Part shown: positions 1-64,000 of the stretch, in pieces
Layout of the letters: each line of letters begins with the position of its first letter
How positions within the stretch are numbered: the first letter of the stretch is position 1
The notes under the pieces: model-generated
What the model was told of the DNA's origin: nothing
What the model saw: only the letters and a program-made list of their open reading frames with translations
The model's database searches: none
Source: a virus
IMG/VR virus record: IMGVR_UViG_3300025889_000083
Location: 32,001-96,000 of that record
Length of the DNA: 64,000 bases
Strand: one strand, 5' to 3'
Position numbers and translations under genes: made by a program

Positions 1-1531
1 ACCAATCAGTTGCTTTTTGAATTACGTAGATGATAGCCGTGAAGGAATTACAGATCACTTTACTGAAAATGCTTTTTTAAGTTCATTCGGTGGTGGTATC
101 GGTGGATATTGGGGCGAAGTCCGTTCTGTTGGAACGAAAACTTCAAAAGGCTCAGAGTCCACTGGTGTGATTCCTTTTATGAGAGTTGTCGATGCTGAGA
201 TGCTTGCTTTTTCTCAAGGAATTACTCGTAGAGGAAGCTATGCAGGCTACATCGATATAAGTCACCCTGAAATAGAGGAATTTCTAGATGTTCGAAAACC
301 TACTGGTGGTGACGTTAATCGTAAGTGTATTAATCTGCATCATGGGGTTGTCGTATCAGATCGCTTTATGGAGCTCATTCACAGTGCTACAAAGTATAGT
401 GGTTTCGACGATAGCTGGCAGCTTGTGGATCCGCACAGCGGTGAGGTAAAGAAAACTGTCAGTGCTAGAGCATTATGGGTAAAGATTCTTCAAAACCGTA
501 TGGAAACAGGAGAGCCTTATCTTATGTTTGGTGATGCTGTGAACAGTGAGTTGCCTGACTTTCAGAAAAGACTTGGATTAAGCGTTCACCAAAGTAATCT
601 TTGTTCTGAGATTACTTTAGCAACAAATGATGAAAGAACAGCAGTATGTTGTCTATCAAGTGTAAACTTGGAATATTTTGATGAATGGAAAAAGGAACCA
701 GCGTTCATTCCAGATCTAGTCAGAATGTTAGATAATGTGCTAGAATATTTTATAAAACATGCGCCAGAACAATTACACAAAGCAGTATTTTCTGCTTATC
801 GTGAAAGAAGTATTGGTCTTGGTGCAATGGGATTTCATGCTTATTTACAGAAAAATTCTATACCATTTGACAATCCAATGGCAACTGGTGTAAATCTTCA
901 GATGTTTGAATTAATTAAATCAAAAGCAAGTGAAGAAACTAGAAGATTGGCTGTAGAAAGAGGAGCATGTCCCGACGATGATACTTGTACTGTTAGAAAT
1001 GCACACTTGCTAGCAATAGCACCAAATGCATCTAGTAGTATTATTTGTGGAAACACAAGTCCAAGTATTGAGCCTTTCCGTGCTAATGCTTACACTCAGA
1101 AAACAAAGAGTGGAAGTAATCTTGTAAAGAATAAATTCTTAAAGCAAGTCCTAGCGGGGTATGGACAGGACACAGACGAAACTTGGGCAAGTATCGTTGG
1201 AAACAAAGGAAGTGTGCAACATCTTGACTTCTTGAACGACTGGGAGAGAGACGTGTTCAAGACAGCAGTTGAGATAAATCAAGCGTGGGTTGTCGAGCAT
1301 GCTTCAATGAGACAACCATTTATCTGTCAATCGCAGAGTGTGAATCTATTTTTTCCACCTGACGTAAACAAGGCAGATCTACACAACGTCCACATGCTTG
1401 CGTGGGCGAAGAATCTTAAAACGCTTTATTACCTACGAAGTGAAGCAATATCTCGAGCAGATAATGTTACTTCACAGGCAAAGCGAGAAATAATCTTTGA
1501 ACAATCAGATTGTTTAAGTTGCGAAGGATAA
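1..1531 (+). CDS. nrdA: Ribonucleotide reductase class Ia alpha subunit (5'-truncated by window edge)
   Basis: SNLCSEI catalytic motif, LLAIAPNASSS, LYYLR tyrosine pair, C-terminal CLSC. Confidence 0.97.
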   Translation, partial: PISCFLNYVDDSREGITDHFTENAFLSSFGGGIGGYWGEVRSVGTKTSKGSESTGVIPFMRVVDAEMLAFSQGITRRGSYAGYIDISHPEIEEFLDVRKPTGGDVNRKCINLHHGVVVSDRFMELIHSATKYSGFDDSWQLVDPHSGEVKKTVSARALWVKILQNRMETGEPYLMFGDAVNSELPDFQKRLGLSVHQSNLCSEITLATNDERTAVCCLSSVNLEYFDEWKKEPAFIPDLVRMLDNVLEYFIKHAPEQLHKAVFSAYRERSIGLGAMGFHAYLQKNSIPFDNPMATGVNLQMFELIKSKASEETRRLAVERGACPDDDTCTVRNAHLLAIAPNASSSIICGNTSPSIEPFRANAYTQKTKSGSNLVKNKFLKQVLAGYGQDTDETWASIVGNKGSVQHLDFLNDWERDVFKTAVEINQAWVVEHASMRQPFICQSQSVNLFFPPDVNKADLHNVHMLAWAKNLKTLYYLRSEAISRADNVTSQAKREIIFEQSDCLSCEG

Positions 1532-1533
1532 AT

Positions 1534-2490
1534 ATGTTATTAGAAGAAAGAAACTATTACAAACCTTTTAACTATCCGTGGGCGTTTGATGCTTATAAAA
1601 AACAGCAGCAAATGCACTGGATGCCTGATGAAGTTACACTAAGTGATGATATTAGGGACTATAACGAAAAACTTACGCCTGAAAATAGAGAATTGTTAGA
1701 TAACATTTTTCGATTTTTCACGCAGGCAGACGTTGATGTATGTTGTGGATATGCAAAGCACTATCTTCCAACATTCAAACAACCAGAAATCCGAATGATG
1801 CTTGCATCTTTTGCTGCCATGGAGGCAGTACATCAAGAAGCATATTCATTGTTGCTGGAAACTCTTGGAAAATCCGAAGGAATTTATCAAGAGTTTATGG
1901 ATATACAAGCGATGGTAGAGAAACATGAGTACTTGTCTGACTTTAGTATGAAAACTAAACATGATATTGCGAAGACACTAGCAGTATACAGTGGTTTTAC
2001 AGAAGGAGTTCAGCTTTTCTCTTCTTTCGCAATTTTACTTAACTTTCCAAGGCATAATCTTATGAAAGGAATGGGGCAGATTGTTACATGGTCAATTCGT
2101 GATGAAACACTTCATGTTGAGAACGTGTCTAAATTATTCCGAACTTTCATAGCAGAAAATCCCGAGTTGTGGACTGATAAGTTAAAATACGAAATTTACT
2201 GCGCTGCAGAGCGAGTAGTTGAGTTGGAAGACGAATTTATTGATGTTTGTTTTGCAAAAGCTCAAATACCCGATCTTACTGCAAAAGAAGTAAAAGAGTA
2301 TATACGATATATTGCAGACAGACGCTTATTGGGTTTAGGTCTAAAAGCAATATTTCATAGTACAACTAATCCACTACCTTGGGTAGATATGCAAGTAAAT
2401 GCAGTTGAGCATACCAACTTTTTTGAAAATCGTGCTACCGAGTATGCAAAAAGTAGTACACAAGGCAACTGGCAGGATATTTTTAAATGA
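1534..2490 (+). CDS. nrdB: Ribonucleotide reductase class Ia beta subunit
   Basis: EAVHQEAY, RDETLH di-iron motifs, NFFE tail; ATG at 1534 right after nrdA stop. Confidence 0.97.
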   Translation: MLLEERNYYKPFNYPWAFDAYKKQQQMHWMPDEVTLSDDIRDYNEKLTPENRELLDNIFRFFTQADVDVCCGYAKHYLPTFKQPEIRMMLASFAAMEAVHQEAYSLLLETLGKSEGIYQEFMDIQAMVEKHEYLSDFSMKTKHDIAKTLAVYSGFTEGVQLFSSFAILLNFPRHNLMKGMGQIVTWSIRDETLHVENVSKLFRTFIAENPELWTDKLKYEIYCAAERVVELEDEFIDVCFAKAQIPDLTAKEVKEYIRYIADRRLLGLGLKAIFHSTTNPLPWVDMQVNAVEHTNFFENRATEYAKSSTQGNWQDIFK

Positions 2491-2678
2491 CAACAATTAG
2501 TATAGACGGCGTCGAATATGATGTCGAAGGCATGACTAAAGAACAACGCTTGTTAGTAAATGCGATTGGGTATTGTGATAAAAGAAAAACAGAACTCGAT
2601 CACGAATTGGCAGCGATACAAACTGCTAGACAAGCGTATGTTAATGACTTAGGAGCACAATTAAAAGGAGAAGAATGA
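2487..2678 (+). CDS. Small coiled-coil hypothetical protein
   Basis: ATGA overlaps on both sides; ISIDGVEYDV N-terminus plus heptad C-terminus. Confidence 0.75.
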   Translation: MTTISIDGVEYDVEGMTKEQRLLVNAIGYCDKRKTELDHELAAIQTARQAYVNDLGAQLKGEE

Positions 2679-3328
2679 AAATCTTTATAGGATATGATAG
2701 TGAACACCCCGAAGCATACGAAGTATGTAAGGCAAGTATTTTAAAACATAATCCTTTACATGAGATACATCCTTTAATTAATAAGAAATTGAGAAAGAAA
2801 GGACTCTATGACAGACCAAAACACTTAATGGAAAGTACAGAGTTCTCCTTTACTCGATTTCTAGTTCCTTTGTTATGTAACTACACAGGGCGCGCACTCT
2901 ATTGTGATGGAGATTTTCTTTGGAGATGTGATCCTCAAGAACTTACACATCATATGAATGATGAAGATGTTGCAGTAGTAAAACATCCAAAGTTTAGTAT
3001 AAAAACTAAAAAGATGAAAAATAAAGGAAATGCAGATTACGATATGAAATATTGGAGTAGTTTGATGTTCTTTGATTGTGCAAAATGTGATAGTTTAACA
3101 AAGTGGTATGTGAGTAATGCTCATGCTGCACACTTACATGGCTTTTCATGGGCTAGTAAGATAGGCAGCATCCCAGCAAGTTTTAATGCACTTGTTGGAT
3201 ATTACGACTTTGGTAAAAAATATACAAAAGCCGTCCACTTTACAGATGGCGGACCGTGGCTGGAAGGCTACGAAAACGTGGAGTTTGCAGACGAATGGTT
3301 TCAGATAAAATCAGAAATAAGTCAGTAA
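2675..3328 (+). CDS. Glycosyltransferase (GT-A fold, phage 'IFIGYD' type)
   Basis: KIFIGYD, STEFSFTRFLVP, YCDGDF (DxD), WSSLM, HFTDGGPW. Confidence 0.85.
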   Translation: MKIFIGYDSEHPEAYEVCKASILKHNPLHEIHPLINKKLRKKGLYDRPKHLMESTEFSFTRFLVPLLCNYTGRALYCDGDFLWRCDPQELTHHMNDEDVAVVKHPKFSIKTKKMKNKGNADYDMKYWSSLMFFDCAKCDSLTKWYVSNAHAAHLHGFSWASKIGSIPASFNALVGYYDFGKKYTKAVHFTDGGPWLEGYENVEFADEWFQIKSEISQ

Positions 3329-3942
3329 TTCTAGTAGGAAACTCTGTCGAGTTATTAGAGTATGAATATGGAGACTATATAGAATCCTTTGATATAATAG
3401 TAAGATTCGGCAGAGGTATTCCTCGCCCAGATATTTATAAATCAGTTGGAAAACGAACTGATATCTGGATTACTGGATTTTTGAGAGCAAACTTTCATCC
3501 ACACTTTCCTACCGCACTGAAACTTCTTAATCGGTGCAGAATACACTTAAATAAAAAACCTACTCGAGAAATAGTTTTCGATCACGAAGTAATGTACTCA
3601 GATGATGAGTTAATGCTTATATTTGAAGAATTTGGTTGTAAAAACGGAGATGCAAATGCGTTGCGACCAAGTGCTGGTTATATGGGTGTTCATTATTTTG
3701 TGAATAAAATGAACATGTGGAAAAACTTAAATCTAATAGGTTTCGACTTTTTTCAAAAGAAACTTCCATGGAAACTAGGACAGGACTATCCTTCAAGTTG
3801 GCATTTACCAGAGAATACAATACAGAGAAGTCCACATGCAAAAGATAAAGAACGAGAAATCGTTAGTCAGTGGAACGAGAAAGGAATACTAAATTGGAAA
3901 ATACTTTCTGATTTGAAAGAAGAATTAATAGACTTTTCCTAG
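3295..3942 (+). CDS. GT29/sialyltransferase-like protein
   Basis: ILVGNS...IESFDIIVRF...VGKRTD sialylmotif-L-like; PSAG...LIGFDFF; C-terminal H..xE. Confidence 0.7.
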   Translation: MVSDKIRNKSVILVGNSVELLEYEYGDYIESFDIIVRFGRGIPRPDIYKSVGKRTDIWITGFLRANFHPHFPTALKLLNRCRIHLNKKPTREIVFDHEVMYSDDELMLIFEEFGCKNGDANALRPSAGYMGVHYFVNKMNMWKNLNLIGFDFFQKKLPWKLGQDYPSSWHLPENTIQRSPHAKDKEREIVSQWNEKGILNWKILSDLKEELIDFS

Positions 3943-4884
3943 AATATAACCTGCTTGAAGTATTTTTCGTGTAGCTTGCTTTTGCTTTTCAGCTTTTAAC
4001 AAGATTCTTTCATTTACTCTAGCGTTTCTAAGATTTACAGGGATTCTGTCTATTAAATTTGCATATAGATCAAAAGGAACTGCTAATGCTACTCCCATAG
4101 GACAGTCAGCATATTCAGCAACTAAATATTTATGATCGCAACTAATAGAAAATGCTTTTCTCATTGCAATATTATGATTAAGAGTATCTGCTGTACCGAT
4201 AGAATCAACTTTGATAAGATAATCTACCTTCATACTTGCATACAAAGGCATATGTCCAAATTTATAAGTTTTTAATGCGTTAAAAAATACATTATTTCTT
4301 GCACCATTAATATAGGCATCAAGTCTGTGTTCTAATCCAATAACTGCAGGAGCTCTGCCGTCTTCAAAGAATAATTCATGATCTCCTATCTTATCTAGTT
4401 CATCCCAATTAAATAGCATAAAATTAGTATCTAAATCATTTTTCTCATGTGAAACTCCAAGTATATTGTAATAATTTCTATACATTGGATGCTCTATATA
4501 CTGCCATCTTTTAGGAGCCATAACAACACCTTTTTGCCAGTCTGCTGGTGGTAATTGTCCTACCCAGTCTCTAAGAAATATTCTATTGTCTCCGAACATT
4601 AAAACTCTTTTATTGAGTTTACCATTCTTACTTCCTTCGCCTCTATACCATCTTCTTATAAGAAGTAAAAATTTTGCTTGCCAGTTACCATTAGCTACCT
4701 TTGAAGGTATTTGATAGCATTTATAATTTTTGAAATTTCTGTCAATCCATTCAACAACTTCTTTGTCCCATTGATCTTCATGAAACCCAACATGTAGGCG
4801 AAAGCTATCCCCATCCCAATCTAACATGGATGCGAGTGTGAACATTCCGTACACTGGTTTGTATCTATAAATTACTTCTATCAT
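3925..4884 (-). CDS. Hypothetical protein, possible divergent GT-A glycosyltransferase
   Basis: 319-aa ORF in GT cluster; GDNRIF and DTNFMLFNWD resemble GT8 segments only weakly. Confidence 0.5.
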   Translation of the reverse strand: MIEVIYRYKPVYGMFTLASMLDWDGDSFRLHVGFHEDQWDKEVVEWIDRNFKNYKCYQIPSKVANGNWQAKFLLLIRRWYRGEGSKNGKLNKRVLMFGDNRIFLRDWVGQLPPADWQKGVVMAPKRWQYIEHPMYRNYYNILGVSHEKNDLDTNFMLFNWDELDKIGDHELFFEDGRAPAVIGLEHRLDAYINGARNNVFFNALKTYKFGHMPLYASMKVDYLIKVDSIGTADTLNHNIAMRKAFSISCDHKYLVAEYADCPMGVALAVPFDLYANLIDRIPVNLRNARVNERILLKAEKQKQATRKILQAGYILGKVY

Positions 4885-5795
4885 TTTGCCATCTTATATT
4901 CCCAGAAGGAGTGTAGGTATCTATCCATACGTTCTTCTGCATCGTTATCAAAGTTAAAAATTATACCTGAGTGTTTTGCACTAAGGAGTTTACATAGTGC
5001 TGTATATGCACCTTGTTGTGAACACTGATTTGATATAGCGTAGTAAAAACTTTCGTAAGTAAGTAGATTTTTTTCTCTTACATCTTTTGGTGTACTTACT
5101 AAGCGTAGTTTTTTACCTAGTAAAATTGCTATCAAACCCATTTCACTATTTGGTGCACAAGCTACTTCTTTTGCGTTCATAAGAAGTTCAAATCCACCTG
5201 ACTTTTTATTCAAGATTTTATCTGCTCCAAGTTTTTCTCTTAGCAGTGCCATCCAAATGTGTGCTGTTATTGGATGCGGTTTTACCATAAATCCATCTGC
5301 TACTGCCTGTCGCATTTTATTCCAGTCTAAAGTATTTTTATACATTAGATTACTGCCAGGCGGGAATATTACTTTATCATAGAACTCTGGATTTGTTTGT
5401 AAAACATATTTATTGTGAAGATTGTCTTTTATCTTTTGTATTCTATCTTCATCAATTTCTATATCGCCATTTACTATTCCAGCAAAAAACTTATCATTGA
5501 TTTTTATAGACGGAACTCTCATTACAATTCCTTTGCCTAAAAAATCAGTATAAAGCCATGCTCTTATAGTTGAGACTTCATTTGTATTAAACCAAATATC
5601 ATATTCAAATGGTCTACCTCTAAATGAATCTCTGATTACTCTTTTACGAAATTCTGCTAAGTCGTTAAGATCCTCTTTAGGTCTAAATGCGCTTCCTGAT
5701 TTCATAAAATGAGTTGGTATATCACCAAGACATTCATTTATTGTTAGAGCTTGAAGTGGCTTTTTTGGTTTTACTATTCCGCCTTCTTGAGCCAT
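4881..5795 (-). CDS. KpsS/KpsC-like (capsule synthesis, beta-Kdo transferase-like) glycosyltransferase
   Basis: VKPHP motif followed by ELL..A..V...NSEMGLIAILLGK. Confidence 0.65.
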   Translation of the reverse strand: MAQEGGIVKPKKPLQALTINECLGDIPTHFMKSGSAFRPKEDLNDLAEFRKRVIRDSFRGRPFEYDIWFNTNEVSTIRAWLYTDFLGKGIVMRVPSIKINDKFFAGIVNGDIEIDEDRIQKIKDNLHNKYVLQTNPEFYDKVIFPPGSNLMYKNTLDWNKMRQAVADGFMVKPHPITAHIWMALLREKLGADKILNKKSGGFELLMNAKEVACAPNSEMGLIAILLGKKLRLVSTPKDVREKNLLTYESFYYAISNQCSQQGAYTALCKLLSAKHSGIIFNFDNDAEERMDRYLHSFWEYKMAK

Positions 5796-5965
5796 TCTCT
5801 AAACTCCTTTTGAAGTTGGTAAAGTACCACTTCAATATTTTTTATTCTTTCTTCATTTTCGCCCATATTATCAAATATGGCTGCCATCATGCTTTCTAAT
5901 TTCTTATTTACATAATCGGCGTCTACTTTTGTATCTTTATGTCCTTCTATCAAGTCTCGCTCCAT
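5774..5965 (-). CDS. Small coiled-coil protein
   Basis: Overlaps both neighbours; heptad pattern. Confidence 0.65.
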   Translation of the reverse strand: MERDLIEGHKDTKVDADYVNKKLESMMAAIFDNMGENEERIKNIEVVLYQLQKEFREWLKKAE

Positions 5966-8610
5966 TTAGAGCCATCCCAATAGGACTGCCCTAGATCTTG
6001 AGCACTTGCCACTTCTGTATCGAAGATTGTTCCTAATGTGGAGGCGGTTATTCTTTCATAAATCACAGTATTAGTTGCTGTTGCAAATACTGTGAGGTGA
6101 TCTGTAGTTCTGCTGGTCTCTGTAAGTCTATTTGAACTTGTTGTTCTAACTGTAGCGGTGGATTGCGTAGTATTAAATGTTGTGGTTGTAGTATATGCTG
6201 TAGTTGTAGCAAATAGAGTAGCAGTTGATCTTGTAGTATTAAATACTGTAGTTGTTTCTCTAGTAGTGTTAAATGTTGTAACTGTTGCATAAGCAGTTGT
6301 AGTTGTATATGCAGTAGTTGTAGCTTTAGTTGTAATGTAAGTTGTTGTAGTTGTATATGCTGTAGTAGTACTATAAGCAGTTGTTGTTCCTTGAGAAGTA
6401 TTAAATGTTGTAGTTGTTTCTCTAGTAGTGTTAAATGTGGTTGTAGTCGTATACGCTGTTGTAGTTGTATAAGCAGTTGTTGTTGCGTTACTTGTTATAA
6501 ATGTAGTTGTAGTATTATATGAAGTTGTAGTTGTATATGCTGTAGTTGTAGCTTTACTGGTTATAAATGTTGTAGTTGTTGTATAAGCAGTTGTAGTTGT
6601 ATAAGCTGTAGTTGTAGACTTACTGGTTATAAATGTTGTGGTTGTGCTATACGCTGTTGTAGTTGTATATGCAGTAGTAGTTGCCTTCGAAGTATTAAAT
6701 GTTGTAGTTGTACTTCTTGATGTACCAGTAGCTCTTGATGTAATACGTGAAGTTATATATGCAGTTTCATAGTTTGTTATTCTAGAAGTTGCTGTATTAT
6801 CAATATATGCTGTGGTTGTACCTCTAGCAGTATTTGTATTATTTGTAAATCCAGTATTATCTACATAAGCTGTTGTTGTACCACGAGCTGTATTTGTTGT
6901 ATTTGTAAATCCTGTATTATCTATAAATGCTGTAGTTGTATTTCTCGCTGTGTTTGTTGCATTTGTAAATCCAGTGTTATCTATAAAGCCTGTCGCAAAT
7001 GCTGTTGAGTTCGTAAATCCTGTAGCACGAGCAGTATTTGTGTTTCGATAAGTTGTTCTTGCTGTGTTTGTAGTGTTTGTAAATCCAGTAGAGTTTGTAA
7101 ATCCTGTACCACGAGCTGTATTCGTATTTCTATAAGTTGTTCTCGCAGTATTTGTTGTATTTGTAAATCCAGTTGAGTTTGTAAATCCAGTAGCGTATGT
7201 AGTAGATCCACTAAACGCAGTATTTCTAGAAGTATTTGTCCATCTAGTAAAGAAACCTTCTGACTGATCTCCGTATACTGTAATATTTTGGAATGTAGTT
7301 AATCTTATACCAGATGTAATTCTAGTTGTGTTTCTAGCAGTATTTGTATTTCTGGATGTTGCTGTATTGTCTATAAATCCAGTAGCAAAAGCTGTTGAGT
7401 TTGTAAATCCAGTATTTCTTGATGTGTTTGTATTTCTGGAAGTTGCAGTATTATCTATGAAACCTGTAGCAAAAGCAGTCGAGTTTGTAAATCCTGTGCT
7501 ACGAGAAGTATTTGTATTTCTGTATGTAGTTCTCGCTGTGTTTGTTGCTCTTGCAGTATTTGTGTTGTCAATAAATGCAGTACCTGTAATTCTAGCGGTA
7601 TTTGTCGCTCTTGAAGTGGCTGTATTGTCAATAAACGCTGTAGATGTAATTCTAGCAGTGTTTGTAGCTCTAGCTGTATTTGTAGCATCAATATATGCTG
7701 TAGATGTAATTCTAGCAGTGTTTGTTGCATTTGTAAACCCTGTAGTTCTACTTGTTGTGATAGTTGTATCATATGAAGTAGTATATGTAGTAGTGGTATT
7801 GTAAGCTGTGGTTGTAGCTTGTGAAGTATTAAAAATTGTAGTAGTACTTCTTGATGTTGCTGTACCTCTACTTGTACCAGTAGCTTGTGATGTATTGAAA
7901 GAAGTTGTTGTACTTCTTGATGTACCAGTACCTCTACTTGTTGCAGTACCTTGTGATGTATTATAAGAAGTTGTTGTACTTCTTGATGTTCCAGTACCTC
8001 TACTTGTTCCAGTAGCTTTTGAAGTATTATAAGCTGTAGTAGTTGATCTACTTGTACCAGTTCCTCTACTTGTTGCAGTTGACTGAGTAGTATTAAATGT
8101 AGTTGTTGTTGACTGTGTTGTGTTAAATACAGTTGTTGTCTCTCTACTTGTACCAGTACTTCTTGATGTTGCTGTTCCTTGCGATGTATTATAAGCTGTT
8201 GTAGTACTTCTACTTGTAGCAGTTCCTCTTGATGTACCAGTTGATTGTGTAGTATTAAATGTAGTTGTTGTTGACTGACTAGTGTTAAATGTAGTTGTAG
8301 TACTTTGTGAAGTTCCTGTTGCTCTACTTGTTGCAGTTGACTGAGTAGTATTAAATGTAGTTATTGTATTAAAGACAGTGCTAGTATCAAAGACAGTAGT
8401 TGTATTAAAAGTAGTTACCTGAATACCTGATACATATGTTGTTTCAGTATTTGTAACTCGCAATGTATCATGCACTGCAACAAATGGTCCTTCTAACGAA
8501 CCACCATCATTTACATAAACTTCATTGGCACGACGAAGCGTACCGCCATCGTTGACAGCTACAAAGCGTAACTGGCGTAAAGTGCCATTGTCGTTTACAT
8601 AAATTGCCAT
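5950..8610 (-). CDS. Thr-rich repetitive fibre-like protein with mirror-complementary halves
   Basis: 886 aa of 4-6 residue Thr-rich units; N-terminal VNDxG x3; in late tail operon. Confidence 0.85.
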   Translation of the reverse strand: MAIYVNDNGTLRQLRFVAVNDGGTLRRANEVYVNDGGSLEGPFVAVHDTLRVTNTETTYVSGIQVTTFNTTTVFDTSTVFNTITTFNTTQSTATSRATGTSQSTTTTFNTSQSTTTTFNTTQSTGTSRGTATSRSTTTAYNTSQGTATSRSTGTSRETTTVFNTTQSTTTTFNTTQSTATSRGTGTSRSTTTAYNTSKATGTSRGTGTSRSTTTSYNTSQGTATSRGTGTSRSTTTSFNTSQATGTSRGTATSRSTTTIFNTSQATTTAYNTTTTYTTSYDTTITTSRTTGFTNATNTARITSTAYIDATNTARATNTARITSTAFIDNTATSRATNTARITGTAFIDNTNTARATNTARTTYRNTNTSRSTGFTNSTAFATGFIDNTATSRNTNTSRNTGFTNSTAFATGFIDNTATSRNTNTARNTTRITSGIRLTTFQNITVYGDQSEGFFTRWTNTSRNTAFSGSTTYATGFTNSTGFTNTTNTARTTYRNTNTARGTGFTNSTGFTNTTNTARTTYRNTNTARATGFTNSTAFATGFIDNTGFTNATNTARNTTTAFIDNTGFTNTTNTARGTTTAYVDNTGFTNNTNTARGTTTAYIDNTATSRITNYETAYITSRITSRATGTSRSTTTTFNTSKATTTAYTTTTAYSTTTTFITSKSTTTAYTTTTAYTTTTTFITSKATTTAYTTTTSYNTTTTFITSNATTTAYTTTTAYTTTTTFNTTRETTTTFNTSQGTTTAYSTTTAYTTTTTYITTKATTTAYTTTTAYATVTTFNTTRETTTVFNTTRSTATLFATTTAYTTTTTFNTTQSTATVRTTSSNRLTETSRTTDHLTVFATATNTVIYERITASTLGTIFDTEVASAQDLGQSYWDGSKWSET

Positions 8611-8621
8611 TTAATTATCTC

Positions 8622-8840
8622 TTAATATACGTACCAGACGTGTCCACTACTTGTTGATCCTACGGAAACTGGAGCAGTTGTTGTTATTGTGTAAGGAAGT
8701 CGAGCAGAAGCAATAGTTCCACTATCGATTTTATCGGCAGAGATAGTTACACTTGCCATTCCTCTACTTGAATCAATACTTTCTGTTCCGTCTACGGATA
8801 GACCAGCGTCTTCGATATTAAAGTTTAGTTTTACACCCAT
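8622..8840 (-). CDS. Small fibre adaptor-like protein
   Basis: SGTIASARLP and GHVWYVY fibre-type motifs; between two fibre genes. Confidence 0.6.
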   Translation of the reverse strand: MGVKLNFNIEDAGLSVDGTESIDSSRGMASVTISADKIDSGTIASARLPYTITTTAPVSVGSTSSGHVWYVY

Positions 8841-8841
8841 T

Positions 8842-11800
8842 TTATACCTCTATTGTTGTTCTAATAAATTTGTAAGTCATGCTATCTGTTGAAGCAGGAG
8901 TTACTAATAATCTTACATTACCACCGCTTATATCTGCATCAAATGTTGCCTGAGCAAGATTGTCAAAGATAGATGCGAACTGTGTTAAGTATACATTTGT
9001 TCCGTCATGGAAAAGTAAAATTTCTAATGCTTGATAATCCCCATCAGTTGTGTTATGAACCTGTACTATATATTTTGCAGTTCTAAATGTTGCTGAAGCG
9101 AAAGAATCAAGTGCAAATTGTGATGTTGAAGATGAACTTCCTGTACCTACATCCATACCCGCCACTTCATCAATGTGAAGTTTTTGTGGTGGGCTTGTAT
9201 CTTGAATACCTAATACACCTGCTGCATTTGTTATATCAGTAGTTCCATTACCAAGTGTTGTTGTTCCTTGTGTATTTACATCACCTGAGAAAGTTACTGT
9301 GCCACTAAATGTTTGTCCACTTAATGCACCACTTGCTAACTCACTTGTTCCAATAGCATTTGCGGCAATCTTAGCTGAAGTTACTGAATTACTTGCTAAA
9401 TGAATTGCATCTACAGATCCAGTTACTAACTCACTTGAATCTACTGAGTTTGCAGCAATTTCAGATGAACCTACTGCATTACCTGCTATTTCACTTGAGC
9501 CTACTGCATTTCCAGCAATCTTAGTTGCGGTTACTGCATTTGAAGCAATGTGTATTTCATCAATAGATCCACTTACTAATTCGCTAGAATCTACTGAGTT
9601 TGCTGCTAAGTGTGATGCATCTATAGAATCAGTTGCAATTTTATTTGCGGTTACTGCATTATCTGCAATATGAATATCATCAATTGATCCACTTACTAAT
9701 TCACTGCTATCTACTGAGTTAGCGGCGATTTCTGTTGCTGTAACTGCATTTACTGCAATTTTCGCATTTGTTACTTGTAAGTCTCCAATATGAATAGTAT
9801 CAATGCTACCACTTACTAACTCACTTGAATCTACTGAGTTAGCGGCGATTTTTGTTGATGTTACAGCATTATCTGTTATTTGTAAAGTACCTACGCCATT
9901 AGTTTCAATTTCACTTGTTCCAACTGAGTTTGCTGCAATATGTCTTGCTACTATTGAATTACTTGCAATTTCGTCACTTGTTACAGCATTTGCGCTGAAG
10001 TGAATTGTATCAATAGACCCACTTGCTAATTCGCTGGAGTCTACTGAGTTTGCAGCTATTTTAGCAGCTGTTACAGCATTTGCTGCTATTTTTGCTTCGG
10101 TTACAGAATCAGTTGATAAGTGAACTGCATTAACAGCACCACTTATAATTTCAGCAGAATCTACTGCATTTGCGGCGATCTCTGAAGATCCTACTGCTCC
10201 TGCACTAATATGTATTGCTAGAATAGAATCAGTTGCAATTTCACTTGATCCAACTGAATTTTCTGCAATTTCTTCTGATCCAACTGCATTTGCAGCGATC
10301 TGTAAAGAGCCTACTGCGTTAGCAGCTACTGCACTTGCTGTTCCTGTTAAGTTTCCTTCGACATTTGCTACAAGAGTTCCTACTGTATAACCAGAAGCAC
10401 CTGTGTCTACAGTTGAAGTAGGAGCTACTTGTGAATCAACAAATAGTTTCCATTTGTTGTCATTTGCATCTCTGAAAAGACCTGCATATAAATCTGTTCC
10501 TGCTGGATCGTATAATCCATAAAGTCCGATATCGATTGCATCTGTTGAATCATTTGTAGATGCAACCTGTACAAGACCATCTTCAACTGTTAATGTTGTT
10601 GAAGAAACTATAGTCTCGCTTCCTGAAACAGTTAAGTTTCCAGAAACTACTAAGTCATTCATTGTAAAGTTTGAAGTATTTGATAATTTCGCACCAGTAA
10701 TAGCATTGTCTGCTAAATGAATAGTTAATACGCTACCAGTTACTAACTCACTTGAATCCACTGAGTTTGCGGCGATTGTTTCTGCAGTAACTGCATTTGA
10801 AGCAATTTTATTTGCTGTAACTGCGTTTGCGGCAATAGCATTTTCTACAACTGCACTTGCTGATAAGTGAATTGAATCGATAGAGCCAGTTACAAGTTCG
10901 CTACTATCAACAGAGTTTTCTGCTATTTCTGCGGAACCTACTGCATTTGCGGCTATTTTAGCAGCTGTTACTGCATTGTCACCTAAGTTATGAGTTGTAA
11001 CATTTCCTTCTACAATATGTCTTGTTAAAATACTATTTGTAGCAATTTTATCTGATGTAACTGCATTATCTTGAAGACAGTGTGTTTGAATTGAGTTACC
11101 AGCAATAATTCCATGAGTAACAGAGTTAGAAGCAATTTCAACTCCTGTTACAGCATTTGCTGCTATTTTAGCAGTTGTTACTGCTAATGAAGCAATCTGC
11201 GCTGATCCAACTGCATCACTTGCTATTTCACTTGTACCTACTGCATTTGCACTAATTTCAGCATTTGTTATAGAGTTATCTGCCATCGCATCATTAGTAA
11301 CTGCATTTGTTCCAATATGAATTGTATCTACTGCTCCAGAAGCAAGATGTACTCCTGTAACTGCATTACTTGCGATTTGAGTTGATTGTACTGAGTTTAA
11401 TTTAATTTCTGCGGAGCCTACTGAATTAGAAGCTATTTTTGCAGTTGTAACTGCATTAGCTGCTATTTGTACTGTTCCTACTGAATCAGTTGCTAAATGT
11501 AAAGCTGTGATTGAATTTGTTGATATTTCACTTGATCCTACAACGTTCTCTGCTATCTTAGCGGCAGTAATTGCGTTGTCGGTAATATGTGTAGTTTGTA
11601 CTGCATCGGTTGCAAGTTCTGAACTTGTAACCGCATTTTCAGCGATTTCACTTTGACCTACTGCATTAGCGGCTATCTGTGGAGCACCGACAGCATTTGA
11701 GGCGATCTCTGCAGTATCTACAGAGTTAGCGGCAATTTCATTTGAAGTGACAGCATTTGCAGCTAGTTTTGCAGTTGTAACTGCACCAGTTGAAATATGA

Positions 11801-12099
11801 ATAGAATCAATAGACCCACTTACTAATTCGCTGGAGTCTACTGAGTTTGCAGCAATAGCTGCTGCATCAATTGAGTTATCGCTTACTGCTGTAACTGCTG
11901 TACTCGCTAATTCCCTAGATGTAATAGCGTTTGCTTGAATCTTAGCGGAAGTAATCGAGTTAGTTGATAGTTCTGAAGTTGTAATACAGTTTGCAGTAAT
12001 TTCTGATGCAGTAATACTATTGCTTACAATTTCGGTTGTACCAACTGAGTTTGCTTCTAGCGATGCTACAAGTGCTAGTTGTTTACCTATAAGTGCCAT
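8842..12099 (-). CDS. Tail fibre with 10-residue repeats
   Basis: Many IAANAVTAAK/IAANSVDSSE decads; globular insert; C-terminal FRTAKYIVQ domain. Confidence 0.85.
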   Translation of the reverse strand: MALIGKQLALVASLEANSVGTTEIVSNSITASEITANCITTSELSTNSITSAKIQANAITSRELASTAVTAVSDNSIDAAAIAANSVDSSELVSGSIDSIHISTGAVTTAKLAANAVTSNEIAANSVDTAEIASNAVGAPQIAANAVGQSEIAENAVTSSELATDAVQTTHITDNAITAAKIAENVVGSSEISTNSITALHLATDSVGTVQIAANAVTTAKIASNSVGSAEIKLNSVQSTQIASNAVTGVHLASGAVDTIHIGTNAVTNDAMADNSITNAEISANAVGTSEIASDAVGSAQIASLAVTTAKIAANAVTGVEIASNSVTHGIIAGNSIQTHCLQDNAVTSDKIATNSILTRHIVEGNVTTHNLGDNAVTAAKIAANAVGSAEIAENSVDSSELVTGSIDSIHLSASAVVENAIAANAVTANKIASNAVTAETIAANSVDSSELVTGSVLTIHLADNAITGAKLSNTSNFTMNDLVVSGNLTVSGSETIVSSTTLTVEDGLVQVASTNDSTDAIDIGLYGLYDPAGTDLYAGLFRDANDNKWKLFVDSQVAPTSTVDTGASGYTVGTLVANVEGNLTGTASAVAANAVGSLQIAANAVGSEEIAENSVGSSEIATDSILAIHISAGAVGSSEIAANAVDSAEIISGAVNAVHLSTDSVTEAKIAANAVTAAKIAANSVDSSELASGSIDTIHFSANAVTSDEIASNSIVARHIAANSVGTSEIETNGVGTLQITDNAVTSTKIAANSVDSSELVSGSIDTIHIGDLQVTNAKIAVNAVTATEIAANSVDSSELVSGSIDDIHIADNAVTANKIATDSIDASHLAANSVDSSELVSGSIDEIHIASNAVTATKIAGNAVGSSEIAGNAVGSSEIAANSVDSSELVTGSVDAIHLASNSVTSAKIAANAIGTSELASGALSGQTFSGTVTFSGDVNTQGTTTLGNGTTDITNAAGVLGIQDTSPPQKLHIDEVAGMDVGTGSSSSTSQFALDSFASATFRTAKYIVQVHNTTDGDYQALEILLFHDGTNVYLTQFASIFDNLAQATFDADISGGNVRLLVTPASTDSMTYKFIRTTIEV

Positions 12100-12431
12100 T
12101 ATGTTTGCTCCAAATATGACAGAACAACGTCTATGCTGTCTACGACGTTACTCTGAACCTTGATGGCGTCTCCTGCCTCTAAAACTACTTTTGCATCTCC
12201 TCCGACTAATACCAATGTTGATCCACTTGGAATCGGCGTGGCGGCTGTAAGAGAAACGTGAGTTGCTGAACTACTATCGTAAAACTCACAGTTTGCTTCA
12301 ATTTGACCTCCACTCTGATTACAGAGATAAAGACCAATAATCGTAGATGTCGTGCTCGATGGGCATGTATATACTGTCGTAAGTGAAGTATTTACATTTG
12401 CCTTGGAAGCAGTTTTAAATGCTGATGCCAT
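12099..12431 (-). CDS. Virion/fibre-associated beta-sandwich protein
   Basis: TTVYTCP...KVVLEAGDAIKV; coupled to fibre gene. Confidence 0.65.
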   Translation of the reverse strand: MASAFKTASKANVNTSLTTVYTCPSSTTSTIIGLYLCNQSGGQIEANCEFYDSSSATHVSLTAATPIPSGSTLVLVGGDAKVVLEAGDAIKVQSNVVDSIDVVLSYLEQT

Positions 12432-12435
12432 AATC

Positions 12436-12636
12436 TTATCCTAATGCTATACTCAACGCTAGTGCTTCTGATTCAGAAATACCTGCAGATGCCATAACAA
12501 CTATGTCACCACTAGCGTTTTTTGTATAAATCTTTTGGTCAGAAACATTCATAGCTATTTCGTGTGTTTCTAAATCCCCTGTGCCTGGAACTGATCCAGG
12601 TGTTTCTGACCTTTTAATTTTGATTACATGGGACAT
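12436..12636 (-). CDS. Small fibre-attachment protein
   Basis: IKIKRS..PG..L...EIAMN..D.KIY motif shared with N-terminus of 12638..14407. Confidence 0.65.
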   Translation of the reverse strand: MSHVIKIKRSETPGSVPGTGDLETHEIAMNVSDQKIYTKNASGDIVVMASAGISESEALALSIALG

Positions 12637-12637
12637 C

Positions 12638-14407
12638 TTAGAACGTTCCTCCGTCTAATGTATTTGTCCATGTTATTGTTCCGTTGTTACCAACTTGTAG
12701 CATTTGTCCTACTGAGTTGGTTGAGTCGTATGTGCCGATTGCTAAAGTAGTAAACTGATTGCCACCATTTGCTCCGAAGATTAAATCTCCTTCTGCAATC
12801 GCATCATCAAGACCTTTAATTTGTAAAGTATCTGCAACAATTTCAAGTGAGGTATCGTCTACATTTACTGAAAGTGTATTTCCAGATTTTGCTAAACCAT
12901 CACCTGCTGTAACCTGTCCAGCTCCTGAGAATTGAGTAAATGTTAAAGCATCGCTACCAAGTGTTGCAGATCCTGTAATATTTGTTAATACAAAACCAGC
13001 ATCGGCATTAGTTGATCCTTCTTCTACAAAAGTGAAAAGACCACCTGTTACTTCTGCACTTGAGTCTGCATCAGTTACACGAGTAAGTACAAATGGTGTA
13101 CCTGCATCACCAACTGTTGTTACAGAGTAAATACCGTTTTGAGTTCCTGTTGATTGATCTTTAACAAGTACTCTATCACCAGATGAAAGTGTTACACCAT
13201 CTACTGAAATTGCACCATTTGAGTCAGCTGTAAGAGTTGCACCTACACCACCTGTTCCATTATCATAAGTTGCTGATAAGTTTGCTGTGGTTGCTACTCG
13301 TACTGAATCTTTGATATCGAGTGCTTGTTTAACGCTATCTACATATGCTTTTGTTGTTGCATCTGTTGCTTGAGTAGGAGTTCCAATATTGGTAAGTCTA
13401 TTACCTCCAAAGTTAACTGTTTGTGAGGAAGCAACTGTAAATCCAGCATCAAAGTCTGCTGATTGTGAGAAAGTTGCTGTACCTGTTACTGTTATTGTAT
13501 CCCCTGCGGCGTCTCCAAGAGTTACAGCACCATTTGCTGTTAAAGCTCCTGTAATATCTACGCTTGATGAGAAAGTAGCGGCATTAGTTACTCCTAATGT
13601 TCCTGAAATACTTGTATTACCTTCTCCTGCTGAAACTGTAAATTTATCTGTATTAACAGTTAAGTTACCTACTGTATTTACTGTTCCGCTAAAATCTGTT
13701 GTGGTTGCGTTGACATCGAAAGTACCAGTTGTAATTTCTACTTCAGTATCTGCATCAATGTCTAATTGACCATCTGCACTTGATCCAATAGTAAGTGCAT
13801 CGTCTCTAAATTGAAGTTCACTTGCTCCATTTAATAATAGACCAGTATCTGCTACGTGTGTTAATGTAACATCGCTGTCTACACCAAATGATAATACATG
13901 CGCATCATTACCAAATAAAACATTCTTACCAAAGTCAATGACTTCACTACCATTAGTAGTAACAAATTTTAGATATGAGGTTCCGCCTTCGTTTATATCT
14001 AAAGCTGCTGCTTCATTATCTGGTATTGTAAGAGAGTTGGCTTGTGCGTCTAAGTCAATAGTGCCACCATGAGTAATAATTAAATTACCACTTGGTGCGA
14101 TTGTTAGATCTGCACTTGATACTGTTGAAAGTGTATCTGTTGAGCCAGTAATAACAATATTACCAGTTTTTAACTGGTCAATTTTACTACTTGAATCTAC
14201 TACAATAGCTGAACTTGCGGTAAGAGTACCTGCGGCGTGATCTAGCATCTCTACATAGAGATCTCCACCTATAGTTGTTACTGTTCCAGAGCCAGGAGCA
14301 CCAATAAAGAATTTCTTCGAGTTGGATGAGTATGCTATTTCCCCTGCACTTAAAGAAACAGGCGAGGCGGTCGTGCTACTTCTTTTAATTTTAATTACTT
14401 GTGCCAT
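12638..14407 (-). CDS. Tail fibre protein
   Basis: DATTKAYVD, VRVATTANL, GDRVLVKDQ...QNGIY, C-terminal LDGGTF. Confidence 0.85.
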   Translation of the reverse strand: MAQVIKIKRSSTTASPVSLSAGEIAYSSNSKKFFIGAPGSGTVTTIGGDLYVEMLDHAAGTLTASSAIVVDSSSKIDQLKTGNIVITGSTDTLSTVSSADLTIAPSGNLIITHGGTIDLDAQANSLTIPDNEAAALDINEGGTSYLKFVTTNGSEVIDFGKNVLFGNDAHVLSFGVDSDVTLTHVADTGLLLNGASELQFRDDALTIGSSADGQLDIDADTEVEITTGTFDVNATTTDFSGTVNTVGNLTVNTDKFTVSAGEGNTSISGTLGVTNAATFSSSVDITGALTANGAVTLGDAAGDTITVTGTATFSQSADFDAGFTVASSQTVNFGGNRLTNIGTPTQATDATTKAYVDSVKQALDIKDSVRVATTANLSATYDNGTGGVGATLTADSNGAISVDGVTLSSGDRVLVKDQSTGTQNGIYSVTTVGDAGTPFVLTRVTDADSSAEVTGGLFTFVEEGSTNADAGFVLTNITGSATLGSDALTFTQFSGAGQVTAGDGLAKSGNTLSVNVDDTSLEIVADTLQIKGLDDAIAEGDLIFGANGGNQFTTLAIGTYDSTNSVGQMLQVGNNGTITWTNTLDGGTF

Positions 14408-14427
14408 ATTTATATCCTAGTCGAGCT

Positions 14428-14808
14428 TTAAAAAGCTCCTGCGTCTATCGTGTCCGAATCCGCTGAATCGTTACCTATCATTATAGGAACAAAACTAAAC
14501 GTTCCTTCAGTTGTTTCACGATAAATCTTTAACTGATTATCGTCAGTATCGTAAAATAAATCTCCTTCCGCTAAATTAGTTGTATTTGCGGTAGGTGCTG
14601 TCGTTGCGACAAAAAATTGATTAGCAAGAAAATTGAGTGCGCCTTCTACTGTTGTTTGTCCAGTAAGTGTTCCTACTGGAGAATTAAAAGTAATTGACCC
14701 TGCGTCACTAGCTGCATCGGCTACGGCAGATGATATTGTCAGAGTTGTGGTCTGTGCTGTGGCATTAAGCGTAGTATTGTTAGGAGTTAATGTTAAGGTT
14801 AATGCCAT
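14428..14808 (-). CDS. Fibre-associated structural protein
   Basis: TAPT...EGDLFYDTDDNQLKIY; ends IDAGAF. Confidence 0.65.
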   Translation of the reverse strand: MALTLTLTPNNTTLNATAQTTTLTISSAVADAASDAGSITFNSPVGTLTGQTTVEGALNFLANQFFVATTAPTANTTNLAEGDLFYDTDDNQLKIYRETTEGTFSFVPIMIGNDSADSDTIDAGAF

Positions 14809-15146
14809 TATCGTGTAACGTTTTGAGTGACTCTTGCTACTCCTTGAATTAGTCTTGTCATAGTATTTGTACTACTATTATACAATTCTAAATCATAGTA
14901 ATATTTACCTGACGCAATATTTGCAGTTGTTGCATATGGTAAAGTCATTTTAAAGACACCATTAGCTGCATCTGTTATTGAACAAGTAAATGTTGCTGTA
15001 AGAGTATCGGAAGAAGGCGTAGGACGTAGCTGTGCACTTGCCGTATGACTAGACAAATTGATTGCTGTTCCATCTTGTGCTATTGCGATTTGGAGCGAGA
15101 AATCTGCTCCTTGGTCGATAACAATATCATAGTTTCCTGCTGCCAT
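14808..15146 (-). CDS. Fibre/baseplate adaptor beta-sandwich protein
   Basis: IDQGADF...GKYYYDLEL...RLIQG. Confidence 0.7.
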   Translation of the reverse strand: MAAGNYDIVIDQGADFSLQIAIAQDGTAINLSSHTASAQLRPTPSSDTLTATFTCSITDAANGVFKMTLPYATTANIASGKYYYDLELYNSSTNTMTRLIQGVARVTQNVTR

Positions 15147-15172
15147 TCTTAACTTATACTCCTATATGCTAA

Positions 15173-15201
15173 ATTATAACAAAATATAAGTGAGAAGTCA
15201 A
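15173..15201 (-). promoter_or_regulatory. Sigma70-type promoter for fibre operon
   Basis: TTGACT-N17-TATAAT on minus strand. Confidence 0.8.
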
Positions 15202-15225
15202 GAACTATTTTTGAGAGGTGTAAGA

Positions 15226-15423
15226 TTATTCTGTTGGTTTAGGATATTTATCCTTGACCGCTTTTAACTCTGTATAAAAACTTGAAGTCTTTGCGGTCTC
15301 ACCCAATAGACCAGTATCAATAGCATGAAACAACTTATCAAATTGTTCCTTTAATTCTGGGTACTCACTTGCGCGAGATTCTGCATAAGTGTAATTTTTG
15401 CTAAGTGATATTTCTAGTGCCAT
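15226..15423 (-). CDS. Small tail-fibre-associated protein
   Basis: YAESRASEYPELKEQFDKL...VKDKYPKP motif. Confidence 0.65.
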   Translation of the reverse strand: MALEISLSKNYTYAESRASEYPELKEQFDKLFHAIDTGLLGETAKTSSFYTELKAVKDKYPKPTE

Positions 15424-15833
15424 TACTTTGTAACCTCCAGTGTAAATGTTTTTGACTTATAGTTATCTTTTGATAAGATTACTGTATATCTTGTTGCTAC
15501 TTGTGTTCCTGTAAATGTTATTGTGCCATCTGCTGGAACTGTTCCTTTGTTTACATTATCTACAGTAACGGTTGTTCCTTCTGGTAGTCCACTAAAACTT
15601 AATGTTCCATTAAGTGTAATACTGGTTGTAGATAGGTCTGGATTAAAATTTCCATACTGTACTAATGCACCATCTGCTATATAATAATCATCAATAGATG
15701 GTAGTGTATCTACTATTACTTGTAAATAAGAATAGCCATGTTCGGCTTGTGCACTAATAGCAGAGGCGTCACAAGCTGCGACTGTCGCCCATGCAATTTT
15801 TCCGTTATTGTCATAAAAAATATTGTATTCCAT
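15423..15833 (-). CDS. Tail-associated protein
   Basis: Coupled ORF in tail operon; beta-rich C-terminus. Confidence 0.6.
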   Translation of the reverse strand: MEYNIFYDNNGKIAWATVAACDASAISAQAEHGYSYLQVIVDTLPSIDDYYIADGALVQYGNFNPDLSTTSITLNGTLSFSGLPEGTTVTVDNVNKGTVPADGTITFTGTQVATRYTVILSKDNYKSKTFTLEVTK

Positions 15834-15841
15834 TTATTCTC

Positions 15842-16711
15842 CTATGCGAATGGACTTGTTCCGTTATAAATTAAGTATGAATAGTAAATAGTTTCTTCTC
15901 CTCCAAATGCAGTATTGCTATATGCCATCCCATTCCATAAATTTTGGTATCCTTCTTTATAATCATTACTAATTGTTAAATGTGTTGTATTTGTTGAAAA
16001 ACTAACTCCAGAGTATCCTACTGTAATGCCATCTCCCACTGCCAGTCCGCCAACTGTTTCATATTCTTTATAATATCCACTATTTGTTAAAAATCCATAT
16101 TGAGTTGTTGCTGGTACAATATCAGAGTCATAAGCTGGGTATACTTGTGAAGCATGTAAATCTCCTGCTCCTCCACTCAATGTAATTGTAGGTACTGGGC
16201 TATTTCCGCCGTATTTTGGAACATTTGTAATTGTTATACTCGTTATACTACCACCTGAAATAGTTGCATATCCTGTAGCCTGAACTGTTCCTCCAGCTCC
16301 TGTATAAGCAACTCCACCCGTAGCTGTAAATGGTATTGTTGAACCTACATATCCTGATCCAGCATTTGTAATACTTACGTTTGCACTTCCAAAAGTGTAG
16401 TAATCAGTAAAAAATGGTACATACATACTTGCCACACTTACAGTTGCAGTATTAGACGGACTAGACTCATTTATGTCATCTGGAAAACAATACGTAACGC
16501 TTGCATACGGTTTAAAACCTAATCCATGAGAAAAACTTCTTGTGCCTCCTGGACTTAGTATTCCTTGTCCTTTAGTAACAGTATTAAAACCTTTTACAGC
16601 ATTTGAGTCAAATACCAAAGAAGAACTTGTACTCGCAACATTTTGTCCTTCTCTACTAATAAAGATTCCGTAGTCACTGCCTCTATTTCCTATTAAAACT
16701 CTATTTGCCAT
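15842..16711 (-). CDS. Minor tail protein (paralogue 3)
   Basis: RVLIG..YGIFIS..G.NV N-terminus; ITNAGSGY repeat. Confidence 0.7.
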   Translation of the reverse strand: MANRVLIGNRGSDYGIFISREGQNVASTSSSLVFDSNAVKGFNTVTKGQGILSPGGTRSFSHGLGFKPYASVTYCFPDDINESSPSNTATVSVASMYVPFFTDYYTFGSANVSITNAGSGYVGSTIPFTATGGVAYTGAGGTVQATGYATISGGSITSITITNVPKYGGNSPVPTITLSGGAGDLHASQVYPAYDSDIVPATTQYGFLTNSGYYKEYETVGGLAVGDGITVGYSGVSFSTNTTHLTISNDYKEGYQNLWNGMAYSNTAFGGEETIYYSYLIYNGTSPFA

Positions 16712-17133
16712 TAAAATAAACTCGTATTTGGTATACCTTTTAGTATAAAGGTAAATGTATTTTGTGTTTGTACTGGATTTGTGTTTGTTCCTACGCTATT
16801 TGTTGCTGTAGTTATTTGAACATTTGTTCCAGAATTTAAAGTAATATTTGCGGTATCATTTGCTCCCACAGGTTTAAATACCATTGCACTTTCGCCAGAT
16901 GCCAAAGTAGGTACTCCACTAGTAATAGTTCTTGTACTTGCAGGTGCCTGAGAAGCAGAAGGTATCTCTAATAAAACTAAAGCATGATCTACTTGGTCTT
17001 GGTCATCTGAAGAAAATAGTAATTGATCTGAAGTACAAGTTTGTACATTATAACCTGGTCTACTTACCCATAGCCCAAAGTTACTTGTACCTCTTGTAGA
17101 GGATCCTTTACCTAATAAAACTCTATCTACCAT
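16711..17133 (-). CDS. Minor tail protein (paralogue 2)
   Basis: RVLLGKG..TRGTSNFGLWVS. Confidence 0.7.
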   Translation of the reverse strand: MVDRVLLGKGSSTRGTSNFGLWVSRPGYNVQTCTSDQLLFSSDDQDQVDHALVLLEIPSASQAPASTRTITSGVPTLASGESAMVFKPVGANDTANITLNSGTNVQITTATNSVGTNTNPVQTQNTFTFILKGIPNTSLF

Positions 17134-17678
17134 AAATTTGCTGTATCTCCTAAAGTTGGATGGTTTCCTAGATTTTGTGTTGTACCACTTGAATCTACAT
17201 AAGTATTACCCATAAATCCAAAAGCATTTGGTATTTTTAAAACGACAAAAGCACCCGCTGCACTTGTTCGTGAAGTATTGCCTGGAGAATATGATACATT
17301 CATACGGAGTGGAGTTACACTTGTATTTGAAATTTTATAAGTATCATACTCTCTAATAAGATCTTCTGTAAAACTGTCAAAGCTTGGATTACTTACTATA
17401 TTTTCATTATGTAAAATTGCTGTATTTGCCTCATTTACTAAAACCTCTGGAATATAAGTTAATGTTGCCTTACTTCCAGATGTCCAAGTTATAGCGGATG
17501 AAGTTGCTGTAAAATTTGCACCTGCATATATCAATCCTGTTCGTACTGTTGTAGAATCAAAAATTAGATTATTTGCAGTTGTTGTCTCAACATTTGCTGA
17601 AGGTTTTGATACCCATAGCCCAAAATTACTTGTGCCTCTTGTTGCTGTTCCTTTACCAAATAAAACTCTACTAGGCAT
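17127..17678 (-). CDS. Minor tail protein (paralogue 1)
   Basis: RVLFGKG..TRGTSNFGLWVS. Confidence 0.7.
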   Translation of the reverse strand: MPSRVLFGKGTATRGTSNFGLWVSKPSANVETTTANNLIFDSTTVRTGLIYAGANFTATSSAITWTSGSKATLTYIPEVLVNEANTAILHNENIVSNPSFDSFTEDLIREYDTYKISNTSVTPLRMNVSYSPGNTSRTSAAGAFVVLKIPNAFGFMGNTYVDSSGTTQNLGNHPTLGDTANLW

Positions 17679-20600
17679 TATGTTCCATCCGATATAATTA
17701 TTTGTTGATTTACGGAACTAAAAACAATATTTGCACTTGATAATGACGTTGAATTTAGTGTCCACCCACCAGCAGATCCGCCTGCTACTGTTAATGTTAA
17801 ACTGTCTGTTGATGATATTTTAGCATTTGTAATCGCATTTGCTGCAATCTGTAAACTATCTATACTTCCTGCAATTATTTCAGAAGTACCAATCTGGTTA
17901 GCTGCTATCTTTGCTGCTGTAATTGCATTAGCGGCAATTTGTAATGTTCCAATAGATCCACTAGATATTTCTGCTGTACCAACTTGATTAGCTGCTATTA
18001 AAGCCGAAGTAATAGCATTTCCAGCTATAAGTGCAGTTGTAATACTTCCACTAACTATTTCTGCAGTACCAATTTGATTAGCTGCTATTAAAGCCGAAGT
18101 AATACTGTTTGCTGCAATTTCACTTGTACCTACTTGATCTGCGGCTATCTTTGCTGATGTAATTGAGTTTGCCTGAATCATTGCGCTTGTAATAGATACA
18201 GAAGTTATTTTTGCAAACTCAATTCCTGAAGCATTGATACTTGCATTTGTAACAGCTCCACTTTCTATCTTTGCATTTGTAATTGCATTTGCTGCAATCT
18301 CATTTGTATCTACAGCACCAGAAGATATCTTCGCATTTGTAATTGCATTTGATGAAATCTGGTTAGTACCAACTGCATCACTCTGAATACTTACAGAAGT
18401 AATACTGTTTGCAGAAATATGAGAATTATCAATAGCATTTGTTACAATCGCTGCGGCTGTTATTGAGTTTGCTGTTATATGGGAACTATCAATGGTGCCA
18501 GCTTGAATAATTGCAGCATTTACAGAGTTAATTGATAATTCATTATTTGTAATTGAGTTTGCTGCTATAATAGCTGCTGTTACAGAGTTTGCTGTTAGTT
18601 CATTATTTGTAATTGTATTTGCTGCTATCTGTGCGGAGCCAACTGAGTTTGCAGCTAATTCTGAACTGGTAATTGATCCTGCAATAATCTGTGCTGCTCC
18701 AATAGCATTTGCTGCCATCTTAGCATTTGTAACAGCTCCAGTGGCAATTTGTATAGCTCCCACAGCTCCAGTTGCAATACTTACTGAGTCTATACTATTT
18801 GCAGCTATTGTTTCATTTGTAACTGAGTTACTTGCTAGTAGTGTTGAAGTGATCGCATTTGCTATAATTTGTGCTGTATTAATAGCATTAGTTGCGACTT
18901 TTCCACTTGTTACAGCATTTGCTGCTATTTTAGCTGCTGTAATTGCACTTCCTGCTAATTGGTTTGTATCAACAGCACCATTGGCAATAATAATACCAGT
19001 TACAGATCCAGTGGCTAATTGAGTTGTTCCAACTCCACCACTAGCAATAATTGTTCCAGATACAGAGCCAATGGTAAGTTCTGCACTTCCAATAGAGTTT
19101 GCAGCTATCTCAACTGAAGTAATTGAGTTTGCTGCCATTAGGGCATTTGTAATAGTACCAGAAGCAATTTCTACTGCGGTAATTTCATTTGCTCCCACAG
19201 TGAATGAATTTATAGCATCTGCAGTTAACTGAGCTGATGTAATACTATTTGCTTGAATAGCAGCAGTTCCAATAGCATTTGCTGCTATTTTTGCTTCTGT
19301 AACTGAGCCCGCTGCAATTGAAGCAGTAGTAATAGAATTAGAAGCTATTTTTGCATTTGTAATCGCATTTGCGGATACATGCACAGTATCAATAGATCCA
19401 CTTATAATTTGGGCACTATCAATAGAGTTTGCGGCTATTTCTGATGTACCAATAGCATTTGCAATAATCATTGTGCTATCTATTGAGTTTGCAGCAATAT
19501 GAGAACTATCAATAGAATCAGCAATAATTGCTACTGATCCAATACTATTTGCGGCAACTTCTGATGCTCCAATAGAGTTTGCTTGAATATGAATTGCTTG
19601 TATTGAGTTTGAAGCTAATTCTACACTTGTAATTGAGTTTGCTGATACTGTAAACGCAGCTACAGCACTTGAAGTTAACATAAGAGAAGTAATACTATTT
19701 GCTTGAATAGCAGTACCTCCAACAGCGTTTTCTGCTATTGTTGTTTCAGTTACAGCACCATCACCAATTTCTCCAGTATTTATTTTGAATTTAGAAGTAA
19801 ATTGCTGTAGTGAATATGTACCTGATGTATTTGCTACTACTGCTAAAATTGCGTCTTTTGTTCTATCTATTTTGTAATTTTGGAAGAAAACATTTGCTCC
19901 GCTATACGCTCTTAATGCACCATCTGAAATCTGTATGCTAGTATTACTATAGACATAAGTTACTTTTGCATATTGTCGAGTAGTACCTGCATCGCCTAAA
20001 ACAATTAGGTCACCAGTTTGATAATCACTTAAGAAAGTAGTACTACTTCCTTCTAATATTGTCTCTCCTGCATCTACAGAGAATGTACCATTTGCTTGTC
20101 CAAAGTCTGTATTTGCATCATTAATTGTTCTTTTTGTAAAAATAGGATAAAGTTTATTTCCTTGTGCATCTTCTGATGTAGTATCTGTTCTATATTCAAT
20201 AGCTTGTAATGGGTCTGCTGTGTTGCTATAGTCATATAATAAATATGCTACGCTGTTTGCAGACATTGCACTAAAGTCTTGCTGTGTTTGTGCAGTATTT
20301 CCGCTTGATACAGTTATAAAAGTTCCAGCGTCTACTTGTGGAGGTAAGTAATTATATGAAGTATTTGAAAAACTTACTACTCCATTAGCAGCTATTGTTA
20401 ATGTTGTATCTAAAAATCCACCTAATGGAATGTCTTTACCTGGTTGACTTGATAATATATGGGCTCCGACGGCATCATCAACACCAATACGTCTGCTTCT
20501 CCATCGAGAAAAGTTTTCTCTAATATTTACTGTTCTTACTCTTACTCGATATGTACCTGGCATTACATTTTCCCAAGTATATGAAGTATCTTCAGGGTCT

Positions 20601-23600
20601 ACACTAAATCTTTCCCATTTTGCATTTCCATCGTATCTACCTTTACCATCCCATGCTACCTGATATTCTTTTAAATGCTCGTACTCACTTGTAACTGAGT
20701 TTCCGTTTTTATCAAGTCTTGTTGATAAAGGAGCTTGCCAAGTAAGTAGTATTTTATATCCTAAATCTGGAGCTGCTGATCCTGATACATTTACGTCTCC
20801 TGATGAATTATCACCTGAGCCCATAGGTATTGCTTTAACTGCTAGATTTCTAGGTACTGGTACTTCTTCAATGTATTTTGGAGGTCTATTTACATCAGGT
20901 ATTGCAGGTATTGCCCAACCTCTATCAATTAAATCATATTTTCCAGAAGTATGCTGTACTGCTGTAATTTCAAAGATTCTTCCATCATTTTCTTTTATGG
21001 CTTGAATCATAAACTCTTTTGAACTTCCAGCAAGTTTTTCACCATCTGCAGAAGTTGTTGTTATTGACCAAATAACATCTCTATTTGGAGCAGCACTAAA
21101 TGCGCTTGCTACTGTTATAGAGCTTGATGTATAACTATCTATAACTTGAGATTCTATTCTTGAATCTTCAGACCAAAGTAATTGTACTAGACCATCAGAA
21201 TCATCTTTACAGTTTGCTGCTTTTGCTGCAGTATCTATCGTATTTCCACCTTCATCTGTAAGTACTAACTCTCCTTTTCGGTATGTAGTACCATTGATAG
21301 TTGCTGAATCTTGTCCGAGATAAGCACCACCAGATGGGTATATTAAGTGTAAAGTTGAGGTTGCTGTTCCTGAAAGTGTAACAGCTCTATCTATATTAAT
21401 TGTTGTAGTTGTAGAAGATGAAGAAACGCGACCACTAAATTGAATATCATCATAGTCTGCGTCTTGTATGTATATTGAATCGCCTGGTTGTAAGAAACCT
21501 GCGTTTAATCCAGTTTTAAATGATACTATTTCAGTATCAAGTTTCTCTGAGAATAAATGGAACTTACCATATCTATGTGCTTGTCCCTGTGAAGTACAAC
21601 CAAATGCTACTGTTTCTTTTGGAATAATTTTACCTATTCTTGCAATCTCATCATAGTCTTCTACAATTTCTACTGCTTGTTTGTAGTGATTATCTGGGTC
21701 ATTCCAAGTTACACGAATTTGATTTGATCTAAATCTTTGTGAAGATGAACTGTATGTAAACATTCCATCAATAACATTACCTTTTGTAAAGGTATAAACA
21801 GGACTTTTTTCCTGCATGGCGGCTAAAGTTATTTGTCCATTTTTCCAGACTAAGATTCCTCTAAATAAAGTTAGGAAATCTTTAACAACTTTTACAGCTT
21901 CTTGTAAATCTTTAATATAAACATTCGCAGTAAAACGAGGTTCTGATCCACCTTTTCCATCTGGTACTAATTCATCGCAATATTTGGCAATAGCAAATAG
22001 AGAATATTTGTCTATTAAATCAAAATTATTATCTGGGTCTAACCAACGTCCTAATCCATATCGAGGATTAGTCATAATGTCTAAAAATACCCACGCTGGG
22101 TTATTACAATAGACTGCATTATAGTTAGGGCTTGTTGCGTCAAATTCGTTTTTATCGCCTCTAAACTTTCCATCCCAGTCTTGGTAAGTTGATGCATCTA
22201 CTCCAGTACTTACATTACGAGTATAACTTGCAGTTGTTCTTCTAATTCCTGTATTCGCAAAAGCTTCTTCTGCTGGAAAATAGTTTGTTGGAACTTTTAT
22301 TTTTAGACCACGTACTTGATATGCTCTTGATGGCATTTCTCTAAAGTCTTTTGCATCAATAATAACTGCTCCAAATGCTGTATATGGATAGTTAAGTTTA
22401 TCTTCTACTATACACTCAATAGATTTAATTACAGACTGATTCTCATGTACCCAGTTACCATATTCAAAATTTGTTGCGGTTGGTCGCTGAATTGTAACTT
22501 GGAAGTCATCAAATGGTTGGAATTTTTCAGTATCAAATGAAAGAGTTGCAAGTGTAGGAGTTACTGTGTGTTTATGAATAACACTTGTTGCTGATTTTGG
22601 TAAAGTATTTGCATGTAAAGATCGACCTGATAAAGTTTTTGGTCCGTGTACAACGACTTCTTCTACCTCAGATCCATTTCTAAAGTATTTAAATAAAATT
22701 CTGTATTCTACAAAAGAAGGACCTGTTGCGTTATTTGAACTATTTTTCTTTCTAGATTCAAGTCTAGGCATTTCCACATTTACTTTAATATGATCAACAA
22801 TGCCAGGATCTCCTGTTCCTATTAAAGTACTTGCTCCATAGGTGCGTCCTCCTGAGGTTGGCTCAGCTAATGGATCTCCATTTGCATCATCTAAAGTTAG
22901 TGTTGCATTACTTGGGTTTCCTGAAATTAAAGATTGTGGTAGCTCCTCGCCTATTTCATGTGCAAATGATGCACTACCAACACCTTTGGGTGATTGTAAA
23001 AATGGTTGCTCTCTTTCTCCTGTTCTGAAAGCATATCCAAAGTTTGTAAAATTAAAACGTGGAGATTCTGATTCAGGTATTCTTGGAGTACTTAGAATAA
23101 TAATTGTGTTTGCTTGATCGACACCACCACCAGTTGCTAGTGTTGCTGTATTTACAGAGTAACTTGCTATTCTATCAACAAGGTCTATCTTACAGTCTGC
23201 ATTTGATACAGTAGTTGCGGGAGCAAGTGCTACTTTTACTGCGGCAGTATTAATAAATTCTGTGATTGTGGCTGCAAAATTACCTCCATCTACTCCTGCT
23301 CCTTCAATTCTTAATTGAGGTACTAATTCTGTAGATGCAGTTTGAACATCATCGCTTGCGAATGACATTATGCTTGTATTTGTTGTAACTATTTTGGAAC
23401 CAGCAGTGGTGCTGACAGCGGCTGTGCCTTTCTTTTTACCCCCAACCACTAATACCTGTCTAACACCATCGCTAGTATCTAAACCATCAAAAACATTTGT
23501 AGAAAGATTATCGGTTAGTTTATTATTTGCTGAATCATATGCGATATCCGTACCTTTTCTTGTTGCAAAACTTTCGGCATACTGATATGAAACTGCTGGA

Positions 23601-23773
23601 GCTCCGTTAATAAGAACACTAGCGGCACCATCAATTAGACCTTCTATTGGTCCTTCTGAGACTAAGTCATACACTACAGCTGTTTGATGCTTTAGTGATG
23701 TTACATTTGTTGATAAATTGCCTGGTGCTGCTGATCCTATACCACCATTTGCAGTTGGGTTATTAAGTGCCAT
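17678..23773 (-). CDS. Central tail tip protein (lambda gpJ-like) with FnIII domain and C-terminal decad repeats
   Basis: DLVSEGPIEGL, NNPAWVFLDIMTNPRYGLG, YCDELVPDG..EPRFT, AFGCTSQGQAHR. Confidence 0.92.
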   Translation of the reverse strand: MALNNPTANGGIGSAAPGNLSTNVTSLKHQTAVVYDLVSEGPIEGLIDGAASVLINGAPAVSYQYAESFATRKGTDIAYDSANNKLTDNLSTNVFDGLDTSDGVRQVLVVGGKKKGTAAVSTTAGSKIVTTNTSIMSFASDDVQTASTELVPQLRIEGAGVDGGNFAATITEFINTAAVKVALAPATTVSNADCKIDLVDRIASYSVNTATLATGGGVDQANTIIILSTPRIPESESPRFNFTNFGYAFRTGEREQPFLQSPKGVGSASFAHEIGEELPQSLISGNPSNATLTLDDANGDPLAEPTSGGRTYGASTLIGTGDPGIVDHIKVNVEMPRLESRKKNSSNNATGPSFVEYRILFKYFRNGSEVEEVVVHGPKTLSGRSLHANTLPKSATSVIHKHTVTPTLATLSFDTEKFQPFDDFQVTIQRPTATNFEYGNWVHENQSVIKSIECIVEDKLNYPYTAFGAVIIDAKDFREMPSRAYQVRGLKIKVPTNYFPAEEAFANTGIRRTTASYTRNVSTGVDASTYQDWDGKFRGDKNEFDATSPNYNAVYCNNPAWVFLDIMTNPRYGLGRWLDPDNNFDLIDKYSLFAIAKYCDELVPDGKGGSEPRFTANVYIKDLQEAVKVVKDFLTLFRGILVWKNGQITLAAMQEKSPVYTFTKGNVIDGMFTYSSSSQRFRSNQIRVTWNDPDNHYKQAVEIVEDYDEIARIGKIIPKETVAFGCTSQGQAHRYGKFHLFSEKLDTEIVSFKTGLNAGFLQPGDSIYIQDADYDDIQFSGRVSSSSTTTTINIDRAVTLSGTATSTLHLIYPSGGAYLGQDSATINGTTYRKGELVLTDEGGNTIDTAAKAANCKDDSDGLVQLLWSEDSRIESQVIDSYTSSSITVASAFSAAPNRDVIWSITTTSADGEKLAGSSKEFMIQAIKENDGRIFEITAVQHTSGKYDLIDRGWAIPAIPDVNRPPKYIEEVPVPRNLAVKAIPMGSGDNSSGDVNVSGSAAPDLGYKILLTWQAPLSTRLDKNGNSVTSEYEHLKEYQVAWDGKGRYDGNAKWERFSVDPEDTSYTWENVMPGTYRVRVRTVNIRENFSRWRSRRIGVDDAVGAHILSSQPGKDIPLGGFLDTTLTIAANGVVSFSNTSYNYLPPQVDAGTFITVSSGNTAQTQQDFSAMSANSVAYLLYDYSNTADPLQAIEYRTDTTSEDAQGNKLYPIFTKRTINDANTDFGQANGTFSVDAGETILEGSSTTFLSDYQTGDLIVLGDAGTTRQYAKVTYVYSNTSIQISDGALRAYSGANVFFQNYKIDRTKDAILAVVANTSGTYSLQQFTSKFKINTGEIGDGAVTETTIAENAVGGTAIQANSITSLMLTSSAVAAFTVSANSITSVELASNSIQAIHIQANSIGASEVAANSIGSVAIIADSIDSSHIAANSIDSTMIIANAIGTSEIAANSIDSAQIISGSIDTVHVSANAITNAKIASNSITTASIAAGSVTEAKIAANAIGTAAIQANSITSAQLTADAINSFTVGANEITAVEIASGTITNALMAANSITSVEIAANSIGSAELTIGSVSGTIIASGGVGTTQLATGSVTGIIIANGAVDTNQLAGSAITAAKIAANAVTSGKVATNAINTAQIIANAITSTLLASNSVTNETIAANSIDSVSIATGAVGAIQIATGAVTNAKMAANAIGAAQIIAGSITSSELAANSVGSAQIAANTITNNELTANSVTAAIIAANSITNNELSINSVNAAIIQAGTIDSSHITANSITAAAIVTNAIDNSHISANSITSVSIQSDAVGTNQISSNAITNAKISSGAVDTNEIAANAITNAKIESGAVTNASINASGIEFAKITSVSITSAMIQANSITSAKIAADQVGTSEIAANSITSALIAANQIGTAEIVSGSITTALIAGNAITSALIAANQVGTAEISSGSIGTLQIAANAITAAKIAANQIGTSEIIAGSIDSLQIAANAITNAKISSTDSLTLTVAGGSAGGWTLNSTSLSSANIVFSSVNQQIIISDGT

Positions 23774-24562
23774 CTATTTTCCTATTTGCTCCAAGTCTTC
23801 AATAATTTCTTCAGTAATATTATTATACTGATCTGCTAATAAATTCCAGTCTATGTTTGAAGTTCCACCTGTGTATATTGCACCACTTGAACCCATACCT
23901 TGATTAGAATATCCTCCACCGACACCGCTAACCCAGTAGTCTTCTCCACCTTGCCAATCTTCATCAGAATTTGTATTCGTAGATCCTGTAAAAGTAAATC
24001 CTGCGGATTGTGTTACTCTTGTGTTTGTAAAGCCAAAGTTTATTGGTGCTCCTCCTATTTCTAGTTTTCCATAACAGAGAGGAACTGGAATACCTTGTTT
24101 TACATTATTAACTGGTCCATTAAATAAGTAGGCTTCATTTGTATCAGATGGTGAATCTTTCATTAGTTTATCAAGTGTGCCTTCTATAACTAACATACTA
24201 CCAAGTGCAAATGTCGCTGCTGCTATTGCTCGTCCTGTAGTTCCAGTTGGGTCTATAAAGAAAGATGCAATCATTAAAATATAACCAATTGTTTGTTTTG
24301 CATTTGAACCTTCTACTGCTGGAGAAATTACTAAATCTTGTCCGCCAAGACTAAGTAATGCATCAGTATCACCATCAATTAATTCTTCACCTTTCTGGAT
24401 TGTATAGTGTATACCTTTACCTGCTTGTTCAGTAATATAATTTAAAAAACCTTCACGTTGCACAGAAATTCCTCGTATAGCTTCTACGATGTTTCGTGCT
24501 TCGAGTTTCCAATGAGATCCAAATTTCTCGCCAAGATCTCCTGTTAAATAAATATTTGTCAT
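23774..24562 (-). CDS. Tail assembly protein (lambda gpI-like)
   Basis: L.G.LG.KFG; YLFNGPVN...QGIPVPLCYG. Confidence 0.85.
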   Translation of the reverse strand: MTNIYLTGDLGEKFGSHWKLEARNIVEAIRGISVQREGFLNYITEQAGKGIHYTIQKGEELIDGDTDALLSLGGQDLVISPAVEGSNAKQTIGYILMIASFFIDPTGTTGRAIAAATFALGSMLVIEGTLDKLMKDSPSDTNEAYLFNGPVNNVKQGIPVPLCYGKLEIGGAPINFGFTNTRVTQSAGFTFTGSTNTNSDEDWQGGEDYWVSGVGGGYSNQGMGSSGAIYTGGTSNIDWNLLADQYNNITEEIIEDLEQIGK

Positions 24563-24888
24563 GCTGGTTCTAAAATAAATACCTCTTTTTGTGGATACGA
24601 TACAATCATATATGGTATCCTTTGTGCGTTACAACAATCAATATCATGTTGACTTGGTTTACAATCGCTCATGTAGTGACTATGGACTATGTATTTTATC
24701 AAAGAATTTAGTTGATATTTAACTACAATCTTTGAGTCGATTTTAAAGCTATTCTTTTTATCGTCTGCTAAATTTTCACATTCAATGAAATCGCCATTCC
24801 GTAAAAGAAGTCCACACATTTCATAAGGTGCCGCTTTCTCTGCTGCTAAGAAGATCTTATCCAAAATCTTTAGCGGCGGGGAAACCAC
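24559..24888 (-). CDS. Tail assembly protein gpK-like (JAB/MPN domain only)
   Basis: PYEMCGLL, IVHSH...PSQHD; no NlpC/P60 half. Confidence 0.85.
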   Translation of the reverse strand: MVSPPLKILDKIFLAAEKAAPYEMCGLLLRNGDFIECENLADDKKNSFKIDSKIVVKYQLNSLIKYIVHSHYMSDCKPSQHDIDCCNAQRIPYMIVSYPQKEVFILEPA

Positions 24889-26101
24889 CGAATGGAATTA
24901 CTACATTAGTACTAAATTCAGTTTTACCTGTAGTAGATGTATTACCAGTATTAATTGGCGTAAATCCAAATCTCATTCCACAAGAAGTGAGAGATTTGCC
25001 ACAGATATCACCTCTTTCCCAGTAAGTACTGTAAGTAGGTGCAACATTAATACTTGCTTTCTTTGCTTTCCACATAAGTGTTTTGTTATAAGTTGCAGAA
25101 CTTGCTACATTATCTGTAAAAGTTACATAGTCATTCTTTTTATCATCTGAGTAAATAAAATACTCTGTTCCATGACTATAAGTTGCATAAGTTCTTACTC
25201 TTTTAAAATTCTCATTTGTATCTGTTGGAGTTCCAAGTGCAGTTTTTGTACCTTGTGTTGCTACTTGCCAATAATTATTTACTGTCTGACTACTTACTGT
25301 TCCATTTGCTGCAGCTCTGCTTGCAGTTGTTTGTGTGTACCAATAAGTATCAAGTGATAAAGTATTTGCTCCTGATTCACTTGTCCAATTTCCAAAAGTA
25401 AGACTACTAGGTACAATATACTCATCATCTTGATTTACATATACTTTATATGTTGTTGCACCATTTTCTGTATATAAATGTCTAGCTTCATAAGTGCTGT
25501 CGATTCTCCAAGTACATCCGCTTTTTGCTTTTTGATACTCTGATAAGTGATCACTTGCACCTTGATATTCCCAAGGACATCTATTTACTACTACTTGTCT
25601 GTATGGAATTTTAATTCCTTCTAATTCAAAAGGAACTCGTAAACTAAATTCTACAGATATTTTTGTTCTTGTTTTAATTCTGTCAATATAAAAAACTTGT
25701 CGTGGATACTCAGTTGGAGGATTTGTTGCTGAAGCTTCTCCATATAAGTATTTCTTTAAAGTAGTTCTACGAATAACTCGATTACCAACTAAAGAATCAT
25801 AGTCGGTTGTTCCTACTGCTCCACTAAAAACACTTGTTGCATTTGCTATTGTAAAACTTGGATTTGGATAAGTTCCTGATGCTTGATGCTCAAAACCTTT
25901 TGCTTGTACAGGTGCAGCAACATAAGTATTTATCTGAGAATTATTTGAATAATCTCTCATTTGTATTGTAGATAAATCAGCTTCAAGACCTACAGCAAAG
26001 TATGCCCAAGTATTTTTGGCATACTCAAATTCATAAAGATCAACAACGGCTGAGCCTGGATCTTGCTTTTGTAAGTCTTTTACTAAAATTTTCTCTGTCA
26101 T
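24857..26101 (-). CDS. Minor tail protein L-like (Fe-S binding)
   Basis: CPWEY, GCTW, DICGKSLTSC, PFGGFP. Confidence 0.9.
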   Translation of the reverse strand: MTEKILVKDLQKQDPGSAVVDLYEFEYAKNTWAYFAVGLEADLSTIQMRDYSNNSQINTYVAAPVQAKGFEHQASGTYPNPSFTIANATSVFSGAVGTTDYDSLVGNRVIRRTTLKKYLYGEASATNPPTEYPRQVFYIDRIKTRTKISVEFSLRVPFELEGIKIPYRQVVVNRCPWEYQGASDHLSEYQKAKSGCTWRIDSTYEARHLYTENGATTYKVYVNQDDEYIVPSSLTFGNWTSESGANTLSLDTYWYTQTTASRAAANGTVSSQTVNNYWQVATQGTKTALGTPTDTNENFKRVRTYATYSHGTEYFIYSDDKKNDYVTFTDNVASSATYNKTLMWKAKKASINVAPTYSTYWERGDICGKSLTSCGMRFGFTPINTGNTSTTGKTEFSTNVVIPFGGFPAAKDFG

Positions 26102-26478
26102 TATGCTTCGTAAACTCTTCTAAATTGTGCATTAAGAGTGTAGTAATCATCATACACCCATGTTTGATCCCAAGTATCACAGACCACTTTTATTGTTTCT
26201 TCACTTCCACCAGCATTTGAATCTGATAATGTAAAGTTAAAGTTTGTGACTCCGCCTTTTGATTCAAAGAACGCTACGATATCATCTATATCTGCTTTTG
26301 GTCGAGTTGTAAAAGCTACATCTATAGTTTGTTCTAAACTATTTATACCGTTTGCAATTCTTTGCTCATATCCATCGCCAAAGTTAGCAACAAATACTCT
26401 TGGTTTGTTATTTCTTTTTTGTCCTCTATCTGGAACTACTACTCCGAGTGTTCCGCCTACATCAAATCCTATTGCCAT
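26101..26478 (-). CDS. Distal tail protein (lambda gpM-like)
   Basis: FGDGYEQR..NGIN; F..VYE end. Confidence 0.9.
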   Translation of the reverse strand: MAIGFDVGGTLGVVVPDRGQKRNNKPRVFVANFGDGYEQRIANGINSLEQTIDVAFTTRPKADIDDIVAFFESKGGVTNFNFTLSDSNAGGSEETIKVVCDTWDQTWVYDDYYTLNAQFRRVYEA

Positions 26479-29400
26479 TATGTACCACTCAATAATCCAC
26501 CTGCGCGTTGTTCATCAGCTATTACTTCTTTAACAGCCGCTGCTATTATAAGTCCCATTTCTCCTCCACGATCTGAGGTCATGGTTGTCTCTCCGTTTGC
26601 CATATTTACATTAACAGAGATATTGTTTGTTCCACCAGATTTTCCTTGCATTTCTACTGGAATACTTCTTCCATTTGGTAGAGGAACTACAGCTTCAGTG
26701 CCATGTAATTCTGCAAGATAGCCAGAGCTTGGTCCTGTTGATACTGCTCCATCACTATACGATCTATAACCAGGTGCGTTTGCTATACCGCCTTGTCTAA
26801 CTCCAAATAATGCTTTTAGACCACCCATAAGACCACCACCATTAGCCATACCACCAAAGAAGCTGTTTGCACTTTGATAAATCATTGCTGCCATTTGAAT
26901 TTTTGCGGCGATTTCCATAAGTTTTGCTGCTTCTTCACTTTTTCCTGCAGCACCAAGTAACATTGAGGCTCCTCCTAAAAATTTAGTAGAAACTCCTGTG
27001 AAAGTATCGACGCCTTCCTTAAATTTATCAGCAGTAGTTTGTGTGCCTGCAAGAGTAACAGAGTTAGGATCTATTCTTTTAATTCCATTTCCTGTTGTAG
27101 TTCCTGTTGTAGTACCTGAACCTGTACTTACACCTGGAAGTGATTGTAAAGCTGTATTTAAGCTTTGTATGTTAAGTTCTAATTGATCGTATTCGAGATT
27201 TAAAGCCTCGATTTTTTCATTTGCACCTGTTGCTAATCCGATATTTTTTTCTTGAGTTTTTCGGTAGTTTTCATTTGCACTTTCTAATTTAGCTATTTCG
27301 TCTTTAATTGCCTGCAAAGTCATTGGTTGGGTATAAGGTCCATAAGGACCGTCAGTTAGAACGTTACCCGTTACCTTAGAAAAATCAGCACCTATACTCT
27401 CATAACCACCTGATTTTGCTATGACTTCACTAATTTGATCCAGTCCATCTTCTAAAAATAGTAGTCTTCTATTATTCGCTGCTTCTGCGGCTTTAGCATT
27501 ATTATAAGCACTTCTAGCAGTTGTTAGTTCGTTGATGTCTCCTTTTATTCCACTTTTCTTTAATTCAGTGGCGGCAATTTCACCTTGTGTTTTAAGTCTA
27601 AAAGCAATTAGAATTGCAGCTTTATGATAGTCTGCTCCTGATTTAATTGCTTGTTCTATTTTGGAAGATGCGGTTTGCATGCCTTTTTGAAGTGCACCGC
27701 CTTCATCTACGTAAATATCTTTTGTAATCTTATTAGGATCAAACATTGTGCCCCCTAATAAGTCTTCCATCATTCTTTCACTGATTGCTTTTCCAACAGA
27801 GTCAGTTAAAGTTTTTGTTAATTCTTCTCCGATATTTTTAAATGCATTTGCTTCACCTCGTAAAGCTGCTCCAATAGAAGAGCCGAGTTTACTAGTAATA
27901 TCATCTAGCATGCTAGTATAGAAATTAAATAGCTCACTTTGTTGTGCTTTTGCTATTCTATAGTTTTGTTTTAGAACTTCAATATTACCTTTTGCTTGTT
28001 GTACTCTAAGCTGTGCAGATTCGTCTCCTTGTTTCTTAGATAGTTCATATGTTGCAGCTTCTAGTTCATTTCGTGCTTTTGCTAGATTAAGTACTGCTGT
28101 CATTGTTTTTTCGTATGCTTTTGCCTCTCTTTGTCTTTTTGTACCAAAGCTATTTTCAGCAACTTCTAAAGATACTCCTAACTGTGCCATTGCAATAAGA
28201 TGAGCCTCTTTATTTAAAGCATTAATATACTCTAATTCTCCTCTAACTAATAGAAGTTGAGCAGCATATTTTCTATGTTCACCAGCAAGCTGTTCCATTG
28301 CCTGTGCTTGAGTTTTTAATTGATCTGTAATATCTTGATATTTTAATTTTGGGAGAGCTTGTATTAAGCTATTGGTTAATTTTACAAGAGCTGACTGCGC
28401 TTGATTATAAGATTTTATAGCTAACATATTTGTAATATGTTTATCGGCAAGTTTTGATACTTCTTTTATTTGTTCACTTGTTAATTGTTTTCCTTCTCTT
28501 AATACATCTGCATAAACTTTCATTTCAGGATCAAGTCTAGACATTGTATCTAATTGTTCTAATAATTTATTGTTAAATTTTTCAAATTCTTTAGGTGCAA
28601 GATTGCTTCCATTTGCAAAAACTTGATACTCTTGTAGTCTATTAACTAAATCTGCACTTTGAAATGCTTGTCCTAATTGTGAAATCTGCTCATCAATACC
28701 TTTTAATAATCCTCTCTCGCGAACTTGTGCCATTTTATCAAGTTCTTGATTTAAACTATCCATACTTCTAGTACTTTCTGAAATTCCTTCGGCAAATTTA
28801 TTTATCGTTTTTCCATTAAATTTATCTACTAAATCTCTTAGTACAGTAAAAGCTGTGATTGCTAAACCAATATAACCTAACCATCTCAATAGTCCTGTTA
28901 TAGCTGTCATAAGTCCTGTTCCTAATGCTTTGATAGTTCCTATAAATTTACCATATTCTATTTGCATTTGGTATAAACTAGATTTCCACTCTAACATTAT
29001 TCTTTTAAATCCAGTGGATTGATCTATAACTAATTGATTCTGTAAGATTTTTAAATCTAGAAGAAGTTTTTTCTCTGCACCTTTTACAAAGTTATGGTGA
29101 TTGAGTAGACTAGATTTTTTTGCTTCTAATGCTTTTCTATACTGTTCTAGATCTGCTTGTGTATACTCTCCTTCTTGAAATCTTGCTAGTCTTCCCTGTG
29201 CGGCTTTTGATCCCGGCTTAGTTTCTAAAACATTGAATAGTTTACCTTGCGCGCCCCCTGTAATTCTACCAATATCTGCTTTTTGCATAGCAGGTAATAA
29301 AGATCCTACTATACTTGCAGTAAAACCTACAATAGCAAATGTTGCTGCTTCAGTGCTCTCAGTTATTCCTTTTGCAATAAACTCAGATATAGTTGCAATA

Positions 29401-30215
29401 ACAGGACGAGCTTTATTTAAAAGTTCATCAAATGCGATTCCAACTTTATTTATGGCATTACTGGTTGGATCCATAATTTCATTAATAGCTCCAAATTTTT
29501 CTTCTACCTGTCCTAAAACTTCTGTTGTTACTGCCTGTGACTTTTGGAAGATTGTTAATTGATTTTTATTTAGACCAAGAGCAGCGGCGTATTTTATAGA
29601 CGCTTCTTCGAGTCTTAACACAATACCCAGTTCATCCAAAAGTTCTGGTTCCGCTTTTGTCACACCACGAACTAATCTATTAAATGAATCTGTTACATCT
29701 CTACCAAGTGCGATTGAAACTGTTTTTGCGGCAGCACCTAATTCTCTTAATTGAGTGGGAGATAAACCTGCAGCTAATCCGATAGCTGCTGCTTGTGATG
29801 CCTCTTTAAAACTAATTTGAGCATCTGTTGCAATTTGTAAATCTTTTGCTAAAGATTTAATTGCCATGCCTGTTGTCGCGGCAAATGCAGCCTGTCCTTC
29901 TCCTAATACTCTGAAGTCAGCTGCATCTTTTAAAAAACGGAATAACGCATCAATTGCAAATAATTGAGCCGCTAAAGTAGCGTAAGCAGGTACAAGAACT
30001 CCTCCGATTCCTTGTGCCATTTTTGAAAAGTTTTTAGTTGCATTTGAAGATTGTTTTGAGACACCTTTCATTGCACGGTCAGCTGACTGTGCATTTAATC
30101 CAACTGTATTAAAAGCTGCGCCTGTTTTTTTGGCTTGTTGCTCTACAATCTTGTATGAGCCATCATCCGACATGCGGATGACAATGGTACCAGCTTCAAT
30201 TTTTTTCTTTGCCAT
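26478..30215 (-). CDS. Tape measure protein
   Basis: 1245 aa helical; AYATLAAQLFA, KAEPELLDELGI T5-like; C-terminal LHGTEAVVPLPNGRSIPV. Confidence 0.92.
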   Translation of the reverse strand: MAKKKIEAGTIVIRMSDDGSYKIVEQQAKKTGAAFNTVGLNAQSADRAMKGVSKQSSNATKNFSKMAQGIGGVLVPAYATLAAQLFAIDALFRFLKDAADFRVLGEGQAAFAATTGMAIKSLAKDLQIATDAQISFKEASQAAAIGLAAGLSPTQLRELGAAAKTVSIALGRDVTDSFNRLVRGVTKAEPELLDELGIVLRLEEASIKYAAALGLNKNQLTIFQKSQAVTTEVLGQVEEKFGAINEIMDPTSNAINKVGIAFDELLNKARPVIATISEFIAKGITESTEAATFAIVGFTASIVGSLLPAMQKADIGRITGGAQGKLFNVLETKPGSKAAQGRLARFQEGEYTQADLEQYRKALEAKKSSLLNHHNFVKGAEKKLLLDLKILQNQLVIDQSTGFKRIMLEWKSSLYQMQIEYGKFIGTIKALGTGLMTAITGLLRWLGYIGLAITAFTVLRDLVDKFNGKTINKFAEGISESTRSMDSLNQELDKMAQVRERGLLKGIDEQISQLGQAFQSADLVNRLQEYQVFANGSNLAPKEFEKFNNKLLEQLDTMSRLDPEMKVYADVLREGKQLTSEQIKEVSKLADKHITNMLAIKSYNQAQSALVKLTNSLIQALPKLKYQDITDQLKTQAQAMEQLAGEHRKYAAQLLLVRGELEYINALNKEAHLIAMAQLGVSLEVAENSFGTKRQREAKAYEKTMTAVLNLAKARNELEAATYELSKKQGDESAQLRVQQAKGNIEVLKQNYRIAKAQQSELFNFYTSMLDDITSKLGSSIGAALRGEANAFKNIGEELTKTLTDSVGKAISERMMEDLLGGTMFDPNKITKDIYVDEGGALQKGMQTASSKIEQAIKSGADYHKAAILIAFRLKTQGEIAATELKKSGIKGDINELTTARSAYNNAKAAEAANNRRLLFLEDGLDQISEVIAKSGGYESIGADFSKVTGNVLTDGPYGPYTQPMTLQAIKDEIAKLESANENYRKTQEKNIGLATGANEKIEALNLEYDQLELNIQSLNTALQSLPGVSTGSGTTTGTTTGNGIKRIDPNSVTLAGTQTTADKFKEGVDTFTGVSTKFLGGASMLLGAAGKSEEAAKLMEIAAKIQMAAMIYQSANSFFGGMANGGGLMGGLKALFGVRQGGIANAPGYRSYSDGAVSTGPSSGYLAELHGTEAVVPLPNGRSIPVEMQGKSGGTNNISVNVNMANGETTMTSDRGGEMGLIIAAAVKEVIADEQRAGGLLSGT

Positions 30216-30632
30216 TTACTTTTTTCTTACACTACTTTGTGCCTTGGCTTTTCGACTCTCAGCGTCTTGCCTTTCTTTCACTTTTCTATTAATTGCTTCT
30301 GAACTATAGTGTTCCACCCATTTTAAAAAGAACCAGACTGTCTTTCTATCCTCTACATTATATACATTAAATAGAGTTTCTATGGGAGTATAATCTTTAC
30401 CCATGTAGTATCCAGACATTCCATCCCAATTATCGTTTAAATTGCTATGCAATAAAAAAGCCACCTGAACTTCGTAAGGTAATACACTTACATCAGGCGG
30501 CATTCTATCGGGATCAGGTTCTTGACCTAATTGTTCGCATATAGCTAAATACTTATCTAGGTCAATGGCTGTATCTTGGTATTTTCGTTTTATTAACGCA
30601 AGTATATCTTCTACTTGCGCTGAGTAAAATTT
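30216..30632 (-). CDS. Tail assembly chaperone C-terminal (-1 frame) segment
   Basis: -1 frame is open from slippery site through ICEQLGQEPDPDRMPP to stop at 30216. Confidence 0.75.
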   Translation of the reverse strand, partial: KFYSAQVEDILALIKRKYQDTAIDLDKYLAICEQLGQEPDPDRMPPDVSVLPYEVQVAFLLHSNLNDNWDGMSGYYMGKDYTPIETLFNVYNVEDRKTVWFFLKWVEHYSSEAINRKVKERQDAESRKAKAQSSVRKK

Positions 30633-31042
30633 TCCAGATCACTGGTTGTTTCACTCACCCATGTATCAAAATCTGATGAATTTTTCATTAATAACTCTGC
30701 GTTATCATGATCGAACTCAAGACAATCATCTGGGTTTAAACTACTAACATCAACCAATAGAAGCTCTTCTAAGTATTTGAATTTTAAGCCGCTCCACCCC
30801 TGAATTATTGCTTTTACGTATTCTTTTAAAAATTTATCATTATCAAGAGTTTCTTCAAACTGTCTAGTCTTTTTATTAAAAGTCTGTTTTACACTTTTGT
30901 TGCGTAATTTTAACAGCTCTTCTCTTGCTAAATAAGTCAATTTGACTTTAAATCCATCAAAACCTGGAAAGTCAATTTCAACTGTTTTGCTTGGAGTTAA
31001 TAAACTCTTTAATGATACTGGTTTTTTATTTTCTTCTGTCAT
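30611..31042 (-). CDS. Tail assembly chaperone
   Basis: Between tail tube and TMP; FPGFDGFKV...AIIQGWSGLK...LMKNSSDFD. Confidence 0.85.
   Translation of the reverse strand: MTEENKKPVSLKSLLTPSKTVEIDFPGFDGFKVKLTYLAREELLKLRNKSVKQTFNKKTRQFEETLDNDKFLKEYVKAIIQGWSGLKFKYLEELLLVDVSSLNPDDCLEFDHDNAELLMKNSSDFDTWVSETTSDLENFTQRK
30626..30632 (-). other. -1 programmed frameshift heptamer A AAT TTT
   Basis: X XXY YYZ pattern in frame, 4 codons before chaperone stop. Confidence 0.75.
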
Positions 31043-31059
31043 TCTCTTTCCTGTAAGGA

Positions 31060-31086
31060 TATGCGGGACCGAAGTCCCGCATAATT
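31060..31086 (-). terminator. Hairpin after major tail gene
   Basis: ATGCGGGAC-TTCG-GTCCCGCAT on minus strand; weak U tract. Confidence 0.55.
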
Positions 31087-31093
31087 GTTAAAA

Positions 31094-32314
31094 TTAGCTA
31101 GCAACGTAAGTAAGTTTGACTTCGTTAGTAGCGTTTGCTGCTGTTCCTGATGATAAGTCGCTGGGTAAACCGTGGAAGTTTACATCAACGCTTATGACGT
31201 CATCAAGAGAGTGAGATGGTAATTCTAAGTGTGCTTTTGCAACTTGTACATTACACCTTGGAGTATTACCAGATCCACCGATTCCGAAAGTTAAATCAAA
31301 TGCGTTAGTAATAACACCTCTTGATTCTTGTAATCTTTCGAATAGATCAAGTGAGCCATTTGCAGTATCATTTAAGTAACATGTGAAGTTACCTGATACT
31401 GATCTTGTTCCCATAACATGACCAAGTGGTAGATTAACTTGTCCTAATGTCTCAGGAGTTAGGTAAGTAAGATTATTTTCGATTGTAATATTACCACCAG
31501 TTAGTGTAATGTTATAAGAAACATCACTTCCGTCAACATTTAAAGCTCCTAATGTACCTGTTGATTCTGATACATCAAAGCTAATAGTTAAATCTGTTAG
31601 TTTTTGTCTTATGAAGTTAGATGTGGTATCTATACCTTCTCTGATTAAACCTTTTGCTGTTAAACCTGAAGCTGCTGTGTTAATAGAAGCTACTTCTTCA
31701 ACTGTTTGACCGTTTCCAGCCCAAGCAATCTGTGCAATTCCTTCAATATCAAAATCAACTGAAGCAGAACCGACTGAACAGTTTGCAAGTTTGTAAACTG
31801 TTACACCTTCTGTACCTGTAGCATAAACTTCTGTATCAGTGTCTTTTGCAGCACCGAGTACGAAGTATAGATCAAATACACCGAGAGTAACTTGGTTTGA
31901 GTTTGCGAAATCAAAGACAGATGCATTAGCTTGGAAGTCTCCACCATTTACAGCTCTGTCATAAGTGTTGGCACTCATAGCAGCCCAAAGTGGTCCTTCT
32001 ACGGCAAATGTTACGGCATTACCTGTGTGGTCGCCGTTTGTCCATGCATTGTTCGCTCCTGAAACTGTTGGTCTCATATAAGTACTGAAACTCCACTCTG
32101 CTGGTGCAAAAGAGTCAGTAAACATAGCTCTACCTCTTTTACTATAGCCTGTGGAATTTGCTGCCTCACTCAAAGTTACTTCTGAGGTATTGGTAGCCTG
32201 ACTAAATGAGAAACCGTCTAGTACAGGTATTTCATATAAAGCGGTGTTTGCGGTTGTGCCATCTTCTGACCAAGTCATAAACACCTTGGTATCTCTACTA
32301 AAGAAAAATGCCAT
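31094..32314 (-). CDS. Major tail tube protein (T5 pb6-like)
   Basis: RDTKVF, EIPVLDGFSFSQ, PAEWSFSTY, ITIENNLTYLTP, GTRSVSG. Confidence 0.9.
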   Translation of the reverse strand: MAFFFSRDTKVFMTWSEDGTTANTALYEIPVLDGFSFSQATNTSEVTLSEAANSTGYSKRGRAMFTDSFAPAEWSFSTYMRPTVSGANNAWTNGDHTGNAVTFAVEGPLWAAMSANTYDRAVNGGDFQANASVFDFANSNQVTLGVFDLYFVLGAAKDTDTEVYATGTEGVTVYKLANCSVGSASVDFDIEGIAQIAWAGNGQTVEEVASINTAASGLTAKGLIREGIDTTSNFIRQKLTDLTISFDVSESTGTLGALNVDGSDVSYNITLTGGNITIENNLTYLTPETLGQVNLPLGHVMGTRSVSGNFTCYLNDTANGSLDLFERLQESRGVITNAFDLTFGIGGSGNTPRCNVQVAKAHLELPSHSLDDVISVDVNFHGLPSDLSSGTAANATNEVKLTYVAS

Positions 32315-32378
32315 TTTTAGTTTCTCCTAATTTCTCTGAAAAGAGCCTTGCCAAATATTTATTTAGCGTAGCTGATTT

Positions 32379-32843
32379 CTAATATCGGATCTCTACGACG
32401 ACTTCACCGACGCCGAGAGGTTCCAAAACTCCTTCATCTGTATCAACTGTCAAAACTGTTGTTTGAGCAGTTGTTTGAGATGCTCCTGTTGAATCGTAGT
32501 AAGTTAGAGGATCTTCATTCTCTAAAACTGTCTCTACATCTTCTAACATTTCTTCTAGTGCTAGTATCACGTCTGTATCATCTGATACAAAGCACCTAAT
32601 TGTAATTTGTAGTAGCCTAAATCTGAAACCTGCTGTTTCATATTCTCGTACCTCACTTCCTGCTCCGATATGGATAGTAGGAAACTCTTGTACTTCGTCC
32701 CAGAACTTAAGTCTTTCTTCGACTTGTGCTACTGATGTTCTGTATGGGGCTTGTCCGTTTAAATTAAATCTTAGTTTTTCGGCTATGGCTTTAACAATGG
32801 CTCGCCTACGAGTACTGTATCTTCTTGCTTGTGCATTTGCCAT
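32379..32843 (-). CDS. Tail terminator (T5-like)
   Basis: KFWDEVQEFP, TDEGVLEPLGVGEV. Confidence 0.85.
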   Translation of the reverse strand: MANAQARRYSTRRRAIVKAIAEKLRFNLNGQAPYRTSVAQVEERLKFWDEVQEFPTIHIGAGSEVREYETAGFRFRLLQITIRCFVSDDTDVILALEEMLEDVETVLENEDPLTYYDSTGASQTTAQTTVLTVDTDEGVLEPLGVGEVVVEIRY

Positions 32844-34330
32844 TATGTTCTCCTAACTTGCCCGAATTTAATCCCCATTTGTTCTAGTGCTATATTTCTA
32901 ATAGCAGTACTAATTATGCTTCGTGGGTCTCTAAAAGTACTTCCCATATTGAAGCCTGGTTCAAAGGTTTGATATGGATTCTTCATATAGGTATAGTCTG
33001 CACTATAACCACCTCTTGAACCTTGATAAATATTTTCAACTCTTGCTGAATTTGCGAATCTTCCTGTTCTATACACCAATCTTGGTGATACCATCATTGA
33101 CTTGAGAGTCTGTGGTAAAAATTTATTTATAATGTTTTTTAAAGCTATAGGACTATTTCGTGTTGATTGTTTTGTACCTTTATTAATTCTTCTATTTTTT
33201 AGTCCAGTTGCCTTTCTTTCATTTGTAGCAGGATTTTTTCCTCTAACTTTTGATTTTCCTTTACTGTTTTTCTTACTCTGTGAAGATTTTTTAATTTTTG
33301 TATTAAAATACTTTTTACCTTTTAATTCTTTTATTATCTGATCTGCCGCTAATCCTAAGTAAGCATCTTCTAATTTTGGAGAAGCTGCAAAAAATCCTGC
33401 GGCATCAGTTACACTATTTTGTTTGATATAATTTAATACATCTTTTATAAACTGATTAGAAGCTAAATACTCTGCATATTGCTTTGCTAACGCAGTATCT
33501 AATAGATTAGTATTTTGAGCTGTCATCCATGGGCGAGTACGTCCATCATCCCATGTAAAGTTTGCATATAGTGTATAAGTATCTGCAATTTCTTTTACAG
33601 TTCTATACTGTCTTACTTCATCTGAAAAGTCCATATTTGCTTTCCAGATGTTTGCAAAAAAGTTAGAAACTGAATCCATAAGAGTGCTATTATTTGCTTT
33701 CAGCACATCATCAATTGCTTTTTCTAATTCTAACAAAGTCTTTGCTTGTCGAGCTGTACCTGTTAATCTTTGATCAACTTTTGCTAGATCAGTGTTTCTA
33801 AAATTTTGATCAAGTATAGTACCATGTCTTTCTTTAGAATGTTCAAAGGTTGATCTACCTCCAGCCATTTGATTCAGTTGTTGTTCTCCAAATGACCTTT
33901 TAACTGCTTTCCAAAAACCTTGAATATGTCGTCTTACTCTATTTTGAACTGTTTGTTCTAAATTAGCAGTATTACTAATTCTTCCGCTTTGATTTTTAGT
34001 AACCCAGTTTATAACTAAAAGAGTTTCACTACCATTACTTGCTATCTCATTTTGTACTATATCGTATCTTTGAACAGGCTGTCTCATTTTAGATTGGACA
34101 TATTCTGCCATATCTCTAAAAGTTGGAGCTCCGTTAGTCGGTCCTTGACTAAACAAATCTCTTGCAGTAGGTAATTGCTGCATAGTAAGAATTAAGTTTT
34201 GGAATAAGTTTCCAAAATTTTTCTCATTTAAAACAATAAACCCATATCCTATGCCTGGGGCACCAGTTCTGTTACCTCTCTCATAGTTTGCCAAATCTGA
34301 TATACTTCTATATCTAATTTGTTGAGCCAT
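32843..34330 (-). CDS. Putative tail completion/neck protein
   Basis: C-terminal LVYRTGRFANS...YTYMKNPY..FE...RDPR; position. Confidence 0.7.
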   Translation of the reverse strand: MAQQIRYRSISDLANYERGNRTGAPGIGYGFIVLNEKNFGNLFQNLILTMQQLPTARDLFSQGPTNGAPTFRDMAEYVQSKMRQPVQRYDIVQNEIASNGSETLLVINWVTKNQSGRISNTANLEQTVQNRVRRHIQGFWKAVKRSFGEQQLNQMAGGRSTFEHSKERHGTILDQNFRNTDLAKVDQRLTGTARQAKTLLELEKAIDDVLKANNSTLMDSVSNFFANIWKANMDFSDEVRQYRTVKEIADTYTLYANFTWDDGRTRPWMTAQNTNLLDTALAKQYAEYLASNQFIKDVLNYIKQNSVTDAAGFFAASPKLEDAYLGLAADQIIKELKGKKYFNTKIKKSSQSKKNSKGKSKVRGKNPATNERKATGLKNRRINKGTKQSTRNSPIALKNIINKFLPQTLKSMMVSPRLVYRTGRFANSARVENIYQGSRGGYSADYTYMKNPYQTFEPGFNMGSTFRDPRSIISTAIRNIALEQMGIKFGQVRRT

Positions 34331-34926
34331 TAAATAATAACTCTATATAAGTCCAATACTCTCTTGATATGATCTGGAAAGTCAGTACTTAATCTTAGAG
34401 AGGAAGTTCCATCCTGTCTTATTTGAGCTCCGCCCAATGTTCTGTTCTCTTTATGCTCATCTTTCATATAGTAATTTACTAAGTCATAACAAGCAAGTAG
34501 TAAATCATCTGGTGTAGATGCATATCCTGCGGTATATGTTACTTGAACTGCTCCAACACCTTTTGCCCAGTAAGCAAGTTCTCCATTTTTTGTTGTTCTC
34601 ATAACGGAGTCTGAATCTGTATCTACAAAATACTCATAGTTACCTGTAGTTAAAGTTTGATAACTTTCTGAGTAAGCTGTTCTTTCTCTTACGCTGGAAA
34701 CTGCTATTACAGGAGTTTCACTCAGAATTATTGTACTGGTAAAATTATCGTAAATTGTAATGGTTTCTGTTTTTGCACTACTATAATAGTCAATAAAACT
34801 AGTTCCGCAATACGTCTTTACAAGTTTTGATACCTGTGGTACGATTACAGCTAAACGATCGTCGTCCTTCTCACCTCGAAGACCTTCCGCATCCTTGTAT
34901 TCGTTAACTGTAAATAAATCTGCCAT
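34330..34926 (-). CDS. Head-tail connector/head completion protein
   Basis: VTYTAGY...PDDL; FPDHIKRVLDLYR. Confidence 0.85.
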   Translation of the reverse strand: MADLFTVNEYKDAEGLRGEKDDDRLAVIVPQVSKLVKTYCGTSFIDYYSSAKTETITIYDNFTSTIILSETPVIAVSSVRERTAYSESYQTLTTGNYEYFVDTDSDSVMRTTKNGELAYWAKGVGAVQVTYTAGYASTPDDLLLACYDLVNYYMKDEHKENRTLGGAQIRQDGTSSLRLSTDFPDHIKRVLDLYRVII

Positions 34927-34930
34927 AATT

Positions 34931-34959
34931 AAAAGTGTGGGGCATTAAGGTCGCCCCAC
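34931..34959 (-). terminator. Rho-independent terminator after capsid gene
   Basis: GTGGGGC...GCCCCAC then ACTTTT. Confidence 0.65.
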
Positions 34960-34977
34960 GAAACCTGTGTGCTTATA

Positions 34978-37035
34978 TTAAGCAGAAGCTTTGTACATTT
35001 GTGCCCACTTTGAAGTAGCTCCATCGATAAGATCGAGGAATCCAATTCTTTGTGAAGCGACAAGCACTCTTCTTTGGTTAGCAACTTCGTAGTCAGACTC
35101 GATGGTTACACCTCTAAGTCTTGGAACTACATAGTTTCTTGGGTAAACAGCAATTGCGTTAAATTTAGCAGCTGCTTTAGTAGCGAACTCGTCACAGAGT
35201 AATACTCTTGATCCGAAGACCTGTCCGATTTCACCAGATAGCTTAGTAGCCATGTCGCCAACTAGGTTAGCATCTTGGAACTCAGCATCTTCTAGAAGGT
35301 TGTAGTACACGTCTTGTGAAACGATGTATACGACTTCTGATGGGTTAACACCATATTTACCCATGTTCTTTCTTAGAGCAAGAAGGTCAGCTGCAGTTAC
35401 AACGTCAGAAGCTGCGAAAGTTCCTGATGGTTGTGTGTAGTCTGAATCATTTCTTGCTAAGTGACATAGACCTTCGAAAGAAGCACCGCCAGTTCCGAAA
35501 GCACCGTCAGCGTCGTCACCGACGAGGATTGCGTTCTCGATTGCTCTAGCATGTGATCTAACCATAGACTCTCTAATTAAAGGAAGAATTGGTAGAATTG
35601 CATCTTCTTCAGTCTCGTTACCTAAGTATGATTGTGAAATAAGTTTTTTGGTTGAAAGAGTTCTTTCAGTTAAATCAACACCACCGTAAGCGGATCCATA
35701 TGTATCACCTCTTTGTGCCAAGTTACCATGTGGTGAAGAACCACTAGCAGTTTGGTTAGATGTGAACTCAGCGTATCCTGAATCTGGTAATATTGGGATA
35801 ATCATATTAGCAGAAGTCATTGGGATTTCTCTAAATAGAGGAGCCAAGACTAGCTCATTTTGAATATCTCTTTCAATGTTGGTTGAAACAACTTGCTCGA
35901 AGTCAGCTGAAGATACACCCACACCTGAATGTGCGTTTACTTTCTGCATAACGTCTTTAGCATATTTGTTTTCCCAACCTTTTCCAGTAGCTAGACCAGC
36001 GAATTTAGCATCGATGATATCTTTCTCAAATGCTTTTTTCCAATCGCCTTCTCCTTTTCTGTCTGAGAAAATTCTTTTAGACTCACGAATATTCATGATT
36101 TCTTCAGATTTTTCAGCAAGTTGTTTTTCAAGAGACTTAACGACTTGCTCTAAATTAGAGTAGTCTGATTTAACTCTTTTCTCAACATCTTGCATTAACT
36201 TCTCAGCACCTGAGAGTCCAGCTTGGACTATAGTTTTTTGCTCTTCCTGCTTTGCTTCCTGAGCAGCCTTTTCAGTAGCTTCAACTTCAGCTTGTTTTGC
36301 AACAGCTTCACTTTCAGCTTGCTTTTCAGCTGCTTTCTGTTCGGCTTGTTTCATAGCAATTTTAGCAGCAGTTTCTTCTGCTACTTGTTTTGCAAATGAA
36401 GCTAAGTCGAACTCTGGAGCTACAGGAGTTTTATTTTCTTCTGACATTTTCGTCTCCATTTTTTTGGCTTTCGCCTTACTTGGCTGCTCAACTTTAACAG
36501 CGTCTGCTGGTCCAGAAGAGTTAGCCTTAATAAACTCGGATTTAAACTTGTTATATTCATCCATACTATCAAATGATTTTGCGATGGAGAATGTAGCGCC
36601 TTGGTTGCAAGGAACCGAAACAACGCTCACTTCAAAAAGTTCTGCATCCTTGATTCTATATCCGTCGGTTTCAGTCATATAATCTGCGTCCTTGACTCTG
36701 AAGCCGACAGAAAATGCTCCAAGGACACCGTCTTTAATTAAATCTTTAATGTGACCAGATGCTTTTGAAATTCTTGCAGATAGTTCTAGACCATCTTTAT
36801 TAACTTCTACACCTGTTGCTCTACCAATAGGTTGGTTATAATCATGGTTAAAAAGAATAACTGGATTATTTTTAAAATTATCTAATCCACCTTTTGTCCA
36901 TGCTTCTGCTTCAATAATATCACCAGCTCTATCGAGACCGTTGGTACTAGCTGATCCTTTAATATCTAGTCCACCGTCATCAGTTTCACCAAGTGATTTA
37001 AATGAACTTGTCCAATGAAAAATTTTATTTGACAT
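34978..37035 (-). CDS. Prohead protease - scaffold - HK97 major capsid protein fusion
   Basis: ILFNHD, AFSVGF, LFEVSVVSVPCNQ protease; coiled coil; T5-like capsid; internal GGAG+ATG at 36447. Confidence 0.92.
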   Translation of the reverse strand: MSNKIFHWTSSFKSLGETDDGGLDIKGSASTNGLDRAGDIIEAEAWTKGGLDNFKNNPVILFNHDYNQPIGRATGVEVNKDGLELSARISKASGHIKDLIKDGVLGAFSVGFRVKDADYMTETDGYRIKDAELFEVSVVSVPCNQGATFSIAKSFDSMDEYNKFKSEFIKANSSGPADAVKVEQPSKAKAKKMETKMSEENKTPVAPEFDLASFAKQVAEETAAKIAMKQAEQKAAEKQAESEAVAKQAEVEATEKAAQEAKQEEQKTIVQAGLSGAEKLMQDVEKRVKSDYSNLEQVVKSLEKQLAEKSEEIMNIRESKRIFSDRKGEGDWKKAFEKDIIDAKFAGLATGKGWENKYAKDVMQKVNAHSGVGVSSADFEQVVSTNIERDIQNELVLAPLFREIPMTSANMIIPILPDSGYAEFTSNQTASGSSPHGNLAQRGDTYGSAYGGVDLTERTLSTKKLISQSYLGNETEEDAILPILPLIRESMVRSHARAIENAILVGDDADGAFGTGGASFEGLCHLARNDSDYTQPSGTFAASDVVTAADLLALRKNMGKYGVNPSEVVYIVSQDVYYNLLEDAEFQDANLVGDMATKLSGEIGQVFGSRVLLCDEFATKAAAKFNAIAVYPRNYVVPRLRGVTIESDYEVANQRRVLVASQRIGFLDLIDGATSKWAQMYKASA

Positions 37036-37324
37036 CTTTCTTCTCCGCTTTTGCTTTAGGTGCAGCTTTAGGTGCAGCTTTAGGAGCTTCTACCTTTACT
37101 TCAACTTTAGGAGCAACAACTGGAGTGTTTAGTGCTTCAAAATCTATTGGATATCTTTTCATAACAGTAGACAATACTCTTGACCAAGAACCAAAAGCTC
37201 TACGAGCCATATAGTCTTTGACAGGAACATCGTTTCCGCATGCTTTGTATTCGGCTAAATCCAAAAGTTTTTTATGTTTTACGAAAAACTCTGAAAGTGC
37301 CTTTGCCATCATATCTTTTGTCAT
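37025..37324 (-). CDS. Hypothetical protein with AAPK repeats
   Basis: FGSW motif, Lys/Ala tail; between portal and capsid. Confidence 0.7.
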   Translation of the reverse strand: MTKDMMAKALSEFFVKHKKLLDLAEYKACGNDVPVKDYMARRAFGSWSRVLSTVMKRYPIDFEALNTPVVAPKVEVKVEAPKAAPKAAPKAKAEKKDVK

Positions 37325-37326
37325 AT

Positions 37327-38550
37327 TTAGTTTCCTTCACTGGGAGGAGTCTCTTCTGGTCGTCCTCCGATTGCTGGGTTTGATGCTGATCCTGCAATGT
37401 TCGCAGGAACTCTTGGTGTATCAAATCCGTCGATCTTCTCAAGCTGCATAGCCTCCCGTGCTTCATTCGGTGTCATAATCCCATTGTTAACAAGAGTTGC
37501 ATAGTATGCTGCCTCGTCTCGAAGTTCGGGCTGTAAGGCAGGAATACCTGCTACGTTTTCCTCTAACTTGAAACCGAAGAATCTCTCGAAAGCACACTGC
37601 ATTTTATTAATAATCGGCAGTATGGTTTCTAAGTAATAAAGTCGATGATTAGGTCGAATATTAGCGTTGTTTCCGCCATCTAACAAAATGGGTGGGATAC
37701 CCATAGCTTCTAGAATTATTTTCTCATTAATCTTAATAGCTTCCTGAAAATCTAGTTCTTTGAAACTTACGTTTGTTAAGTTCTCGACTTCTAAACCACC
37801 ATCCAAAAAGAGTGGTCGTCTACCGCCAGACTGTGGATTGTATCGTGCAACCCATGCCTGTAACATTCTTTCTTTAATTTTCTCAGAAAGAGTGTTCGGA
37901 GATTTAAGTACCAACCCTGGTACTGCTCCATTCTTAAAGAAGTTATCTTGGAATCTTCTCATAGAAGAAAGTAACTGCATAGTTCTATATGCAGGCTTTA
38001 ATCTAGGGACTCCTCTATAAATGGAGTTAAAACTGTTTTCTTTTATGTGAATAATTTCATTTGGAGAATAATCTATGCTATGATCATATGTGTATTTTTC
38101 TACATATGTCTTATCGTCAGTATAGATTGTAACATTCTCTGCTGGAAGATGATAAAGGTGGGCACCATCAAAATAAATAAAAATATTACCATCAATCAAA
38201 AGATCAATAATAAGATTTCGTTTAAACGCAGATACATCTTGAAAAGGATTTGGTTCTCTATTTAAAAGCAAATCAACTTTTGATCTACGAATATTTTTGA
38301 TAATGTTATTGGTACCAACTAATTGCTCACCAACCTTAAAAGGTATTTCCGAAACATCATCCACTATCATGTTGACTGCTCGGTTTACTACCTCTAACTG
38401 TTCGTAAGCATTTCGGTAATTTGTTACGTTTTCACGTGAATCTAGTGTAAGTCCTTCTTCAGAAGAAATTACATATTGGCTGGGATTCAACTTCTCATAT
38501 TCGGAGTTGAAGTCCTTTCTACTGCCTGTTAAAAAATCATACCATGCCAT
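37327..38550 (-). CDS. Portal protein (HK97/T5-like)
   Basis: LLNREPNPFQ, NFFKNGAVPG, GIMTPNEAR. Confidence 0.95.
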   Translation of the reverse strand: MAWYDFLTGSRKDFNSEYEKLNPSQYVISSEEGLTLDSRENVTNYRNAYEQLEVVNRAVNMIVDDVSEIPFKVGEQLVGTNNIIKNIRRSKVDLLLNREPNPFQDVSAFKRNLIIDLLIDGNIFIYFDGAHLYHLPAENVTIYTDDKTYVEKYTYDHSIDYSPNEIIHIKENSFNSIYRGVPRLKPAYRTMQLLSSMRRFQDNFFKNGAVPGLVLKSPNTLSEKIKERMLQAWVARYNPQSGGRRPLFLDGGLEVENLTNVSFKELDFQEAIKINEKIILEAMGIPPILLDGGNNANIRPNHRLYYLETILPIINKMQCAFERFFGFKLEENVAGIPALQPELRDEAAYYATLVNNGIMTPNEAREAMQLEKIDGFDTPRVPANIAGSASNPAIGGRPEETPPSEGN

Positions 38551-38908
38551 ACTTACGTCTCTGTATCTCCACCCAATTTTGTTGCTTTTCTGCTGTTACT
38601 AGCTTTGGGCGTTTTCCATAAATACTATGCAACTTTAAATGGTGCATGTGACAGAGCGTAACAGCGTGCTCATAAACTTGTTCGTAATTCTCTTTTATGA
38701 ATTGTTCTCGTAGAGCTAGTATGTCCTTCTCTGAGTTAATGATGACTTGCTTTTCTTTCAACCACCATTCAAGTAACTCAGTCAATCCGTAAAAGTGATG
38801 GAAGTCCAGTTCTTCTGTGACTCCACAAATGTAGCATTCCGTCGCTTTCTTATACTGCGACTTTGCTTTATCTCGGACATACTTTACTAAATCTCTTCTT
38901 AATGTCAT
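38537..38908 (-). CDS. HNH (nicking) endonuclease, T5-like
   Basis: KYVRDKAKSQY, CYICG...DFHH, VTLCHMHH.KLHSIYG; start after own promoter. Confidence 0.85.
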   Translation of the reverse strand: MTLRRDLVKYVRDKAKSQYKKATECYICGVTEELDFHHFYGLTELLEWWLKEKQVIINSEKDILALREQFIKENYEQVYEHAVTLCHMHHLKLHSIYGKRPKLVTAEKQQNWVEIQRRKYGMV

Positions 38909-38929
38909 AAACTTACTTCTATACAATAG

Positions 38930-38958
38930 ATTATATATTAAAATCGGTTGAAAGTCAA
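38930..38958 (-). promoter_or_regulatory. Sigma70-type late promoter
   Basis: TTGACT-N17-TATAAT. Confidence 0.8.
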
Positions 38959-38981
38959 GAACTATTTTTTGGAGGTGTAAA

Positions 38982-40280
38982 TTAGAAGGATGTAACGCTT
39001 GTCTCAAACGAATAGAGCGCATAGCGAAGCGCATCAGCCATGTGAGAGGCATGAGTGTGCTTAGGTTTTTCTTTGAGAAGATTTGGATTTGGATCCCACT
39101 GATATTGATCTAAACAGATTAGAGTTTCTTTGCATCTTTGATCTACTATTAGTTTATCATTGTCTACAATTCCTGAAACATGTCCAATTCCATCAAGTAC
39201 TGATTTTTTCGCATTAATAGTAGAAATGTCATAATTTTGAGCAAAATCAAATCGAGTTTGTTGAGCTGCAGAATCTATATAAATATAGTCAATATCCCAC
39301 TTTTCAATCATCTTTCGTATCTCTGCAGCATGTTGCTCAGTAGTACGCTCACTATCTAAGTATTCATCTAAGAGATAGTATTTATCCTTATCCCAATCAT
39401 ATCCAATTACACAAAATGCAGTAGGATCTTTGTAACCTACGTCCATTCCTGCAAAGATATCCATTTTACTGGTATCAAGTTCAGCTAGATCTTGTTGACA
39501 TTCAGCAAAGTTAAACTTCCAAACCTGTCCTTCATAGACATTGAAGTCAGCCATATACTCTTGTGAAAATTCTGCTTCAGACATAGTTTTTCTTGCCTCT
39601 GCTATATCATCTTCAGAGAGTCTTGGATTTTCGTGATAAGTAGCTTTTACACTACACCACTCTGGAAATTCATTTGAGAAACCTCTATACCAAAATTCAG
39701 CAAACCAGTTATTTCTACCACGAGGTGTAGATATAAAAAGTGCTTTAGAATTGTCTTTATCGAGTGTAGGACGAAGTGCTACATTAAAAGCATCTCTGCC
39801 GTCTACAAGTGCTGCTTCGTCAAATATAATTAGATCGTAAGACCGACCCACGACAGAATCCACTTGGTTGACAGATCCCATCCTGATTGTGGAATGATTT
39901 GAGAGTTCGATAACTTTGTCTTTGGCATTGTCTCTGAGCACTTCGAGATCAAAGTGTTTGATAAGATTACGTTGGAGATCAAAAGAGATTTGAGAGAGTG
40001 CATAGTTTGGTGACATGAGTAATACATTGCAGTTTGGTACCAGTGTGACTAATTGCCCTATAATGTTGGCAATATATGTTTTTCCTTGACGACGTGAGAC
40101 AGCAGCAACTACAAATCTATACTTAGGATTGTTAATTGCATTGATAATTGCATGTTGAGAAGAATTTGGTTGAATACCAAGTAACTCCATATAGGAGTCT
40201 ATCGGAAGTTTTATGAAACGATTCTCTTTAAATTCCATTAAGGAATCAGAGAGAATGTCTTTTCTTGAAATTTCTAACAT
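38982..40280 (-). CDS. terL: Terminase large subunit
   Basis: SRRQGKT, LIIFDEAA, ISTPRG, GMDVGYKDPTA, HMADALRY. Confidence 0.97.
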   Translation of the reverse strand: MLEISRKDILSDSLMEFKENRFIKLPIDSYMELLGIQPNSSQHAIINAINNPKYRFVVAAVSRRQGKTYIANIIGQLVTLVPNCNVLLMSPNYALSQISFDLQRNLIKHFDLEVLRDNAKDKVIELSNHSTIRMGSVNQVDSVVGRSYDLIIFDEAALVDGRDAFNVALRPTLDKDNSKALFISTPRGRNNWFAEFWYRGFSNEFPEWCSVKATYHENPRLSEDDIAEARKTMSEAEFSQEYMADFNVYEGQVWKFNFAECQQDLAELDTSKMDIFAGMDVGYKDPTAFCVIGYDWDKDKYYLLDEYLDSERTTEQHAAEIRKMIEKWDIDYIYIDSAAQQTRFDFAQNYDISTINAKKSVLDGIGHVSGIVDNDKLIVDQRCKETLICLDQYQWDPNPNLLKEKPKHTHASHMADALRYALYSFETSVTSF

Positions 40281-40502
40281 CTAGTGCAGTGTCTCAGAGT
40301 GTTCGTCATCTAATTCAAATATGTCCTTATCTATTGTGAAATTATGTAAGTAAAGAAACGCAGCAGATACTTTTAAAAAGAGTTCTTCAACTTCAGTAAG
40401 CTTTCTTACTTTTGTTATTTTCTCTAATTTAGTAGCAAGATCTGCGGCATGCAGAAATTGCTCATCTAACCATAATTTTCTTGTATCTGCTACTGTTTGC
40501 AT
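40281..40502 (-). CDS. Hypothetical protein
   Basis: Abuts terL start. Confidence 0.6.
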   Translation of the reverse strand: MQTVADTRKLWLDEQFLHAADLATKLEKITKVRKLTEVEELFLKVSAAFLYLHNFTIDKDIFELDDEHSETLH

Positions 40503-40846
40503 TAGCGTTTCCTACGTTTAATTCCTCGAACATATTTTTGGGATTTAGGTGGTGCTTTCTTTTTACCACCTTTACCCGCCCATAAAAATTTATTAGCCCA
40601 GTATGCGGGGGAAGCTTTTCCTCTAGCAATATTCTTACGATGTCTTGCTTTAAAAGACTTTCTAGCTTCTGGGCTATAGTTGTGACCCATCCCCTGTGCC
40701 CCAAATCTTATGACTTTTAATTTACCGTTTACCTTTGTGGCTACGACGGCTTTTTTTGTCTTGTGACTTGGAGTCATTTTTGGCTTGTTTAAGCCTTTCA
40801 GACCTGCTCTTCTCAGTCTTGCTTTTTCGCTTATTGTTAGTGCCAT
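40502..40846 (-). CDS. Small highly basic protein
   Basis: VIRFGAQGM...SFKARH...SPAYWA..LW. Confidence 0.75.
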   Translation of the reverse strand: MALTISEKARLRRAGLKGLNKPKMTPSHKTKKAVVATKVNGKLKVIRFGAQGMGHNYSPEARKSFKARHRKNIARGKASPAYWANKFLWAGKGGKKKAPPKSQKYVRGIKRRKR

Positions 40847-40918
40847 TTAAAATACTATTTACGACTTTATTAAGTCGTCCTGATTTCATTAATTCATGAA
40901 AATCTTTATGTATAATGT

Positions 40919-41209
40919 TTATCTACGTCTCCTGTTAGGTCTTTTTACAAGCACTTTGGAGTGAGCAGTTCTTCCACCTGTAAAAGACGGAGTTCTGGGA
41001 GATAAAGTTTTCCCATATCTTGGTCCGATCGCGCTGGGTCTTGCGCTATATCGAGCCGCTTCAACACCATATGGATTTTTGGTGTTAACTAGAGTTCCAG
41101 CTGCTGCATTCATCTCTCTTGTGATTCCGATTTTAAGCACATGCTTACGAATCTTCTGAGTGTTATGTACACCAGTTGGTCCTGATAAAAATGATCCTGT
41201 TCTTGCCAT
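40919..41209 (-). CDS. Small basic protein
   Basis: GGAG RBS; Arg-rich tail. Confidence 0.7.
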   Translation of the reverse strand: MARTGSFLSGPTGVHNTQKIRKHVLKIGITREMNAAAGTLVNTKNPYGVEAARYSARPSAIGPRYGKTLSPRTPSFTGGRTAHSKVLVKRPNRRRR

Positions 41210-41211
41210 TT

Positions 41212-41397
41212 TTAGCTCCTTGTCAGCCTATTCAGCTGTCTTGACCTCTCTGGGTCAGTTAATTGTGTGATTTCTTTAACTTGTTTCATCTTTTCTAATC
41301 TTGCTCTTTGAGACATGATTAGTAATCCCACAGCTCTTTCGATGCCGTGTAATCGTGGTGGTATAGTTAGTTTTTCCGCTAGTGTAAGTCCTTTCAT
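41212..41397 (-). CDS. Hypothetical protein
   Basis: AGGAGG RBS; 61 aa. Confidence 0.65.
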   Translation of the reverse strand: MKGLTLAEKLTIPPRLHGIERAVGLLIMSQRARLEKMKQVKEITQLTDPERSRQLNRLTRS

Positions 41398-41411
41398 GAC
41401 TCCTCCTTGTT

Positions 41412-41690
41412 TTAGCGTTTCTTTCTTCCTCTTCTTGCCTTTGTGCGGACATATGTAGGTCTGCCACCGATGCCTTGAGGTTTGGCTCGTTTTCTTCTAA
41501 CGGCGGAACGCTTCTCTGCAGCACTCATTTTTGATGCTACTCTTACTGGGACGCATTTGGGATACCCCGCACGCTTTGTCCTTGCTTTTGGTCTACCACA
41601 TGGTTGATATTTGCCTTTCTTTTTAGGTCGGCTTATATCCACCCATTTTTCTTTAAACCATTTAGTAAGTCCGCCTTGAGGTTTAGCCAT
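41412..41690 (-). CDS. Small highly basic protein
   Basis: GGLTKWFKEKWVD...CGR...YPKCVP. Confidence 0.75.
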   Translation of the reverse strand: MAKPQGGLTKWFKEKWVDISRPKKKGKYQPCGRPKARTKRAGYPKCVPVRVASKMSAAEKRSAVRRKRAKPQGIGGRPTYVRTKARRGRKKR

Positions 41691-41922
41691 CTCCTTCTAG
41701 TCCATTCGACAAGTAATTTGCCGCTGAGACTACTTCGTACTCTGAGATTGCTAATTTATTTGTCCACCATGTTGGTAAGGACTGTTCTGGATCTACGTTG
41801 TCAAGAATCATTTGACAGTGTGACATAATTGTTTTACATGCATTAATTGCTGATGCTCCATCAGTATGTCCATCTTTCTCGACTACTCTAAACTTGCCAT
41901 CTTTTGTTAGAACTGCTTTCAT
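41683..41922 (-). CDS. Hypothetical protein
   Basis: DGHTD...LPTWWTNKLA. Confidence 0.7.
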   Translation of the reverse strand: MKAVLTKDGKFRVVEKDGHTDGASAINACKTIMSHCQMILDNVDPEQSLPTWWTNKLAISEYEVVSAANYLSNGLEGDG

Positions 41923-42104
41923 TTTCGCTTCCTTGTTCCCATGCGGTATCTACCGCCTCTAGCTTTGTATGTTTTAACTAACCATCCGTTTGCATATGCA
42001 CTCGGATATACCTTAAACTTTCTTTTTGCTTCCGCTTTTACCCTAGCATAAAGTGCTGGGTTTGTTGGCACTGGTCTTTTCTTTGCTACTCTTTTACGCG
42101 CCAT
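41919..42104 (-). CDS. Small highly basic protein
   Basis: PTNPALYARVKAEAKRKFKVYPSAYA..LVKTYK..GG; ATG at 42104. Confidence 0.75.
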   Translation of the reverse strand: MARKRVAKKRPVPTNPALYARVKAEAKRKFKVYPSAYANGWLVKTYKARGGRYRMGTRKRK

Positions 42105-42105
42105 T

Positions 42106-42861
42106 TTAGTTATTATTAAGCAGTACAATATCAAATGTTGATGATATATTTGTACCTGTTGAAGCAATTGCTCTAACTTCAATATCTGTTTTTTCAGGTA
42201 AGTTAAATGGTACTTGATATATTCTTTGATGAAGTCCGCCTGGAACATCCATAACGTCTCTTGTTCTAAAAATTAAACCATTGCCTATTTCTCTTGTATA
42301 TAAGCTAGCGGTTATGGCGTCATTATAAGCACCTACTCCTATATTCCAATTTGTTAAATAACCTGTTTTTCCAGCAGGTATTGTATAGAATGACAAATTT
42401 GTTTGTCCTTGACCATATACTGTACCTGTACCAATTGTTGCAATTGTTGCCAATACTGTACCAGCACCACTTGCACCTGTTGATATTACCACAGTGCCTT
42501 TATTAGTTTGTAATGAACCTGCTGAAGCAACAAAGGCTCTATAAACTCTTAAAAATGATTTAGTTGAAACTGCACCATCTACTGTAAGTGTTTCTTGAAT
42601 TTCATTATAGTTGGCATCTAATCCTTGGACTGTAACGGTACGAGCACCTGTTCCAGATGCACTATCTTGTGCATCAGCTCCAGACACATAAACTGTTGAG
42701 GCAACTGTCAAGTAAGTATAAATGCCACCTTGTTCCCATATTGTTTCTGGAGCACCACCTACATTTGGATTTCTACCAAACTTATGTATAGACGAAGCTT
42801 TATTTATATTGCCTCTTGCAATATTAAAATAAGACTCATTTAAAAAACTATTTCTTGCCAC
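42106..42861 (-). CDS. Putative virion-associated beta-rich protein
   Basis: HKFG.N, GTGARTV.VQGLDANY, YTIPAGKTGY, LPEKTDI. Confidence 0.7.
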   Translation of the reverse strand: MARNSFLNESYFNIARGNINKASSIHKFGRNPNVGGAPETIWEQGGIYTYLTVASTVYVSGADAQDSASGTGARTVTVQGLDANYNEIQETLTVDGAVSTKSFLRVYRAFVASAGSLQTNKGTVVISTGASGAGTVLATIATIGTGTVYGQGQTNLSFYTIPAGKTGYLTNWNIGVGAYNDAITASLYTREIGNGLIFRTRDVMDVPGGLHQRIYQVPFNLPEKTDIEVRAIASTGTNISSTFDIVLLNNN

Positions 42862-43027
42862 GTTTCTTTCCTTTTGGTTTCTTGGTATTTAACTCATACC
42901 CACCTTCTACCGCATATAAAAGCCGTACCATTGCTTTAGCACGGCTTTTACTTTTAGCAGTCGCCTTCTTAGTTAGTTTCTTCCCATTTTTCTTGTAAAC
43001 AGTGTTTCCTCTAACTACGTATGGCAT
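42848..43027 (-). CDS. 59-aa basic protein (not in ORF track)
   Basis: MPYVVRGNTVYKKNGKK...PKGKKRGKK; abuts upstream stop. Confidence 0.65.
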   Translation of the reverse strand: MPYVVRGNTVYKKNGKKLTKKATAKSKSRAKAMVRLLYAVEGGYELNTKKPKGKKRGKK

Positions 43028-43204
43028 TTACTTATCCTTAGCTTTCCACACATTAAGTGCGCACCAGTCCATAAGCATGTATACTTTTTTCATAAGTCCA
43101 TCATCAACTGGTGTTGGTGTTACAGCTGCGATAAATGAACAGACAGTTACTATTGTCGGGACTACAGCAATAAATGCTCCAATCCATTCGAATAATGCTA
43201 ACAT
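43028..43204 (-). CDS. 58-aa membrane protein, holin-like
   Basis: Hydrophobic N-half, TPTPVDD motif, GGAG RBS. Confidence 0.6.
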   Translation of the reverse strand: MLALFEWIGAFIAVVPTIVTVCSFIAAVTPTPVDDGLMKKVYMLMDWCALNVWKAKDK

Positions 43205-43245
43205 ATCATTCTCCCCTAATTGCCACCTTAACGGCGACTCCTTTG

Positions 43246-43710
43246 TTACGATGTATAATCGTAAGCATGAACTCCATCTTCCAAAGGTTCGTGTGAATAA
43301 ATTGCATATTTATACATATTAGTCAACATTGGAAAAGGAGGTTTATATAGTCTAGTTAATCTAACTACACTATTATTATCTCTTGTTAAAGAGTAAACTT
43401 TTTTGGTTTCAAGATCTACACAAATAAGTGCAGCAAATTTACCATTTGTATTTTCAAACTGCTCACACTGAGCGTAGTTTGTACAGAAAACTACATAAAC
43501 ATCTTTATAATCAAATGAATATGAGTCTACTGTCCATGTTTCAGTAGCAAAATCTACTGTTAGTGTTCCTATTTTAGCAAAACAATTTATTGCTTTTTTT
43601 CTATCGGCAGGTAATGCTGGAGCAGTATTTCTCCATCTGCGTTTTGTATGAGTTCCATCAACATGTATTTTTTGATGGACTTCTTTTGCTATTGAATTAA
43701 TTGTTCTCAT
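43246..43710 (-). CDS. Hypothetical protein
   Basis: 154-aa ORF, ATGA-coupled. Confidence 0.6.
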   Translation of the reverse strand: MRTINSIAKEVHQKIHVDGTHTKRRWRNTAPALPADRKKAINCFAKIGTLTVDFATETWTVDSYSFDYKDVYVVFCTNYAQCEQFENTNGKFAALICVDLETKKVYSLTRDNNSVVRLTRLYKPPFPMLTNMYKYAIYSHEPLEDGVHAYDYTS

Positions 43711-43790
43711 TTAGGTCCGTATCTTTTAGTAGTACCTTTTCGTACTTCTTTCTTCTTGAACAAATTTTTAATCCATTGTATCAGTTTCAT
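43707..43790 (-). CDS. 27-aa basic amphipathic peptide
   Basis: AGGAG RBS; MKLIQWIKNLFKKKEVRKGTTKRYGPK. Confidence 0.5.
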   Translation of the reverse strand: MKLIQWIKNLFKKKEVRKGTTKRYGPK

Positions 43791-43885
43791 ATTTCTCCTA
43801 AAAGGCGGGGGCGGAACGACCCGAATTATATTCCGTGTTATGAATTCAATCATACTCTTTTGCTTAGTGTAAGGTCAGTCGCCCC

Positions 43886-44416
43886 CTAAAAATTGGTCAC
43901 CTCCTCGTAATCCCAGTCAATCATTAGATGAACTCGGTCAGTTGTACCATTATTCTGAGTTCCATGTAGCATGCCATGATTACATATTTCCCACATTTCT
44001 CCAACTTTCATATTTTGAGTTTCTTTTCCAACTCTAAAAATACAATCATCATTTGTTATAATTGGAATATGTATTCTACTTGAATTACTAAAGAAGTCTA
44101 ATTTATCTACATGCAGATCAATTTGTTTGCCTGCTGGTAATTTAGTCAATACACAGGTAAATATTTTTCCTGCTCCCAGTTTCTCGTTAAGAATTGCTGA
44201 AAGCTTTTCTAACTCTGGTTTGAATAAATTATAACTAGGATGTTCTTTTCTTTCTTCTAGTTTTATATCCCAAATTAATGGAATTGTGTATGTATCTTGC
44301 ATACCGAAACGTTTTTCTTGTCTCTCAGTATACTGGTGCCAGTCTAAATAGCTTACCGCTCTTAGAAAGAAACTTATATCAAAGTCTCCCCAATATTTAA
44401 ACGGTGCGCTAATCAT
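43886..44416 (-). CDS. Aspartyl/asparaginyl beta-hydroxylase family Fe(II)/2OG oxygenase
   Basis: LHVD, RIHIPIITN, H...N.GTTDRVHLMID. Confidence 0.85.
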   Translation of the reverse strand: MISAPFKYWGDFDISFFLRAVSYLDWHQYTERQEKRFGMQDTYTIPLIWDIKLEERKEHPSYNLFKPELEKLSAILNEKLGAGKIFTCVLTKLPAGKQIDLHVDKLDFFSNSSRIHIPIITNDDCIFRVGKETQNMKVGEMWEICNHGMLHGTQNNGTTDRVHLMIDWDYEEVTNF

Positions 44417-44419
44417 TAC

Positions 44420-44479
44420 TTAATAAGAACGTTTTTTCTTGCCTTTCTTTTTCTTACCCATTGATGAGTGTTTTGGCAT
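44420..44479 (-). CDS. 19-aa poly-Lys peptide
   Basis: GGAGG RBS; MPKHSSMGKKKKGKKKRSY. Confidence 0.55.
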   Translation of the reverse strand: MPKHSSMGKKKKGKKKRSY

Positions 44480-44494
44480 ATTCGTTTCCTCCTA

Positions 44495-44656
44495 CTAAGT
44501 CCAACGAGGCGGCTCGTCTGGACACTCTGCCCATCTTACTTTTGTTTTTAGGGGCATAAAGCAATTGCATATTTTGCAAGTCTTCCAGAACTTTCTGTAG
44601 TGTGGGCACTTTTGACAAATCGCTAGGCGTTTATCATGCGGTAATTTCTTCTTCAA
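44495..44656 (-). CDS. 53-aa Cys-rich protein
   Basis: GAGG RBS + TTG; RLAICQKCP...CKICNCFM..K.....ECP...RW. Confidence 0.65.
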   Translation of the reverse strand: MKKKLPHDKRLAICQKCPHYRKFWKTCKICNCFMPLKTKVRWAECPDEPPRWT

Positions 44657-45146
44657 ATTTTACCTCTAGTATTTTGTTTCCTTTCAACTGGTATAGTATA
44701 TCTAACCACCATCTTCTATCTCTTTGAAGTGTGTGAAAGTTTGTGCCATCTTTAAAATGTTTACGAGCAGGTTTAGTATCTATTCGAAAGAAAACTCCTT
44801 TTCTAGCATAACTAAAAATCTCTCGTATTGTTTGTATTGCAGTTGATGGATGAAGATGCTCCAATACATCTACTGCGATTACAATGTCAAATTTTCCTTT
44901 CGGTTTGACATTGTACTTATCGTACCCAGGATCATATAAATATACTTTTGTTCCCCAGTACTCGTGACATTGATGGTCCCTGTATTGCCATCCTTTGCCA
45001 CATCCGTAATCTAGTAAAGTCTCCGCTGAAAGTAAGTCTACTAAGTGCTTAATCTCATCTTTGACTTTGAGTGTAGCGTTTCCGCCCATGCAACCTCTCT
45101 CGCTATGGGCGACTCTGTACGCTTCCAGAAGTTCTTCTGGTGTCAT
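44634..45146 (-). CDS. Class I SAM-dependent methyltransferase
   Basis: LLDYGCGKG, YDPG, FDIVIAVDVLEHL. Confidence 0.88.
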   Translation of the reverse strand: MTPEELLEAYRVAHSERGCMGGNATLKVKDEIKHLVDLLSAETLLDYGCGKGWQYRDHQCHEYWGTKVYLYDPGYDKYNVKPKGKFDIVIAVDVLEHLHPSTAIQTIREIFSYARKGVFFRIDTKPARKHFKDGTNFHTLQRDRRWWLDILYQLKGNKILEVKFEEEITA

Positions 45147-45373
45147 CTTAAACTACTAGGTAGTTTAGATCTATGTTTTCTTTGAAGGTTTTTCTTACGA
45201 GCAAGTAATAATTTCTCTCTTGGAGAAATTTCTTTGCTTTCTTCGTGTCCTTCACCTTCGACAACTTCGCCGACTTGAACTTTGCTTGCGGCAGCTTTTA
45301 AAGCTTCTTCTATCTTATTTGCCACTAAATTCTTTCGCCTCTTTTTCAGTTGTAAATATCTCATGACCACCAT
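45143..45373 (-). CDS. Hypothetical protein (start may be the GTG nearer 45324)
   Basis: ORF in operon. Confidence 0.55.
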   Translation of the reverse strand: MVVMRYLQLKKRRKNLVANKIEEALKAAASKVQVGEVVEGEGHEESKEISPREKLLLARKKNLQRKHRSKLPSSLR

Positions 45374-45500
45374 TCCATTTGACGTGCCAGAGACCTCTTT
45401 TTAAGTATAGTTCGTAACCATCTTTGATTACCCATACTGGTTTTACTGCTTTAGTTTTTGGGCTTGCAGTAATTTCTTTTTTCTCGTACTCTAATTCCAT
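45315..45500 (-). CDS. Hypothetical protein
   Basis: ORF in operon. Confidence 0.6.
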   Translation of the reverse strand: MELEYEKKEITASPKTKAVKPVWVIKDGYELYLKRGLWHVKWNGGHEIFTTEKEAKEFSGK

Positions 45501-45502
45501 AA

Positions 45503-45697
45503 TTACCCTATTGTTATAATTGTCCAGACAGCAAGAGCGCCTGCACTAATGATACCACCAGCTGCAGCAATAAGAATATTTTGAATCTTATTTATTTCTG
45601 CATCTATATCGTCAAAACGATTAAAAGCCGTGTGCCATCTTTCGGCACAGACTGCTTCATGCTTCTCTAAATCTGATGCTACTTTTTCAACGCTCAT
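45503..45697 (-). CDS. Coiled coil plus C-terminal TM protein
   Basis: HEAVCAERW...C-terminal hydrophobic helix. Confidence 0.65.
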   Translation of the reverse strand: MSVEKVASDLEKHEAVCAERWHTAFNRFDDIDAEINKIQNILIAAAGGIISAGALAVWTIITIG

Positions 45698-45733
45698 TTC
45701 TGTTTCCCTGAACTTTTGTATAAATACTATCAA

Positions 45734-45762
45734 ATTATATCAAAAATGAACTTCAAAGTCAA
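45734..45762 (-). promoter_or_regulatory. Sigma70-type late promoter
   Basis: TTGACT-N17-TATAAT. Confidence 0.8.
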
Positions 45763-45765
45763 GTA

Positions 45766-47544
45766 TTATTTTCGGATGGTATAGATTTTGATGGGTTCTG
45801 TTTTGCCTTTAACAATAACCTCGTCTAAATATTCGTAATCGTAACCATCCACTAAACTATACTCAGAGATAATGACTCCGACATCATATTCTTTGCATAA
45901 ACTTTCTAGACGAGCAGCCAAATTAACGGCGTCCCCAAGGACAGAATAATCAAAGCGAGAGGAAGAACCGAAGTTGCCCACCACGCAAGTCCCTGTGTTG
46001 ATTCCTCCACCTGTGTTAATTTGATCAAGTCCTTCTTGCTCAAGTTGTTCATTTAACTCCTTTAGAGATTGTTTCATCTCAATAACTGCTTTTGTTGCGT
46101 TTTCTACTTGGTTATCATCATCGAGAGGTGCACCCCAAAACGCCATGATGCAGTCTCCCATGTATTTGTCTATTGTTCCGCCATGCTTCATAATGATCTT
46201 AGTCTGATTGTCTAAAAATCGATTTATGAGAGTAGTAAGTCCTTGCGGATTCTTCTGGTATTTTTCAGAGATCGGTGTAAATCCCCTGATATCGCTGAAA
46301 AGAAAAGTTAGTTGTTTCGTGACGCCACCCAATTGCAGTAATGATGGGTCTTCCTGTAATTTTTTCACCAACTCGGGACTCACATACGTCCCAAACTGTC
46401 GTTTAATCTGTTGTTTCTGTAAATATGTAGTAAAGAAACTACGGAAACTTTCAATCGCCCAGAATAAAAACCAGATCAAAATAAGACCACTTGTGGACAA
46501 TAAATAAGATGATTCTAAGGCATAAAACATTCCATAGATGGAACCTGCAATAAGTGTTACTAGGACAGGAATACTAAAATAAATACTACTAACAGCAAAC
46601 CCCAAAATAAGTAGTCCAATAATTCCTGCCACGATTGTTGCACCGCCACTCCAAGTAGGCGTAGAAAGTGCTGTGCCTTGTATAAGATTGTGTAAAGTGT
46701 TTGCTTGTATTTCATGTGGATATTTAGGTCCTGCGGGAGTTGGTACTGGATTATTAACTCCTTCTGCGGTTACTCCAAAGATAACGAATGGTGCAGCTAT
46801 TGGATTTGCCAAAAACTCTGCTGCAGACTGGCGATAGAACTTAGTGTTCCAATCCAAAAAGATGCGACCATTCGCATCTGTAATCATATTTGGATAGTTG
46901 GGTACTCTAACCCAAGATATGCCTTCTTGTGTTGTTTTTAACTGGTACGAAGGATCTCCTACGGCGACTCTTAAGAGTTCCAGAGCGAAACTCGGATACA
47001 GTTTTGACTGCACGTTTACTACGAGAGGCATACGCCGTGTTACTCCGTCTATCTCTGGTGATGCTGTTACTAGCCCGAGACCTGCCGCGTTTGCCGCTAG
47101 ATTTGACTCGGTACGTAAAATTCCTGGGAATTGATATAGCCATGGTGTTGGGTCTTCTCCTAATTGAGCTGTTCCCACATGTAGAGAAAGCTCCTCTGAC
47201 TGTGTAGAAGCTGCTGAGGCTATAACCGTTGGGGTCTGCATCATATTAGTTGCAAGTACATAGTCATTTCTGAAATCTCGAATATCGGGATCTGGCATAA
47301 GAACGCTGATCCCAGCAACATTTGATCTAGCAACTAGATCTGCATAAAGTGTTCTTGGAAGTGGGTAACCACCATAAGCTTCTACTATTTCTTCATCTAA
47401 GTCTACGATCAGTATATTTTCGTTTTGGACAGGATCTCTTGACATTACAAGATAGTCCCAAGTTTTGAGTTCTAATAATTTGAATGGAAGTGGATTCCAT
47501 ATAAAGAGTGCTCCAAGAGCAAGTGCGATTCCGAATCTTACCAT
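45766..47544 (-). CDS. CHASE2-domain class III adenylate cyclase
   Basis: N-terminal TM, IVDLDE/DGVTRRMPL CHASE2, three TMs, FSDIRGFT, DKYMGDCIM, GDAVNLAARLE. Confidence 0.93.
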   Translation of the reverse strand: MVRFGIALALGALFIWNPLPFKLLELKTWDYLVMSRDPVQNENILIVDLDEEIVEAYGGYPLPRTLYADLVARSNVAGISVLMPDPDIRDFRNDYVLATNMMQTPTVIASAASTQSEELSLHVGTAQLGEDPTPWLYQFPGILRTESNLAANAAGLGLVTASPEIDGVTRRMPLVVNVQSKLYPSFALELLRVAVGDPSYQLKTTQEGISWVRVPNYPNMITDANGRIFLDWNTKFYRQSAAEFLANPIAAPFVIFGVTAEGVNNPVPTPAGPKYPHEIQANTLHNLIQGTALSTPTWSGGATIVAGIIGLLILGFAVSSIYFSIPVLVTLIAGSIYGMFYALESSYLLSTSGLILIWFLFWAIESFRSFFTTYLQKQQIKRQFGTYVSPELVKKLQEDPSLLQLGGVTKQLTFLFSDIRGFTPISEKYQKNPQGLTTLINRFLDNQTKIIMKHGGTIDKYMGDCIMAFWGAPLDDDNQVENATKAVIEMKQSLKELNEQLEQEGLDQINTGGGINTGTCVVGNFGSSSRFDYSVLGDAVNLAARLESLCKEYDVGVIISEYSLVDGYDYEYLDEVIVKGKTEPIKIYTIRK

Positions 47545-47903
47545 GATATATTAAAATGTACTCCCATGCTTTCGTGATTTATTACCACGCCCCACTGAAC
47601 TATATTTGCTGCAATCAGTCCGTATTTTCGATTGTCTCTACTATCATTAAATTTGTAGAGTACATATGATCCTAATATTTTTTGTGCGAGTATTCGGTCT
47701 GGATGTGGACGATTTGAAAATAATGGATTACTTTCCATATATTTTCCATTTTTGAAAGCATCTTTTGATTGTTCGTAGTCTATCCAGCTTCCTATATTGT
47801 AAGCATAGTATAAGTTTCGTTCTGTTTGTGTCCAATCATTCAGACTGCCGTAAGATAATAGAGGAACCGCCGCTATTAACCACAATATTAATGTCTTTGC
47901 CAT
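47538..47903 (-). CDS. Exported/membrane hypothetical protein
   Basis: Signal peptide MAKTLILWL; ESNPL motif; ends FNISW. Confidence 0.65.
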   Translation of the reverse strand: MAKTLILWLIAAVPLLSYGSLNDWTQTERNLYYAYNIGSWIDYEQSKDAFKNGKYMESNPLFSNRPHPDRILAQKILGSYVLYKFNDSRDNRKYGLIAANIVQWGVVINHESMGVHFNISW

Positions 47904-48924
47904 CTTGTGATAATATGATATTATATCCTTGAGAGGCATCTAAGTTTACATAAATTGTATCACTTATACTTCTCGTCATTTTTAGTCTTCCAGAGTCTAC
48001 TAAAGTAATTATTTGAGTCTCTGCATCTTGTCCTATTTCTGTTCCTGTAATTTGTAATGAGCCATCAGAGTCAAGTTCTTTTCCTCCTTCTTTTAGCTCG
48101 TCTACTGCTTCAATGATATCTAGTAAGTCTTCGAGAAAGTTTACATCTAATAAATCTACATCTATCTCACTAAACTCTAAGTCTTCTTCAAAGAAGTCTT
48201 CTGCAAGTAGATCTACCTCTAAATCATTAAAGTCTAAAAAATCTGCTCGGGCTGTCTTTTCTTCTTCAACAAGTTCTTCCTCTTTTGGAGGACTTACAAT
48301 TAACATATTGTCAATCGCATCTAAAGTTAAGTCTAATATTACATTGCTACTGGGAGCTTTCTCCCACATGCTTGCGACTGTGCTTTCAAATGGTTTATTG
48401 AGTACAGTAGTTCCTGCCGCCGTTGCTACCGTGATTTCACCGCTAGATATACCATTGACATCAGGAAGAAGAATAACCAGACTACGCCCCAACTCATCAA
48501 CAGTAACAGTGAAGTCAGTTCCACGAATACCGATTTGAGCAGTTGGAGTGGATATACTAATATTCTCCTTATTAATCGCACCTATTTTCCCTGTGATAAA
48601 TCGTGCAGTTCCTGAAGCAAATTGTAAGCCAATTTTTGACTTGCTTGGATTTGGGTCAAAGACCACTTCATCAAGTATAAGCTTACTATGCTCAGTGAGA
48701 CGCACAACACTATCGTCACTAAAAGTAATACCGAGGCGAGTATTAGCAGTTCGAACGTCATCATAACTATTTACTCCTATATTAACAGAAACGGGCAATT
48801 GCTCGCCCGTTCTATTTATTTCTGCATGATTACCGTTTAATTCAGTTACGCTACCAATACCATCAGCATGAAGTGACAGTACCAGCATCATTTTGATAAA
48901 TACAAATATTCGCATTTGATCCAC
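47836..48924 (-). CDS. FecR-domain protein with acidic linker (start probably ~48891)
   Basis: DDVRTA, FSDDSVVRLTEHS, TPTAQIGIRGTDF. Confidence 0.88.
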   Translation of the reverse strand: MDQMRIFVFIKMMLVLSLHADGIGSVTELNGNHAEINRTGEQLPVSVNIGVNSYDDVRTANTRLGITFSDDSVVRLTEHSKLILDEVVFDPNPSKSKIGLQFASGTARFITGKIGAINKENISISTPTAQIGIRGTDFTVTVDELGRSLVILLPDVNGISSGEITVATAAGTTVLNKPFESTVASMWEKAPSSNVILDLTLDAIDNMLIVSPPKEEELVEEEKTARADFLDFNDLEVDLLAEDFFEEDLEFSEIDVDLLDVNFLEDLLDIIEAVDELKEGGKELDSDGSLQITGTEIGQDAETQIITLVDSGRLKMTRSISDTIYVNLDASQGYNIILSQDGKDINIVVNSGGSSIILRQSE

Positions 48925-49600
48925 TTGTTCCGCTAGTCGTTGAATTAATATTCAAGTAATCCTTTGCCAGTGTAGATTGCTGGTCTATAATAAAGTTTGT
49001 ATAATCACCTGTATGATCTAGATAAAACTCATGTCCTGCATAGTTATCTGCATCGTAGTCCAGAGTATTATAATCTCCAGTTATGTCAATATCAAAGATT
49101 GCATTATCTACATCTATATTTGAAGTGATTGTATTATAATCACCGCTTATAACAGCATCGTAGTCAACACCAGTTGCTGCTGCAGCTGTTGCTATTCTTA
49201 CTGTCATGTCATTTCCACTTCCAGTAATATCTACATCTATGTTAAGATTATCGCCGCCATAAGTTCCAGTTGCATCTACATCAATATCAAAGATATTGCT
49301 ATCTCCTGTAAATGTAAAGTTTCCTGCAACTGTATCAGCTACGATATCTCCTATAAAATCGTTGCCATCTCCAATCTGATTTATATCAATCGTTTGACTG
49401 TTTCCTGTCAAATTAAATGTGCTAATTGGATCATTTCCACTTGCTGTTTCGTTTCCTTTTACTTGGTTTCCACTTCCAATCTGGTCTATCTCTATTTGAG
49501 CATTACTCCCAGATTGTGTTATGTAGATTTCATTATCCGCTGCATATGCACTTATAGTAAAAAGTACTATTAAACTAAGATTTACCCCCACTAGTTTCAT
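48863..49600 (-). CDS. Curlin-like beta-solenoid repeat protein
   Basis: Signal peptide; NEIYITQSG, IDQIGSGN, INQIGDGN, then xIxGxxN repeats. Confidence 0.75.
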   Translation of the reverse strand: MKLVGVNLSLIVLFTISAYAADNEIYITQSGSNAQIEIDQIGSGNQVKGNETASGNDPISTFNLTGNSQTIDINQIGDGNDFIGDIVADTVAGNFTFTGDSNIFDIDVDATGTYGGDNLNIDVDITGSGNDMTVRIATAAAATGVDYDAVISGDYNTITSNIDVDNAIFDIDITGDYNTLDYDADNYAGHEFYLDHTGDYTNFIIDQQSTLAKDYLNINSTTSGTSGSNANICIYQNDAGTVTSC

Positions 49601-50441
49601 TTTGCTCTCCCAAGCTGGCTACTGACCAGTAGCCTCTTCTATTTCCTTCTAAAATAGTTTCATATACTCCTGTCTCAATTGCTTTCTGAAGTGCAATAGT
49701 AACGCTTTCGTTCTTTGTCACTCCATTCTCAACTTCGACAAGTTCTGTTCCCATCTCAATAAATCGAAAAACATCTTGATTTACTGCGACACTGAGAATC
49801 GTTTTTGTTATAAGCACTTCCATGAGAATCTCTCCAGTGCTTACACTTACTGTTCTTAATGATACCGTCACGGTATCTTCTCGATATTGCTTACTTGCTC
49901 CAATACCTAAATATCTTGCTCCTGTTCCTCCTGACTTTAAATTGGTATCATAACCAATTACGCCACCTTCCATAATAAGTCCTGCGAAAAGCAGGGGAAG
50001 CATGTCTTCGGATTCTCGTAGCGAATCTCGTGTGGAGCGAATGAGCTGTCTCTCTTTTGTAAGATGATCGAGTCCAACTCGTTCAACAACTCGAAAGAAA
50101 CTTCCTTGCCCTGCATGCTTGAGTGCTCGTACGAGTAAAGCGTCAGGTGACATGGTGACTGCAGTGCTGAACAACGCGAACTGGCTATTACTTTTTCGTT
50201 GTCCTGTGAGGTCACTAAAGCTATATACAGCAACAGTTGGGATATTATTAGAAGTCCGAGTAATATTCCACAGATTTTCATTTGTAATCTGTCGGACTTC
50301 AGCAATCTCCATTTTACTAAAATAACCTGTGTTATTTTCGAGAAGACTCTTAACATCATATCCCCCAAAACAACTACTAAGGCATAAAGTCGCCAAAGGA
50401 ACCAATCGGAATTGTAATCTCTGTAACTTGTCCATCTGCAT
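49575..50441 (-). CDS. csgG: Curli secretion pore lipoprotein CsgG-like (true start uncertain)
   Basis: LSSC lipobox; VAVYSFSDLTGQRK, FRVVERVGLDHLTKERQLIR, GARYLGIG. Confidence 0.92.
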   Translation of the reverse strand: MQMDKLQRLQFRLVPLATLCLSSCFGGYDVKSLLENNTGYFSKMEIAEVRQITNENLWNITRTSNNIPTVAVYSFSDLTGQRKSNSQFALFSTAVTMSPDALLVRALKHAGQGSFFRVVERVGLDHLTKERQLIRSTRDSLRESEDMLPLLFAGLIMEGGVIGYDTNLKSGGTGARYLGIGASKQYREDTVTVSLRTVSVSTGEILMEVLITKTILSVAVNQDVFRFIEMGTELVEVENGVTKNESVTIALQKAIETGVYETILEGNRRGYWSVASLGEQNETSGGKS

Positions 50442-50880
50442 CTGTAATTCTTAGAGTAATTGTTGTACCATCACTGGAATACTCAATTGTGTTTCCTTCA
50501 ATAACAACTGTACCGTAGGCTTCAAGTCCTTGTCCGTTAGATCCAAAGAGTTGATCGACGAGATCTCGTGATAACTGAGAATAAACTCTACTCTCGAAGT
50601 TCTTGAGAAATCGTGCGAGAGTTGATGACTCTGCGTCTCGTTTTGCTTGTTCAATTGCTGCTTCTAAATCGTCTTTAATTTTATTTTTTCGAGTGTTTTC
50701 TTGATTTTCGATTGTCAAGTAATGTGCCGATGTTCCGATCCCAGAGAAACTGGGATTGTTGAACTTGTGCACCATTTCGTCGGTATAACCTTTCACCGCA
50801 AAAAATATTGCTCCACCAATACATACTAAACCAATCGTAATACTAAGGAATCTTTTTCGTAGCGGAGTCTTTCTTCTCAT
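50377..50880 (-). CDS. csgF: CsgF-like curli assembly protein
   Basis: HKFNNPSFSG; C-terminal ITDADG..TEITIP; adjacent to csgG. Confidence 0.85.
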   Translation of the reverse strand: MRRKTPLRKRFLSITIGLVCIGGAIFFAVKGYTDEMVHKFNNPSFSGIGTSAHYLTIENQENTRKNKIKDDLEAAIEQAKRDAESSTLARFLKNFESRVYSQLSRDLVDQLFGSNGQGLEAYGTVVIEGNTIEYSSDGTTITLRITDADGQVTEITIPIGSFGDFMP

Positions 50881-51109
50881 TTTCTTTCATCTGTAGAATT
50901 GTATCTACCTTTTGCTGTAGTCTTATTAGATCATTGTCGAGCATACGAACTTGGTCGATTAACTTAATAAGTGCAAAGTGCATTTCTTCAACAGCAGGTT
51001 CCACCACATCATTAAGGTTTGTCCACATATAGTAAACAAAATAACCAAGTCCAACCATCGCAATGATTGGAAAACCAAAGTCTTGTATCAGTTGTCCTAT
51101 GTCTTCCAT
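50843..51109 (-). CDS. TM plus coiled-coil protein
   Basis: FGFPIIA TM; LDNDLIRL. Confidence 0.75.
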   Translation of the reverse strand: MEDIGQLIQDFGFPIIAMVGLGYFVYYMWTNLNDVVEPAVEEMHFALIKLIDQVRMLDNDLIRLQQKVDTILQMKENEKKDSATKKIP

Positions 51110-51483
51110 GAAGCTAGTGCCTTTTTGATACTTTCTTCTGCTAAGACTGAGCAGTGTAATTTTATACTTGGAAGTTCAAGAGCAGCAGCTATATCTCTAT
51201 CTTTTATCTTAAGAGCCTCTTCTACTGTCTTTCCAACAAGCATGTCTACAAAAAGACTGCTTGAAGCGATTGCACTTCCACAACCATATGTTTTAAACTT
51301 TACATCTTGTATTATGTTATCTTCAATCTTAAGTTGAAGTTTCATTACGTCTCCACAAGCTGGAGCTCCTACCATTCCAGTAGCAACTCTCGGATCGCTG
51401 GGATCAAATCTACCAACGGAAAATTTTTCGGGATTACTAAGTACTCCTTCAAATCTTTCTACTACTTGTCTGCTATATGCCAT
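51097..51483 (-). CDS. iscU: Fe-S cluster scaffold IscU
   Basis: MAYS..V, GAPACGDVM, FKTYGCGSA, KLHCSVLAE. Confidence 0.95.
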   Translation of the reverse strand: MAYSRQVVERFEGVLSNPEKFSVGRFDPSDPRVATGMVGAPACGDVMKLQLKIEDNIIQDVKFKTYGCGSAIASSSLFVDMLVGKTVEEALKIKDRDIAAALELPSIKLHCSVLAEESIKKALASWKT

Positions 51484-51779
51484 TAATCTCTTCTCACGTC
51501 TAAAGTGCCAGCTTCAATAAAATTCTCTGCTCTGGCAATTCTATTTAGATCTGGCACAAGTCCAAGAGCAGCACTTACAGTTGTGTCTAATCTTATCATG
51601 TCATTATTGATTGTTTTGACACGAGTAGTAAGTGAAGTACAAAACATTTTAAGAGTTCCAATACTAGAAGCAACTCCTTCCATCTTCTGTTTCATAACAA
51701 GAAAGATGAAGTATCCCATAACAAGTGCGCCTGCTATCGGTGCTCCAACTTCTGCTATAAGATTAAGTACTTCTTCCAT
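51483..51779 (-). CDS. TM plus coiled-coil protein (paralogue of 50843..51109)
   Basis: VGAPIAG TM; INNDMIRL. Confidence 0.75.
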   Translation of the reverse strand: MEEVLNLIAEVGAPIAGALVMGYFIFLVMKQKMEGVASSIGTLKMFCTSLTTRVKTINNDMIRLDTTVSAALGLVPDLNRIARAENFIEAGTLDVRRD

Positions 51780-52074
51780 TTATAAATGACTCTCCACAGC
51801 CACAGCGGGTGTAAGGCAAGTCAAAAGTAAGTTTTTCATTTAAGTCACTTTCAAGTCCGATCTCAACTGGCTCTAACATCTCCCAGTCTGAAAAAGGAAT
51901 ATGGATTGAGAAAAATCCAAAGTCCACCATATATGTTCCCCCAACTTCTGAGGTTTCTATAAATTCGATACTATTACCGCTGCAACCACGACGAGCAGAC
52001 CTAAGTAGTATTCTCGCTGGTTTCTTTGCAATGCGCTCCGTAATAAATTGTATGGCTTCATTAGATATCTTCAC
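51763..52074 (-). CDS. IscA/HesB-family Fe-S carrier
   Basis: GCSG and CGCGESF. Confidence 0.85.
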   Translation of the reverse strand: MKISNEAIQFITERIAKKPARILLRSARRGCSGNSIEFIETSEVGGTYMVDFGFFSIHIPFSDWEMLEPVEIGLESDLNEKLTFDLPYTRCGCGESFINGRST

Positions 52075-52194
52075 CGTCCATGTATTTGCCCCAGAGGTAT
52101 TTAGCCCCTACGTATGCACCTCCTAAAATGCTTGCCCAGATAACTAGGCTAAATAAATATTTAAATAATGTGTATGGTAATAAAATAAATTCTA

Positions 52195-52659
52195 TCATGT
52201 TTTGTCCTGTAATAATCGTTCCATTAACTTGCCGTAATTTCCCTGACCGAATGGTAATTCTCCATTTATCTGCACATTCGTCTGGTTTTTAATATTAGAG
52301 GCTTTGGCTTTCTCAAGTTCTGCCATTGCCTTGATCTCATCCATGCGCATCTTGTGCGCTAGGCTTAGTAGATCTACGACATCCTTATTAGTGTAAACTT
52401 GACTTTCTTCTGCTTCTTCTAGTTTCTGTTCTATTATATCGTCAAGTTTATTTGCAATTTTAAATCTATTGCGATATCCTGTGTCCAGATAGACTTGATC
52501 GATATACTGGCGAACTTCTCTTTTATTGAGTAGATCTTGTACAGTATTTTCATCAAGTTTAAGTCGTAAACAAACTGACTGAACATTTCCCAGTTCTAAA
52601 TAACAGTTCGCTACTTCTAAGCCTTCTGGAGACATTCTTGTTGCGATTTCATTTTTCAT
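52195..52659 (-). CDS. terS: Terminase small subunit (T5-like)
   Basis: MSPEGL, GYRNR, KLEEAEE, AHKMRMDE, QTN. Confidence 0.85.
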   Translation of the reverse strand: MKNEIATRMSPEGLEVANCYLELGNVQSVCLRLKLDENTVQDLLNKREVRQYIDQVYLDTGYRNRFKIANKLDDIIEQKLEEAEESQVYTNKDVVDLLSLAHKMRMDEIKAMAELEKAKASNIKNQTNVQINGELPFGQGNYGKLMERLLQDKT

Positions 52660-52665
52660 ATTGGG

Positions 52666-52694
52666 AGTATACCATAGGTCGATCTAAAAGTCAA
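52666..52694 (-). promoter_or_regulatory. Promoter, probably giving a leaderless terS mRNA
   Basis: TTGACT-N17-TATACT, 6 nt before ATG. Confidence 0.75.
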
Positions 52695-52990
52695 GAAATT
52701 TTTTCGTATGCATCGTCACGATGCTATCTTCTGCGTCTTTTTATAAGTACCAAAAATACCAAAAGTTGTACGTGTGGGGGAGCGGAGCTCCGCGCTGACA
52801 ACGTTGTCAGAAAACCGCCCCCCATTGCTGGGGGGTGGCGGGGGGATATGCTAGAAATTAAATTCTAGCTGCTTTGGTTTATTGCGATTAACAAATAAAT
52901 GTCTTCTCACAATCTCACCTTTAATCCTAGCAATCATCTCACTATGAGATTTTGCTACTATTCTTTTTTTGCCTACTCTTGTAATTACTT

Positions 52991-53179
52991 TCATTTTTCT
53001 TTCCTTAGCCAATAACGATTGGCATTAATTCCTATAGACACATTATGCGTCATTTCTTCCCACATATCAAGACATCTTCTTAATTTATTTTTAAGCAGAT
53101 ATTTCTTGATTGCTTTCTCATCACCAACCATAACGATAAGATAATCTTTATATAATTGATATTTCATAATTCGCCCCAC
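52991..53179 (-). CDS. Small pre-early-type hypothetical protein
   Basis: ORF in leftward cluster. Confidence 0.55.
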   Translation of the reverse strand: MGRIMKYQLYKDYLIVMVGDEKAIKKYLLKNKLRRCLDMWEEMTHNVSIGINANRYWLRKEK

Positions 53180-53391
53180 TCATTATGCATGACTGCTAAT
53201 AAATCGTAGAACATACCATTTAATTCATCTCTTAGATATTTATCTTTCTTGACCATTGTCATTGGACAATATCTAATATAATCATTCCACCGCCGAACAA
53301 TTTGCCTTGCTGATTGCTTGGGCAATTTGGTTTCTTTAATCGCCATGTGGTATGGTGTTCTCATGTTTACCATTTGCTCACTACCTGCCAT
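53164..53391 (-). CDS. Small hypothetical protein
   Basis: ORF in leftward cluster. Confidence 0.55.
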   Translation of the reverse strand: MAGSEQMVNMRTPYHMAIKETKLPKQSARQIVRRWNDYIRYCPMTMVKKDKYLRDELNGMFYDLLAVMHNEWGEL

Positions 53392-53654
53392 TTGGTAATA
53401 CCCCCCACATAACTAAAAGATTAATGCATGTTATCGCAATTCCTAGCGATAGGAAAAACATTCCAAACAGAATTAAATTCTCTCTCATAATCCTAACCCC
53501 ATTAATAATAAAGCTAAAAACATGCAACCTATAACTGCTATATTAATCATCAACTCAACCCCATAAGGAAGACTATCTGTCCATCTCATAATATAGGCAA
53601 CCGATAAACACGCCATTAAAAAGACGATACCGCACAAAAATAAAAAAGCATTCA

Positions 53655-53891
53655 TTATTTAATCCCCCACTCTTTTTTTGTATTACTAATAGATTGACTA
53701 GCTATATCGAAACCTCTATCAATCCCATTTTCAAACGCCATATCTAGGTTATCTAAAATGGCATTTCTTAGATGATGCTGTAAAACATCATCTTGTATTT
53801 TAGAAACTAAATCCCATAATGCGATTTTCATTTCCATATCTTTTTTTTCTTTATCTAGCATTTTTAACTCCTTATTAGATAAATTTTCCAT
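53655..53891 (-). CDS. Hypothetical protein, probably leaderless
   Basis: TTGCAT-N17-AATAAT 6 nt upstream of ATG. Confidence 0.65.
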   Translation of the reverse strand: MENLSNKELKMLDKEKKDMEMKIALWDLVSKIQDDVLQHHLRNAILDNLDMAFENGIDRGFDIASQSISNTKKEWGIK

Positions 53892-53960
53892 ACACTAATT
53901 ATTACAAAAAACAACAAGCAATGCAAGAATTTTTTTACTTTTTTTGCCTTGCTGTTTTGA

Positions 53961-54018
53961 TTGACTCACCCTAAAATTCATAAATGAATTTTAGGGTGTG
54001 TTTCGCTTTTTGTCAATA
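53961..54018. repeat. 58-bp repeat copy 1 containing 32-bp palindrome and minus-strand promoter
   Basis: One mismatch to 56282..56339; CACCCTAAAATTCAT-AA-ATGAATTTTAGGGTG. Confidence 0.9.
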
Positions 54019-54359
54019 GATTTTTTAAAAAAAATTACTATATATTTATACAGCAAATGACAACGTTGTCATGGCTAAAAGAAACATACCCTAAAATTAT
54101 AAATAATTTTAGGGTGGCTCTGATTTGGTGGGTTGCTTTAAATGGGGCGGTCTAAAATTTGTCCGCTTCGCTTTATCAAACTTTGTTTGATAAACAAATT
54201 TTAGACCGAGATTCAGAAAATGTCAAGATTTGTGACAACTTTTTTACTGCTCATTTTTTGACCACTTGGCGAAAATTTATACAGGGCTATTTTTTCAAAT
54301 ACACTTGCTCTCTTTATACTTTTCGATATACTAGAAGGATATTCATAAGAGAGGAAAAA

Positions 54360-54506
54360 ATGGAAAAAGAAAAGAAACAAGAAGAAACTAAGGCAACACT
54401 AGCCAAGATGATCGCTAAGAAAAAAGGTTTATCAACTTCCGAGCAAACATCACTAGAAAGAACTTCTAAAGATATGCTTGTTAAAATCTTGGCATGGGTT
54501 TCCTAG
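54360..54506 (+). CDS. 48-aa mini-protein resembling C-terminal half of A2/D3-like proteins
   Basis: GAGG RBS; TKATLAKMI...SLERTSKDML. Confidence 0.7.
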   Translation: MEKEKKQEETKATLAKMIAKKKGLSTSEQTSLERTSKDMLVKILAWVS

Positions 54507-54724
54507 ATCTTCTTTATTGGTTTGGGGCTATCTGTTTAATGATTGCCCCAATAACCAAAAACACCACCACTCCGATAATGGCGGTTATTGGTTTATCCTT
54601 GCTAACACTTCAAGCAATAGAAAATCAATTAATCAATTTAATAATCTTAAATGTATCCTCAATTATTGCATGGGGCTACAACTATAAAAGGATAACTAAT
54701 GAAAACAAAAATCGAATTAACTAA
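54494..54724 (+). CDS. Small multi-TM membrane protein
   Basis: Three hydrophobic segments. Confidence 0.65.
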   Translation: MGFLDLLYWFGAICLMIAPITKNTTTPIMAVIGLSLLTLQAIENQLINLIILNVSSIIAWGYNYKRITNENKNRIN

Positions 54725-55181
54725 ACAAATAGGCAAGGCAAAAATACCGCTTAAACTTTTTAAATATAGCTATCTATATTTGCTTTCCCTAGAATTGCTA
54801 AATGATGAAGGCACACCATACCAGCAATATTTTAAATTTGGAAAAACACAAGATCCCGAAAAGCGATTTAAACAATTCCAAAAAGACTATATGAATTTTA
54901 AGATAGGTTATTTTTGGCTCTCTTACGATATGCCAAATTGTTGGCGGTGGTTAGATATGGAAACTCAAATTATAGAGAGCAAAATTAAAAAAACACTTGA
55001 TAGCAATTTTGAGAAATGGGACAAAGAAAAAGGCAGAATTTATGGGTGGACAGAAATATATAAACTCAATAATACGCTAGAATTAAAAGGCATTAAGACT
55101 TTTGTAACCACAGAAATAAAAATGCTCATGGGACAAAATAACATCAGCAACTTAGAGGATTTAAAATTATGCACAAAATAA
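54699..55181 (+). CDS. GIY-YIG/T5orf172-like protein
   Basis: YLYLL...YFKFGKTQDPEKRFKQ...E..IK...TEIY. Confidence 0.7.
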   Translation: MKTKIELTKQIGKAKIPLKLFKYSYLYLLSLELLNDEGTPYQQYFKFGKTQDPEKRFKQFQKDYMNFKIGYFWLSYDMPNCWRWLDMETQIIESKIKKTLDSNFEKWDKEKGRIYGWTEIYKLNNTLELKGIKTFVTTEIKMLMGQNNISNLEDLKLCTK

Positions 55182-55269
55182 ATATTAATAATCAAGAATA
55201 TATTATGAGAGTCATTGTAGATGACAAAGGAAATGTAGATCATAAAGCACAGCTAGAGGTAGAAGAAAA

Positions 55270-55512
55270 ATGGAAAGGAATGACAATAGAGAAGCCAACA
55301 CTTACGCTAATAACGAACAAGCAATATATAAAATCGTTAAAAGACTAAATGAAAAAAGAAAAAATGAACTTTATAGATTGCTTATCAGATATCGCAGACT
55401 TAATGGAGAACATAGAACAAGACATGGAAAAAGCTCTCCGCTATTTACTGCAAAAATTAGGGTTATCCGAAAAGAACTAGAAGGAAAATTTTTTATTACT
55501 GATTTAGATTGA
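55270..55512 (+). CDS. Basic hypothetical protein
   Basis: GAGG upstream; 80 aa. Confidence 0.6.
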   Translation: MERNDNREANTYANNEQAIYKIVKRLNEKRKNELYRLLIRYRRLNGEHRTRHGKSSPLFTAKIRVIRKELEGKFFITDLD

Positions 55513-55874
55513 TTACAGGGCAAAGCTATCTTTCATTAATTCCTTCTCATATCTTAGCTTTGCCCTATTCCGATTTGGGCTCTGTTGATCTCATTTAATT
55601 TTTATTAAATAAGGACGGAAACTCTCTTTGTTAATTTCTACGAGAGCAGAGCCCAAAGTTATCCACAAAAAAACGACTTACTAACAAGGTTATCCACAGG
55701 CAAATTTTTTTGTCACAAAACTTGACTTTTTTCGAAACGCGGTCTAAAATTTGCTTATTGCAAAGCAATAACCGAAGGTCGCAAATTTTAGACCGAGCCC
55801 AAATTAACCAAAAAAATAATTTAAAAATATTTAAAAAAACGCTTGACGGCAGGGTTAAAATTTGAGAATATATA

Positions 55875-56224
55875 CATATCAGGACAGGGCAGAAAGCAAC
55901 GGACTGAAAAGGAAAGCAGACGCCTTCCACCCAATGAGCAAAGACTCTTAGAGAAACTCAAAGGCTAGGAAACGCGGAGAAGCTACCGAGTAAATACCGA
56001 CTTTCTACCCCTACTGATACGGAGATTATATCACAGATATAATTATGATAAAAATCAAATAACAAAAGTGATTTTGATCTAGGGGAAAGAATTGTTAATC
56101 CTCAACCCTAAATCGAAACGCTAGAAAGAAACGGAAACATTAACGGAAACTTAATCTAGCAAACTCCTCTCCTTAAAGAGAGAAAAAAGGCAGAACAAGA
56201 AATTGAACTGCCTTTTTTTTTTTT
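55875..56224 (+). ncRNA. Candidate ~340-nt structured RNA
   Basis: TTGACG promoter upstream, terminator downstream, internal stems, no credible ORF. Confidence 0.45.
56183..56224 (+). terminator. Rho-independent terminator
   Basis: AAAAAAGGCAG...CTGCC then T13. Confidence 0.8.
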
Positions 56225-56281
56225 GATAAATGACAACGTTGTCATTTTTAATCCTAAAAAAATCCGCTTTGGCTTTTTAAC

Positions 56282-56339
56282 TTGACTCACCCTAAAATTC
56301 ATAAATGAATTTTAGGGTGTGTTTCGGTTTTTGTCAATA
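56282..56339. repeat. 58-bp repeat copy 2
   Basis: Near-identical to 53961..54018. Confidence 0.9.
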
Positions 56340-56366
56340 CCTTTTTAAAAAATATTTTTAAATGCG

Positions 56367-56385
56367 AATGAGAATCATTCTCATT
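56367..56385. promoter_or_regulatory. Fur-box-like 9-1-9 palindrome
   Basis: AATGAGAAT-C-ATTCTCATT. Confidence 0.65.
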
Positions 56386-56423
56386 TGGAAAAATCAACTT
56401 TTGTCCACAGGGGCGCGCCTTCG

Positions 56424-56500
56424 GCGCCAAAGTGCAAAAGTGAAGTGCCAAAGTGATGGCGCTTGCGCCAAAGTGCGAAAGTGAAGTGCGAAAGTGAAGT
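56424..56500 (+). repeat. AA(A)GTG(C) repeat tract
   Basis: About nine AAGTG/AAGTC units; related tract at 57136..57190. Confidence 0.8.
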
Positions 56501-56681
56501 CTTTCTGTGAGCTGGCGCGCGTGCCTGGCGGGGTCGCATAGTCTTTTTTTTTTATTGGCACTTATCCACAGGTTATCCACAGACTTATCCACAGGCAAAA
56601 ATATGCGGGTGCTTCCCGCCCACTACCACCCTGATATGATAGCACACAATTTTCTTTTTGTCAATAGCTTTTTTTAAAAAT

Positions 56682-56706
56682 AAAAAAGCCGACATAAGTC
56701 GGCTTT
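56682..56706 (-). terminator. Terminator after 56721..56864
   Basis: GCCGAC-TTAT-GTCGGC-TTTTTT. Confidence 0.8.
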
Positions 56707-56720
56707 AATTCACGCCAAAT

Positions 56721-56864
56721 TTACTTGGCGTTTAGAATGGCGACGATTGTCGCTTTGTTGGCTCGCTCTAAGCTAGAGAGAGCTAATCTTGGTAAACGGA
56801 ACTTTTGTTCCACTTGGCGAACCAAAGCATCTTTGGTTATTTCAACTTTTGTTTCTTTTGTCAT
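56721..56864 (-). CDS. 47-aa mini-protein, paralogue of 54360..54506 (not in ORF track)
   Basis: AAGGAG RBS; MTKETKVEITKDALVRQVEQKFRLPRLALSSLERANKATIVAILNAK. Confidence 0.75.
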   Translation of the reverse strand: MTKETKVEITKDALVRQVEQKFRLPRLALSSLERANKATIVAILNAK

Positions 56865-57395
56865 AATTATCTCCTTACTGAATACATACTATTATACTGA
56901 AACTTTTGTCCCATTCAAGAGATATTTTAAATTTTTTTAACTTTTTTCAGCCCGCCACCAGCTTGACTTTGCGAGGCGACAATTTTGCCCGAATTCAGCG
57001 AAGAATGGGGAAATATAGCGAGAACCGCATAGCGGCGGGGTTTTTCGCGGGGTTGGGCTGGCAGGTGAAAAGCAAGCACAGCCTGCGTTAGCGTGATAGT
57101 AAGCACTTACTATTCGCACACGCTCTGCACCGAAGAAAGTGCAAATTCGAAGTGCAAAAGTGATGCGCGCGCGAGCGCGCTAGTGCAAAAACGATTTAAG
57201 TAGTCTTTCTAGCAAACCTCATTATATCACGGCTTTTGCGGGGTTGTCAAGAAATTTTTTGCGTTTTTTGGAGATTTGCGAAGCACCCGCTCAGGTTTCG
57301 TACGCCCGCCCCCGAAATAAAAGTGCGTTCCACCTCCAATTAAAAAAGTTAAAGTAATTGTTGACTTGGCGGATCACTTTTTATATAATATTCTC

Positions 57396-57560
57396 ATGAA
57401 AAAAAGAATGAATATATCAAAATACTTGGCGAATGTGGCACAAAGTTCACGGCACAAGTCAAATATGTTCGAACACACATGGTGGCAAGACAACAAATAT
57501 TGGATCGTGCATCCGTTTTGGGGGATTGTTGCCGCAATAATCTGGGCGTATAGTGCGTAG
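57396..57560 (+). CDS. Small C-terminal TM protein, probably leaderless
   Basis: TTGACT-N17-TATAAT (57361..57389) 6 nt before ATG. Confidence 0.6.
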   Translation: MKKRMNISKYLANVAQSSRHKSNMFEHTWWQDNKYWIVHPFWGIVAAIIWAYSA

Positions 57561-57741
57561 ACATCTGAGAACGATTGCGATTAACGAAGCCGCTCACGAT
57601 TATATAGAGCGTATGGAAGTTTATTACTCCCATAATGCAGGTGGAATAGAGGCAGGCGTGCAAGCACTTGTAAATGAGTGCAACCTTGACGAAAACGAGG
57701 CACGCCGACTTGCCGAACTCTTTGAAAAAAATTCAAAGTAG
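57553..57741 (+). CDS. Hypothetical protein
   Basis: Overlaps upstream ORF. Confidence 0.55.
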   Translation: MRRHLRTIAINEAAHDYIERMEVYYSHNAGGIEAGVQALVNECNLDENEARRLAELFEKNSK

Positions 57742-57744
57742 TTC

Positions 57745-57773
57745 TTGACAAGCCACCAAAAAACCTCTATAAT
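57745..57773 (+). promoter_or_regulatory. Consensus early promoter
   Basis: TTGACA-N17-TATAAT-ATACTTA. Confidence 0.9.
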
Positions 57774-57827
57774 ATACTTATTATGAAATGGTTAATAAAT
57801 AAAATTTTTGGGAGAAATAAAACAATC

Positions 57828-58145
57828 ATGGCAACAACTAATTACACAGACGAAATGGTATCATCAATGGTTTCAGCTTACGAGGCTAACCCATCAAGAG
57901 ATACAGTAGATTCTCTAGCTTCACAATTTGGCAAGACTACTAGAAGTATCATTGCTAAACTCAGCAGAGAAGGCGTATACCAAGCTCAACCAAGACTAAC
58001 AAAGTCAGGCGAGCCAGTGGTTAGCAAAACAGAGTTAGTTTCTCAGATCACCACTTTAACAGGTATCGAGTTCACTAACCTAGCTAAAGCAGGTAAGTCA
58101 GACTTACAAGCTCTAGTAGACTTCTTTACTGCCGAACAGCAGTAA
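57828..58145 (+). CDS. T5 A2/D3-like DNA-binding protein
   Basis: NYT.E, SIIAKLSREGVYQ, TKSGE.V.K.ELV; GGAG RBS; paralogue of 62670..63044. Confidence 0.7.
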   Translation: MATTNYTDEMVSSMVSAYEANPSRDTVDSLASQFGKTTRSIIAKLSREGVYQAQPRLTKSGEPVVSKTELVSQITTLTGIEFTNLAKAGKSDLQALVDFFTAEQQ

Positions 58146-58218
58146 GCATAAGACCTCCTTATGAATAGTGTGGTGGGCACTTTAACCCACCAAGTCAGAA
58201 AATACTTCAAAGTTTTTC

Positions 58219-58247
58219 TTGACAAAAGGTTAAATTTCATTTATAAT
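58219..58247 (+). promoter_or_regulatory. Consensus early promoter
   Basis: TTGACA-N17-TATAAT-ATACTTATATTTGAG. Confidence 0.9.
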
Positions 58248-58379
58248 ATACTTATATTTGAGATTGAGAAAGATCAAAATTTCTCAAACGCAGGGTTGCT
58301 CAGTTCAAGGAAGAGCATTAAAGGATAATTCCTCAACAACGCCCAAAGCTACCTCCAAGAAAATACATCAAAATTTTTC

Positions 58380-58408
58380 TTGACAAGAGGTTAGACTTCG
58401 GATATAAT
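58380..58408 (+). promoter_or_regulatory. Consensus early promoter driving the large RNA candidate
   Basis: TTGACA-N17-TATAAT-ATACTTATATTTGAG. Confidence 0.9.
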
Positions 58409-58414
58409 ATACTT

Positions 58415-59578
58415 ATATTTGAGAAGAAACAAGTTCTCGAATGACTTTTCGGAAAATGAGTTAATCTCTCTGTGAGTCGGACTTGTTTGCCTACCACTCA
58501 GGCGAAAGAAGTGGCGTAGTGTGAAATTCCGACAAAAGTTCACCCCAATGGCTAACGGGTTAATACGCTCCTCATGATCGGGCAATAGAGGTTAATATTG
58601 CGACCCGTGATGTTCAGTAATCGTTATAGGACTGTTCCCCCTGCTCATTAGGTGGTTATCAGAATGAGTACTTCGTGTGCGAGTATTGAAGGACACACCG
58701 AGTATATACGCTCGTCGATAGTATATCAGAACACCTGCTCTGAGATGCAGGTCAGATGCTCGGCATTTTATGCAGCGTTTTTCCAGAGAACTGTAGACTG
58801 TAGGAAAAACAGCACTCTTAAAAGAGTTTGCCCTAGTGGGTAATAGGAAAAAATAAATGTATCAGCTTCGGCGGTAAAATAATCCTTCCACAAATGCAGG
58901 CTCTTTTAAGAGTAAAACTCTTAGGCACTAACAGTTTCGGCTGTGAATACCTAGCCCACATTGCCTTAACGCAAGTAGTAGGACGAAGTAAGTGCCGCCC
59001 ACATGTTGGCGTTATCTAAGTGCAAGTTTGACATTGTAAGCACTTGACCTAAGTATGCAAATACAGGAACGAGCCAATGTCCTTGTGGTAAAAAACACGC
59101 TACTGGCAATGCCAACCGATACCTGAGAAGATCTATGGGTTGGCTCTCACAAGGTGGAAACGCTGATGATGAGTAGCTATCTTCTCTTAGTAGCAACATG
59201 CAACGAAAGTGCCTATACGAGCAATGGGTGGACGAAGTAGTTCAGAGGACGAGGCGAGATTCAGCTTTAGCTGTCAACCCCATCAAGTAATGTGAGTCCA
59301 GCGAAAAAACACCCTAATGACGGCACAGTTTATGGAACATGGGTGCTTGCAACCCCACGACCAAAAGTCGACTATAATATGAGTGAAATACTGTAGCAAA
59401 TGCGAAACACGACTCTGACAGTGATAAAACAACGGGCATATTTTTTTAGACATTCAGTTTTACATAGCCTAAATAAAAACTAATCAAAATCAAAAAACGC
59501 GGTTTGAACCCTATGATGGAAAAGAAGTGTGAGTTGACGGACAACATCACTCCCCTGCCTCATAGGGTTTTTTGTTTT
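58415..59578 (+). ncRNA. Candidate large (~1.15 kb) structured non-coding RNA
   Basis: Promoter- and terminator-bounded, no credible ORF, many stems with G-U pairs and UUCG/GNRA loops. Confidence 0.65.
59507..59578 (+). terminator. Terminal stem plus U tract
   Basis: AACCCTATGA...TCATAGGGTT-TTTTGTTTT. Confidence 0.7.
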
Positions 59579-59626
59579 CCCTAAGATATTCACATCAAAA
59601 TTTTCACCCCACATCTAAAAAATTTC

Positions 59627-59655
59627 TTGACAAAATTCCTTAACTCCTGTATAAT
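59627..59655 (+). promoter_or_regulatory. Consensus early promoter
   Basis: TTGACA-N17-TATAAT. Confidence 0.9.
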
Positions 59656-59679
59656 ATTACTTATATTAAGGAGAAAAAT

Positions 59680-59880
59680 ATGAACTTAAATATTATGCGA
59701 AAAGATACCATAGAGCTATTAGCACATCAGTATGATGTCGGTGCTTATGGGCGTGCCTGCAGAAAAGAACTTCGTAGGCGAAAAAATATAGGTTTCTGGC
59801 TAGGTCCGATTGTATCACCTGTCAAAATGAAAGAAGAACGCGAGTCCACAGTAGGAACTGTTAGGGTGGTGCGTAAGTGA
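59680..59880 (+). CDS. Hypothetical early protein
   Basis: AAGGAG RBS after promoter. Confidence 0.7.
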   Translation: MNLNIMRKDTIELLAHQYDVGAYGRACRKELRRRKNIGFWLGPIVSPVKMKEERESTVGTVRVVRK

Positions 59881-60215
59881 TTACAGGCGAAGAAATCAAA
59901 AACGGCAAAGTAGATGTTCAACACCAACATGTGTTTATATCATTTAGCGTAGAAGATATACGCTATGAGTTGGACTATTGTGCGAGTTTTGACAAAGACT
60001 ATGGTGGTGAAGATTATATAGGCGACCACGATGTATTAGTATCAGATCTATGGATACAAGATGCAATCTTAGAAGTATGCGATACATTTGATTATGATTA
60101 TCACTCATGGTGCAATATGCGTGATCAGATCGTAGAGATTATCGAAGACAAAGTACAATCAGAGTATAAAACTGATGTTAATGCAATAACAGGCGTTTTA
60201 ACAAACAGGAGGTAA
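59877..60215 (+). CDS. Acidic hypothetical protein
   Basis: GTGA overlap. Confidence 0.65.
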   Translation: MITGEEIKNGKVDVQHQHVFISFSVEDIRYELDYCASFDKDYGGEDYIGDHDVLVSDLWIQDAILEVCDTFDYDYHSWCNMRDQIVEIIEDKVQSEYKTDVNAITGVLTNRR

Positions 60216-60217
60216 AG

Positions 60218-60442
60218 ATGCCAGCTAAATACAGAGAAAGTGAAAGGACTAACTTCAGAAAAAGAGGCGGTCCGAACATAAAAGCTAAACAGTATAAACA
60301 CTTTTATTTAAAGTGTGCGACTAAAGAAGCACTCTTTGAGGAGATCAACAGATATGGTGTAAAACCGAAGATCAAACAAAAGTGCGTAAACGAATTAATT
60401 CGTAGGGGAGTAAAGATAGTATGGACTACACCACAACAGTAA
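60218..60442 (+). CDS. Basic hypothetical protein
   Basis: GGAGG RBS. Confidence 0.7.
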   Translation: MPAKYRESERTNFRKRGGPNIKAKQYKHFYLKCATKEALFEEINRYGVKPKIKQKCVNELIRRGVKIVWTTPQQ

Positions 60443-60491
60443 TAGTGGCAATGTTCTTAATTTACTTATATTTTAACAATACACCGAGAAC

Positions 60492-60722
60492 TTGATGGCA
60501 GATATAATTAATTTTCCAACAAAGACAGAAGCAGTGCAACTTCGAGAGGACATGCGTAAACTCGAAGAAGAAATCAAAGTACAGTTAGATTTATTACAAG
60601 ATATCAACGATAGAGTGGTAGATCTAACAGTTGATTACGAAGATATGTTAGCCAGACTCTGTAAAATCACAGGAGTGCATCTGCCACCAGAACTCGATTT
60701 TGAACCAGATTTTGATATATGA
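60492..60722 (+). CDS. Coiled-coil protein
   Basis: DIINFP motif, heptads. Confidence 0.65.
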   Translation: MMADIINFPTKTEAVQLREDMRKLEEEIKVQLDLLQDINDRVVDLTVDYEDMLARLCKITGVHLPPELDFEPDFDI

Positions 60723-60910
60723 TATGTAATGAGTGCGGGGACGACTATCCAATAGAAAGAGCTAAGCTTGGCTACATCACTTGCCTAGATTGTGGTGAGA
60801 AAGTAGCAAGTCGACTAGCTGAGAAACGAAAGAAACAAGTAGGTATTGCATACAACAAAGGTGCATACCAGTACATAACCGAAGGAGATTTAAAGTGGTT
60901 AGGCAGATAA
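60719..60910 (+). CDS. C4 zinc-finger protein (TraR/DksA-like finger)
   Basis: CNECG..YP.ER...GY.TCLDC. Confidence 0.7.
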   Translation: MICNECGDDYPIERAKLGYITCLDCGEKVASRLAEKRKKQVGIAYNKGAYQYITEGDLKWLGR

Positions 60911-61116
60911 ATGTAGAAACTATACGAACAGCTCTAAGCAGTATAAATTATATGCAAGAGTTGAATAATGAGCGTGGTGAAAACAATTTTCGTATGGAAA
61001 CAATCCACGCTGCAACAAGAAAGATTTTAGGTGAGATCATGGATTGCTATGATCTTGGAGATTTTAACAAATTATACCCGAAAGGATTAGCTTTCGAAGG
61101 AGAACAAAGTGATTAA
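60895..61116 (+). CDS. Hypothetical protein
   Basis: GGAG RBS, overlapping neighbours. Confidence 0.6.
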   Translation: MVRQINVETIRTALSSINYMQELNNERGENNFRMETIHAATRKILGEIMDCYDLGDFNKLYPKGLAFEGEQSD

Positions 61117-61540
61117 TGATTATGCAAAATTTGTGGATATGACTACTTCTCCACAAAGTAAAGACCATTTAGCTTTTGAAAAGCAATGGAATTGGATGAT
61201 GCGCAGTGGTAGTCAACAAGGAGTAGGTACTCCTATTGAGTGGACAATCAATATGCCTAGACTACTAACAAGTGTAGTAGGAATGATGGCTGAGAGTGGT
61301 GAATTTGCCGAAGTAGTAAAAAAGAAATTATTTCAAAGTGAGAAACAGTTTGATGATGACGAGATTTTTCACTTAAAAAGAGAATTAGGCGATGTCTTAT
61401 GGTATTGGGTGCAAGGTTGTATAGCCTTAGGTTTCAAGCCAGAAGATGTCATACAAGAAAATATTAAAAAGCTAGAAAAGAGATACCCAAACGGCTTTGA
61501 AACAATTAGAAGCGAGGTAAGACAAGATGGAGATATCTAG
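61109..61540 (+). CDS. MazG-like nucleotide pyrophosphohydrolase
   Basis: GMMAESGEFAEVVKK...RELGDVLWY...NIKKLEKRYPNGF. Confidence 0.88.
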   Translation: MINDYAKFVDMTTSPQSKDHLAFEKQWNWMMRSGSQQGVGTPIEWTINMPRLLTSVVGMMAESGEFAEVVKKKLFQSEKQFDDDEIFHLKRELGDVLWYWVQGCIALGFKPEDVIQENIKKLEKRYPNGFETIRSEVRQDGDI

Positions 61541-61602
61541 TATATTTTTATGGGTTGTGGTTGCTGTTGTGCTAGGTTTTGTAATACAAAAGGTGGTGGA
61601 TA

Positions 61603-62250
61603 ATGGCTAATCATGTATATTTTAATGTAGATTTTGTTGGAGTTAGTGAAGAACTTTGGAACAAAACATTAATCAGTGAGCCTGTAACTAAAAAAGGTTG
61701 GGACGATAGTAATTATACTATTAATGAACTTAAAGAGTTGCATAAGTTGCCATTCTTTGATCATATTGAAAAAGAGTATGAAGATGGTGATTGGCTAAAA
61801 GACAGCTATGACTTCTATGTGAACAACATAGGTGCAAAGTGGTGTAATATTGATAGTTGGGAAGAAACCTCTCTAACAGGATATAGTGCATGGTCACCTC
61901 CTATAGAGCTAGTGCGAAATATGGTTAAATACTTTCAAGAACATAGTGTAGAAGCGATTAGTGCTAGAATAACTTACGAAGATGAGTTTAGAAACTTTAT
62001 AGGTATAAATGAGTTCTATACTGAATTTGATGGAGAAGTTATTGTGCATGATGATGAAAACTATATTGACTGTGAAGAACTTCAGGACATGCTTAATTTC
62101 AGACTATCTGAACTTACAGGACAAGATATAGATGTATCTGAAAGAGAAATGGATGACGAGATACCTACACTTAGTGGTGGAGTTGTTGTTCCTCAAGAGT
62201 TTGCAGACGATATGGTTTATAACTTTTGGGAAACAGGAGATCTAACATGA
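61603..62250 (+). CDS. YubB/DUF1281-like protein
   Basis: MANHV, NIGAKWC, SAWSPP. Confidence 0.65.
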   Translation: MANHVYFNVDFVGVSEELWNKTLISEPVTKKGWDDSNYTINELKELHKLPFFDHIEKEYEDGDWLKDSYDFYVNNIGAKWCNIDSWEETSLTGYSAWSPPIELVRNMVKYFQEHSVEAISARITYEDEFRNFIGINEFYTEFDGEVIVHDDENYIDCEELQDMLNFRLSELTGQDIDVSEREMDDEIPTLSGGVVVPQEFADDMVYNFWETGDLT

Positions 62251-62310
62251 GTGATGCACCATTACTCATCATAGGTTATATGGCATTAGCAAGTTATATA
62301 GGATTATTAT

Positions 62311-62544
62311 ATGGGACAGTATAAGGAATTAGTAGAAAAACAAAAACTACTACTAGAAGCAGAGAAGTGGGCAAAAGGTGTTAAGTATATTCTAGGTGAT
62401 CAAGACACATTTAAAGTAGAATATAATGATGGCAGTGCTGAAATAACAACCTCTGCAGGAACAGTGTATAGAGATGCGGAACTCAGTTTAGAGGATTGCA
62501 TAATAAGAATGAAGGAGTTAAAAGCAGATGCCCAGCAAAGATGA
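62311..62544 (+). CDS. Hypothetical protein
   Basis: ORF in early operon. Confidence 0.6.
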   Translation: MGQYKELVEKQKLLLEAEKWAKGVKYILGDQDTFKVEYNDGSAEITTSAGTVYRDAELSLEDCIIRMKELKADAQQR

Positions 62545-62669
62545 ACTCGAAATGGAACTAGAGTGGATTGAAATGAAACAGAAGTATGGCAGAGAAGAAG
62601 CAATCTATGTCTGTGCTGATCTGTGGAGTAAATCCACTTTTGAAGTAGAACAATTAATAAGGAAATGGA

Positions 62670-63044
62670 ATGGCAAGTAACTATACAGAGGCTCAGGTAA
62701 CAGAAATGGTTGCTAGATATACCGAGAAACCTGATAGAGAAACAGTAGAAAATCTAGCAAAAGAACTCAATAAGAGTATAAAATCGGTGATAGGTAAACT
62801 TTCAAGAGAAGGAGTCTATCAAAAGACTGAGTATCTTACCAAATCAGGTGAGAAACCAGTAACAAAACTAGAATTAGTAAGTGCGTTAGGTGATGTATTA
62901 GATATACCCGATCAATGGCTAGAAGGCTTAGAGAAAGCACCAAAACCAGTACTCAAGAGAATAGTTGACATGCTTGAAGAAGCTCAGGCAAATTATGAAA
63001 ACAATGAAGAAGGACTACAATTATACTACAAGGAAAACATATGA
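62670..63044 (+). CDS. T5 A2/D3-like DNA-binding protein (paralogue)
   Basis: NYTE, SVIGKLSREGVYQ, TKSGEKPVTKLELV, GLEKAPK. Confidence 0.7.
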   Translation: MASNYTEAQVTEMVARYTEKPDRETVENLAKELNKSIKSVIGKLSREGVYQKTEYLTKSGEKPVTKLELVSALGDVLDIPDQWLEGLEKAPKPVLKRIVDMLEEAQANYENNEEGLQLYYKENI

Positions 63045-63322
63045 TTATAAAAACAATAGGCGGTTTTAAGACTAGAGCAAGAAAATTCAATTATCATGTT
63101 GGAATGAAGTTACCAGATGCTAGAGAAATCACTTCTATAGAACACGCTCTAATAACAAGAACAGTTACTAGAGAAAGTGAGAAGTATCGAGTTGGTGATA
63201 AATTTCTAAAAATTACCTACAGAAATAGTAGGCTAATGATGGTTGAATTGAATGACGGAACACTATTAACAAGTGAAGAACTAAGGAAATTAATAAATGA
63301 CACGCGTAGCAAAACTAACTGA
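63041..63322 (+). CDS. Hypothetical protein
   Basis: ATGA overlap. Confidence 0.6.
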   Translation: MIIKTIGGFKTRARKFNYHVGMKLPDAREITSIEHALITRTVTRESEKYRVGDKFLKITYRNSRLMMVELNDGTLLTSEELRKLINDTRSKTN

Positions 63323-63482
63323 TAATCCTTCTAACGACAAGCTAATAAAAGATCATGGAAGATTAGCTGTTGTACTCAGCATAGAGGAGTCTGCAACTGG
63401 AATGCAGGCAAGATTAAAGTTTCCAGATGGATTTCGAACTAGACACTCTGTTAAGTTCATCCGAATATTACAAGATACCTAG
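63297..63482 (+). CDS. Hypothetical protein
   Basis: AAGGA RBS; last ORF of operon. Confidence 0.55.
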   Translation: MTRVAKLTDNPSNDKLIKDHGRLAVVLSIEESATGMQARLKFPDGFRTRHSVKFIRILQDT

Positions 63483-63828
63483 TCCCAGCGGGGTCTAAGC
63501 AGACCCCAACGGGTATTCTAAAAACCTGAACGCCATAGTACAAATTAAAAGAAATTGGGGATAAACCCGTTTAATCGCTTTAAAAAATTTGCGATTGGCG
63601 CATGTGTAGTAATTGTTAGTGTTTAGGGAATTTACTCAGTTGAAAATAAACCCGTTGCAGGTTTTAGTTGAGTTTATATTGACTTATATAGTTAACACAA
63701 TATCGTCTTTACTTTGTGTCAAACCAGCTACGACATGACTTCGTCATTTAATTCCTCAGTCAGTCGACTAGCAATGGACACTAGTTAGACGATAAGTGGT
63801 TTGTGTTGAGTTTTTATATAACTTGTAT

Positions 63829-63857
63829 ATAATACCACACTTTTCACCAAAATGCAA
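63829..63857 (-). promoter_or_regulatory. Minus-strand promoter
   Basis: TTGCAT-N17-TATTAT with extended TG. Confidence 0.55.
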
Positions 63858-64000
63858 GAACTGTTTTTCGTAGGTGATTGAAATAACTCGTTGGAATGGG
63901 TAGTGGTGAACATAAAATATTTTATTTATGGCTTGATATGTTGAAAATTTAGGCGATGAAACTCAGTAAGATAATTATGCACTTCTCGATTGTACGAAAT

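Follow-up and report, generated by a model that had tools for sequence, protein, structure and literature searches.

The window analysed here, a 64,000-nt stretch (positions 32,001 to 96,000) of the 104,148-bp IMG/VR virus record IMGVR_UViG_3300025889_000083, comes from a viral genome with its late genes on the minus strand. These genes comprise the terminase, the portal, a protease-plus-capsid ORF for which T5-like phages are the best cultured relatives (~37% identity), the major tail protein and a 1245-aa tape measure, followed by minor tail proteins, a 2031-aa J-like tip protein and then several fibre genes. Past the tip protein and the fibre genes, as the last structural-looking gene of the late tail block, lies an ORF encoding 886 residues (5950..8610, minus strand), here designated P0001. 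Based on its position in the tail-fibre block, we surmise that the product is a virion fibre. Threonine accounts for 38% of its residues and only two of the 886 are histidine, neither within a repeat. As a whole, P0001 matched no profile in Pfam-A or PHROG; in particular, it did not match phrog_892, a profile with A-N-A-V-T-type repeats that the upstream neighbour (8842-12099) matches with an E value of 2.7e-124. A 72-aa ORF (8622..8840, minus strand) between these two genes, for which tblastn found counterparts in this interval at 91 loci, is a possible adaptor or chaperone candidate.

Downstream of P0001 are two co-directional genes of 304 and 319 residues (3925..5795, minus strand), for which ESM Atlas folds resembled glycosyltransferases, one set of matches being Capsule_synth-like (TM 0.58-0.64) and the other GT-A/GT8-like (TM 0.52-0.58); neither gene matched Pfam, and PDB sequence searches with them were empty. 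The ORF at 3256-3942 gave a marginal Pfam GT29 match (23.9 bits vs. a cut-off of 23). The glycosyltransferase link thus consists of predicted-fold similarity plus one marginal Pfam match.

The two ends of P0001 carry conserved modules. The N-terminal base module (residues 1-50, nt 8461..8610, minus strand), recognized by alignment and by its match to phrog_13729 (E 1.4e-8), is built of three tandem ~14-residue V-N-D-x-G-T-L-R units, with N6, D7, G9, L11, R12, N20, D21, G23, R26, N34 and D35 invariant among 19 aligned sequences. The same module is found at the start of two unrelated proteins of ~170 residues, P0024 and P0028, and the N-terminal alignment, used as a profile against the PDB, gave no match. 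At the opposite end, residues 852-886 plus the stop codon (5950..6057, minus strand) form the C-terminal base module, and its G-T-I-F-D-T-E-V ... W-D-G-S-x-W-S-E end is conserved throughout all homologues.

Between these modules, the protein follows a two-residue rhythm that spans ~790 residues and is unbroken at the centre. Within residues 60-846, even positions hold 50/50 Arg, 44/45 Phe and 27/30 Tyr, and odd positions hold 76/76 Ala and 73/75 Ser. The original prediction, made from the DNA alone, had described this ORF as a barcode of aromatic (a) and long basic or polar (b) residues mirrored around a unique centre, with ~40 consecutive matches between the two arms. We scanned every antiparallel register i+j=S along with all parallel offsets, and a single register, S=902 (centred on E451), gave 68-69 aromatic:Arg/Lys/Gln pairs with neither an aromatic:aromatic nor a basic:basic (like-like) pair inside the arms; the best antiparallel register other than this one gave 30 such pairs, and the best parallel like-like offset yielded 41 pairs with 21 mismatched, vs. 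69 and 1 for the antiparallel register. S=902 runs ungapped from rung 51:851 through rung 449:453, so defining a left, outgoing arm (residues 51-449, nt 7264..8460, minus strand) which pairs with residues 851-453, an apex turn of S450-E451-G452 (7255..7263, minus strand) closed by the Q449:F453 and D448:F454 rungs, and a right, returning arm (residues 453-851, nt 6058..7254, minus strand) which is the complement of the left. The same register sets the C-terminal module opposite residues 16-50. The mirrored barcode is therefore real, as are its unique centre (TVYGDQSEGFFTRW, nt 7240-7284) and mirrored spacing, and the ~40 matches were an undercount, as 68 were found.

The predicted anti-correlation between a and b across the arms also stood up to permutation. 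Shuffling the even face of one arm led us to expect 12.6 +/- 2.9 complementary rungs and, with marker positions held fixed, shuffling only the a/b labels gave 35 +/- 3.9, with a maximum of 51 in 20,000 trials, vs. 67 observed. On the even face, the rungs comprise 100 Thr:Thr, 28 Phe:Arg, 22 Tyr:Arg, 11 Phe:Gln, 13 Asn:Thr and 9 Asp:Thr. The even-face Asp/Asn residues of the inner zone number 23, of which 21 come two residues after an aromatic partnered by Arg; the two arms share this placement relative to chain direction, which is what one expects from the local two-fold symmetry of an antiparallel ribbon. The pattern suggests that each Arg may stack on its aromatic partner and bond the diagonal Asp/Asn. 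If the fold-back ribbon is real, the contacts in P0001 would represent a rare case of tertiary contacts that are readable from one sequence. For the odd face, we considered whether large residues might lie opposite small ones and set the idea aside, having counted ~2 large-large pairs vs. ~1.4 by chance as estimated by hand. Two secondary registers (S=896 and S=908), with asymmetric like-like counts, were considered as a clue to trimer packing and set aside as a by-product of the 6-residue unit.

Since the pattern resembles a reverse complement, we considered whether the symmetry might be a feature of the nucleic acid, either a DNA segment duplicated in inverted orientation or a hairpin in the mRNA, which translation would carry over into the protein; nothing else speaks for such an origin. 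A search for inverted repeats in 5950-8610 (seed 9, minimum length 14) found none, which places the symmetry in the protein. Tandem arrays are present at the DNA level, in the left arm at 7814-8097 (66 nt x4.3), 7524-7725 (60 nt x3.4) and 7339-7527 (84 nt x2.2), and in the right arm at 6432-6687 (66 nt x3.9), 6794-6985 (60 nt x3.2) and 7007-7194 (84 nt x2.2). These arrays are symmetric about nt 7259, being matched in period and copy number with similar decay, but the two sets are not complementary in sequence. In addition, Thr codons (ACN) become NGT upon reverse complementation, and in-frame complementarity cannot yield the Thr:Thr rungs. We therefore regard a nucleic-acid origin as vanishingly improbable.

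To our scans of viral contigs, two in number, we owe a homologue set of 93 loci with 62 distinct complete proteins ranging from 742 to 1578 residues. Gene order is identical at every locus (a phrog_892 fibre, the 72-aa ORF, the P0001 homologue, the two downstream genes and two convergent genes), and the four candidate glycosyltransferase genes always adjoin the P0001 gene wherever the contig extends far enough. All homologues belong to one marine phage lineage, and given this shared lineage and gene order, the cases that follow are phylogenetically non-independent. Other searches added little: a homologous-protein search with the whole of P0001 and with residues 1-62 gave no match, with Thr-rich words probably swamping the candidates; the only true relatives from a representative-protein search were short pieces of the P0001 family, from its N- and C-termini; and the cultured-phage collection held neither a DNA match nor a tblastn match for the N-terminal module. 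Four low-complexity eukaryotic proteins from the representative-protein search were inspected, found to be unrelated and discarded.

In all 62 homologues the best mirror constant falls at S-L = 15-18, where L is the protein length, i.e. the arms are equal, and in ~38 of them the mirror is nearly perfect, with complementary/like pairs of, for instance, 130/1 in a protein of 1556 residues, 124/0 in one of 1483 and 120/0 in one of 1425. These equal arms bear out the prediction that repeat expansions must have been matched in both, as do the indels that separate diverged pairs, which are equal and in mirror order: 20, 18, 6 and 2 residues in the left arm and 2, 6, 18 and 20 in the right (L031/L030); +6, -6, +12 vs. 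+12, -6, +6 (L041/L039); +20, +6 vs. +6, +20 (L059/L063); and a long series of mirrored indels in L076/L053. Nearly all indels among the homologues are even in length, as a beta dyad requires. A compensatory swap was also found once: among the 21 sites that differ between two 792-aa proteins, F258Q is accompanied by R549F. Repeats gained in one arm without the other had been named beforehand as evidence against a hairpin; among the aligned diverged pairs we sought an unpaired repeat unit and found none. The only exceptions are two near-identical cases, a one-arm indel of 30 residues in L010 vs. L007 and one of 20 residues in L074 vs. L076, each pair being otherwise 100% identical, and these may be assembly collapses or very young mutations.

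These observations bear on a reading in which P0001 is an unstructured, O-glycosylated, mucin-like Thr-rich spacer, or else a compact beta-solenoid or meander, with the mirror being a by-product of repeat history. Its high Thr content (38%) and low complexity would fit such a molecule, as would the glycosyltransferase-like genes that always adjoin it and the AlphaFold2 models computed without an alignment, which were too low in confidence to be usable (pLDDT 35.2 for the full protein and 35.7 for residues 372-530) and displayed many short strands and no long hairpin. What this reading leaves unexplained is the absence of any like-like pair in 68 rungs, the residue-for-residue equality of the arms across a two-fold range in length, the mirror-ordered paired indels and the compensatory swap; a regular solenoid is further at odds with repeat periods that vary by zone (20, 22 and 28 residues, i.e. 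60, 66 and 84 nt). Hence, we deem a spacer or solenoid very improbable. As for the downstream glycosyltransferase-like genes, it is possible that their products modify the Thr-rich fibre.

Recognizing that a constant S-L might mirror conserved ends alone, we added tests of local register and turn position. The local registers hold the global value right up to the centre, and the register of the outer 200 residues predicts, within 1-3 residues, the sole internal Pro or [D/N/C]-P-E turn in proteins of 752-1578 residues. This prediction works too where the code of the inner repeats is unreadable, as exemplified by Pro540/541 vs. a predicted 540.0 and Pro795/800 vs. 798.0. At the apex, the homologues have a D-P-E-x-G-like or acidic loop of 10-30 residues with an abundance of Gly, Pro and acidic side chains, and some, such as L016 and L029, carry hundreds of residues of different Thr/Asn repeats between readable stalks.

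The apex also bears on whether pairing takes place within one chain or between two. An antiparallel homodimer, in which the N-arm of one chain lies on the C-arm of the other to make a bipolar rod or sheet of ~260 nm, would account for i+j=902 and the paired indels equally well, and the 3-residue centre of P0001 could in principle remain extended. In the homologues, however, the 10-30-residue Pro/Gly/acidic loops at the centre, and in some the hundreds of residues of another repeat, point to a turn or tip rather than a continuous paired strand. Moreover, no known virion appendage is a rod bearing attachment modules at each of its ends, and kinetics would favour zippering within a chain. For these reasons we consider interchain pairing improbable and favour a chain that folds back on itself.

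Accordingly named for its likely shape, the fold-back fibre protein P0001 is, in our judgement, quite probably an intrachain antiparallel beta-hairpin virion fibre with ~400 residues per arm and a length of ~130 nm. Given that i+j does not change across 400 rungs, that the rhythm is a dyad, that indels are even in length and mirrored and that a Pro/Gly turn lies at the midpoint, a hairpin is the simplest structure. The single in-register antiparallel hairpin of the original prediction is thus supported by the register, the paired indels, the F258Q/R549F swap and the turn position. In such a hairpin, the chain would run outward for ~400 residues as a beta strand, reverse at the 3-residue turn S450-E451-G452 and return as an antiparallel strand, with residue i facing residue 902-i along the full length. 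The even face would present ladders of Thr:Thr rungs, with an aromatic (F/Y) opposite Arg/Lys/Gln at every second or third rung and, within the inner zone, Asp or Asn placed diagonally from the Arg; the odd face would be small, made up of Ser, Ala, Gly, Asn and Thr, with Ile opposite Ala. The triple V-N-D-x-G-T-L-R module at the N-terminus would come together at the base with the C-terminal 35 residues, presumably anchoring the fibre to the virion. At ~3.3 Å per residue, an arm would span ~130 nm, and the family ~100-250 nm, and we surmise that P0001 is a thin fibre, one of the set of tail fibres made by a marine T5-like siphovirus. Its length would evolve through repeat-unit indels that survive only if matched in the opposite arm, much like RNA stems. 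The neighbouring genes are 50-85% identical between loci while the P0001 homologues vary rapidly in length, a difference that would fit a part that contacts the host. It weighs against the hairpin that, to our knowledge, no solved structure contains a two-stranded ribbon of this kind, 400 rungs long and lacking a hydrophobic core.

Several known systems share one or another feature with this putative ribbon. In SMC and Rad50 proteins, a single chain turns back midway, at a hinge or hook, and its long arms pair antiparallel, with lengths matched and indels compensated. P0001 would resemble these in its central fold-back and in the antiparallel pairing of length-matched arms; however, the SMC/Rad50 arms are packed as alpha-helical heptads in cellular ATPases, whereas those of P0001 would be beta strands with a dyad repeat, encoded in a virion gene block. 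The G5-E repeats of SasG/Aap and the single-layer sheet of OspA exemplify long, thin and exposed beta sheets that are stable even with a high content of Thr and polar residues. They would have in common with P0001 an elongated beta rod without a conventional core, but SasG/Aap are strings of small three-stranded domains and OspA is a short sheet between globular domains, so neither is one continuous hairpin; nor do they have a mirror-complementary sequence, and P0001 in turn has no Pfam G5 match. Flat Thr arrays on alternate positions (T-x-T) are the mark of the Thr-ladder beta-solenoids, namely insect antifreeze proteins and bacterial ice-binding and ice-nucleation proteins. P0001 likewise has Thr at alternate positions; unlike these parallel solenoids, whose repeat length is uniform, it has periods that depend on the zone, and its halves would pair antiparallel. 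Neither constant coil length nor parallel stacking of like on like, both features of solenoids, is seen in P0001 (periods of 60, 66 and 84 nt; 41 like pairs with 21 mismatched).

The nearest precedent is the needle of T4 gp37 (D10-D11), a thin beta-rich phage fibre with an out-and-back topology. Its D10 is assembled from two segments, residues 811-881 and 1010-1026, which flank the distal D11 in the sequence, such that the chain goes out and returns (PMC6957217). The mirror register, taken with where the turn lies, leads us to infer a similar outward-and-back chain in P0001, with both ends proximal as in gp37. The gp37 needle is an interwoven obligate trimer with seven His-coordinated iron ions, its His-x-His motifs coordinating iron along the trimer axis, and it needs the chaperones gp38 and gp57A (PMC6957217). 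There are clear differences between the two: the needle has ~100 residues per arm vs. 400 in P0001; it carries His-x-His iron motifs, whereas P0001 has just its two His, both outside the repeats; and it has no two-class pairing code, with P0001 showing no sequence or profile similarity to the gp37/gp12 collar and needle families. As to assembly, P0001 may form a bundle, e.g. of three hairpins that turn their small Ser/Ala/Gly faces towards one another in the manner of the six-stranded gp37 needle, or may stand as a lone ribbon. In keeping with the original prediction, which knew of no described phage fibre with such a pairing code, neither full-text literature searches nor a 16-class tail-fibre atlas (PMC12143355) yielded one, or any fold-back hairpin fibre.

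That P0001 is a virion fibre would by itself be an ordinary function, and the out-and-back topology is already present in miniature in T4 gp37. A bolder reading would combine a free-standing ribbon of ~400 rungs (~130 nm), a pairing code with diagonal Asp/Asn-Arg contacts, compensated indels akin to those of RNA stems, Thr ladders decorated with sugar by the four flanking glycosyltransferase-like genes and a programmable length; taken as a whole, we offer this combination tentatively and with considerable doubt. Should the fold-back ribbon itself be real, it would constitute a protein architecture without solved precedent at such a scale, in which a simple, readable pairing code sets both register and length, and it would display a stem-like covariation, that of indels included, which is otherwise typical of RNA. 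Such a ribbon could also serve the design of beta-ribbon nanofibres, as a natural model for building them to a defined length. For the phages themselves, it would represent a new class of host-reaching appendage, tuned from ~100 to ~250 nm, in an abundant marine group.

Among the homologue loci of the hairpin fibre gene, two were found to carry a single repeat unit deleted in one arm only, 30 aa long in L010:6001-9486 vs. L007:6001-9576 and 20 aa long in L074 vs. L076; outside these deletions, L010 and L074 were 100% identical to their symmetric relatives (L007 and L076, respectively). These one-arm deletions represent either short-read repeat collapse or raw mutational input preceding compensation. 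In L016:1723-4911, L029 and other members in which the mirror constant minus the protein length (S-L) equals 18, the inner 500-800 residues are built of different repeats whose motifs contain Cys, Trp and His (e.g. N-T-C-Y, T-D-N-V-I-V and N-P-H-T-N-N-T), and pairing within these inner repeats is not readable by the two-class code of aromatic residues opposite Arg/Lys/Gln; despite this, the central Pro loop is positioned at the predicted midpoint in these members too.

The N-terminus of the hairpin protein harbors a triple V-N-D-x-G-T-L-R module (8461-8610, minus strand; phrog_13729 match) that is also found at the N-terminus of the unrelated ~170-aa proteins P0024 and P0028, and looks like a portable attachment module. 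Between the two fibre genes lies a 72-aa ORF (8622-8840, minus strand); its start overlaps the upstream fibre gene's stop, and the hairpin gene begins 12 nt past its end. In tblastn, this ORF was matched in the equivalent position of 91 loci, with 68-93% identity among the matches listed. Its product, ending in G-H-V-W-Y-V-Y, is possibly an adaptor or assembly factor. Long other-frame ORFs inside the hairpin gene (7328-7804, plus strand; 7455-7772, minus strand) were rejected as genes, being low-complexity by-products of the repeats.

Elsewhere in the window, a 685-aa ORF (34978-37035, minus strand) matches both a head maturation protease profile, covering residues 11-307, and a major head protein profile; its match is split over two separate genes in T5-like relatives, and the ORF looks like a protease-capsid fusion.

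Four genes flanking the hairpin gene (2675-5795, both strands) are kept in every locus: a 304-aa protein that looks Capsule_synth/KpsS-like, a 319-aa protein that seems to have a GT-A/GT8-like fold, an ORF (3256-3942) with a marginal GT29 sialyltransferase match (23.9 bits vs. a cut-off of 23) and a fourth product of 217 aa. As a group, these genes make a candidate set for virion glycosylation, acting on the Thr-rich fibre. In addition, the J-like tip protein (17678-23773, minus strand) shares the phrog_892-type A-N-A-V-T repeats in its C-terminal third with the separate 1085-aa fibre (8842-12099, minus strand), suggesting that central and side fibres have exchanged modules.

Follow-up and report, generated by a model that had tools for sequence, protein, structure and literature searches.

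On the minus strand of a 64,000-nucleotide stretch of viral DNA (positions 32,001 to 96,000 of IMG/VR record IMGVR_UViG_3300025889_000083, hereafter the window), a co-oriented run of overlapping or abutting genes at 45766-51779 forms a module that we interpret, with a probability of about one half, as a secretion system combined with an outside-to-inside cAMP sensor, carried by what its genes indicate to be a T5-like siphophage. The module encodes two paralogous single-pass membrane proteins, CsgF, a CsgG lipoprotein, a solenoid with the CsgA fold, a secreted protein with the FecR/PupR fold, a small protein resembling DUF5658 and a CHASE2 class III cyclase. The block is already known: it is the published 'viral curli' (type VIII secretion, T8SS) region with FecR and adenylate cyclase of ocean phages. 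The novelty implied by the original prediction, which was made from the DNA letters alone, was therefore overstated, and what is new is the carrier type only, there being no report of a T5-like siphophage as carrier in the literature that we searched.

The original prediction noted csgF and csgG in some marine myophages, but the literature has the full block with FecR and cyclase, described for podo- and myo-pelagiphages by Wittmers et al. 2022 (PMC9599517). Known carriers are HTVC023P-type podophages and pelagimyophages such as HTVC008M and Melnitz (PMC9599517; Zaragoza-Solas et al. 2020, PMC7029224; Buchholz et al. 2022, PMC9004378), and both HTVC008M, a Pelagibacter phage, and Melnitz, a Methylophilales phage, are annotated with the same ordered module. 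In both the pelagiphage region and the window, one or two small membrane proteins come first, then CsgF, CsgG, a curlin-like protein and FecR, and after a variable slot the cyclase; protein identities between HTVC008M and the window are 33-53%. They differ in that the window module resides in a T5-like siphophage, lies between terS and terL, has an IscU gene separating its TM-coil genes, and has a DUF5658-like protein in the slot rather than a second curlin.

The carrier is a complete 104-kb marine phage record, and its assignment as T5-like, already made in the original prediction, agrees with a TerL (phrog_2) 49% identical to those of My1, phiR2-01 and Slocum, a terS of phrog_3802 and a tail of the lambda-J/tape-measure type. 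The module occupies a 12-kb accessory island with terS on one side and terL on the other. The terS gene (52195..52659, minus strand; phrog_3802, 1.9e-40) is the first of the tightly packed run that holds the module, and a promoter-like site upstream of it (TTGACT-17-TATACT with TG; 52666..52694, minus) is a candidate start for a transcript through the module; such sites are consensus matches only, and their count equals that in shuffled sequence. The module forms one translationally coupled run behind terS, and from this position and the consensus matches late-infection expression is probable. Nearly all of its proteins possess a signal peptide, a lipobox or a membrane helix, the interleaved IscU having none.

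All seven genes named in the original prediction were recovered in one orientation (minus strand), each overlapping its neighbour or abutting it, with Pfam matches for CsgF, CsgG, FecR and the CHASE2 cyclase. The CsgF-like protein (50377..50880, minus) has a signal/anchor helix (Pfam CsgF, 3e-17; phrog_35372, 1.2e-41), and its N-terminal motif F-x-N-P-S-F-x-G is more than 90% conserved across 35 phage CsgFs. CsgG (49575..50441, minus; Pfam CsgG, 1.2e-50) is an outer-membrane lipoprotein channel with the lipobox L-S-S-C, the cysteine of which is conserved; it matches the E. coli CsgG structures 4uv2/6l7a at 1.6e-44, and relative to E. coli CsgG its constriction loop retains F56 and is altered at Y51 and N55. 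The secreted curlin-like protein (48863..49600, minus; 245 aa, with a signal peptide) falls under the Pfam Curlin_rpt cut-off of 20.7 bits (E 0.0067, 16.8 bits), and its alignment displays about nine strand-turn-strand repeats, with G-(D/S)-S-N and Q-x-G-x-x-N motifs, and two C-terminal cysteines. Its AF2 model (pLDDT 81, pTM 0.80) is a beta-solenoid, for which the best of 48,161 chains is Pontibacter CsgA 8c50 (Z 18.6, rmsd 8.8, 199 aligned, 21% identity); the following matches stand at Z 15.3 with 4-6% identity. The curlin call of the original prediction is accordingly rescued at the level of the modelled fold, which is that of CsgA. This is the fastest-evolving gene of the module, with a median identity of 38% among relatives.

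These components also accommodate the published interpretation, in which CsgG/F export CsgA/B-like subunits that polymerise into functional curli fibres on the infected cell, for aggregation ('sibling capture') or as a physical barrier to superinfecting phages, with FecR and the cyclase having no more than a regulatory role. The original prediction had set this aside in favour of signalling, arguing from the missing csgE, csgC and csgD. The absence itself is borne out, as CsgE, CsgC, GerE/CsgD, cNMP-binding, STN and sigma-70 region 2 domains are all lacking from the whole 104-kb record, but the argument fails because alphaproteobacterial curli operons also lack csgE/C/D (PMC9599517) and the curlin-like protein has the CsgA fold. 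Fibres are further favoured by the repeats and signal peptide of that protein, by the conserved CsgF motif and CsgG lipobox, by the curlin-like genes that accompany alphaproteobacterial CsgF-CsgG, and by the case made in PMC9599517, including its report of expression of the phage region in metatranscriptomes. Against them, the window has a single curlin-like gene, and hence no obvious major-subunit/nucleator pair, and seven related loci have nothing in the slot where a second curlin may lie; the cyclase shares an overlapping run with its supposed targets in a phage without a cAMP-responsive regulator; Buchholz et al. 2022 (PMC9004378) saw no clumping in Melnitz-infected cultures; and it is left unexplained why FecR, in place of any known curli factor, should be universal in the phage module. 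On balance we hold the fibre interpretation to be possible and rather doubtful, though better placed than the other alternatives.

The original prediction had the module begin at 51109; the genes that it listed are real, but the run extends upstream to 51779, adding a second TM-coil protein and IscU. TM-coil A, the one first noticed (50843..51109, minus; 88 aa; phrog_18771, 8.5e-25), has a TM helix at residues 7-25 and a strongly conserved coiled-coil motif. Its paralog, TM-coil B (51483..51779, minus; 98 aa; phrog_18771, 8.9e-24), has an N-terminal TM helix (residues 4-22) ahead of its coiled coil, and has homologs ahead of CsgF in HTVC008M, Melnitz and myophage-type contigs. Small upstream genes were apparently called histidine kinases by Wittmers et al. 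2022 (PMC9599517); TM-coil B matched no Pfam family, and no kinase domain was found here by Pfam and domain searches. The IscU/NifU-like Fe-S scaffold gene (51097..51483, minus; NifU_N, 6.9e-37) lies between the TM-coil paralogs in this lineage, occurs in only some related contigs and is missing from this position in myophage modules; it probably plays no functional part in the module.

Extending a proposal of Buchholz et al. 2022 (PMC9004378), one might envisage a role in lysis timing, with a late-opened CsgG/F pore, perhaps together with the TM-coil pair as holin and antiholin, depolarising or permeabilising the envelope, and the CHASE2 cyclase and FecR providing the timing input. The location of the module in the late packaging operon, the retention of two paralogous small membrane proteins in all carriers, a match of TM-coil A to holin phrog_4898 (1.6e-4) and the synteny argument of those authors are in line with this. 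However, the holin match is weak and no function is assigned to phrog_18771, CsgG as an outer-membrane channel cannot by itself depolarise the inner membrane, Pfam and PHROG searches revealed neither endolysin nor spanin within the module, and a lysis pore has no need of a CsgA-fold cargo; we consider such a role unlikely.

The secreted FecR/PupR-fold protein (47836..48924, minus; 362 aa; Pfam FecR, 5.6e-12) is modelled as a beta domain (~23-190), a disordered acidic linker (~208-287) and a small C-terminal beta domain (290-360). The best fold match is the PupR cell-surface-signalling domain 6ovm (Z 16.7, rmsd 2.3, 138 aligned), the structure of which was solved in a complex; it is the N-terminal domain that matches this periplasmic signalling domain. 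A weaker match (Z 7.0, rmsd 2.0, 73/76 residues) is to the MpIBP anchoring domain 5ix9. In the retention modules of type I secreted adhesins, that domain is the template for the LapA retention plug, behind which a flexible segment threads through the pore. The folded N-domain and ensuing linker of ~80 disordered residues recall that arrangement, but the phage pore is CsgG and not TolC-like, and threading of the linker through it would be pure inference by analogy.

The FecR family name, together with the absence of the CsgE gate, might be taken to favour an import channel, suggested in PMC9599517, whereby iron chelates or other nutrients or cofactors would enter the infected cell through an ungated CsgG/F pore and FecR would act as it does in ferric-citrate signalling. 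Unlike FecR and PupR in their signalling systems, however, the phage protein has a signal peptide only, with neither a cytoplasmic anti-sigma part nor a membrane anchor, and the phage has no STN-domain transducer or ECF sigma factor. Moreover, the fold of the Pfam FecR domain serves protein binding in general and is present also on giant adhesin-like proteins, and import leaves the conserved solenoid cargo unexplained. This makes an import channel highly improbable.

Between FecR and the cyclase lies the slot, which is variously empty (seven related loci), filled by a DUF5658-like protein or filled by a second curlin. In the window it holds exp133, a small exported or membrane protein (47538..47939, minus), for which the Atlas entry begins at residue 18 and the true start is probably internal. 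The original prediction listed it as an exported protein; it is indeed present, but is better placed in a recurrent, weakly DUF5658-like family of 30 members across related contigs, 12 of 17 members matching DUF5658 (best E 1.4e-5) and the window protein itself unmatched. The family was not detected in the longer myophage-type contigs among those listed. Two points here count against a secretion system tied to a sensor: the variability of the slot in these sequences argues against a rigid machine, and the cyclase is reported to be missing from some phage curli regions (PMC9599517), so that the T8SS-FecR part is able to work in its absence.

The cyclase (45766..47544, minus; 592 aa; Pfam CHASE2, 3.8e-33, and Guanylate_cyc, 3.5e-21) has TM1, a periplasmic CHASE2 domain (~25-300), three TM helices (~301-375) and a cyclase domain (410-590) matching P. 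aeruginosa CyaB 3r5g at 1.7e-37. The catalytic residues described in the original prediction are all retained: D418 and D464 for metal, K460 and S534 for substrate, and N541 and R545 for the transition state. It looks active, with cAMP as the predicted product. It is the best-conserved gene of the module, its cyclase domain having a median identity among relatives of 81%, versus 83% for TerL. In phylogenetic analysis the phage copies (25 from siphophages and 26 from myophages) are separated with support 1.0 from the 78 bacterial cyclases closest to them, pointing to one clade of single origin; the closest bacterial relatives are alphaproteobacterial and include rhizobia. We argue that the cyclase is the output and not an upstream regulator, because it closes the overlapping run that contains the T8SS genes, because neither a cNMP-binding nor a CsgD-type protein is encoded by the phage, and because its catalytic domain is conserved as much as TerL.

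The original prediction of conservation as a unit was likewise upheld. Gene order is kept in 80 IMG/VR loci of the same lineage, and CsgF, CsgG, curlin and FecR are all upstream of the cyclase in 23/23 related contigs with more than 6.5 kb of sequence upstream of that gene; myophage-type contigs keep the order TMcoilB-TMcoilA-CsgF-CsgG-curlin-FecR-curlin-AC. In bacteria, none of 80 loci around the closest cyclases has CsgG, CsgF, curlin or TM-coil genes, and CsgG was undetectable, with the query used, in five genomes with close cyclases. Conversely, the seven loci around the closest alphaproteobacterial CsgF-CsgG resemble the phage in an adjacent CsgF, a CsgG 41-50% identical and curlin-like genes nearby (4/7), but FecR, the CHASE2 cyclase and TM-coil genes are all absent from the 10 kb around them. 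Among the sampled genomes, only phages unite the curli trio with the FecR/CHASE2 pair. The latter pair does occur in bacteria: of 51 cyclase loci flanked on each side by 5 kb or more, 25 have a FecR-domain ORF, directly adjacent in 10. Several of these neighbours are 1200-2100 aa long; a scan of three such giants identified cadherin-like and Ig domains as well in two, and RTX repeats in one of the two. Published cases linking FecR with CHASE2 (PMC5192318, PMC5498481) are a Burkholderia LysM/FecR protein adjoining a CHASE2 kinase and the S. meliloti FecR-domain protein SMc02177 described below.

Under the secretion-and-sensor interpretation, the infected cell would build a CsgG/CsgF channel in its outer membrane, through which the CsgA-fold solenoid would be exported to the surface; the periplasmic FecR/PupR-fold protein would couple the periplasmic CHASE2 domain to the condition of the pore or fibre, or to something that it binds itself, and the cyclase would then set cytoplasmic cAMP synthesis. 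Every contact between the parts, the way in which the signal passes, its nature and the target of cAMP are what we infer here; the gene content, the intact domains and catalytic residues, the strict conservation as a unit, the joining of the two halves only in phages among the genomes sampled and the bacterial FecR-CHASE2 adjacency are observed. A precedent exists in Sinorhizobium meliloti, where the outer-membrane beta-barrel NsrA was shown experimentally to be needed to activate the CHASE2 cyclases CyaD1, CyaD2 and CyaK for cAMP production (PMC7529298, PMC13001267), and where the cAMP regulator Clr, acting in the pathway of CyaD1, targets the periplasmic protein SMc02177, which has a FecR domain. 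The two systems differ in their outer-membrane partner, which in S. meliloti is no CsgG channel, and in that the phage encodes no Clr/CRP-type receptor. The trans-envelope cAMP chain of the original prediction is partly supported by this precedent, by the unit conservation, the intact cyclase and the bacterial adjacency, and we retain it shorn of its opposition to fibres; the roles that it offered for the chain, namely superinfection sensing, lysis timing or CRP reprogramming, are conjectural.

Downstream of the cyclase, a second promoter-like site from the consensus scan (45762-45734) precedes the gene for TM76 (45503..45733, minus), a small tail-anchored coiled-coil protein with a C-terminal TM helix at residues 55-73. 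Its membership in the module is uncertain; the gene lies downstream of the cyclase in 76 loci, directly so in nearly all related T5-like contigs.

The minus-strand run from 45766 to 51779 is composed of genes whose neighbouring starts and stops overlap or abut. It opens with the small membrane and coiled-coil protein TM-coil B (51483-51779; phrog_18771), which is followed by IscU (51097-51483; NifU_N), TM-coil A, a paralog of B (50843-51109; phrog_18771), CsgF (50377-50880; Pfam, 3e-17), CsgG (49575-50441; Pfam, 1.2e-50), a curlin-like repeat protein (48863-49600; Curlin_rpt at 16.8 bits, below the cut-off of 20.7), a FecR-domain protein (47836-48924; Pfam, 5.6e-12), a 133-residue protein assigned to no family (47538-47939) and a protein combining a CHASE2 domain with a class III cyclase domain (45766-47544; Pfam, 3.8e-33 and 3.5e-21). 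All products but IscU begin with a signal peptide, a lipobox or a membrane helix. The co-oriented, overlapping gene set of the original prediction was recovered in full. Like the canonical csgBAC-csgDEFG system of E. coli, the module possesses the CsgG channel and a CsgF with a conserved N-terminal segment. In contrast to it, CsgE, CsgC and CsgD are absent, as had been claimed: searches that recovered the E. coli controls found no match to them in the whole 104-kb record. There is also no separate CsgB nucleator, and the module in the window has a single curlin-like gene, whereas its relatives often carry a second curlin copy between the FecR and cyclase genes.

A region of exactly this kind was described in HTVC023P-type podophages and pelagimyophages by Wittmers et al. 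2022 (PMC9599517). These authors regarded FecR and the cyclase as foreign to bacterial curli operons, proposed an alphaproteobacterial origin with transfer between phage families, reported expression of the viral curli region in metatranscriptomes, and offered aggregation ('sibling capture'), a superinfection barrier or import as hypotheses for its role. Their paper mentions neither the CHASE2 domain nor a siphophage carrier of the T8SS region. As in their viral T8SS-FecR-cyclase module, the CsgF, CsgG and curlin-repeat genes of the window are adjacent and co-oriented on phage DNA, the FecR gene directly follows the curlin gene, and the cyclase lies downstream, in the same order as in HTVC008M and Melnitz. 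Among 50,697 GenBank phage records, protein searches met the trio of cyclase, FecR and CsgG in no phages but HTVC008M of Pelagibacter and the four Melnitz strains, and a DNA-level search of the GenBank phages returned only an 89-bp csgG stretch of HTVC008M. The annotated order in these phages is two small hypothetical genes, CsgF, CsgG, curlin, FecR, one more gene and the cyclase, the two small genes being homologous to TM-coil A and B. No T5-like carrier came up in the literature searched, and the system is a further copy of the published module, on a backbone not yet reported in papers. One additional CsgG match, 45% identical to that of the window, came from the unannotated 1499-bp record OR851715.1 (Salmonella phage S.Kent 1-2-1), which is probably a host csgG fragment rather than a phage gene.

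The record holding the window is 104,148 bp long and is rated complete in IMG/VR. Its TerL (38982-40280) shares 49% identity with the large terminases of My1, phiR2-01 and Slocum, all T5-like phages, its terS (52195-52659) belongs to phrog_3802 (1.9e-40), and its tail genes fall into the tape-measure, major-tail and J-fibre types; together these features identify the carrier as a T5-like siphophage, in agreement with the original prediction. In the cultured T5-like phages matched by TerL the annotations place terS and terL together or side by side, whereas here about 12 kb of co-oriented accessory genes separate them (40281-52194). This island includes an IscA-like gene, IscU, the curli-cyclase module, a methyltransferase (44634-45146) and many small ORFs, and the terS-terL junction looks like an insertion hotspot. 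No convincing terminator was found inside the module, and a promoter-like site lies upstream of terS, although matches to the consensus are no commoner than in shuffled sequence. We infer that the module is co-transcribed with terS, which would imply late expression. Directly after the cyclase stands a gene for a small tail-anchored coiled-coil protein, TM76 (45503-45733). A promoter-like site (TTGACT-17-TATAAT with a TG, 11/12) occupies 45734-45762, inside the 32 bases between the cyclase stop and this gene, and suggests that TM76 begins a separate transcript.

CsgG aligns over 212 residues with the E. coli CsgG structures (PDB: 4uv2; 1.6e-44) and has the lipobox L-S-S-C; in its constriction loop F56 is retained, while Y51 and N55 are substituted. 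The Pfam match of CsgF spans profile positions 9-132, although a phmmer search with this protein against the PDB gave nothing meaningful. Directly after its signal sequence CsgF bears the motif F-x-N-P-S-F-x-G, more than 90% conserved across 35 phage copies, which we take to be the segment that enters and binds the CsgG barrel in the E. coli CsgG-CsgF structures. Such a channel might serve import, one of the roles put forward for the viral region, a use that we regard as highly improbable.

The curlin-like protein consists of about nine strand-turn-strand units with the motifs Q-x-G-x-x-N and G-(D/S)-S-N. Its AlphaFold model (pLDDT 81, pTM 0.80) found as its best fold match among 48,161 chains the CsgA of Pontibacter korlensis (PDB: 8c50; Z 18.6, rmsd 8.8, 199 residues aligned, 21% identity), about 3 Z units above the generic beta-helices that follow (Z at most 15.3, 4-6% identity); Foldseek against the PDB gave only weak beta-helix matches and nothing at E <=0.001. 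With a CsgA-like fold next to a CsgG/CsgF pore, the production of fibres could be the main purpose of the module. Buchholz et al. 2022 (PMC9004378), however, saw no clumping in infected cultures, and we consider this explanation doubtful.

The same authors suggested instead a pore that times lysis. In the module of the window, TM-coil A has a weak match to a holin PHROG, and we hold a role in lysis timing to be quite unlikely. Paralogous proteins of about 90 residues with a membrane segment and a coiled coil (phrog_18771) lie upstream of CsgF in the siphophage and myophage modules alike, including one compared locus (L001, 1901-2460), and apparently in the podophage modules as well. The pair stands before CsgF where the 2022 paper (PMC9599517) places small genes called histidine kinases ('HK'), and these seem to be the same genes. 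Neither TM-coil protein has a Pfam family or a kinase domain, and we reject the histidine kinase reading because no Pfam kinase or HAMP domain was matched even at E 5 and because proteins of 88-98 residues are too short.

The cyclase begins with a single helix, which is followed by a CHASE2 domain of some 275 residues, a hydrophobic block (301-375) and the catalytic domain. The Pfam CHASE2 match covers residues 12-315 (3.8e-33), with hydrophobic segments at 6-24 and within 301-375. Counting this block as three transmembrane helices, the third assigned by eye, gives the layout of a CHASE2 receptor, namely a predicted extracytoplasmic domain with one helix before it and three after. The protein matches P. 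aeruginosa CyaB (PDB: 3r5g; K/T type; 1.7e-37). In alignments to this structure and to the phage relatives, the metal-binding D418 and D464, the adenine-specifying K460, S534 at the second specificity position, and the transition-state residues N541 and R545 are all retained, so that the original description of an intact catalytic site was accurate. By this residue set the protein is a class III adenylate cyclase with predicted catalysis and ATP specificity. The Melnitz cyclase (L002, 6932-8980) departs from this pattern in the alignment: serine replaces the transition-state asparagine, aspartate occupies the second specificity position, the motif near the second metal-binding aspartate is altered, and a C-terminal extension of about 70 residues is present. 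Its activity may therefore differ from that of other copies.

The module abounds in the ocean: scans of IMG/VR with the cyclases of the window and of HTVC008M each returned at least 600 matching stretches, and at E <=1e-10 the cyclase matches over 7,700 protein clusters. The best 80 of the at least 600 matches to the window cyclase are 48-76% identical to it and come from one phage lineage (TerL 77-88% identical). Where the DNA of these 80 allows, the order towards TerL is terS, (IscU), TM-coil B, TM-coil A, CsgF, CsgG, curlin, FecR, the variable gene slot between FecR and cyclase, cyclase and TM76. In 23 of these loci more than 6.5 kb lies upstream of the cyclase, and all 23 have CsgF, CsgG, curlin and FecR. 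Measured against the window, median identities rise from curlin (38%) through CsgF (51%), FecR (53%) and CsgG (56%) to the cyclase (67%). Within the cyclase they are 64% for CHASE2, 42% for the membrane helices and 81% for the catalytic domain, as against 83% for TerL. These values indicate that the enzyme is under strong constraint, the exported parts being the fastest evolving.

The slot itself is filled variably. The 133-residue protein of the window (47538-47939) belongs to a family of 30 small proteins from related contigs (L009-L079) with invariant D, E-x-N, P, K and N positions, and 12 of the 17 members tested show weak matches to Pfam DUF5658 (best E 1.4e-5). This family was seen in the T5-like lineage only, where the slot is empty in seven loci and elsewhere holds the DUF5658-like gene, a second curlin-like gene, or both. 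The HTVC008M-cyclase scan yielded 80 myophage-type loci among its at least 600 stretches; the longer ones listed keep the same gene order, mostly have a second curlin in the slot, and include none with a detectable DUF5658-like gene.

Taken together, we favour, with a probability of about 0.5, a combined secretion and sensing device whose output is the cyclase. CsgG and CsgF would form the pore, the CsgA-fold protein would be its cargo, and the FecR-fold protein would link pore or cargo to CHASE2, with the cyclase passing on the result. We place the cyclase at the output, rather than upstream as a regulator of the curli genes, because it closes the overlapping run that also carries them, because no other part of the module is as conserved as its catalytic domain, and because family searches of the whole phage record found no cNMP-binding, STN-domain, ECF sigma (Sigma70_r2) or CsgD/GerE protein. 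The signalling chain originally proposed stands in part: the conservation of the genes as a unit, the intact cyclase and the pairing of FecR with CHASE2 in bacteria support it. A rigid single machine is disfavoured by the variable slot and by the phage curli regions that lack the cyclase (Wittmers et al.). What probability remains falls to something else that we have not considered.

The structural model of the FecR protein (pLDDT 71) falls into three parts. The beta domain at 23-190 resembles the periplasmic cell-surface-signalling domain of PupR (PDB: 6ovm; Z 16.7, rmsd 2.3, 138 residues aligned); residues 208-287 are disordered and very acidic; and residues 290-360 form a small beta domain without a convincing match. 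A hidden curlin repeat in this last part was considered and rejected: profile-profile comparison of FecR and curlin gave a probability of 1.9%, and fold matches of residues 288-350 reached Z 3.3-3.7 at most, with FHA-like sandwiches. The protein shares with FecR-type anti-sigma factors the C-terminal signalling domain of the FecR/PupR kind, but differs from them in opening with a cleavable-type signal peptide and in having neither a cytoplasmic anti-sigma domain nor a membrane anchor; Sigma70_r2 and STN domains, the partners in such systems, are likewise missing from the whole phage.

The same beta domain also matches, more weakly, the anchoring domain of the ice-binding adhesin MpIBP (PDB: 5ix9; Z 7.0, rmsd 2.0, 73 of 76 residues), the template used for the LapA retention module, in which a plug sits in the periplasm and the flexible stretch after it runs through the secretion pore. 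The phage protein likewise has a folded N-terminal domain and then a long disordered linker, a suggestive analogy to LapA that carries no evidence of threading. One specific version of the device, which we rate as rather unlikely, would make the FecR protein a pore-threaded tether. Its PupR-fold domain would plug the periplasmic side of the CsgG/F channel and contact CHASE2, the acidic disordered linker of about 80 residues would traverse the channel, and the small C-terminal domain and the curlin solenoid would lie outside the cell. If so, the phage would equip the infected cell with a contact or mechanical sensor working from the outside in, by which events at the surface, such as the arrival of a second phage, a neighbouring cell or a particle, are turned into cAMP.

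In a maximum-likelihood tree of 25 siphophage, 26 myophage and 78 bacterial cyclases, the 51 phage sequences, that of the window among them, are separated from the bacterial ones by a branch with support 1.0, and the siphophage and myophage groups are each monophyletic. Such a split is consistent with the module having been assembled once and then passed between phage families. The module has been seen on three tailed-phage backbones that are unrelated to one another, which speaks for a strong and portable advantage in infection. The closest 80 bacterial cyclases are 30-38% identical over their full length and are mostly alphaproteobacterial (Bradyrhizobium, Rhodospirillales, marine MAGs), with SAR86 and a few other phyla. 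Within 10 kb of these 80 cyclases there is no CsgG, CsgF, curlin-like or TM-coil gene, and CsgG was not detectable with the phage query in five genomes with the closest cyclases. Conversely, a CsgG 41-50% identical to the phage protein occurs in 7 of 401 sampled alphaproteobacterial genomes, with CsgF beside it in all seven and curlin-like genes nearby in four, and FecR or cyclase within 10 kb in none. In phages the genes are conserved as a unit, in all 23 loci with enough DNA upstream. The curli set and the FecR-cyclase set were found only apart in the sampled bacteria, which makes the module a chimera, joined from two bacterial units and seen as a whole only in phages among the sampled genomes.

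The FecR-CHASE2 half has bacterial counterparts of its own. At least 5 kb is available on both flanks of the cyclase in 51 bacterial loci; 25 of these have a FecR-domain ORF, within 5 kb in 21 and directly adjacent in 10. Several of the adjacent FecR proteins are 1200-2100 residues long, with the FecR domain near the N-terminus, and others are short periplasmic FecR proteins. Giants directly upstream of CHASE2 cyclases are found in Bradyrhizobium and other Alphaproteobacteria (L087, 5326-9879; L132, 3500-9796; L125, 6233-9907). Cadherin-like and Ig domains were detected in two of these three giants, with RTX calcium-binding repeats in one of those two, a composition that suggests type I secreted adhesins. 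Together with the cyclases they may constitute an undescribed adhesin-coupled cAMP sensor in bacteria, and, were the tether arrangement true, they would represent the same principle in an ancestral form, fused and secreted by the type I route. The restriction of the curli pore-FecR/CHASE2 union to phages among the sampled genomes, and these giant adhesin-like counterparts, replace a vague 'viral curli' annotation with a concrete hypothesis that is testable in E. coli. Related pairings are on record: a Burkholderia operon that regulates biofilm encodes a LysM/FecR protein beside a CHASE2 histidine kinase (PMC5192318), and in S. meliloti the FecR-domain protein SMc02177 is a target of the cAMP regulator Clr, in the pathway of the CHASE2 cyclases CyaD1/D2/K (PMC5498481). 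The closest experimental precedent for a route from the outer membrane through CHASE2 to cAMP is the S. meliloti NsrA-CyaD1/D2/K pathway (PMC7529298, PMC13001267).

Follow-up and report, generated by a model that had tools for sequence, protein, structure and literature searches.

What is made from the ~1.16 kb of DNA at positions 58415-59578 of the window analyzed here, a 64,000-nucleotide stretch (bases 32001-96000) of an IMG/VR virus record that is 104,148 bp long and rated complete? An earlier note, written from the letters alone, had proposed a large structured phage non-coding RNA (ncRNA), comparable in kind to GOLLD and ROOL and possibly of a new class. The comparative analysis reported here bears this out through covariation, the lack of any Rfam match and the lack of any conserved ORF, and the unit is very probably a conserved structured ncRNA gene. 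Properties generic to such genes were found at the locus: it has a promoter and a terminator of its own that are kept in relatives, compensatory changes exceed the controls and are specific to one strand, and a reading frame is conserved nowhere. The best explanation as a whole, to which we assign a probability of roughly 0.8, is a stand-alone ncRNA gene of ~1.16 kb from an uncatalogued family, with a modular fold, that may serve as a partner-binding scaffold early in infection. The family is found at one fixed spot in the genomes of uncultured marine T5-like phages.

The phage itself can be placed from its structural proteins. PHROGs assigned to the long minus-strand structural genes include a terminase, a major tail protein and a neck protein, and the terminase is ~49% identical to those of T5-like phages such as Serratia Slocum, Pectobacterium My1 and Yersinia phiR2-01; these matches mark the genome, at the level of sequence, as that of a distant T5-like siphophage. 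From ~52.7 kb on, the window contains an ORF-poor stretch with palindromes, DnaA boxes and iteron-like repeats, beyond which lie small plus-strand early genes with a consensus promoter at the head of each battery. The earlier note had described the unit as an exception in an otherwise gene-dense genome, but the segment from 52.7 to 57.7 kb, with its repeats and DnaA boxes, is likewise ORF-poor. The arrangement resembles the pre-early/early region of T5 (Demerecviridae) in its batteries of consensus sigma-70 promoters, in the ORF-poor repeat and DnaA-box region nearby and in its small A2/D5-like early genes, a likeness that extends to the terminase. To our knowledge neither T5 nor any cultured relative of it has been described as carrying an RNA of this type. 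BLAST against 50,697 phage records gave no match to the RNA region as DNA and none to the protein of the gene linked to it. A Pfam search of ten neighbouring early ORFs returned matches to MazG and a zinc ribbon and no RNA-related domain.

The boundaries of the unit are listed in Table 1 together with its internal features. The earlier description of a unit set between a consensus promoter and a terminal stem with a U tract was accurate at both ends. The same type of promoter, followed by a conserved initial transcribed stretch, is also found at 57745, 58219 and 59627, and the RNA probably starts near 58415. No terminator lies between P1 and P2, so that transcripts from P1 should read into the RNA gene. 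At the other end an inner terminator stem (59553-59567), with a T-run behind it, is enclosed by the 10-bp outer stem. Of the 40 full-length units of the family described below, 38 end in a stem and T-run, 55-59 nt short of the -35 box that follows, and the sequences of these stems are unrelated. Within the unit the G+C content is 0.42-0.46, higher than the 0.33-0.38 of the flanks, as had also been remarked on before. Since the promoters match the consensus and the setting is that of a T5-like early region, the RNA would be made early and abundantly by the host polymerase.

Table 1. Features of the RNA gene and its surroundings. Positions are those of the 64,000-nt window; start sites, helices and domains are predicted.
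Feature	Position	Strand	Remark
Linked early gene, 'A2/D5-like'	57828..58145	+	small (105-120 aa) helix-turn-helix-like protein, just upstream of RNA gene
Promoter P1	58219..58247	+	tandem upstream promoter, 12/12; 161 nt upstream of P2
Promoter P2	58380..58408	+	promoter of RNA gene; sigma-70, TTGACA-17-TATAAT, 12/12
5' extension domain	58415..58813	+	only in 'long 5'' subgroups; ~390 nt extra in window RNA
Long helix enclosing M3	58814-58831 / 58896-58913	+	8 pairs changed on both sides yet still paired in L019 group
M3 module	58839..58891	+	model R2, 68.6 bits; A-rich internal-loop module delimited more narrowly as 58845-58888
Middle domain	58914..59217	+	several hairpins (alifold, 6 sequences)
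Optional two-hairpin module	59089..59195	+	107 nt; cleanly missing from L089 and L091 (alignment A2, columns 759-866)
Universal core	59218..59328	+	model R1, 102 bits
Core outer helix in window	59226-59230 / 59310-59314	+	GGGUG with CACCC
Loop-E-like motif in core	59236-59239 / 59303-59305	+	AGUA / GAA
Unpaired UCAG in core	59242-59245	+	
Helix Pb	59247-59250 / 59296-59299	+	
Helix Pa	59251-59257 / 59278-59284	+	
M1 hairpin	59258..59277	+	GAUU-CAGC-UUUA-GCUG-UCAA; loop and internal-loop letters invariant, 4-bp stem covaries
M2 junction strand	59285..59295	+	AAGUAAUGUGA; nearly invariant, unpaired, between Pa and Pb
3' domain	59329..59506	+	varies between subgroups
Intrinsic terminator	59507..59578	+	10-bp outer stem 59507-59516 / 59560-59569, then U-run
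Promoter P3	59627..59655	+	next promoter; starts early protein genes and bounds the unit

Strong promoters, with clustered DnaA boxes and iteron-like repeats 2-3 kb away, are also what might be seen if the transcript were a replication pre-primer of the ColE1 RNA II or T4 ori type, whose R-loop primes phage DNA synthesis; structured pre-primer RNAs do exist. Such a transcript would run unterminated into the origin, whereas the units here end in a conserved intrinsic terminator. A conserved G-rich stretch able to form the hybrid was not seen, and the covariation presented below includes G-U pairs, which argues for action at the level of RNA and not of DNA. We consider a pre-primer highly improbable.

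Relatives of the unit were collected by way of its surroundings and of its own motifs. With the small upstream gene (57783-58145) as bait, 28 IMG/VR loci were recovered, and 24 of these syntenic loci have a common layout of gene, P1, 109-190 nt, P2, an ORF-poor unit of 860-1,290 nt and P3; the P1-P2 pair at this spacing is kept in 21 of 24 loci. BLAST of unit against unit gave several clusters that have only short islands in common. The M1 island, GAUUCAGYUUUARCUGUCAA, is present as an exact pattern in 60 IMG/VR contigs, which reduce to 42 distinct units bounded by promoters; 40 of these are full-length (940-1,621 nt). A pattern across M1 and the adjacent M2 detected nine more metagenome contigs. 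Five of these and locus L019 have 78-82% identity to the window RNA; three others, more distant, have the core in common with it. In all, the homologous units, 0.9-1.6 kb long, come from no fewer than 60 contigs of IMG/VR and 9 metagenome contigs. Sequence divergence is fast in this family, and three modules, M1, M2 and M3, persist through it. One global MAFFT alignment of the 42 units took up 3,098 columns in which only the promoter, M1 and the end align; it was unusable, and the analysis was thus carried out module by module.

The M1 pattern has five matches in 185,579 bacterial and archaeal genomes, against ~4 expected by chance, and none of the five is accompanied by M2, M3 or the promoters; these matches gave no clue to the host. 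The one of them that has a helix flanking M1 (L096) is located in G+C-rich sequence with the look of ordinary coding DNA. Two more distant phage relatives (L026 and L028) have ordinary small ORFs at the position of the RNA gene.

The view that the unit holds no credible ORF stands in the light of these relatives. The ORFs inside it are 30-77 aa long and lie on both strands, and every one of the 11 that reach 30 aa on either strand is broken by frameshifts and/or stop codons in relatives 78-82% identical to it, so that no conserved small ORF accounts for the region. Insertions and deletions between relatives measure 1, 4, 6, 8, 19, 26, 62-70 and ~100 nt and do not keep to multiples of three. 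Some units have longer stop-free stretches on the minus strand, the length of which is not kept among close relatives.

The unit could not be assigned to a catalogued RNA family. A cmscan of the whole window with all 4,227 families of Rfam 15 gave nothing at gathering thresholds, a 5-kb slice searched at E<=10 gave no match inside the unit, and the unit alone, with the laxest filters and E<=10, gave only two noise rows of 15 bits; the Rfam comparison that the earlier note had proposed as a check on novelty thus came out negative. Ten further members of the family, searched at E<=1, gave only a neighbouring tRNA and one noise row, at the start of a unit, with an E-value of 0.79 and below its gathering score. 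RNase P, tmRNA, 6S, SRP, rRNA, group I/II introns and riboswitches were without a match by the Rfam models and ARAGORN, in agreement with the earlier remark that hallmarks of tmRNA, RNase P, rRNA and introns are lacking. A full-text search of the literature found no description of this RNA. Tandem Repeats Finder reported no tandem arrays in 58200-59700, and the short tandem direct repeats of a type III (ToxI-like) antitoxin or a CRISPR-repeat mimic are absent from the same interval.

These last searches bear on the idea of a counter-defence decoy, an RNA made first after DNA entry that would mimic a host RNA or a defence ligand and soak up a nuclease, toxin or sensor. A decoy might well be expected where this gene lies, among the early/pre-early genes of a T5-like phage and adjoining the region of DnaA boxes and palindromes, behind consensus tandem promoters; it could also be lineage-restricted as this RNA is, with ordinary small ORFs at the same spot in more distant relatives. 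However, tandem repeats of the ToxI or CRISPR-repeat type are lacking, the RNA resembles no host RNA family in Rfam, and a decoy has no obvious need of 1 kb of covarying structure. On balance a decoy seems quite unlikely.

A nested core is common to units that cannot be aligned otherwise. From the outside in, it is predicted to consist of an outer helix Pc, the unpaired UCAG, helix Pb, and helix Pa enclosing a hairpin, from which an unpaired AAGUAAUGNGA strand (M2) returns. In the subgroup to which the window belongs, the loop-E-like AGUA/GAA followed by GGGUG/CACCC takes the place of Pc. GGGUG/CACCC has become GGGCG/CGCCC in L091, with single-change intermediates in L089 and L090. A seed alignment was made, without a covariance model, from 16 sequences whose Pa encloses the M1 hairpin; 81.5% of its cells are paired (slid controls, 24-33%), and compensatory changes are present at 11 of the 23 pairs. 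Extended to 32 sequences, the core has 82% of cells paired (slid controls, 25-34%) and 17 of 23 pairs compensatory, with a covariation score of 0.345 against 0.119 that was reached by none of 500 shuffles. Alignments fitted to a model lean towards the structure being tested, and the seed alignment, made without one, agrees with them. The covariance model built from the seed also finds the whole core in other architectures, in which M1 is replaced by another hairpin at the end of Pa.

Several pairs of the core and of M3 are G-U in some sequences and G-C or A-U in others; one pair in Pb is GU in 17 sequences, GC in 10 and AU in 2. The opposite strand would have A-C mismatches at such G-U pairs, and the structure is thus assigned to the plus strand, the strand that the earlier note had favoured on the same grounds. 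Its proposal that homologues be gathered from viromes and examined for covariation is answered by significant covariation in the core, in M3 and in the full-length alignments.

Within the core, M1 combines fixed loops with a changeable stem. The UUUA loop and the GAUU/UCAA internal loop are unchanged throughout the family, whereas the stem is found as CAGC/GCUG, as CAGU/ACUG and, with a bulge, as CA(U)GG/CCUG, and the flanking helix covaries as well. M1 lies within the core in the window RNA; in other subgroups it lies 100-560 nt upstream of M2. A motif that keeps its loops while its stem and position change is typical of binding or docking modules, which is what M1 may be.

Another reading is that the locus has no function, its sequence being that of genes in decay, of small ORFs or of a spacer from one promoter to the next. 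The folding energy of the unit is no better than that of shuffled sequence and the surrounding 5 kb is likewise ORF-poor, both of which would fit. The covariation results contradict it, with compensatory changes that number in the dozens; invariant motifs of 20 and 11 nt are present in units that otherwise cannot be aligned, no ORF is conserved, and position and boundaries are fixed. We regard absence of function as barely credible.

The second module with strong covariation is M3. A 4-bp helix closes its A-rich internal loop, beyond which lies a 6-bp helix that has a bulged A and is capped by UUCG. The internal loop reads AAAAAAUAAAUG / AAAAUAA in the window, with AAAUAA as consensus, and the A-rich loop ends in AAUG. 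Model R2 finds M3 in 31 loci. Of its cells 98.5% are paired (slid controls, 30-47%), compensatory changes are present at 7 of the 10 pairs, and none of 500 shuffles reaches its score. M3 was also considered as a ribosome-binding site with a mini-ORF; this was rejected because the 'AGG' covaries as one strand of a helix and the mini-ORF ranges in length from 2 codons to many. Most members of the family start ~25-45 nt before M3, whereas M3 of the window lies ~430 nt in. Measured from the -35 box, M3 of the window and of the L019 group lies at +447 to +465, and that of the other long-5' units (L031, L059, L078 and L084) at +325 to +447; about +61 to +84 is its position in most of the remaining units. 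The 5' extension that makes up this difference has partial homology to L078, L031, L059 and L084.

For the remainder of the molecule we used a full-length RNAalifold of the window RNA and five close relatives, and the fold outside the tested modules rests on these six sequences. It contains 305 pairs, 29 of them compensatory, compared with 2-5 when the partners are slid by 1-3 columns. Its long-range pairs are invariant among the six close relatives and hence without covariation. The L019 group lacks the hairpin at 58733-58752 and has an extra hairpin of ~70 nt after 58922. Such gain and loss of hairpins would be the modular behaviour that is expected of peripheral RNA helices.

Many of the individual helices named in the earlier note can be followed in these relatives. 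The long helix of 18 bp that it had singled out encloses M3 and is the best supported by compensatory change (Table 1). The helix GTTTTTCC/GGAAAAAC (58777-58784 / 58803-58810), in the 5' extension, has one compensatory pair, and the hairpin AAGTGC (59018) / GCACTT (59040) is UGCAUA/UAUGCA in the L019 group, fully rewritten yet kept. GTCGGA/TCCGAC and ACGGGT/ACCCGT are in place, both invariant and hence without covariation. UUCG loops had been noted at 58867 and 58936; the second, in the hairpin 58930-58945, is UACG in the L019 group and so still conforms to UNCG. Three further helices are present in the window and are not kept throughout the family: the ACCTGC/GCAGGT hairpin is absent from relatives, the 3' arm of CATTGCC/GGCAATG lies in the 107-nt module missing from L089 and L091, and the GCCAACC/GGTTGGC hairpin lies wholly within that module. 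The density of helices, which had been offered as a sign of structure, is thermodynamically not beyond chance, as the three thirds of the unit have folding-energy z-scores of 0.03, -1.77 and +0.62 relative to dinucleotide shuffles. Since these energies are unremarkable, the evidence for structure is the covariation.

On these sequence comparisons we rate the RNA as a new family within the loosely defined 'large ornate phage RNAs', the closest known members of which would be GOLLD and ROOL. GOLLD (RF01998) is likewise an ncRNA of more than 800 nt encoded by phages or prophages, with an elaborate covarying structure. Its model, which covers the conserved 3' domain, is not matched in the window even at E<=10, nor in the ten other members at E<=1; the conserved motifs of the window family differ from those of GOLLD, and the family is longer (0.9-1.6 kb). 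GOLLD is reported to rise at lysis, whereas the window RNA lies behind consensus early promoters. ROOL (RF03087) is a large structured phage or prophage RNA with neither a known protein partner nor a known function, as is the RNA described here, but its model is unmatched and the window RNA is about twice its size. Both GOLLD and ROOL are often located beside tRNA islands. Such a linkage is weak in the family and absent here: neither in the window nor in the whole 104-kb genome does ARAGORN predict a tRNA or tmRNA, and only 8 of 60 related loci have tRNAs, ~280 nt upstream in two and ~3.5-4 kb away in six, these six including the closest relatives of the window and some carrying clusters ~4 kb downstream. 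Membership in GOLLD or ROOL fails on the unmatched models, on the differing motifs and on the absence of a tRNA island from the genome. OLE and raiA-motif RNAs are similar in being large, in their strong covariation and in unpaired letters that never vary and hint at docking or at a ribonucleoprotein. They are, however, cellular RNAs (Bacillota, Actinomycetota), whereas the window RNA is phage-borne, and their models are unmatched; OLE, in addition, has known protein partners encoded alongside it, whereas the only gene linked to the window RNA looks like a DNA-binding helix-turn-helix (HTH) regulator.

This kinship in kind raises the possibility that the RNA assembles with itself, into a cage or ring like those of ROOL and GOLLD, by loop-loop and A-minor contacts, with the invariant loops as bridges between subunits. 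It is phage-encoded, very large and made of a conserved core and a variable 5' region, just as GOLLD, an RNA of unknown function, has a conserved region and a much less conserved 5' region (PMC12286853). The RNA is also rich in A-rich loops and in loop-E-like AGUA/GAA motifs, the M1 loops are kept while the module moves around the scaffold, and no partner protein is evident. Loops that switch from one palindrome to another are the signature used for the bridges of ROOL, GOLLD and OLE; in a search that was not exhaustive no such loop was found here. That result, the unmatched ROOL and GOLLD models and the genome without tRNA make a homo-oligomer made of RNA alone unlikely.

We favour a scaffold with a docking or binding site because conservation is concentrated in unpaired letters, because the helices covary freely and because M1 relocates. 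Transcription by host RNA polymerase would begin at one consensus early promoter, or at two, and end at the intrinsic terminator, and the RNA would fold into a modular multi-domain structure. In this fold, variable peripheral helices, swapped, inserted or deleted between lineages, would surround a strictly conserved core of nested Pc-Pb-Pa helices, unpaired UCAG and the unpaired strand M2. Two conserved modules would act with the core, namely the M1 hairpin with its invariant internal loop and UUUA loop, and the A-rich internal loop of M3. The invariant unpaired letters of the folded scaffold may form the binding site for one conserved partner, either a protein or an RNA and of either host or phage origin, that would be sequestered or recruited during host take-over. 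This mechanism, taken by itself, is plausible but tentative.

Conserved unpaired letters held by covarying helices are also the mark of catalytic cores, and this pattern is present here, with absolute conservation of unpaired letters in UCAG, AAGUAAUGNGA, GAUU/UCAA and UUUA. The RNA might accordingly be pictured as a new large ribozyme whose active site, formed by the junction strand and the internal loops, serves self-processing or acts on a host RNA. Sites that bind a ligand or a protein produce the same pattern of conservation, though, no Rfam ribozyme family was matched, and neither cleavage products nor exon-like flanks are in evidence; a ribozyme is very unlikely. If multimer and ribozyme are taken together, as an autonomous RNA machine that works at the start of infection, either as a multimeric cage or ring of new architecture or as a new large ribozyme, with its site at the UCAG / AAGUAAUGNGA junction and the M1 loops, the idea remains doubtful, though not far-fetched. 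Were it true, the functional giant RNA of this T5-like phage lineage would constitute a new class.

Large, intricately folded ncRNAs are rare outside the ribosome, and those of phages, such as GOLLD and ROOL, are still without a function. At up to 1.6 kb the family would rank among the largest RNA classes of this sort, and its core is compact, sharply defined and easy to mutate. Its location behind the consensus early promoters of T5-like phages is informative, these phages being classic systems for the study of stepwise DNA entry and host take-over. The family could therefore offer a concrete handle on what large phage RNAs do during infection, as well as a new target for work on RNA structure.

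One protein gene accompanies the RNA. PHROG 323, 'transcriptional regulator, D5-like', matches this gene with an E-value of 6e-5, and an AF2 model of the protein is all-helical with a pLDDT of 86. Foldseek of this model against the PDB returned nothing at E<=0.001, and its weak top rows are DNA-binding HTH regulators. We considered the protein as an RNA-binding partner and did not retain it, as the confident model and the weak DNA-binding HTH rows give no support either way. Among the loci found by RNA motif only and with enough upstream DNA, the HTH-like gene lies upstream of the RNA in all cases (44/44).

The RNA gene lies among sigma-70 promoters that share more than their -35 and -10 boxes. 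Four plus-strand promoters that score 12/12, including the promoter of the RNA gene itself (P2) and the preceding one (P1), are flanked 5' of the -35 box by an A/T-rich stretch plus TTC and 3' of the -10 box by ATACTTATATT. They look like an early-promoter family of the phage with a conserved initial transcribed region. No terminator was found in the spacer between P1 and P2, and thus a transcript started at P1 should run on into the RNA with about 160 nt of additional leader. A small conserved hairpin, CCCGUUGGG, sits in this spacer in several relatives and is missing from the window.

The length of the RNA varies among family members. In L031 (1,484 nt) the universal core of nested helices is present twice, which suggests an internal duplication. 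In the metagenome contig L088 (1,178 bp) only 213 nt separate the core from the small HTH-like gene that always precedes the RNA, and so the RNA seems to come also in a form whose 5' part is very short. Within the A-rich internal-loop module M3, one segment resembles AGGA-N8-AUG followed by a mini-ORF of 6 codons. A ribosome-binding site was ruled out here, since AGG is one strand of a covarying helix and the mini-ORF is not conserved in length. AAUG is invariant in M3, and UAAUG is found again in M2, the invariant unpaired strand of the core.

Coordinates of features in and around the RNA loci (window positions unless a locus is named)
Feature	Position	Strand	Remarks
Sigma-70 promoters	57745-57773, 58219-58247 (P1), 58380-58408 (P2), 59627-59655	+	12/12; common flanks
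P1-P2 spacer	58255-58379
Start-like segment of M3	58846-58877
M2	59285-59295
Core copies	L031 3569-3679, 3895-4015		96.6 and 44.2 bits
DnaA-box clusters	55655-55710, 56560-56600
Iteron-like repeat runs	56425-56500, 57135-57165
Palindrome copies	53967-53998, 56288-56319
RefA1 match	56544-56722	-	34.9 bits, E 5.8e-5
tRNA cluster	L019 10389-10708
tRNA-Glu	L035 4711-4785

An ORF-poor stretch 2-3 kb 5' of the RNA gene harbours clustered, co-oriented copies of TTATCCACA, the DnaA-box consensus, together with iteron-like runs of AAGTGC/AAAGTG; this stretch may represent an origin or a region similar to an injection stop. A perfect 32-nt palindrome, CACCCTAAAATTCATAAATGAATTTTAGGGTG, occurs in two identical copies, each followed by a minus-strand promoter-like site (TTGACA-17-TAAAAT). 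The weak cmscan match to the Enterococcus sRNA RefA1, well below the gathering score of 94, spans the DnaA-box run as well as a strong terminator hairpin; the similarity is probably just terminator-like.

The window's own genome has zero tRNAs. In its closest relatives, L019 and likewise L089, L078, L084 and L059, the RNA is followed at a distance of about 3.5-4 kb by clustered tRNAs (Ala, Asp, Gly, Thr and others). L035 and L062 each have one tRNA-Glu, about 280 nt upstream of the RNA.
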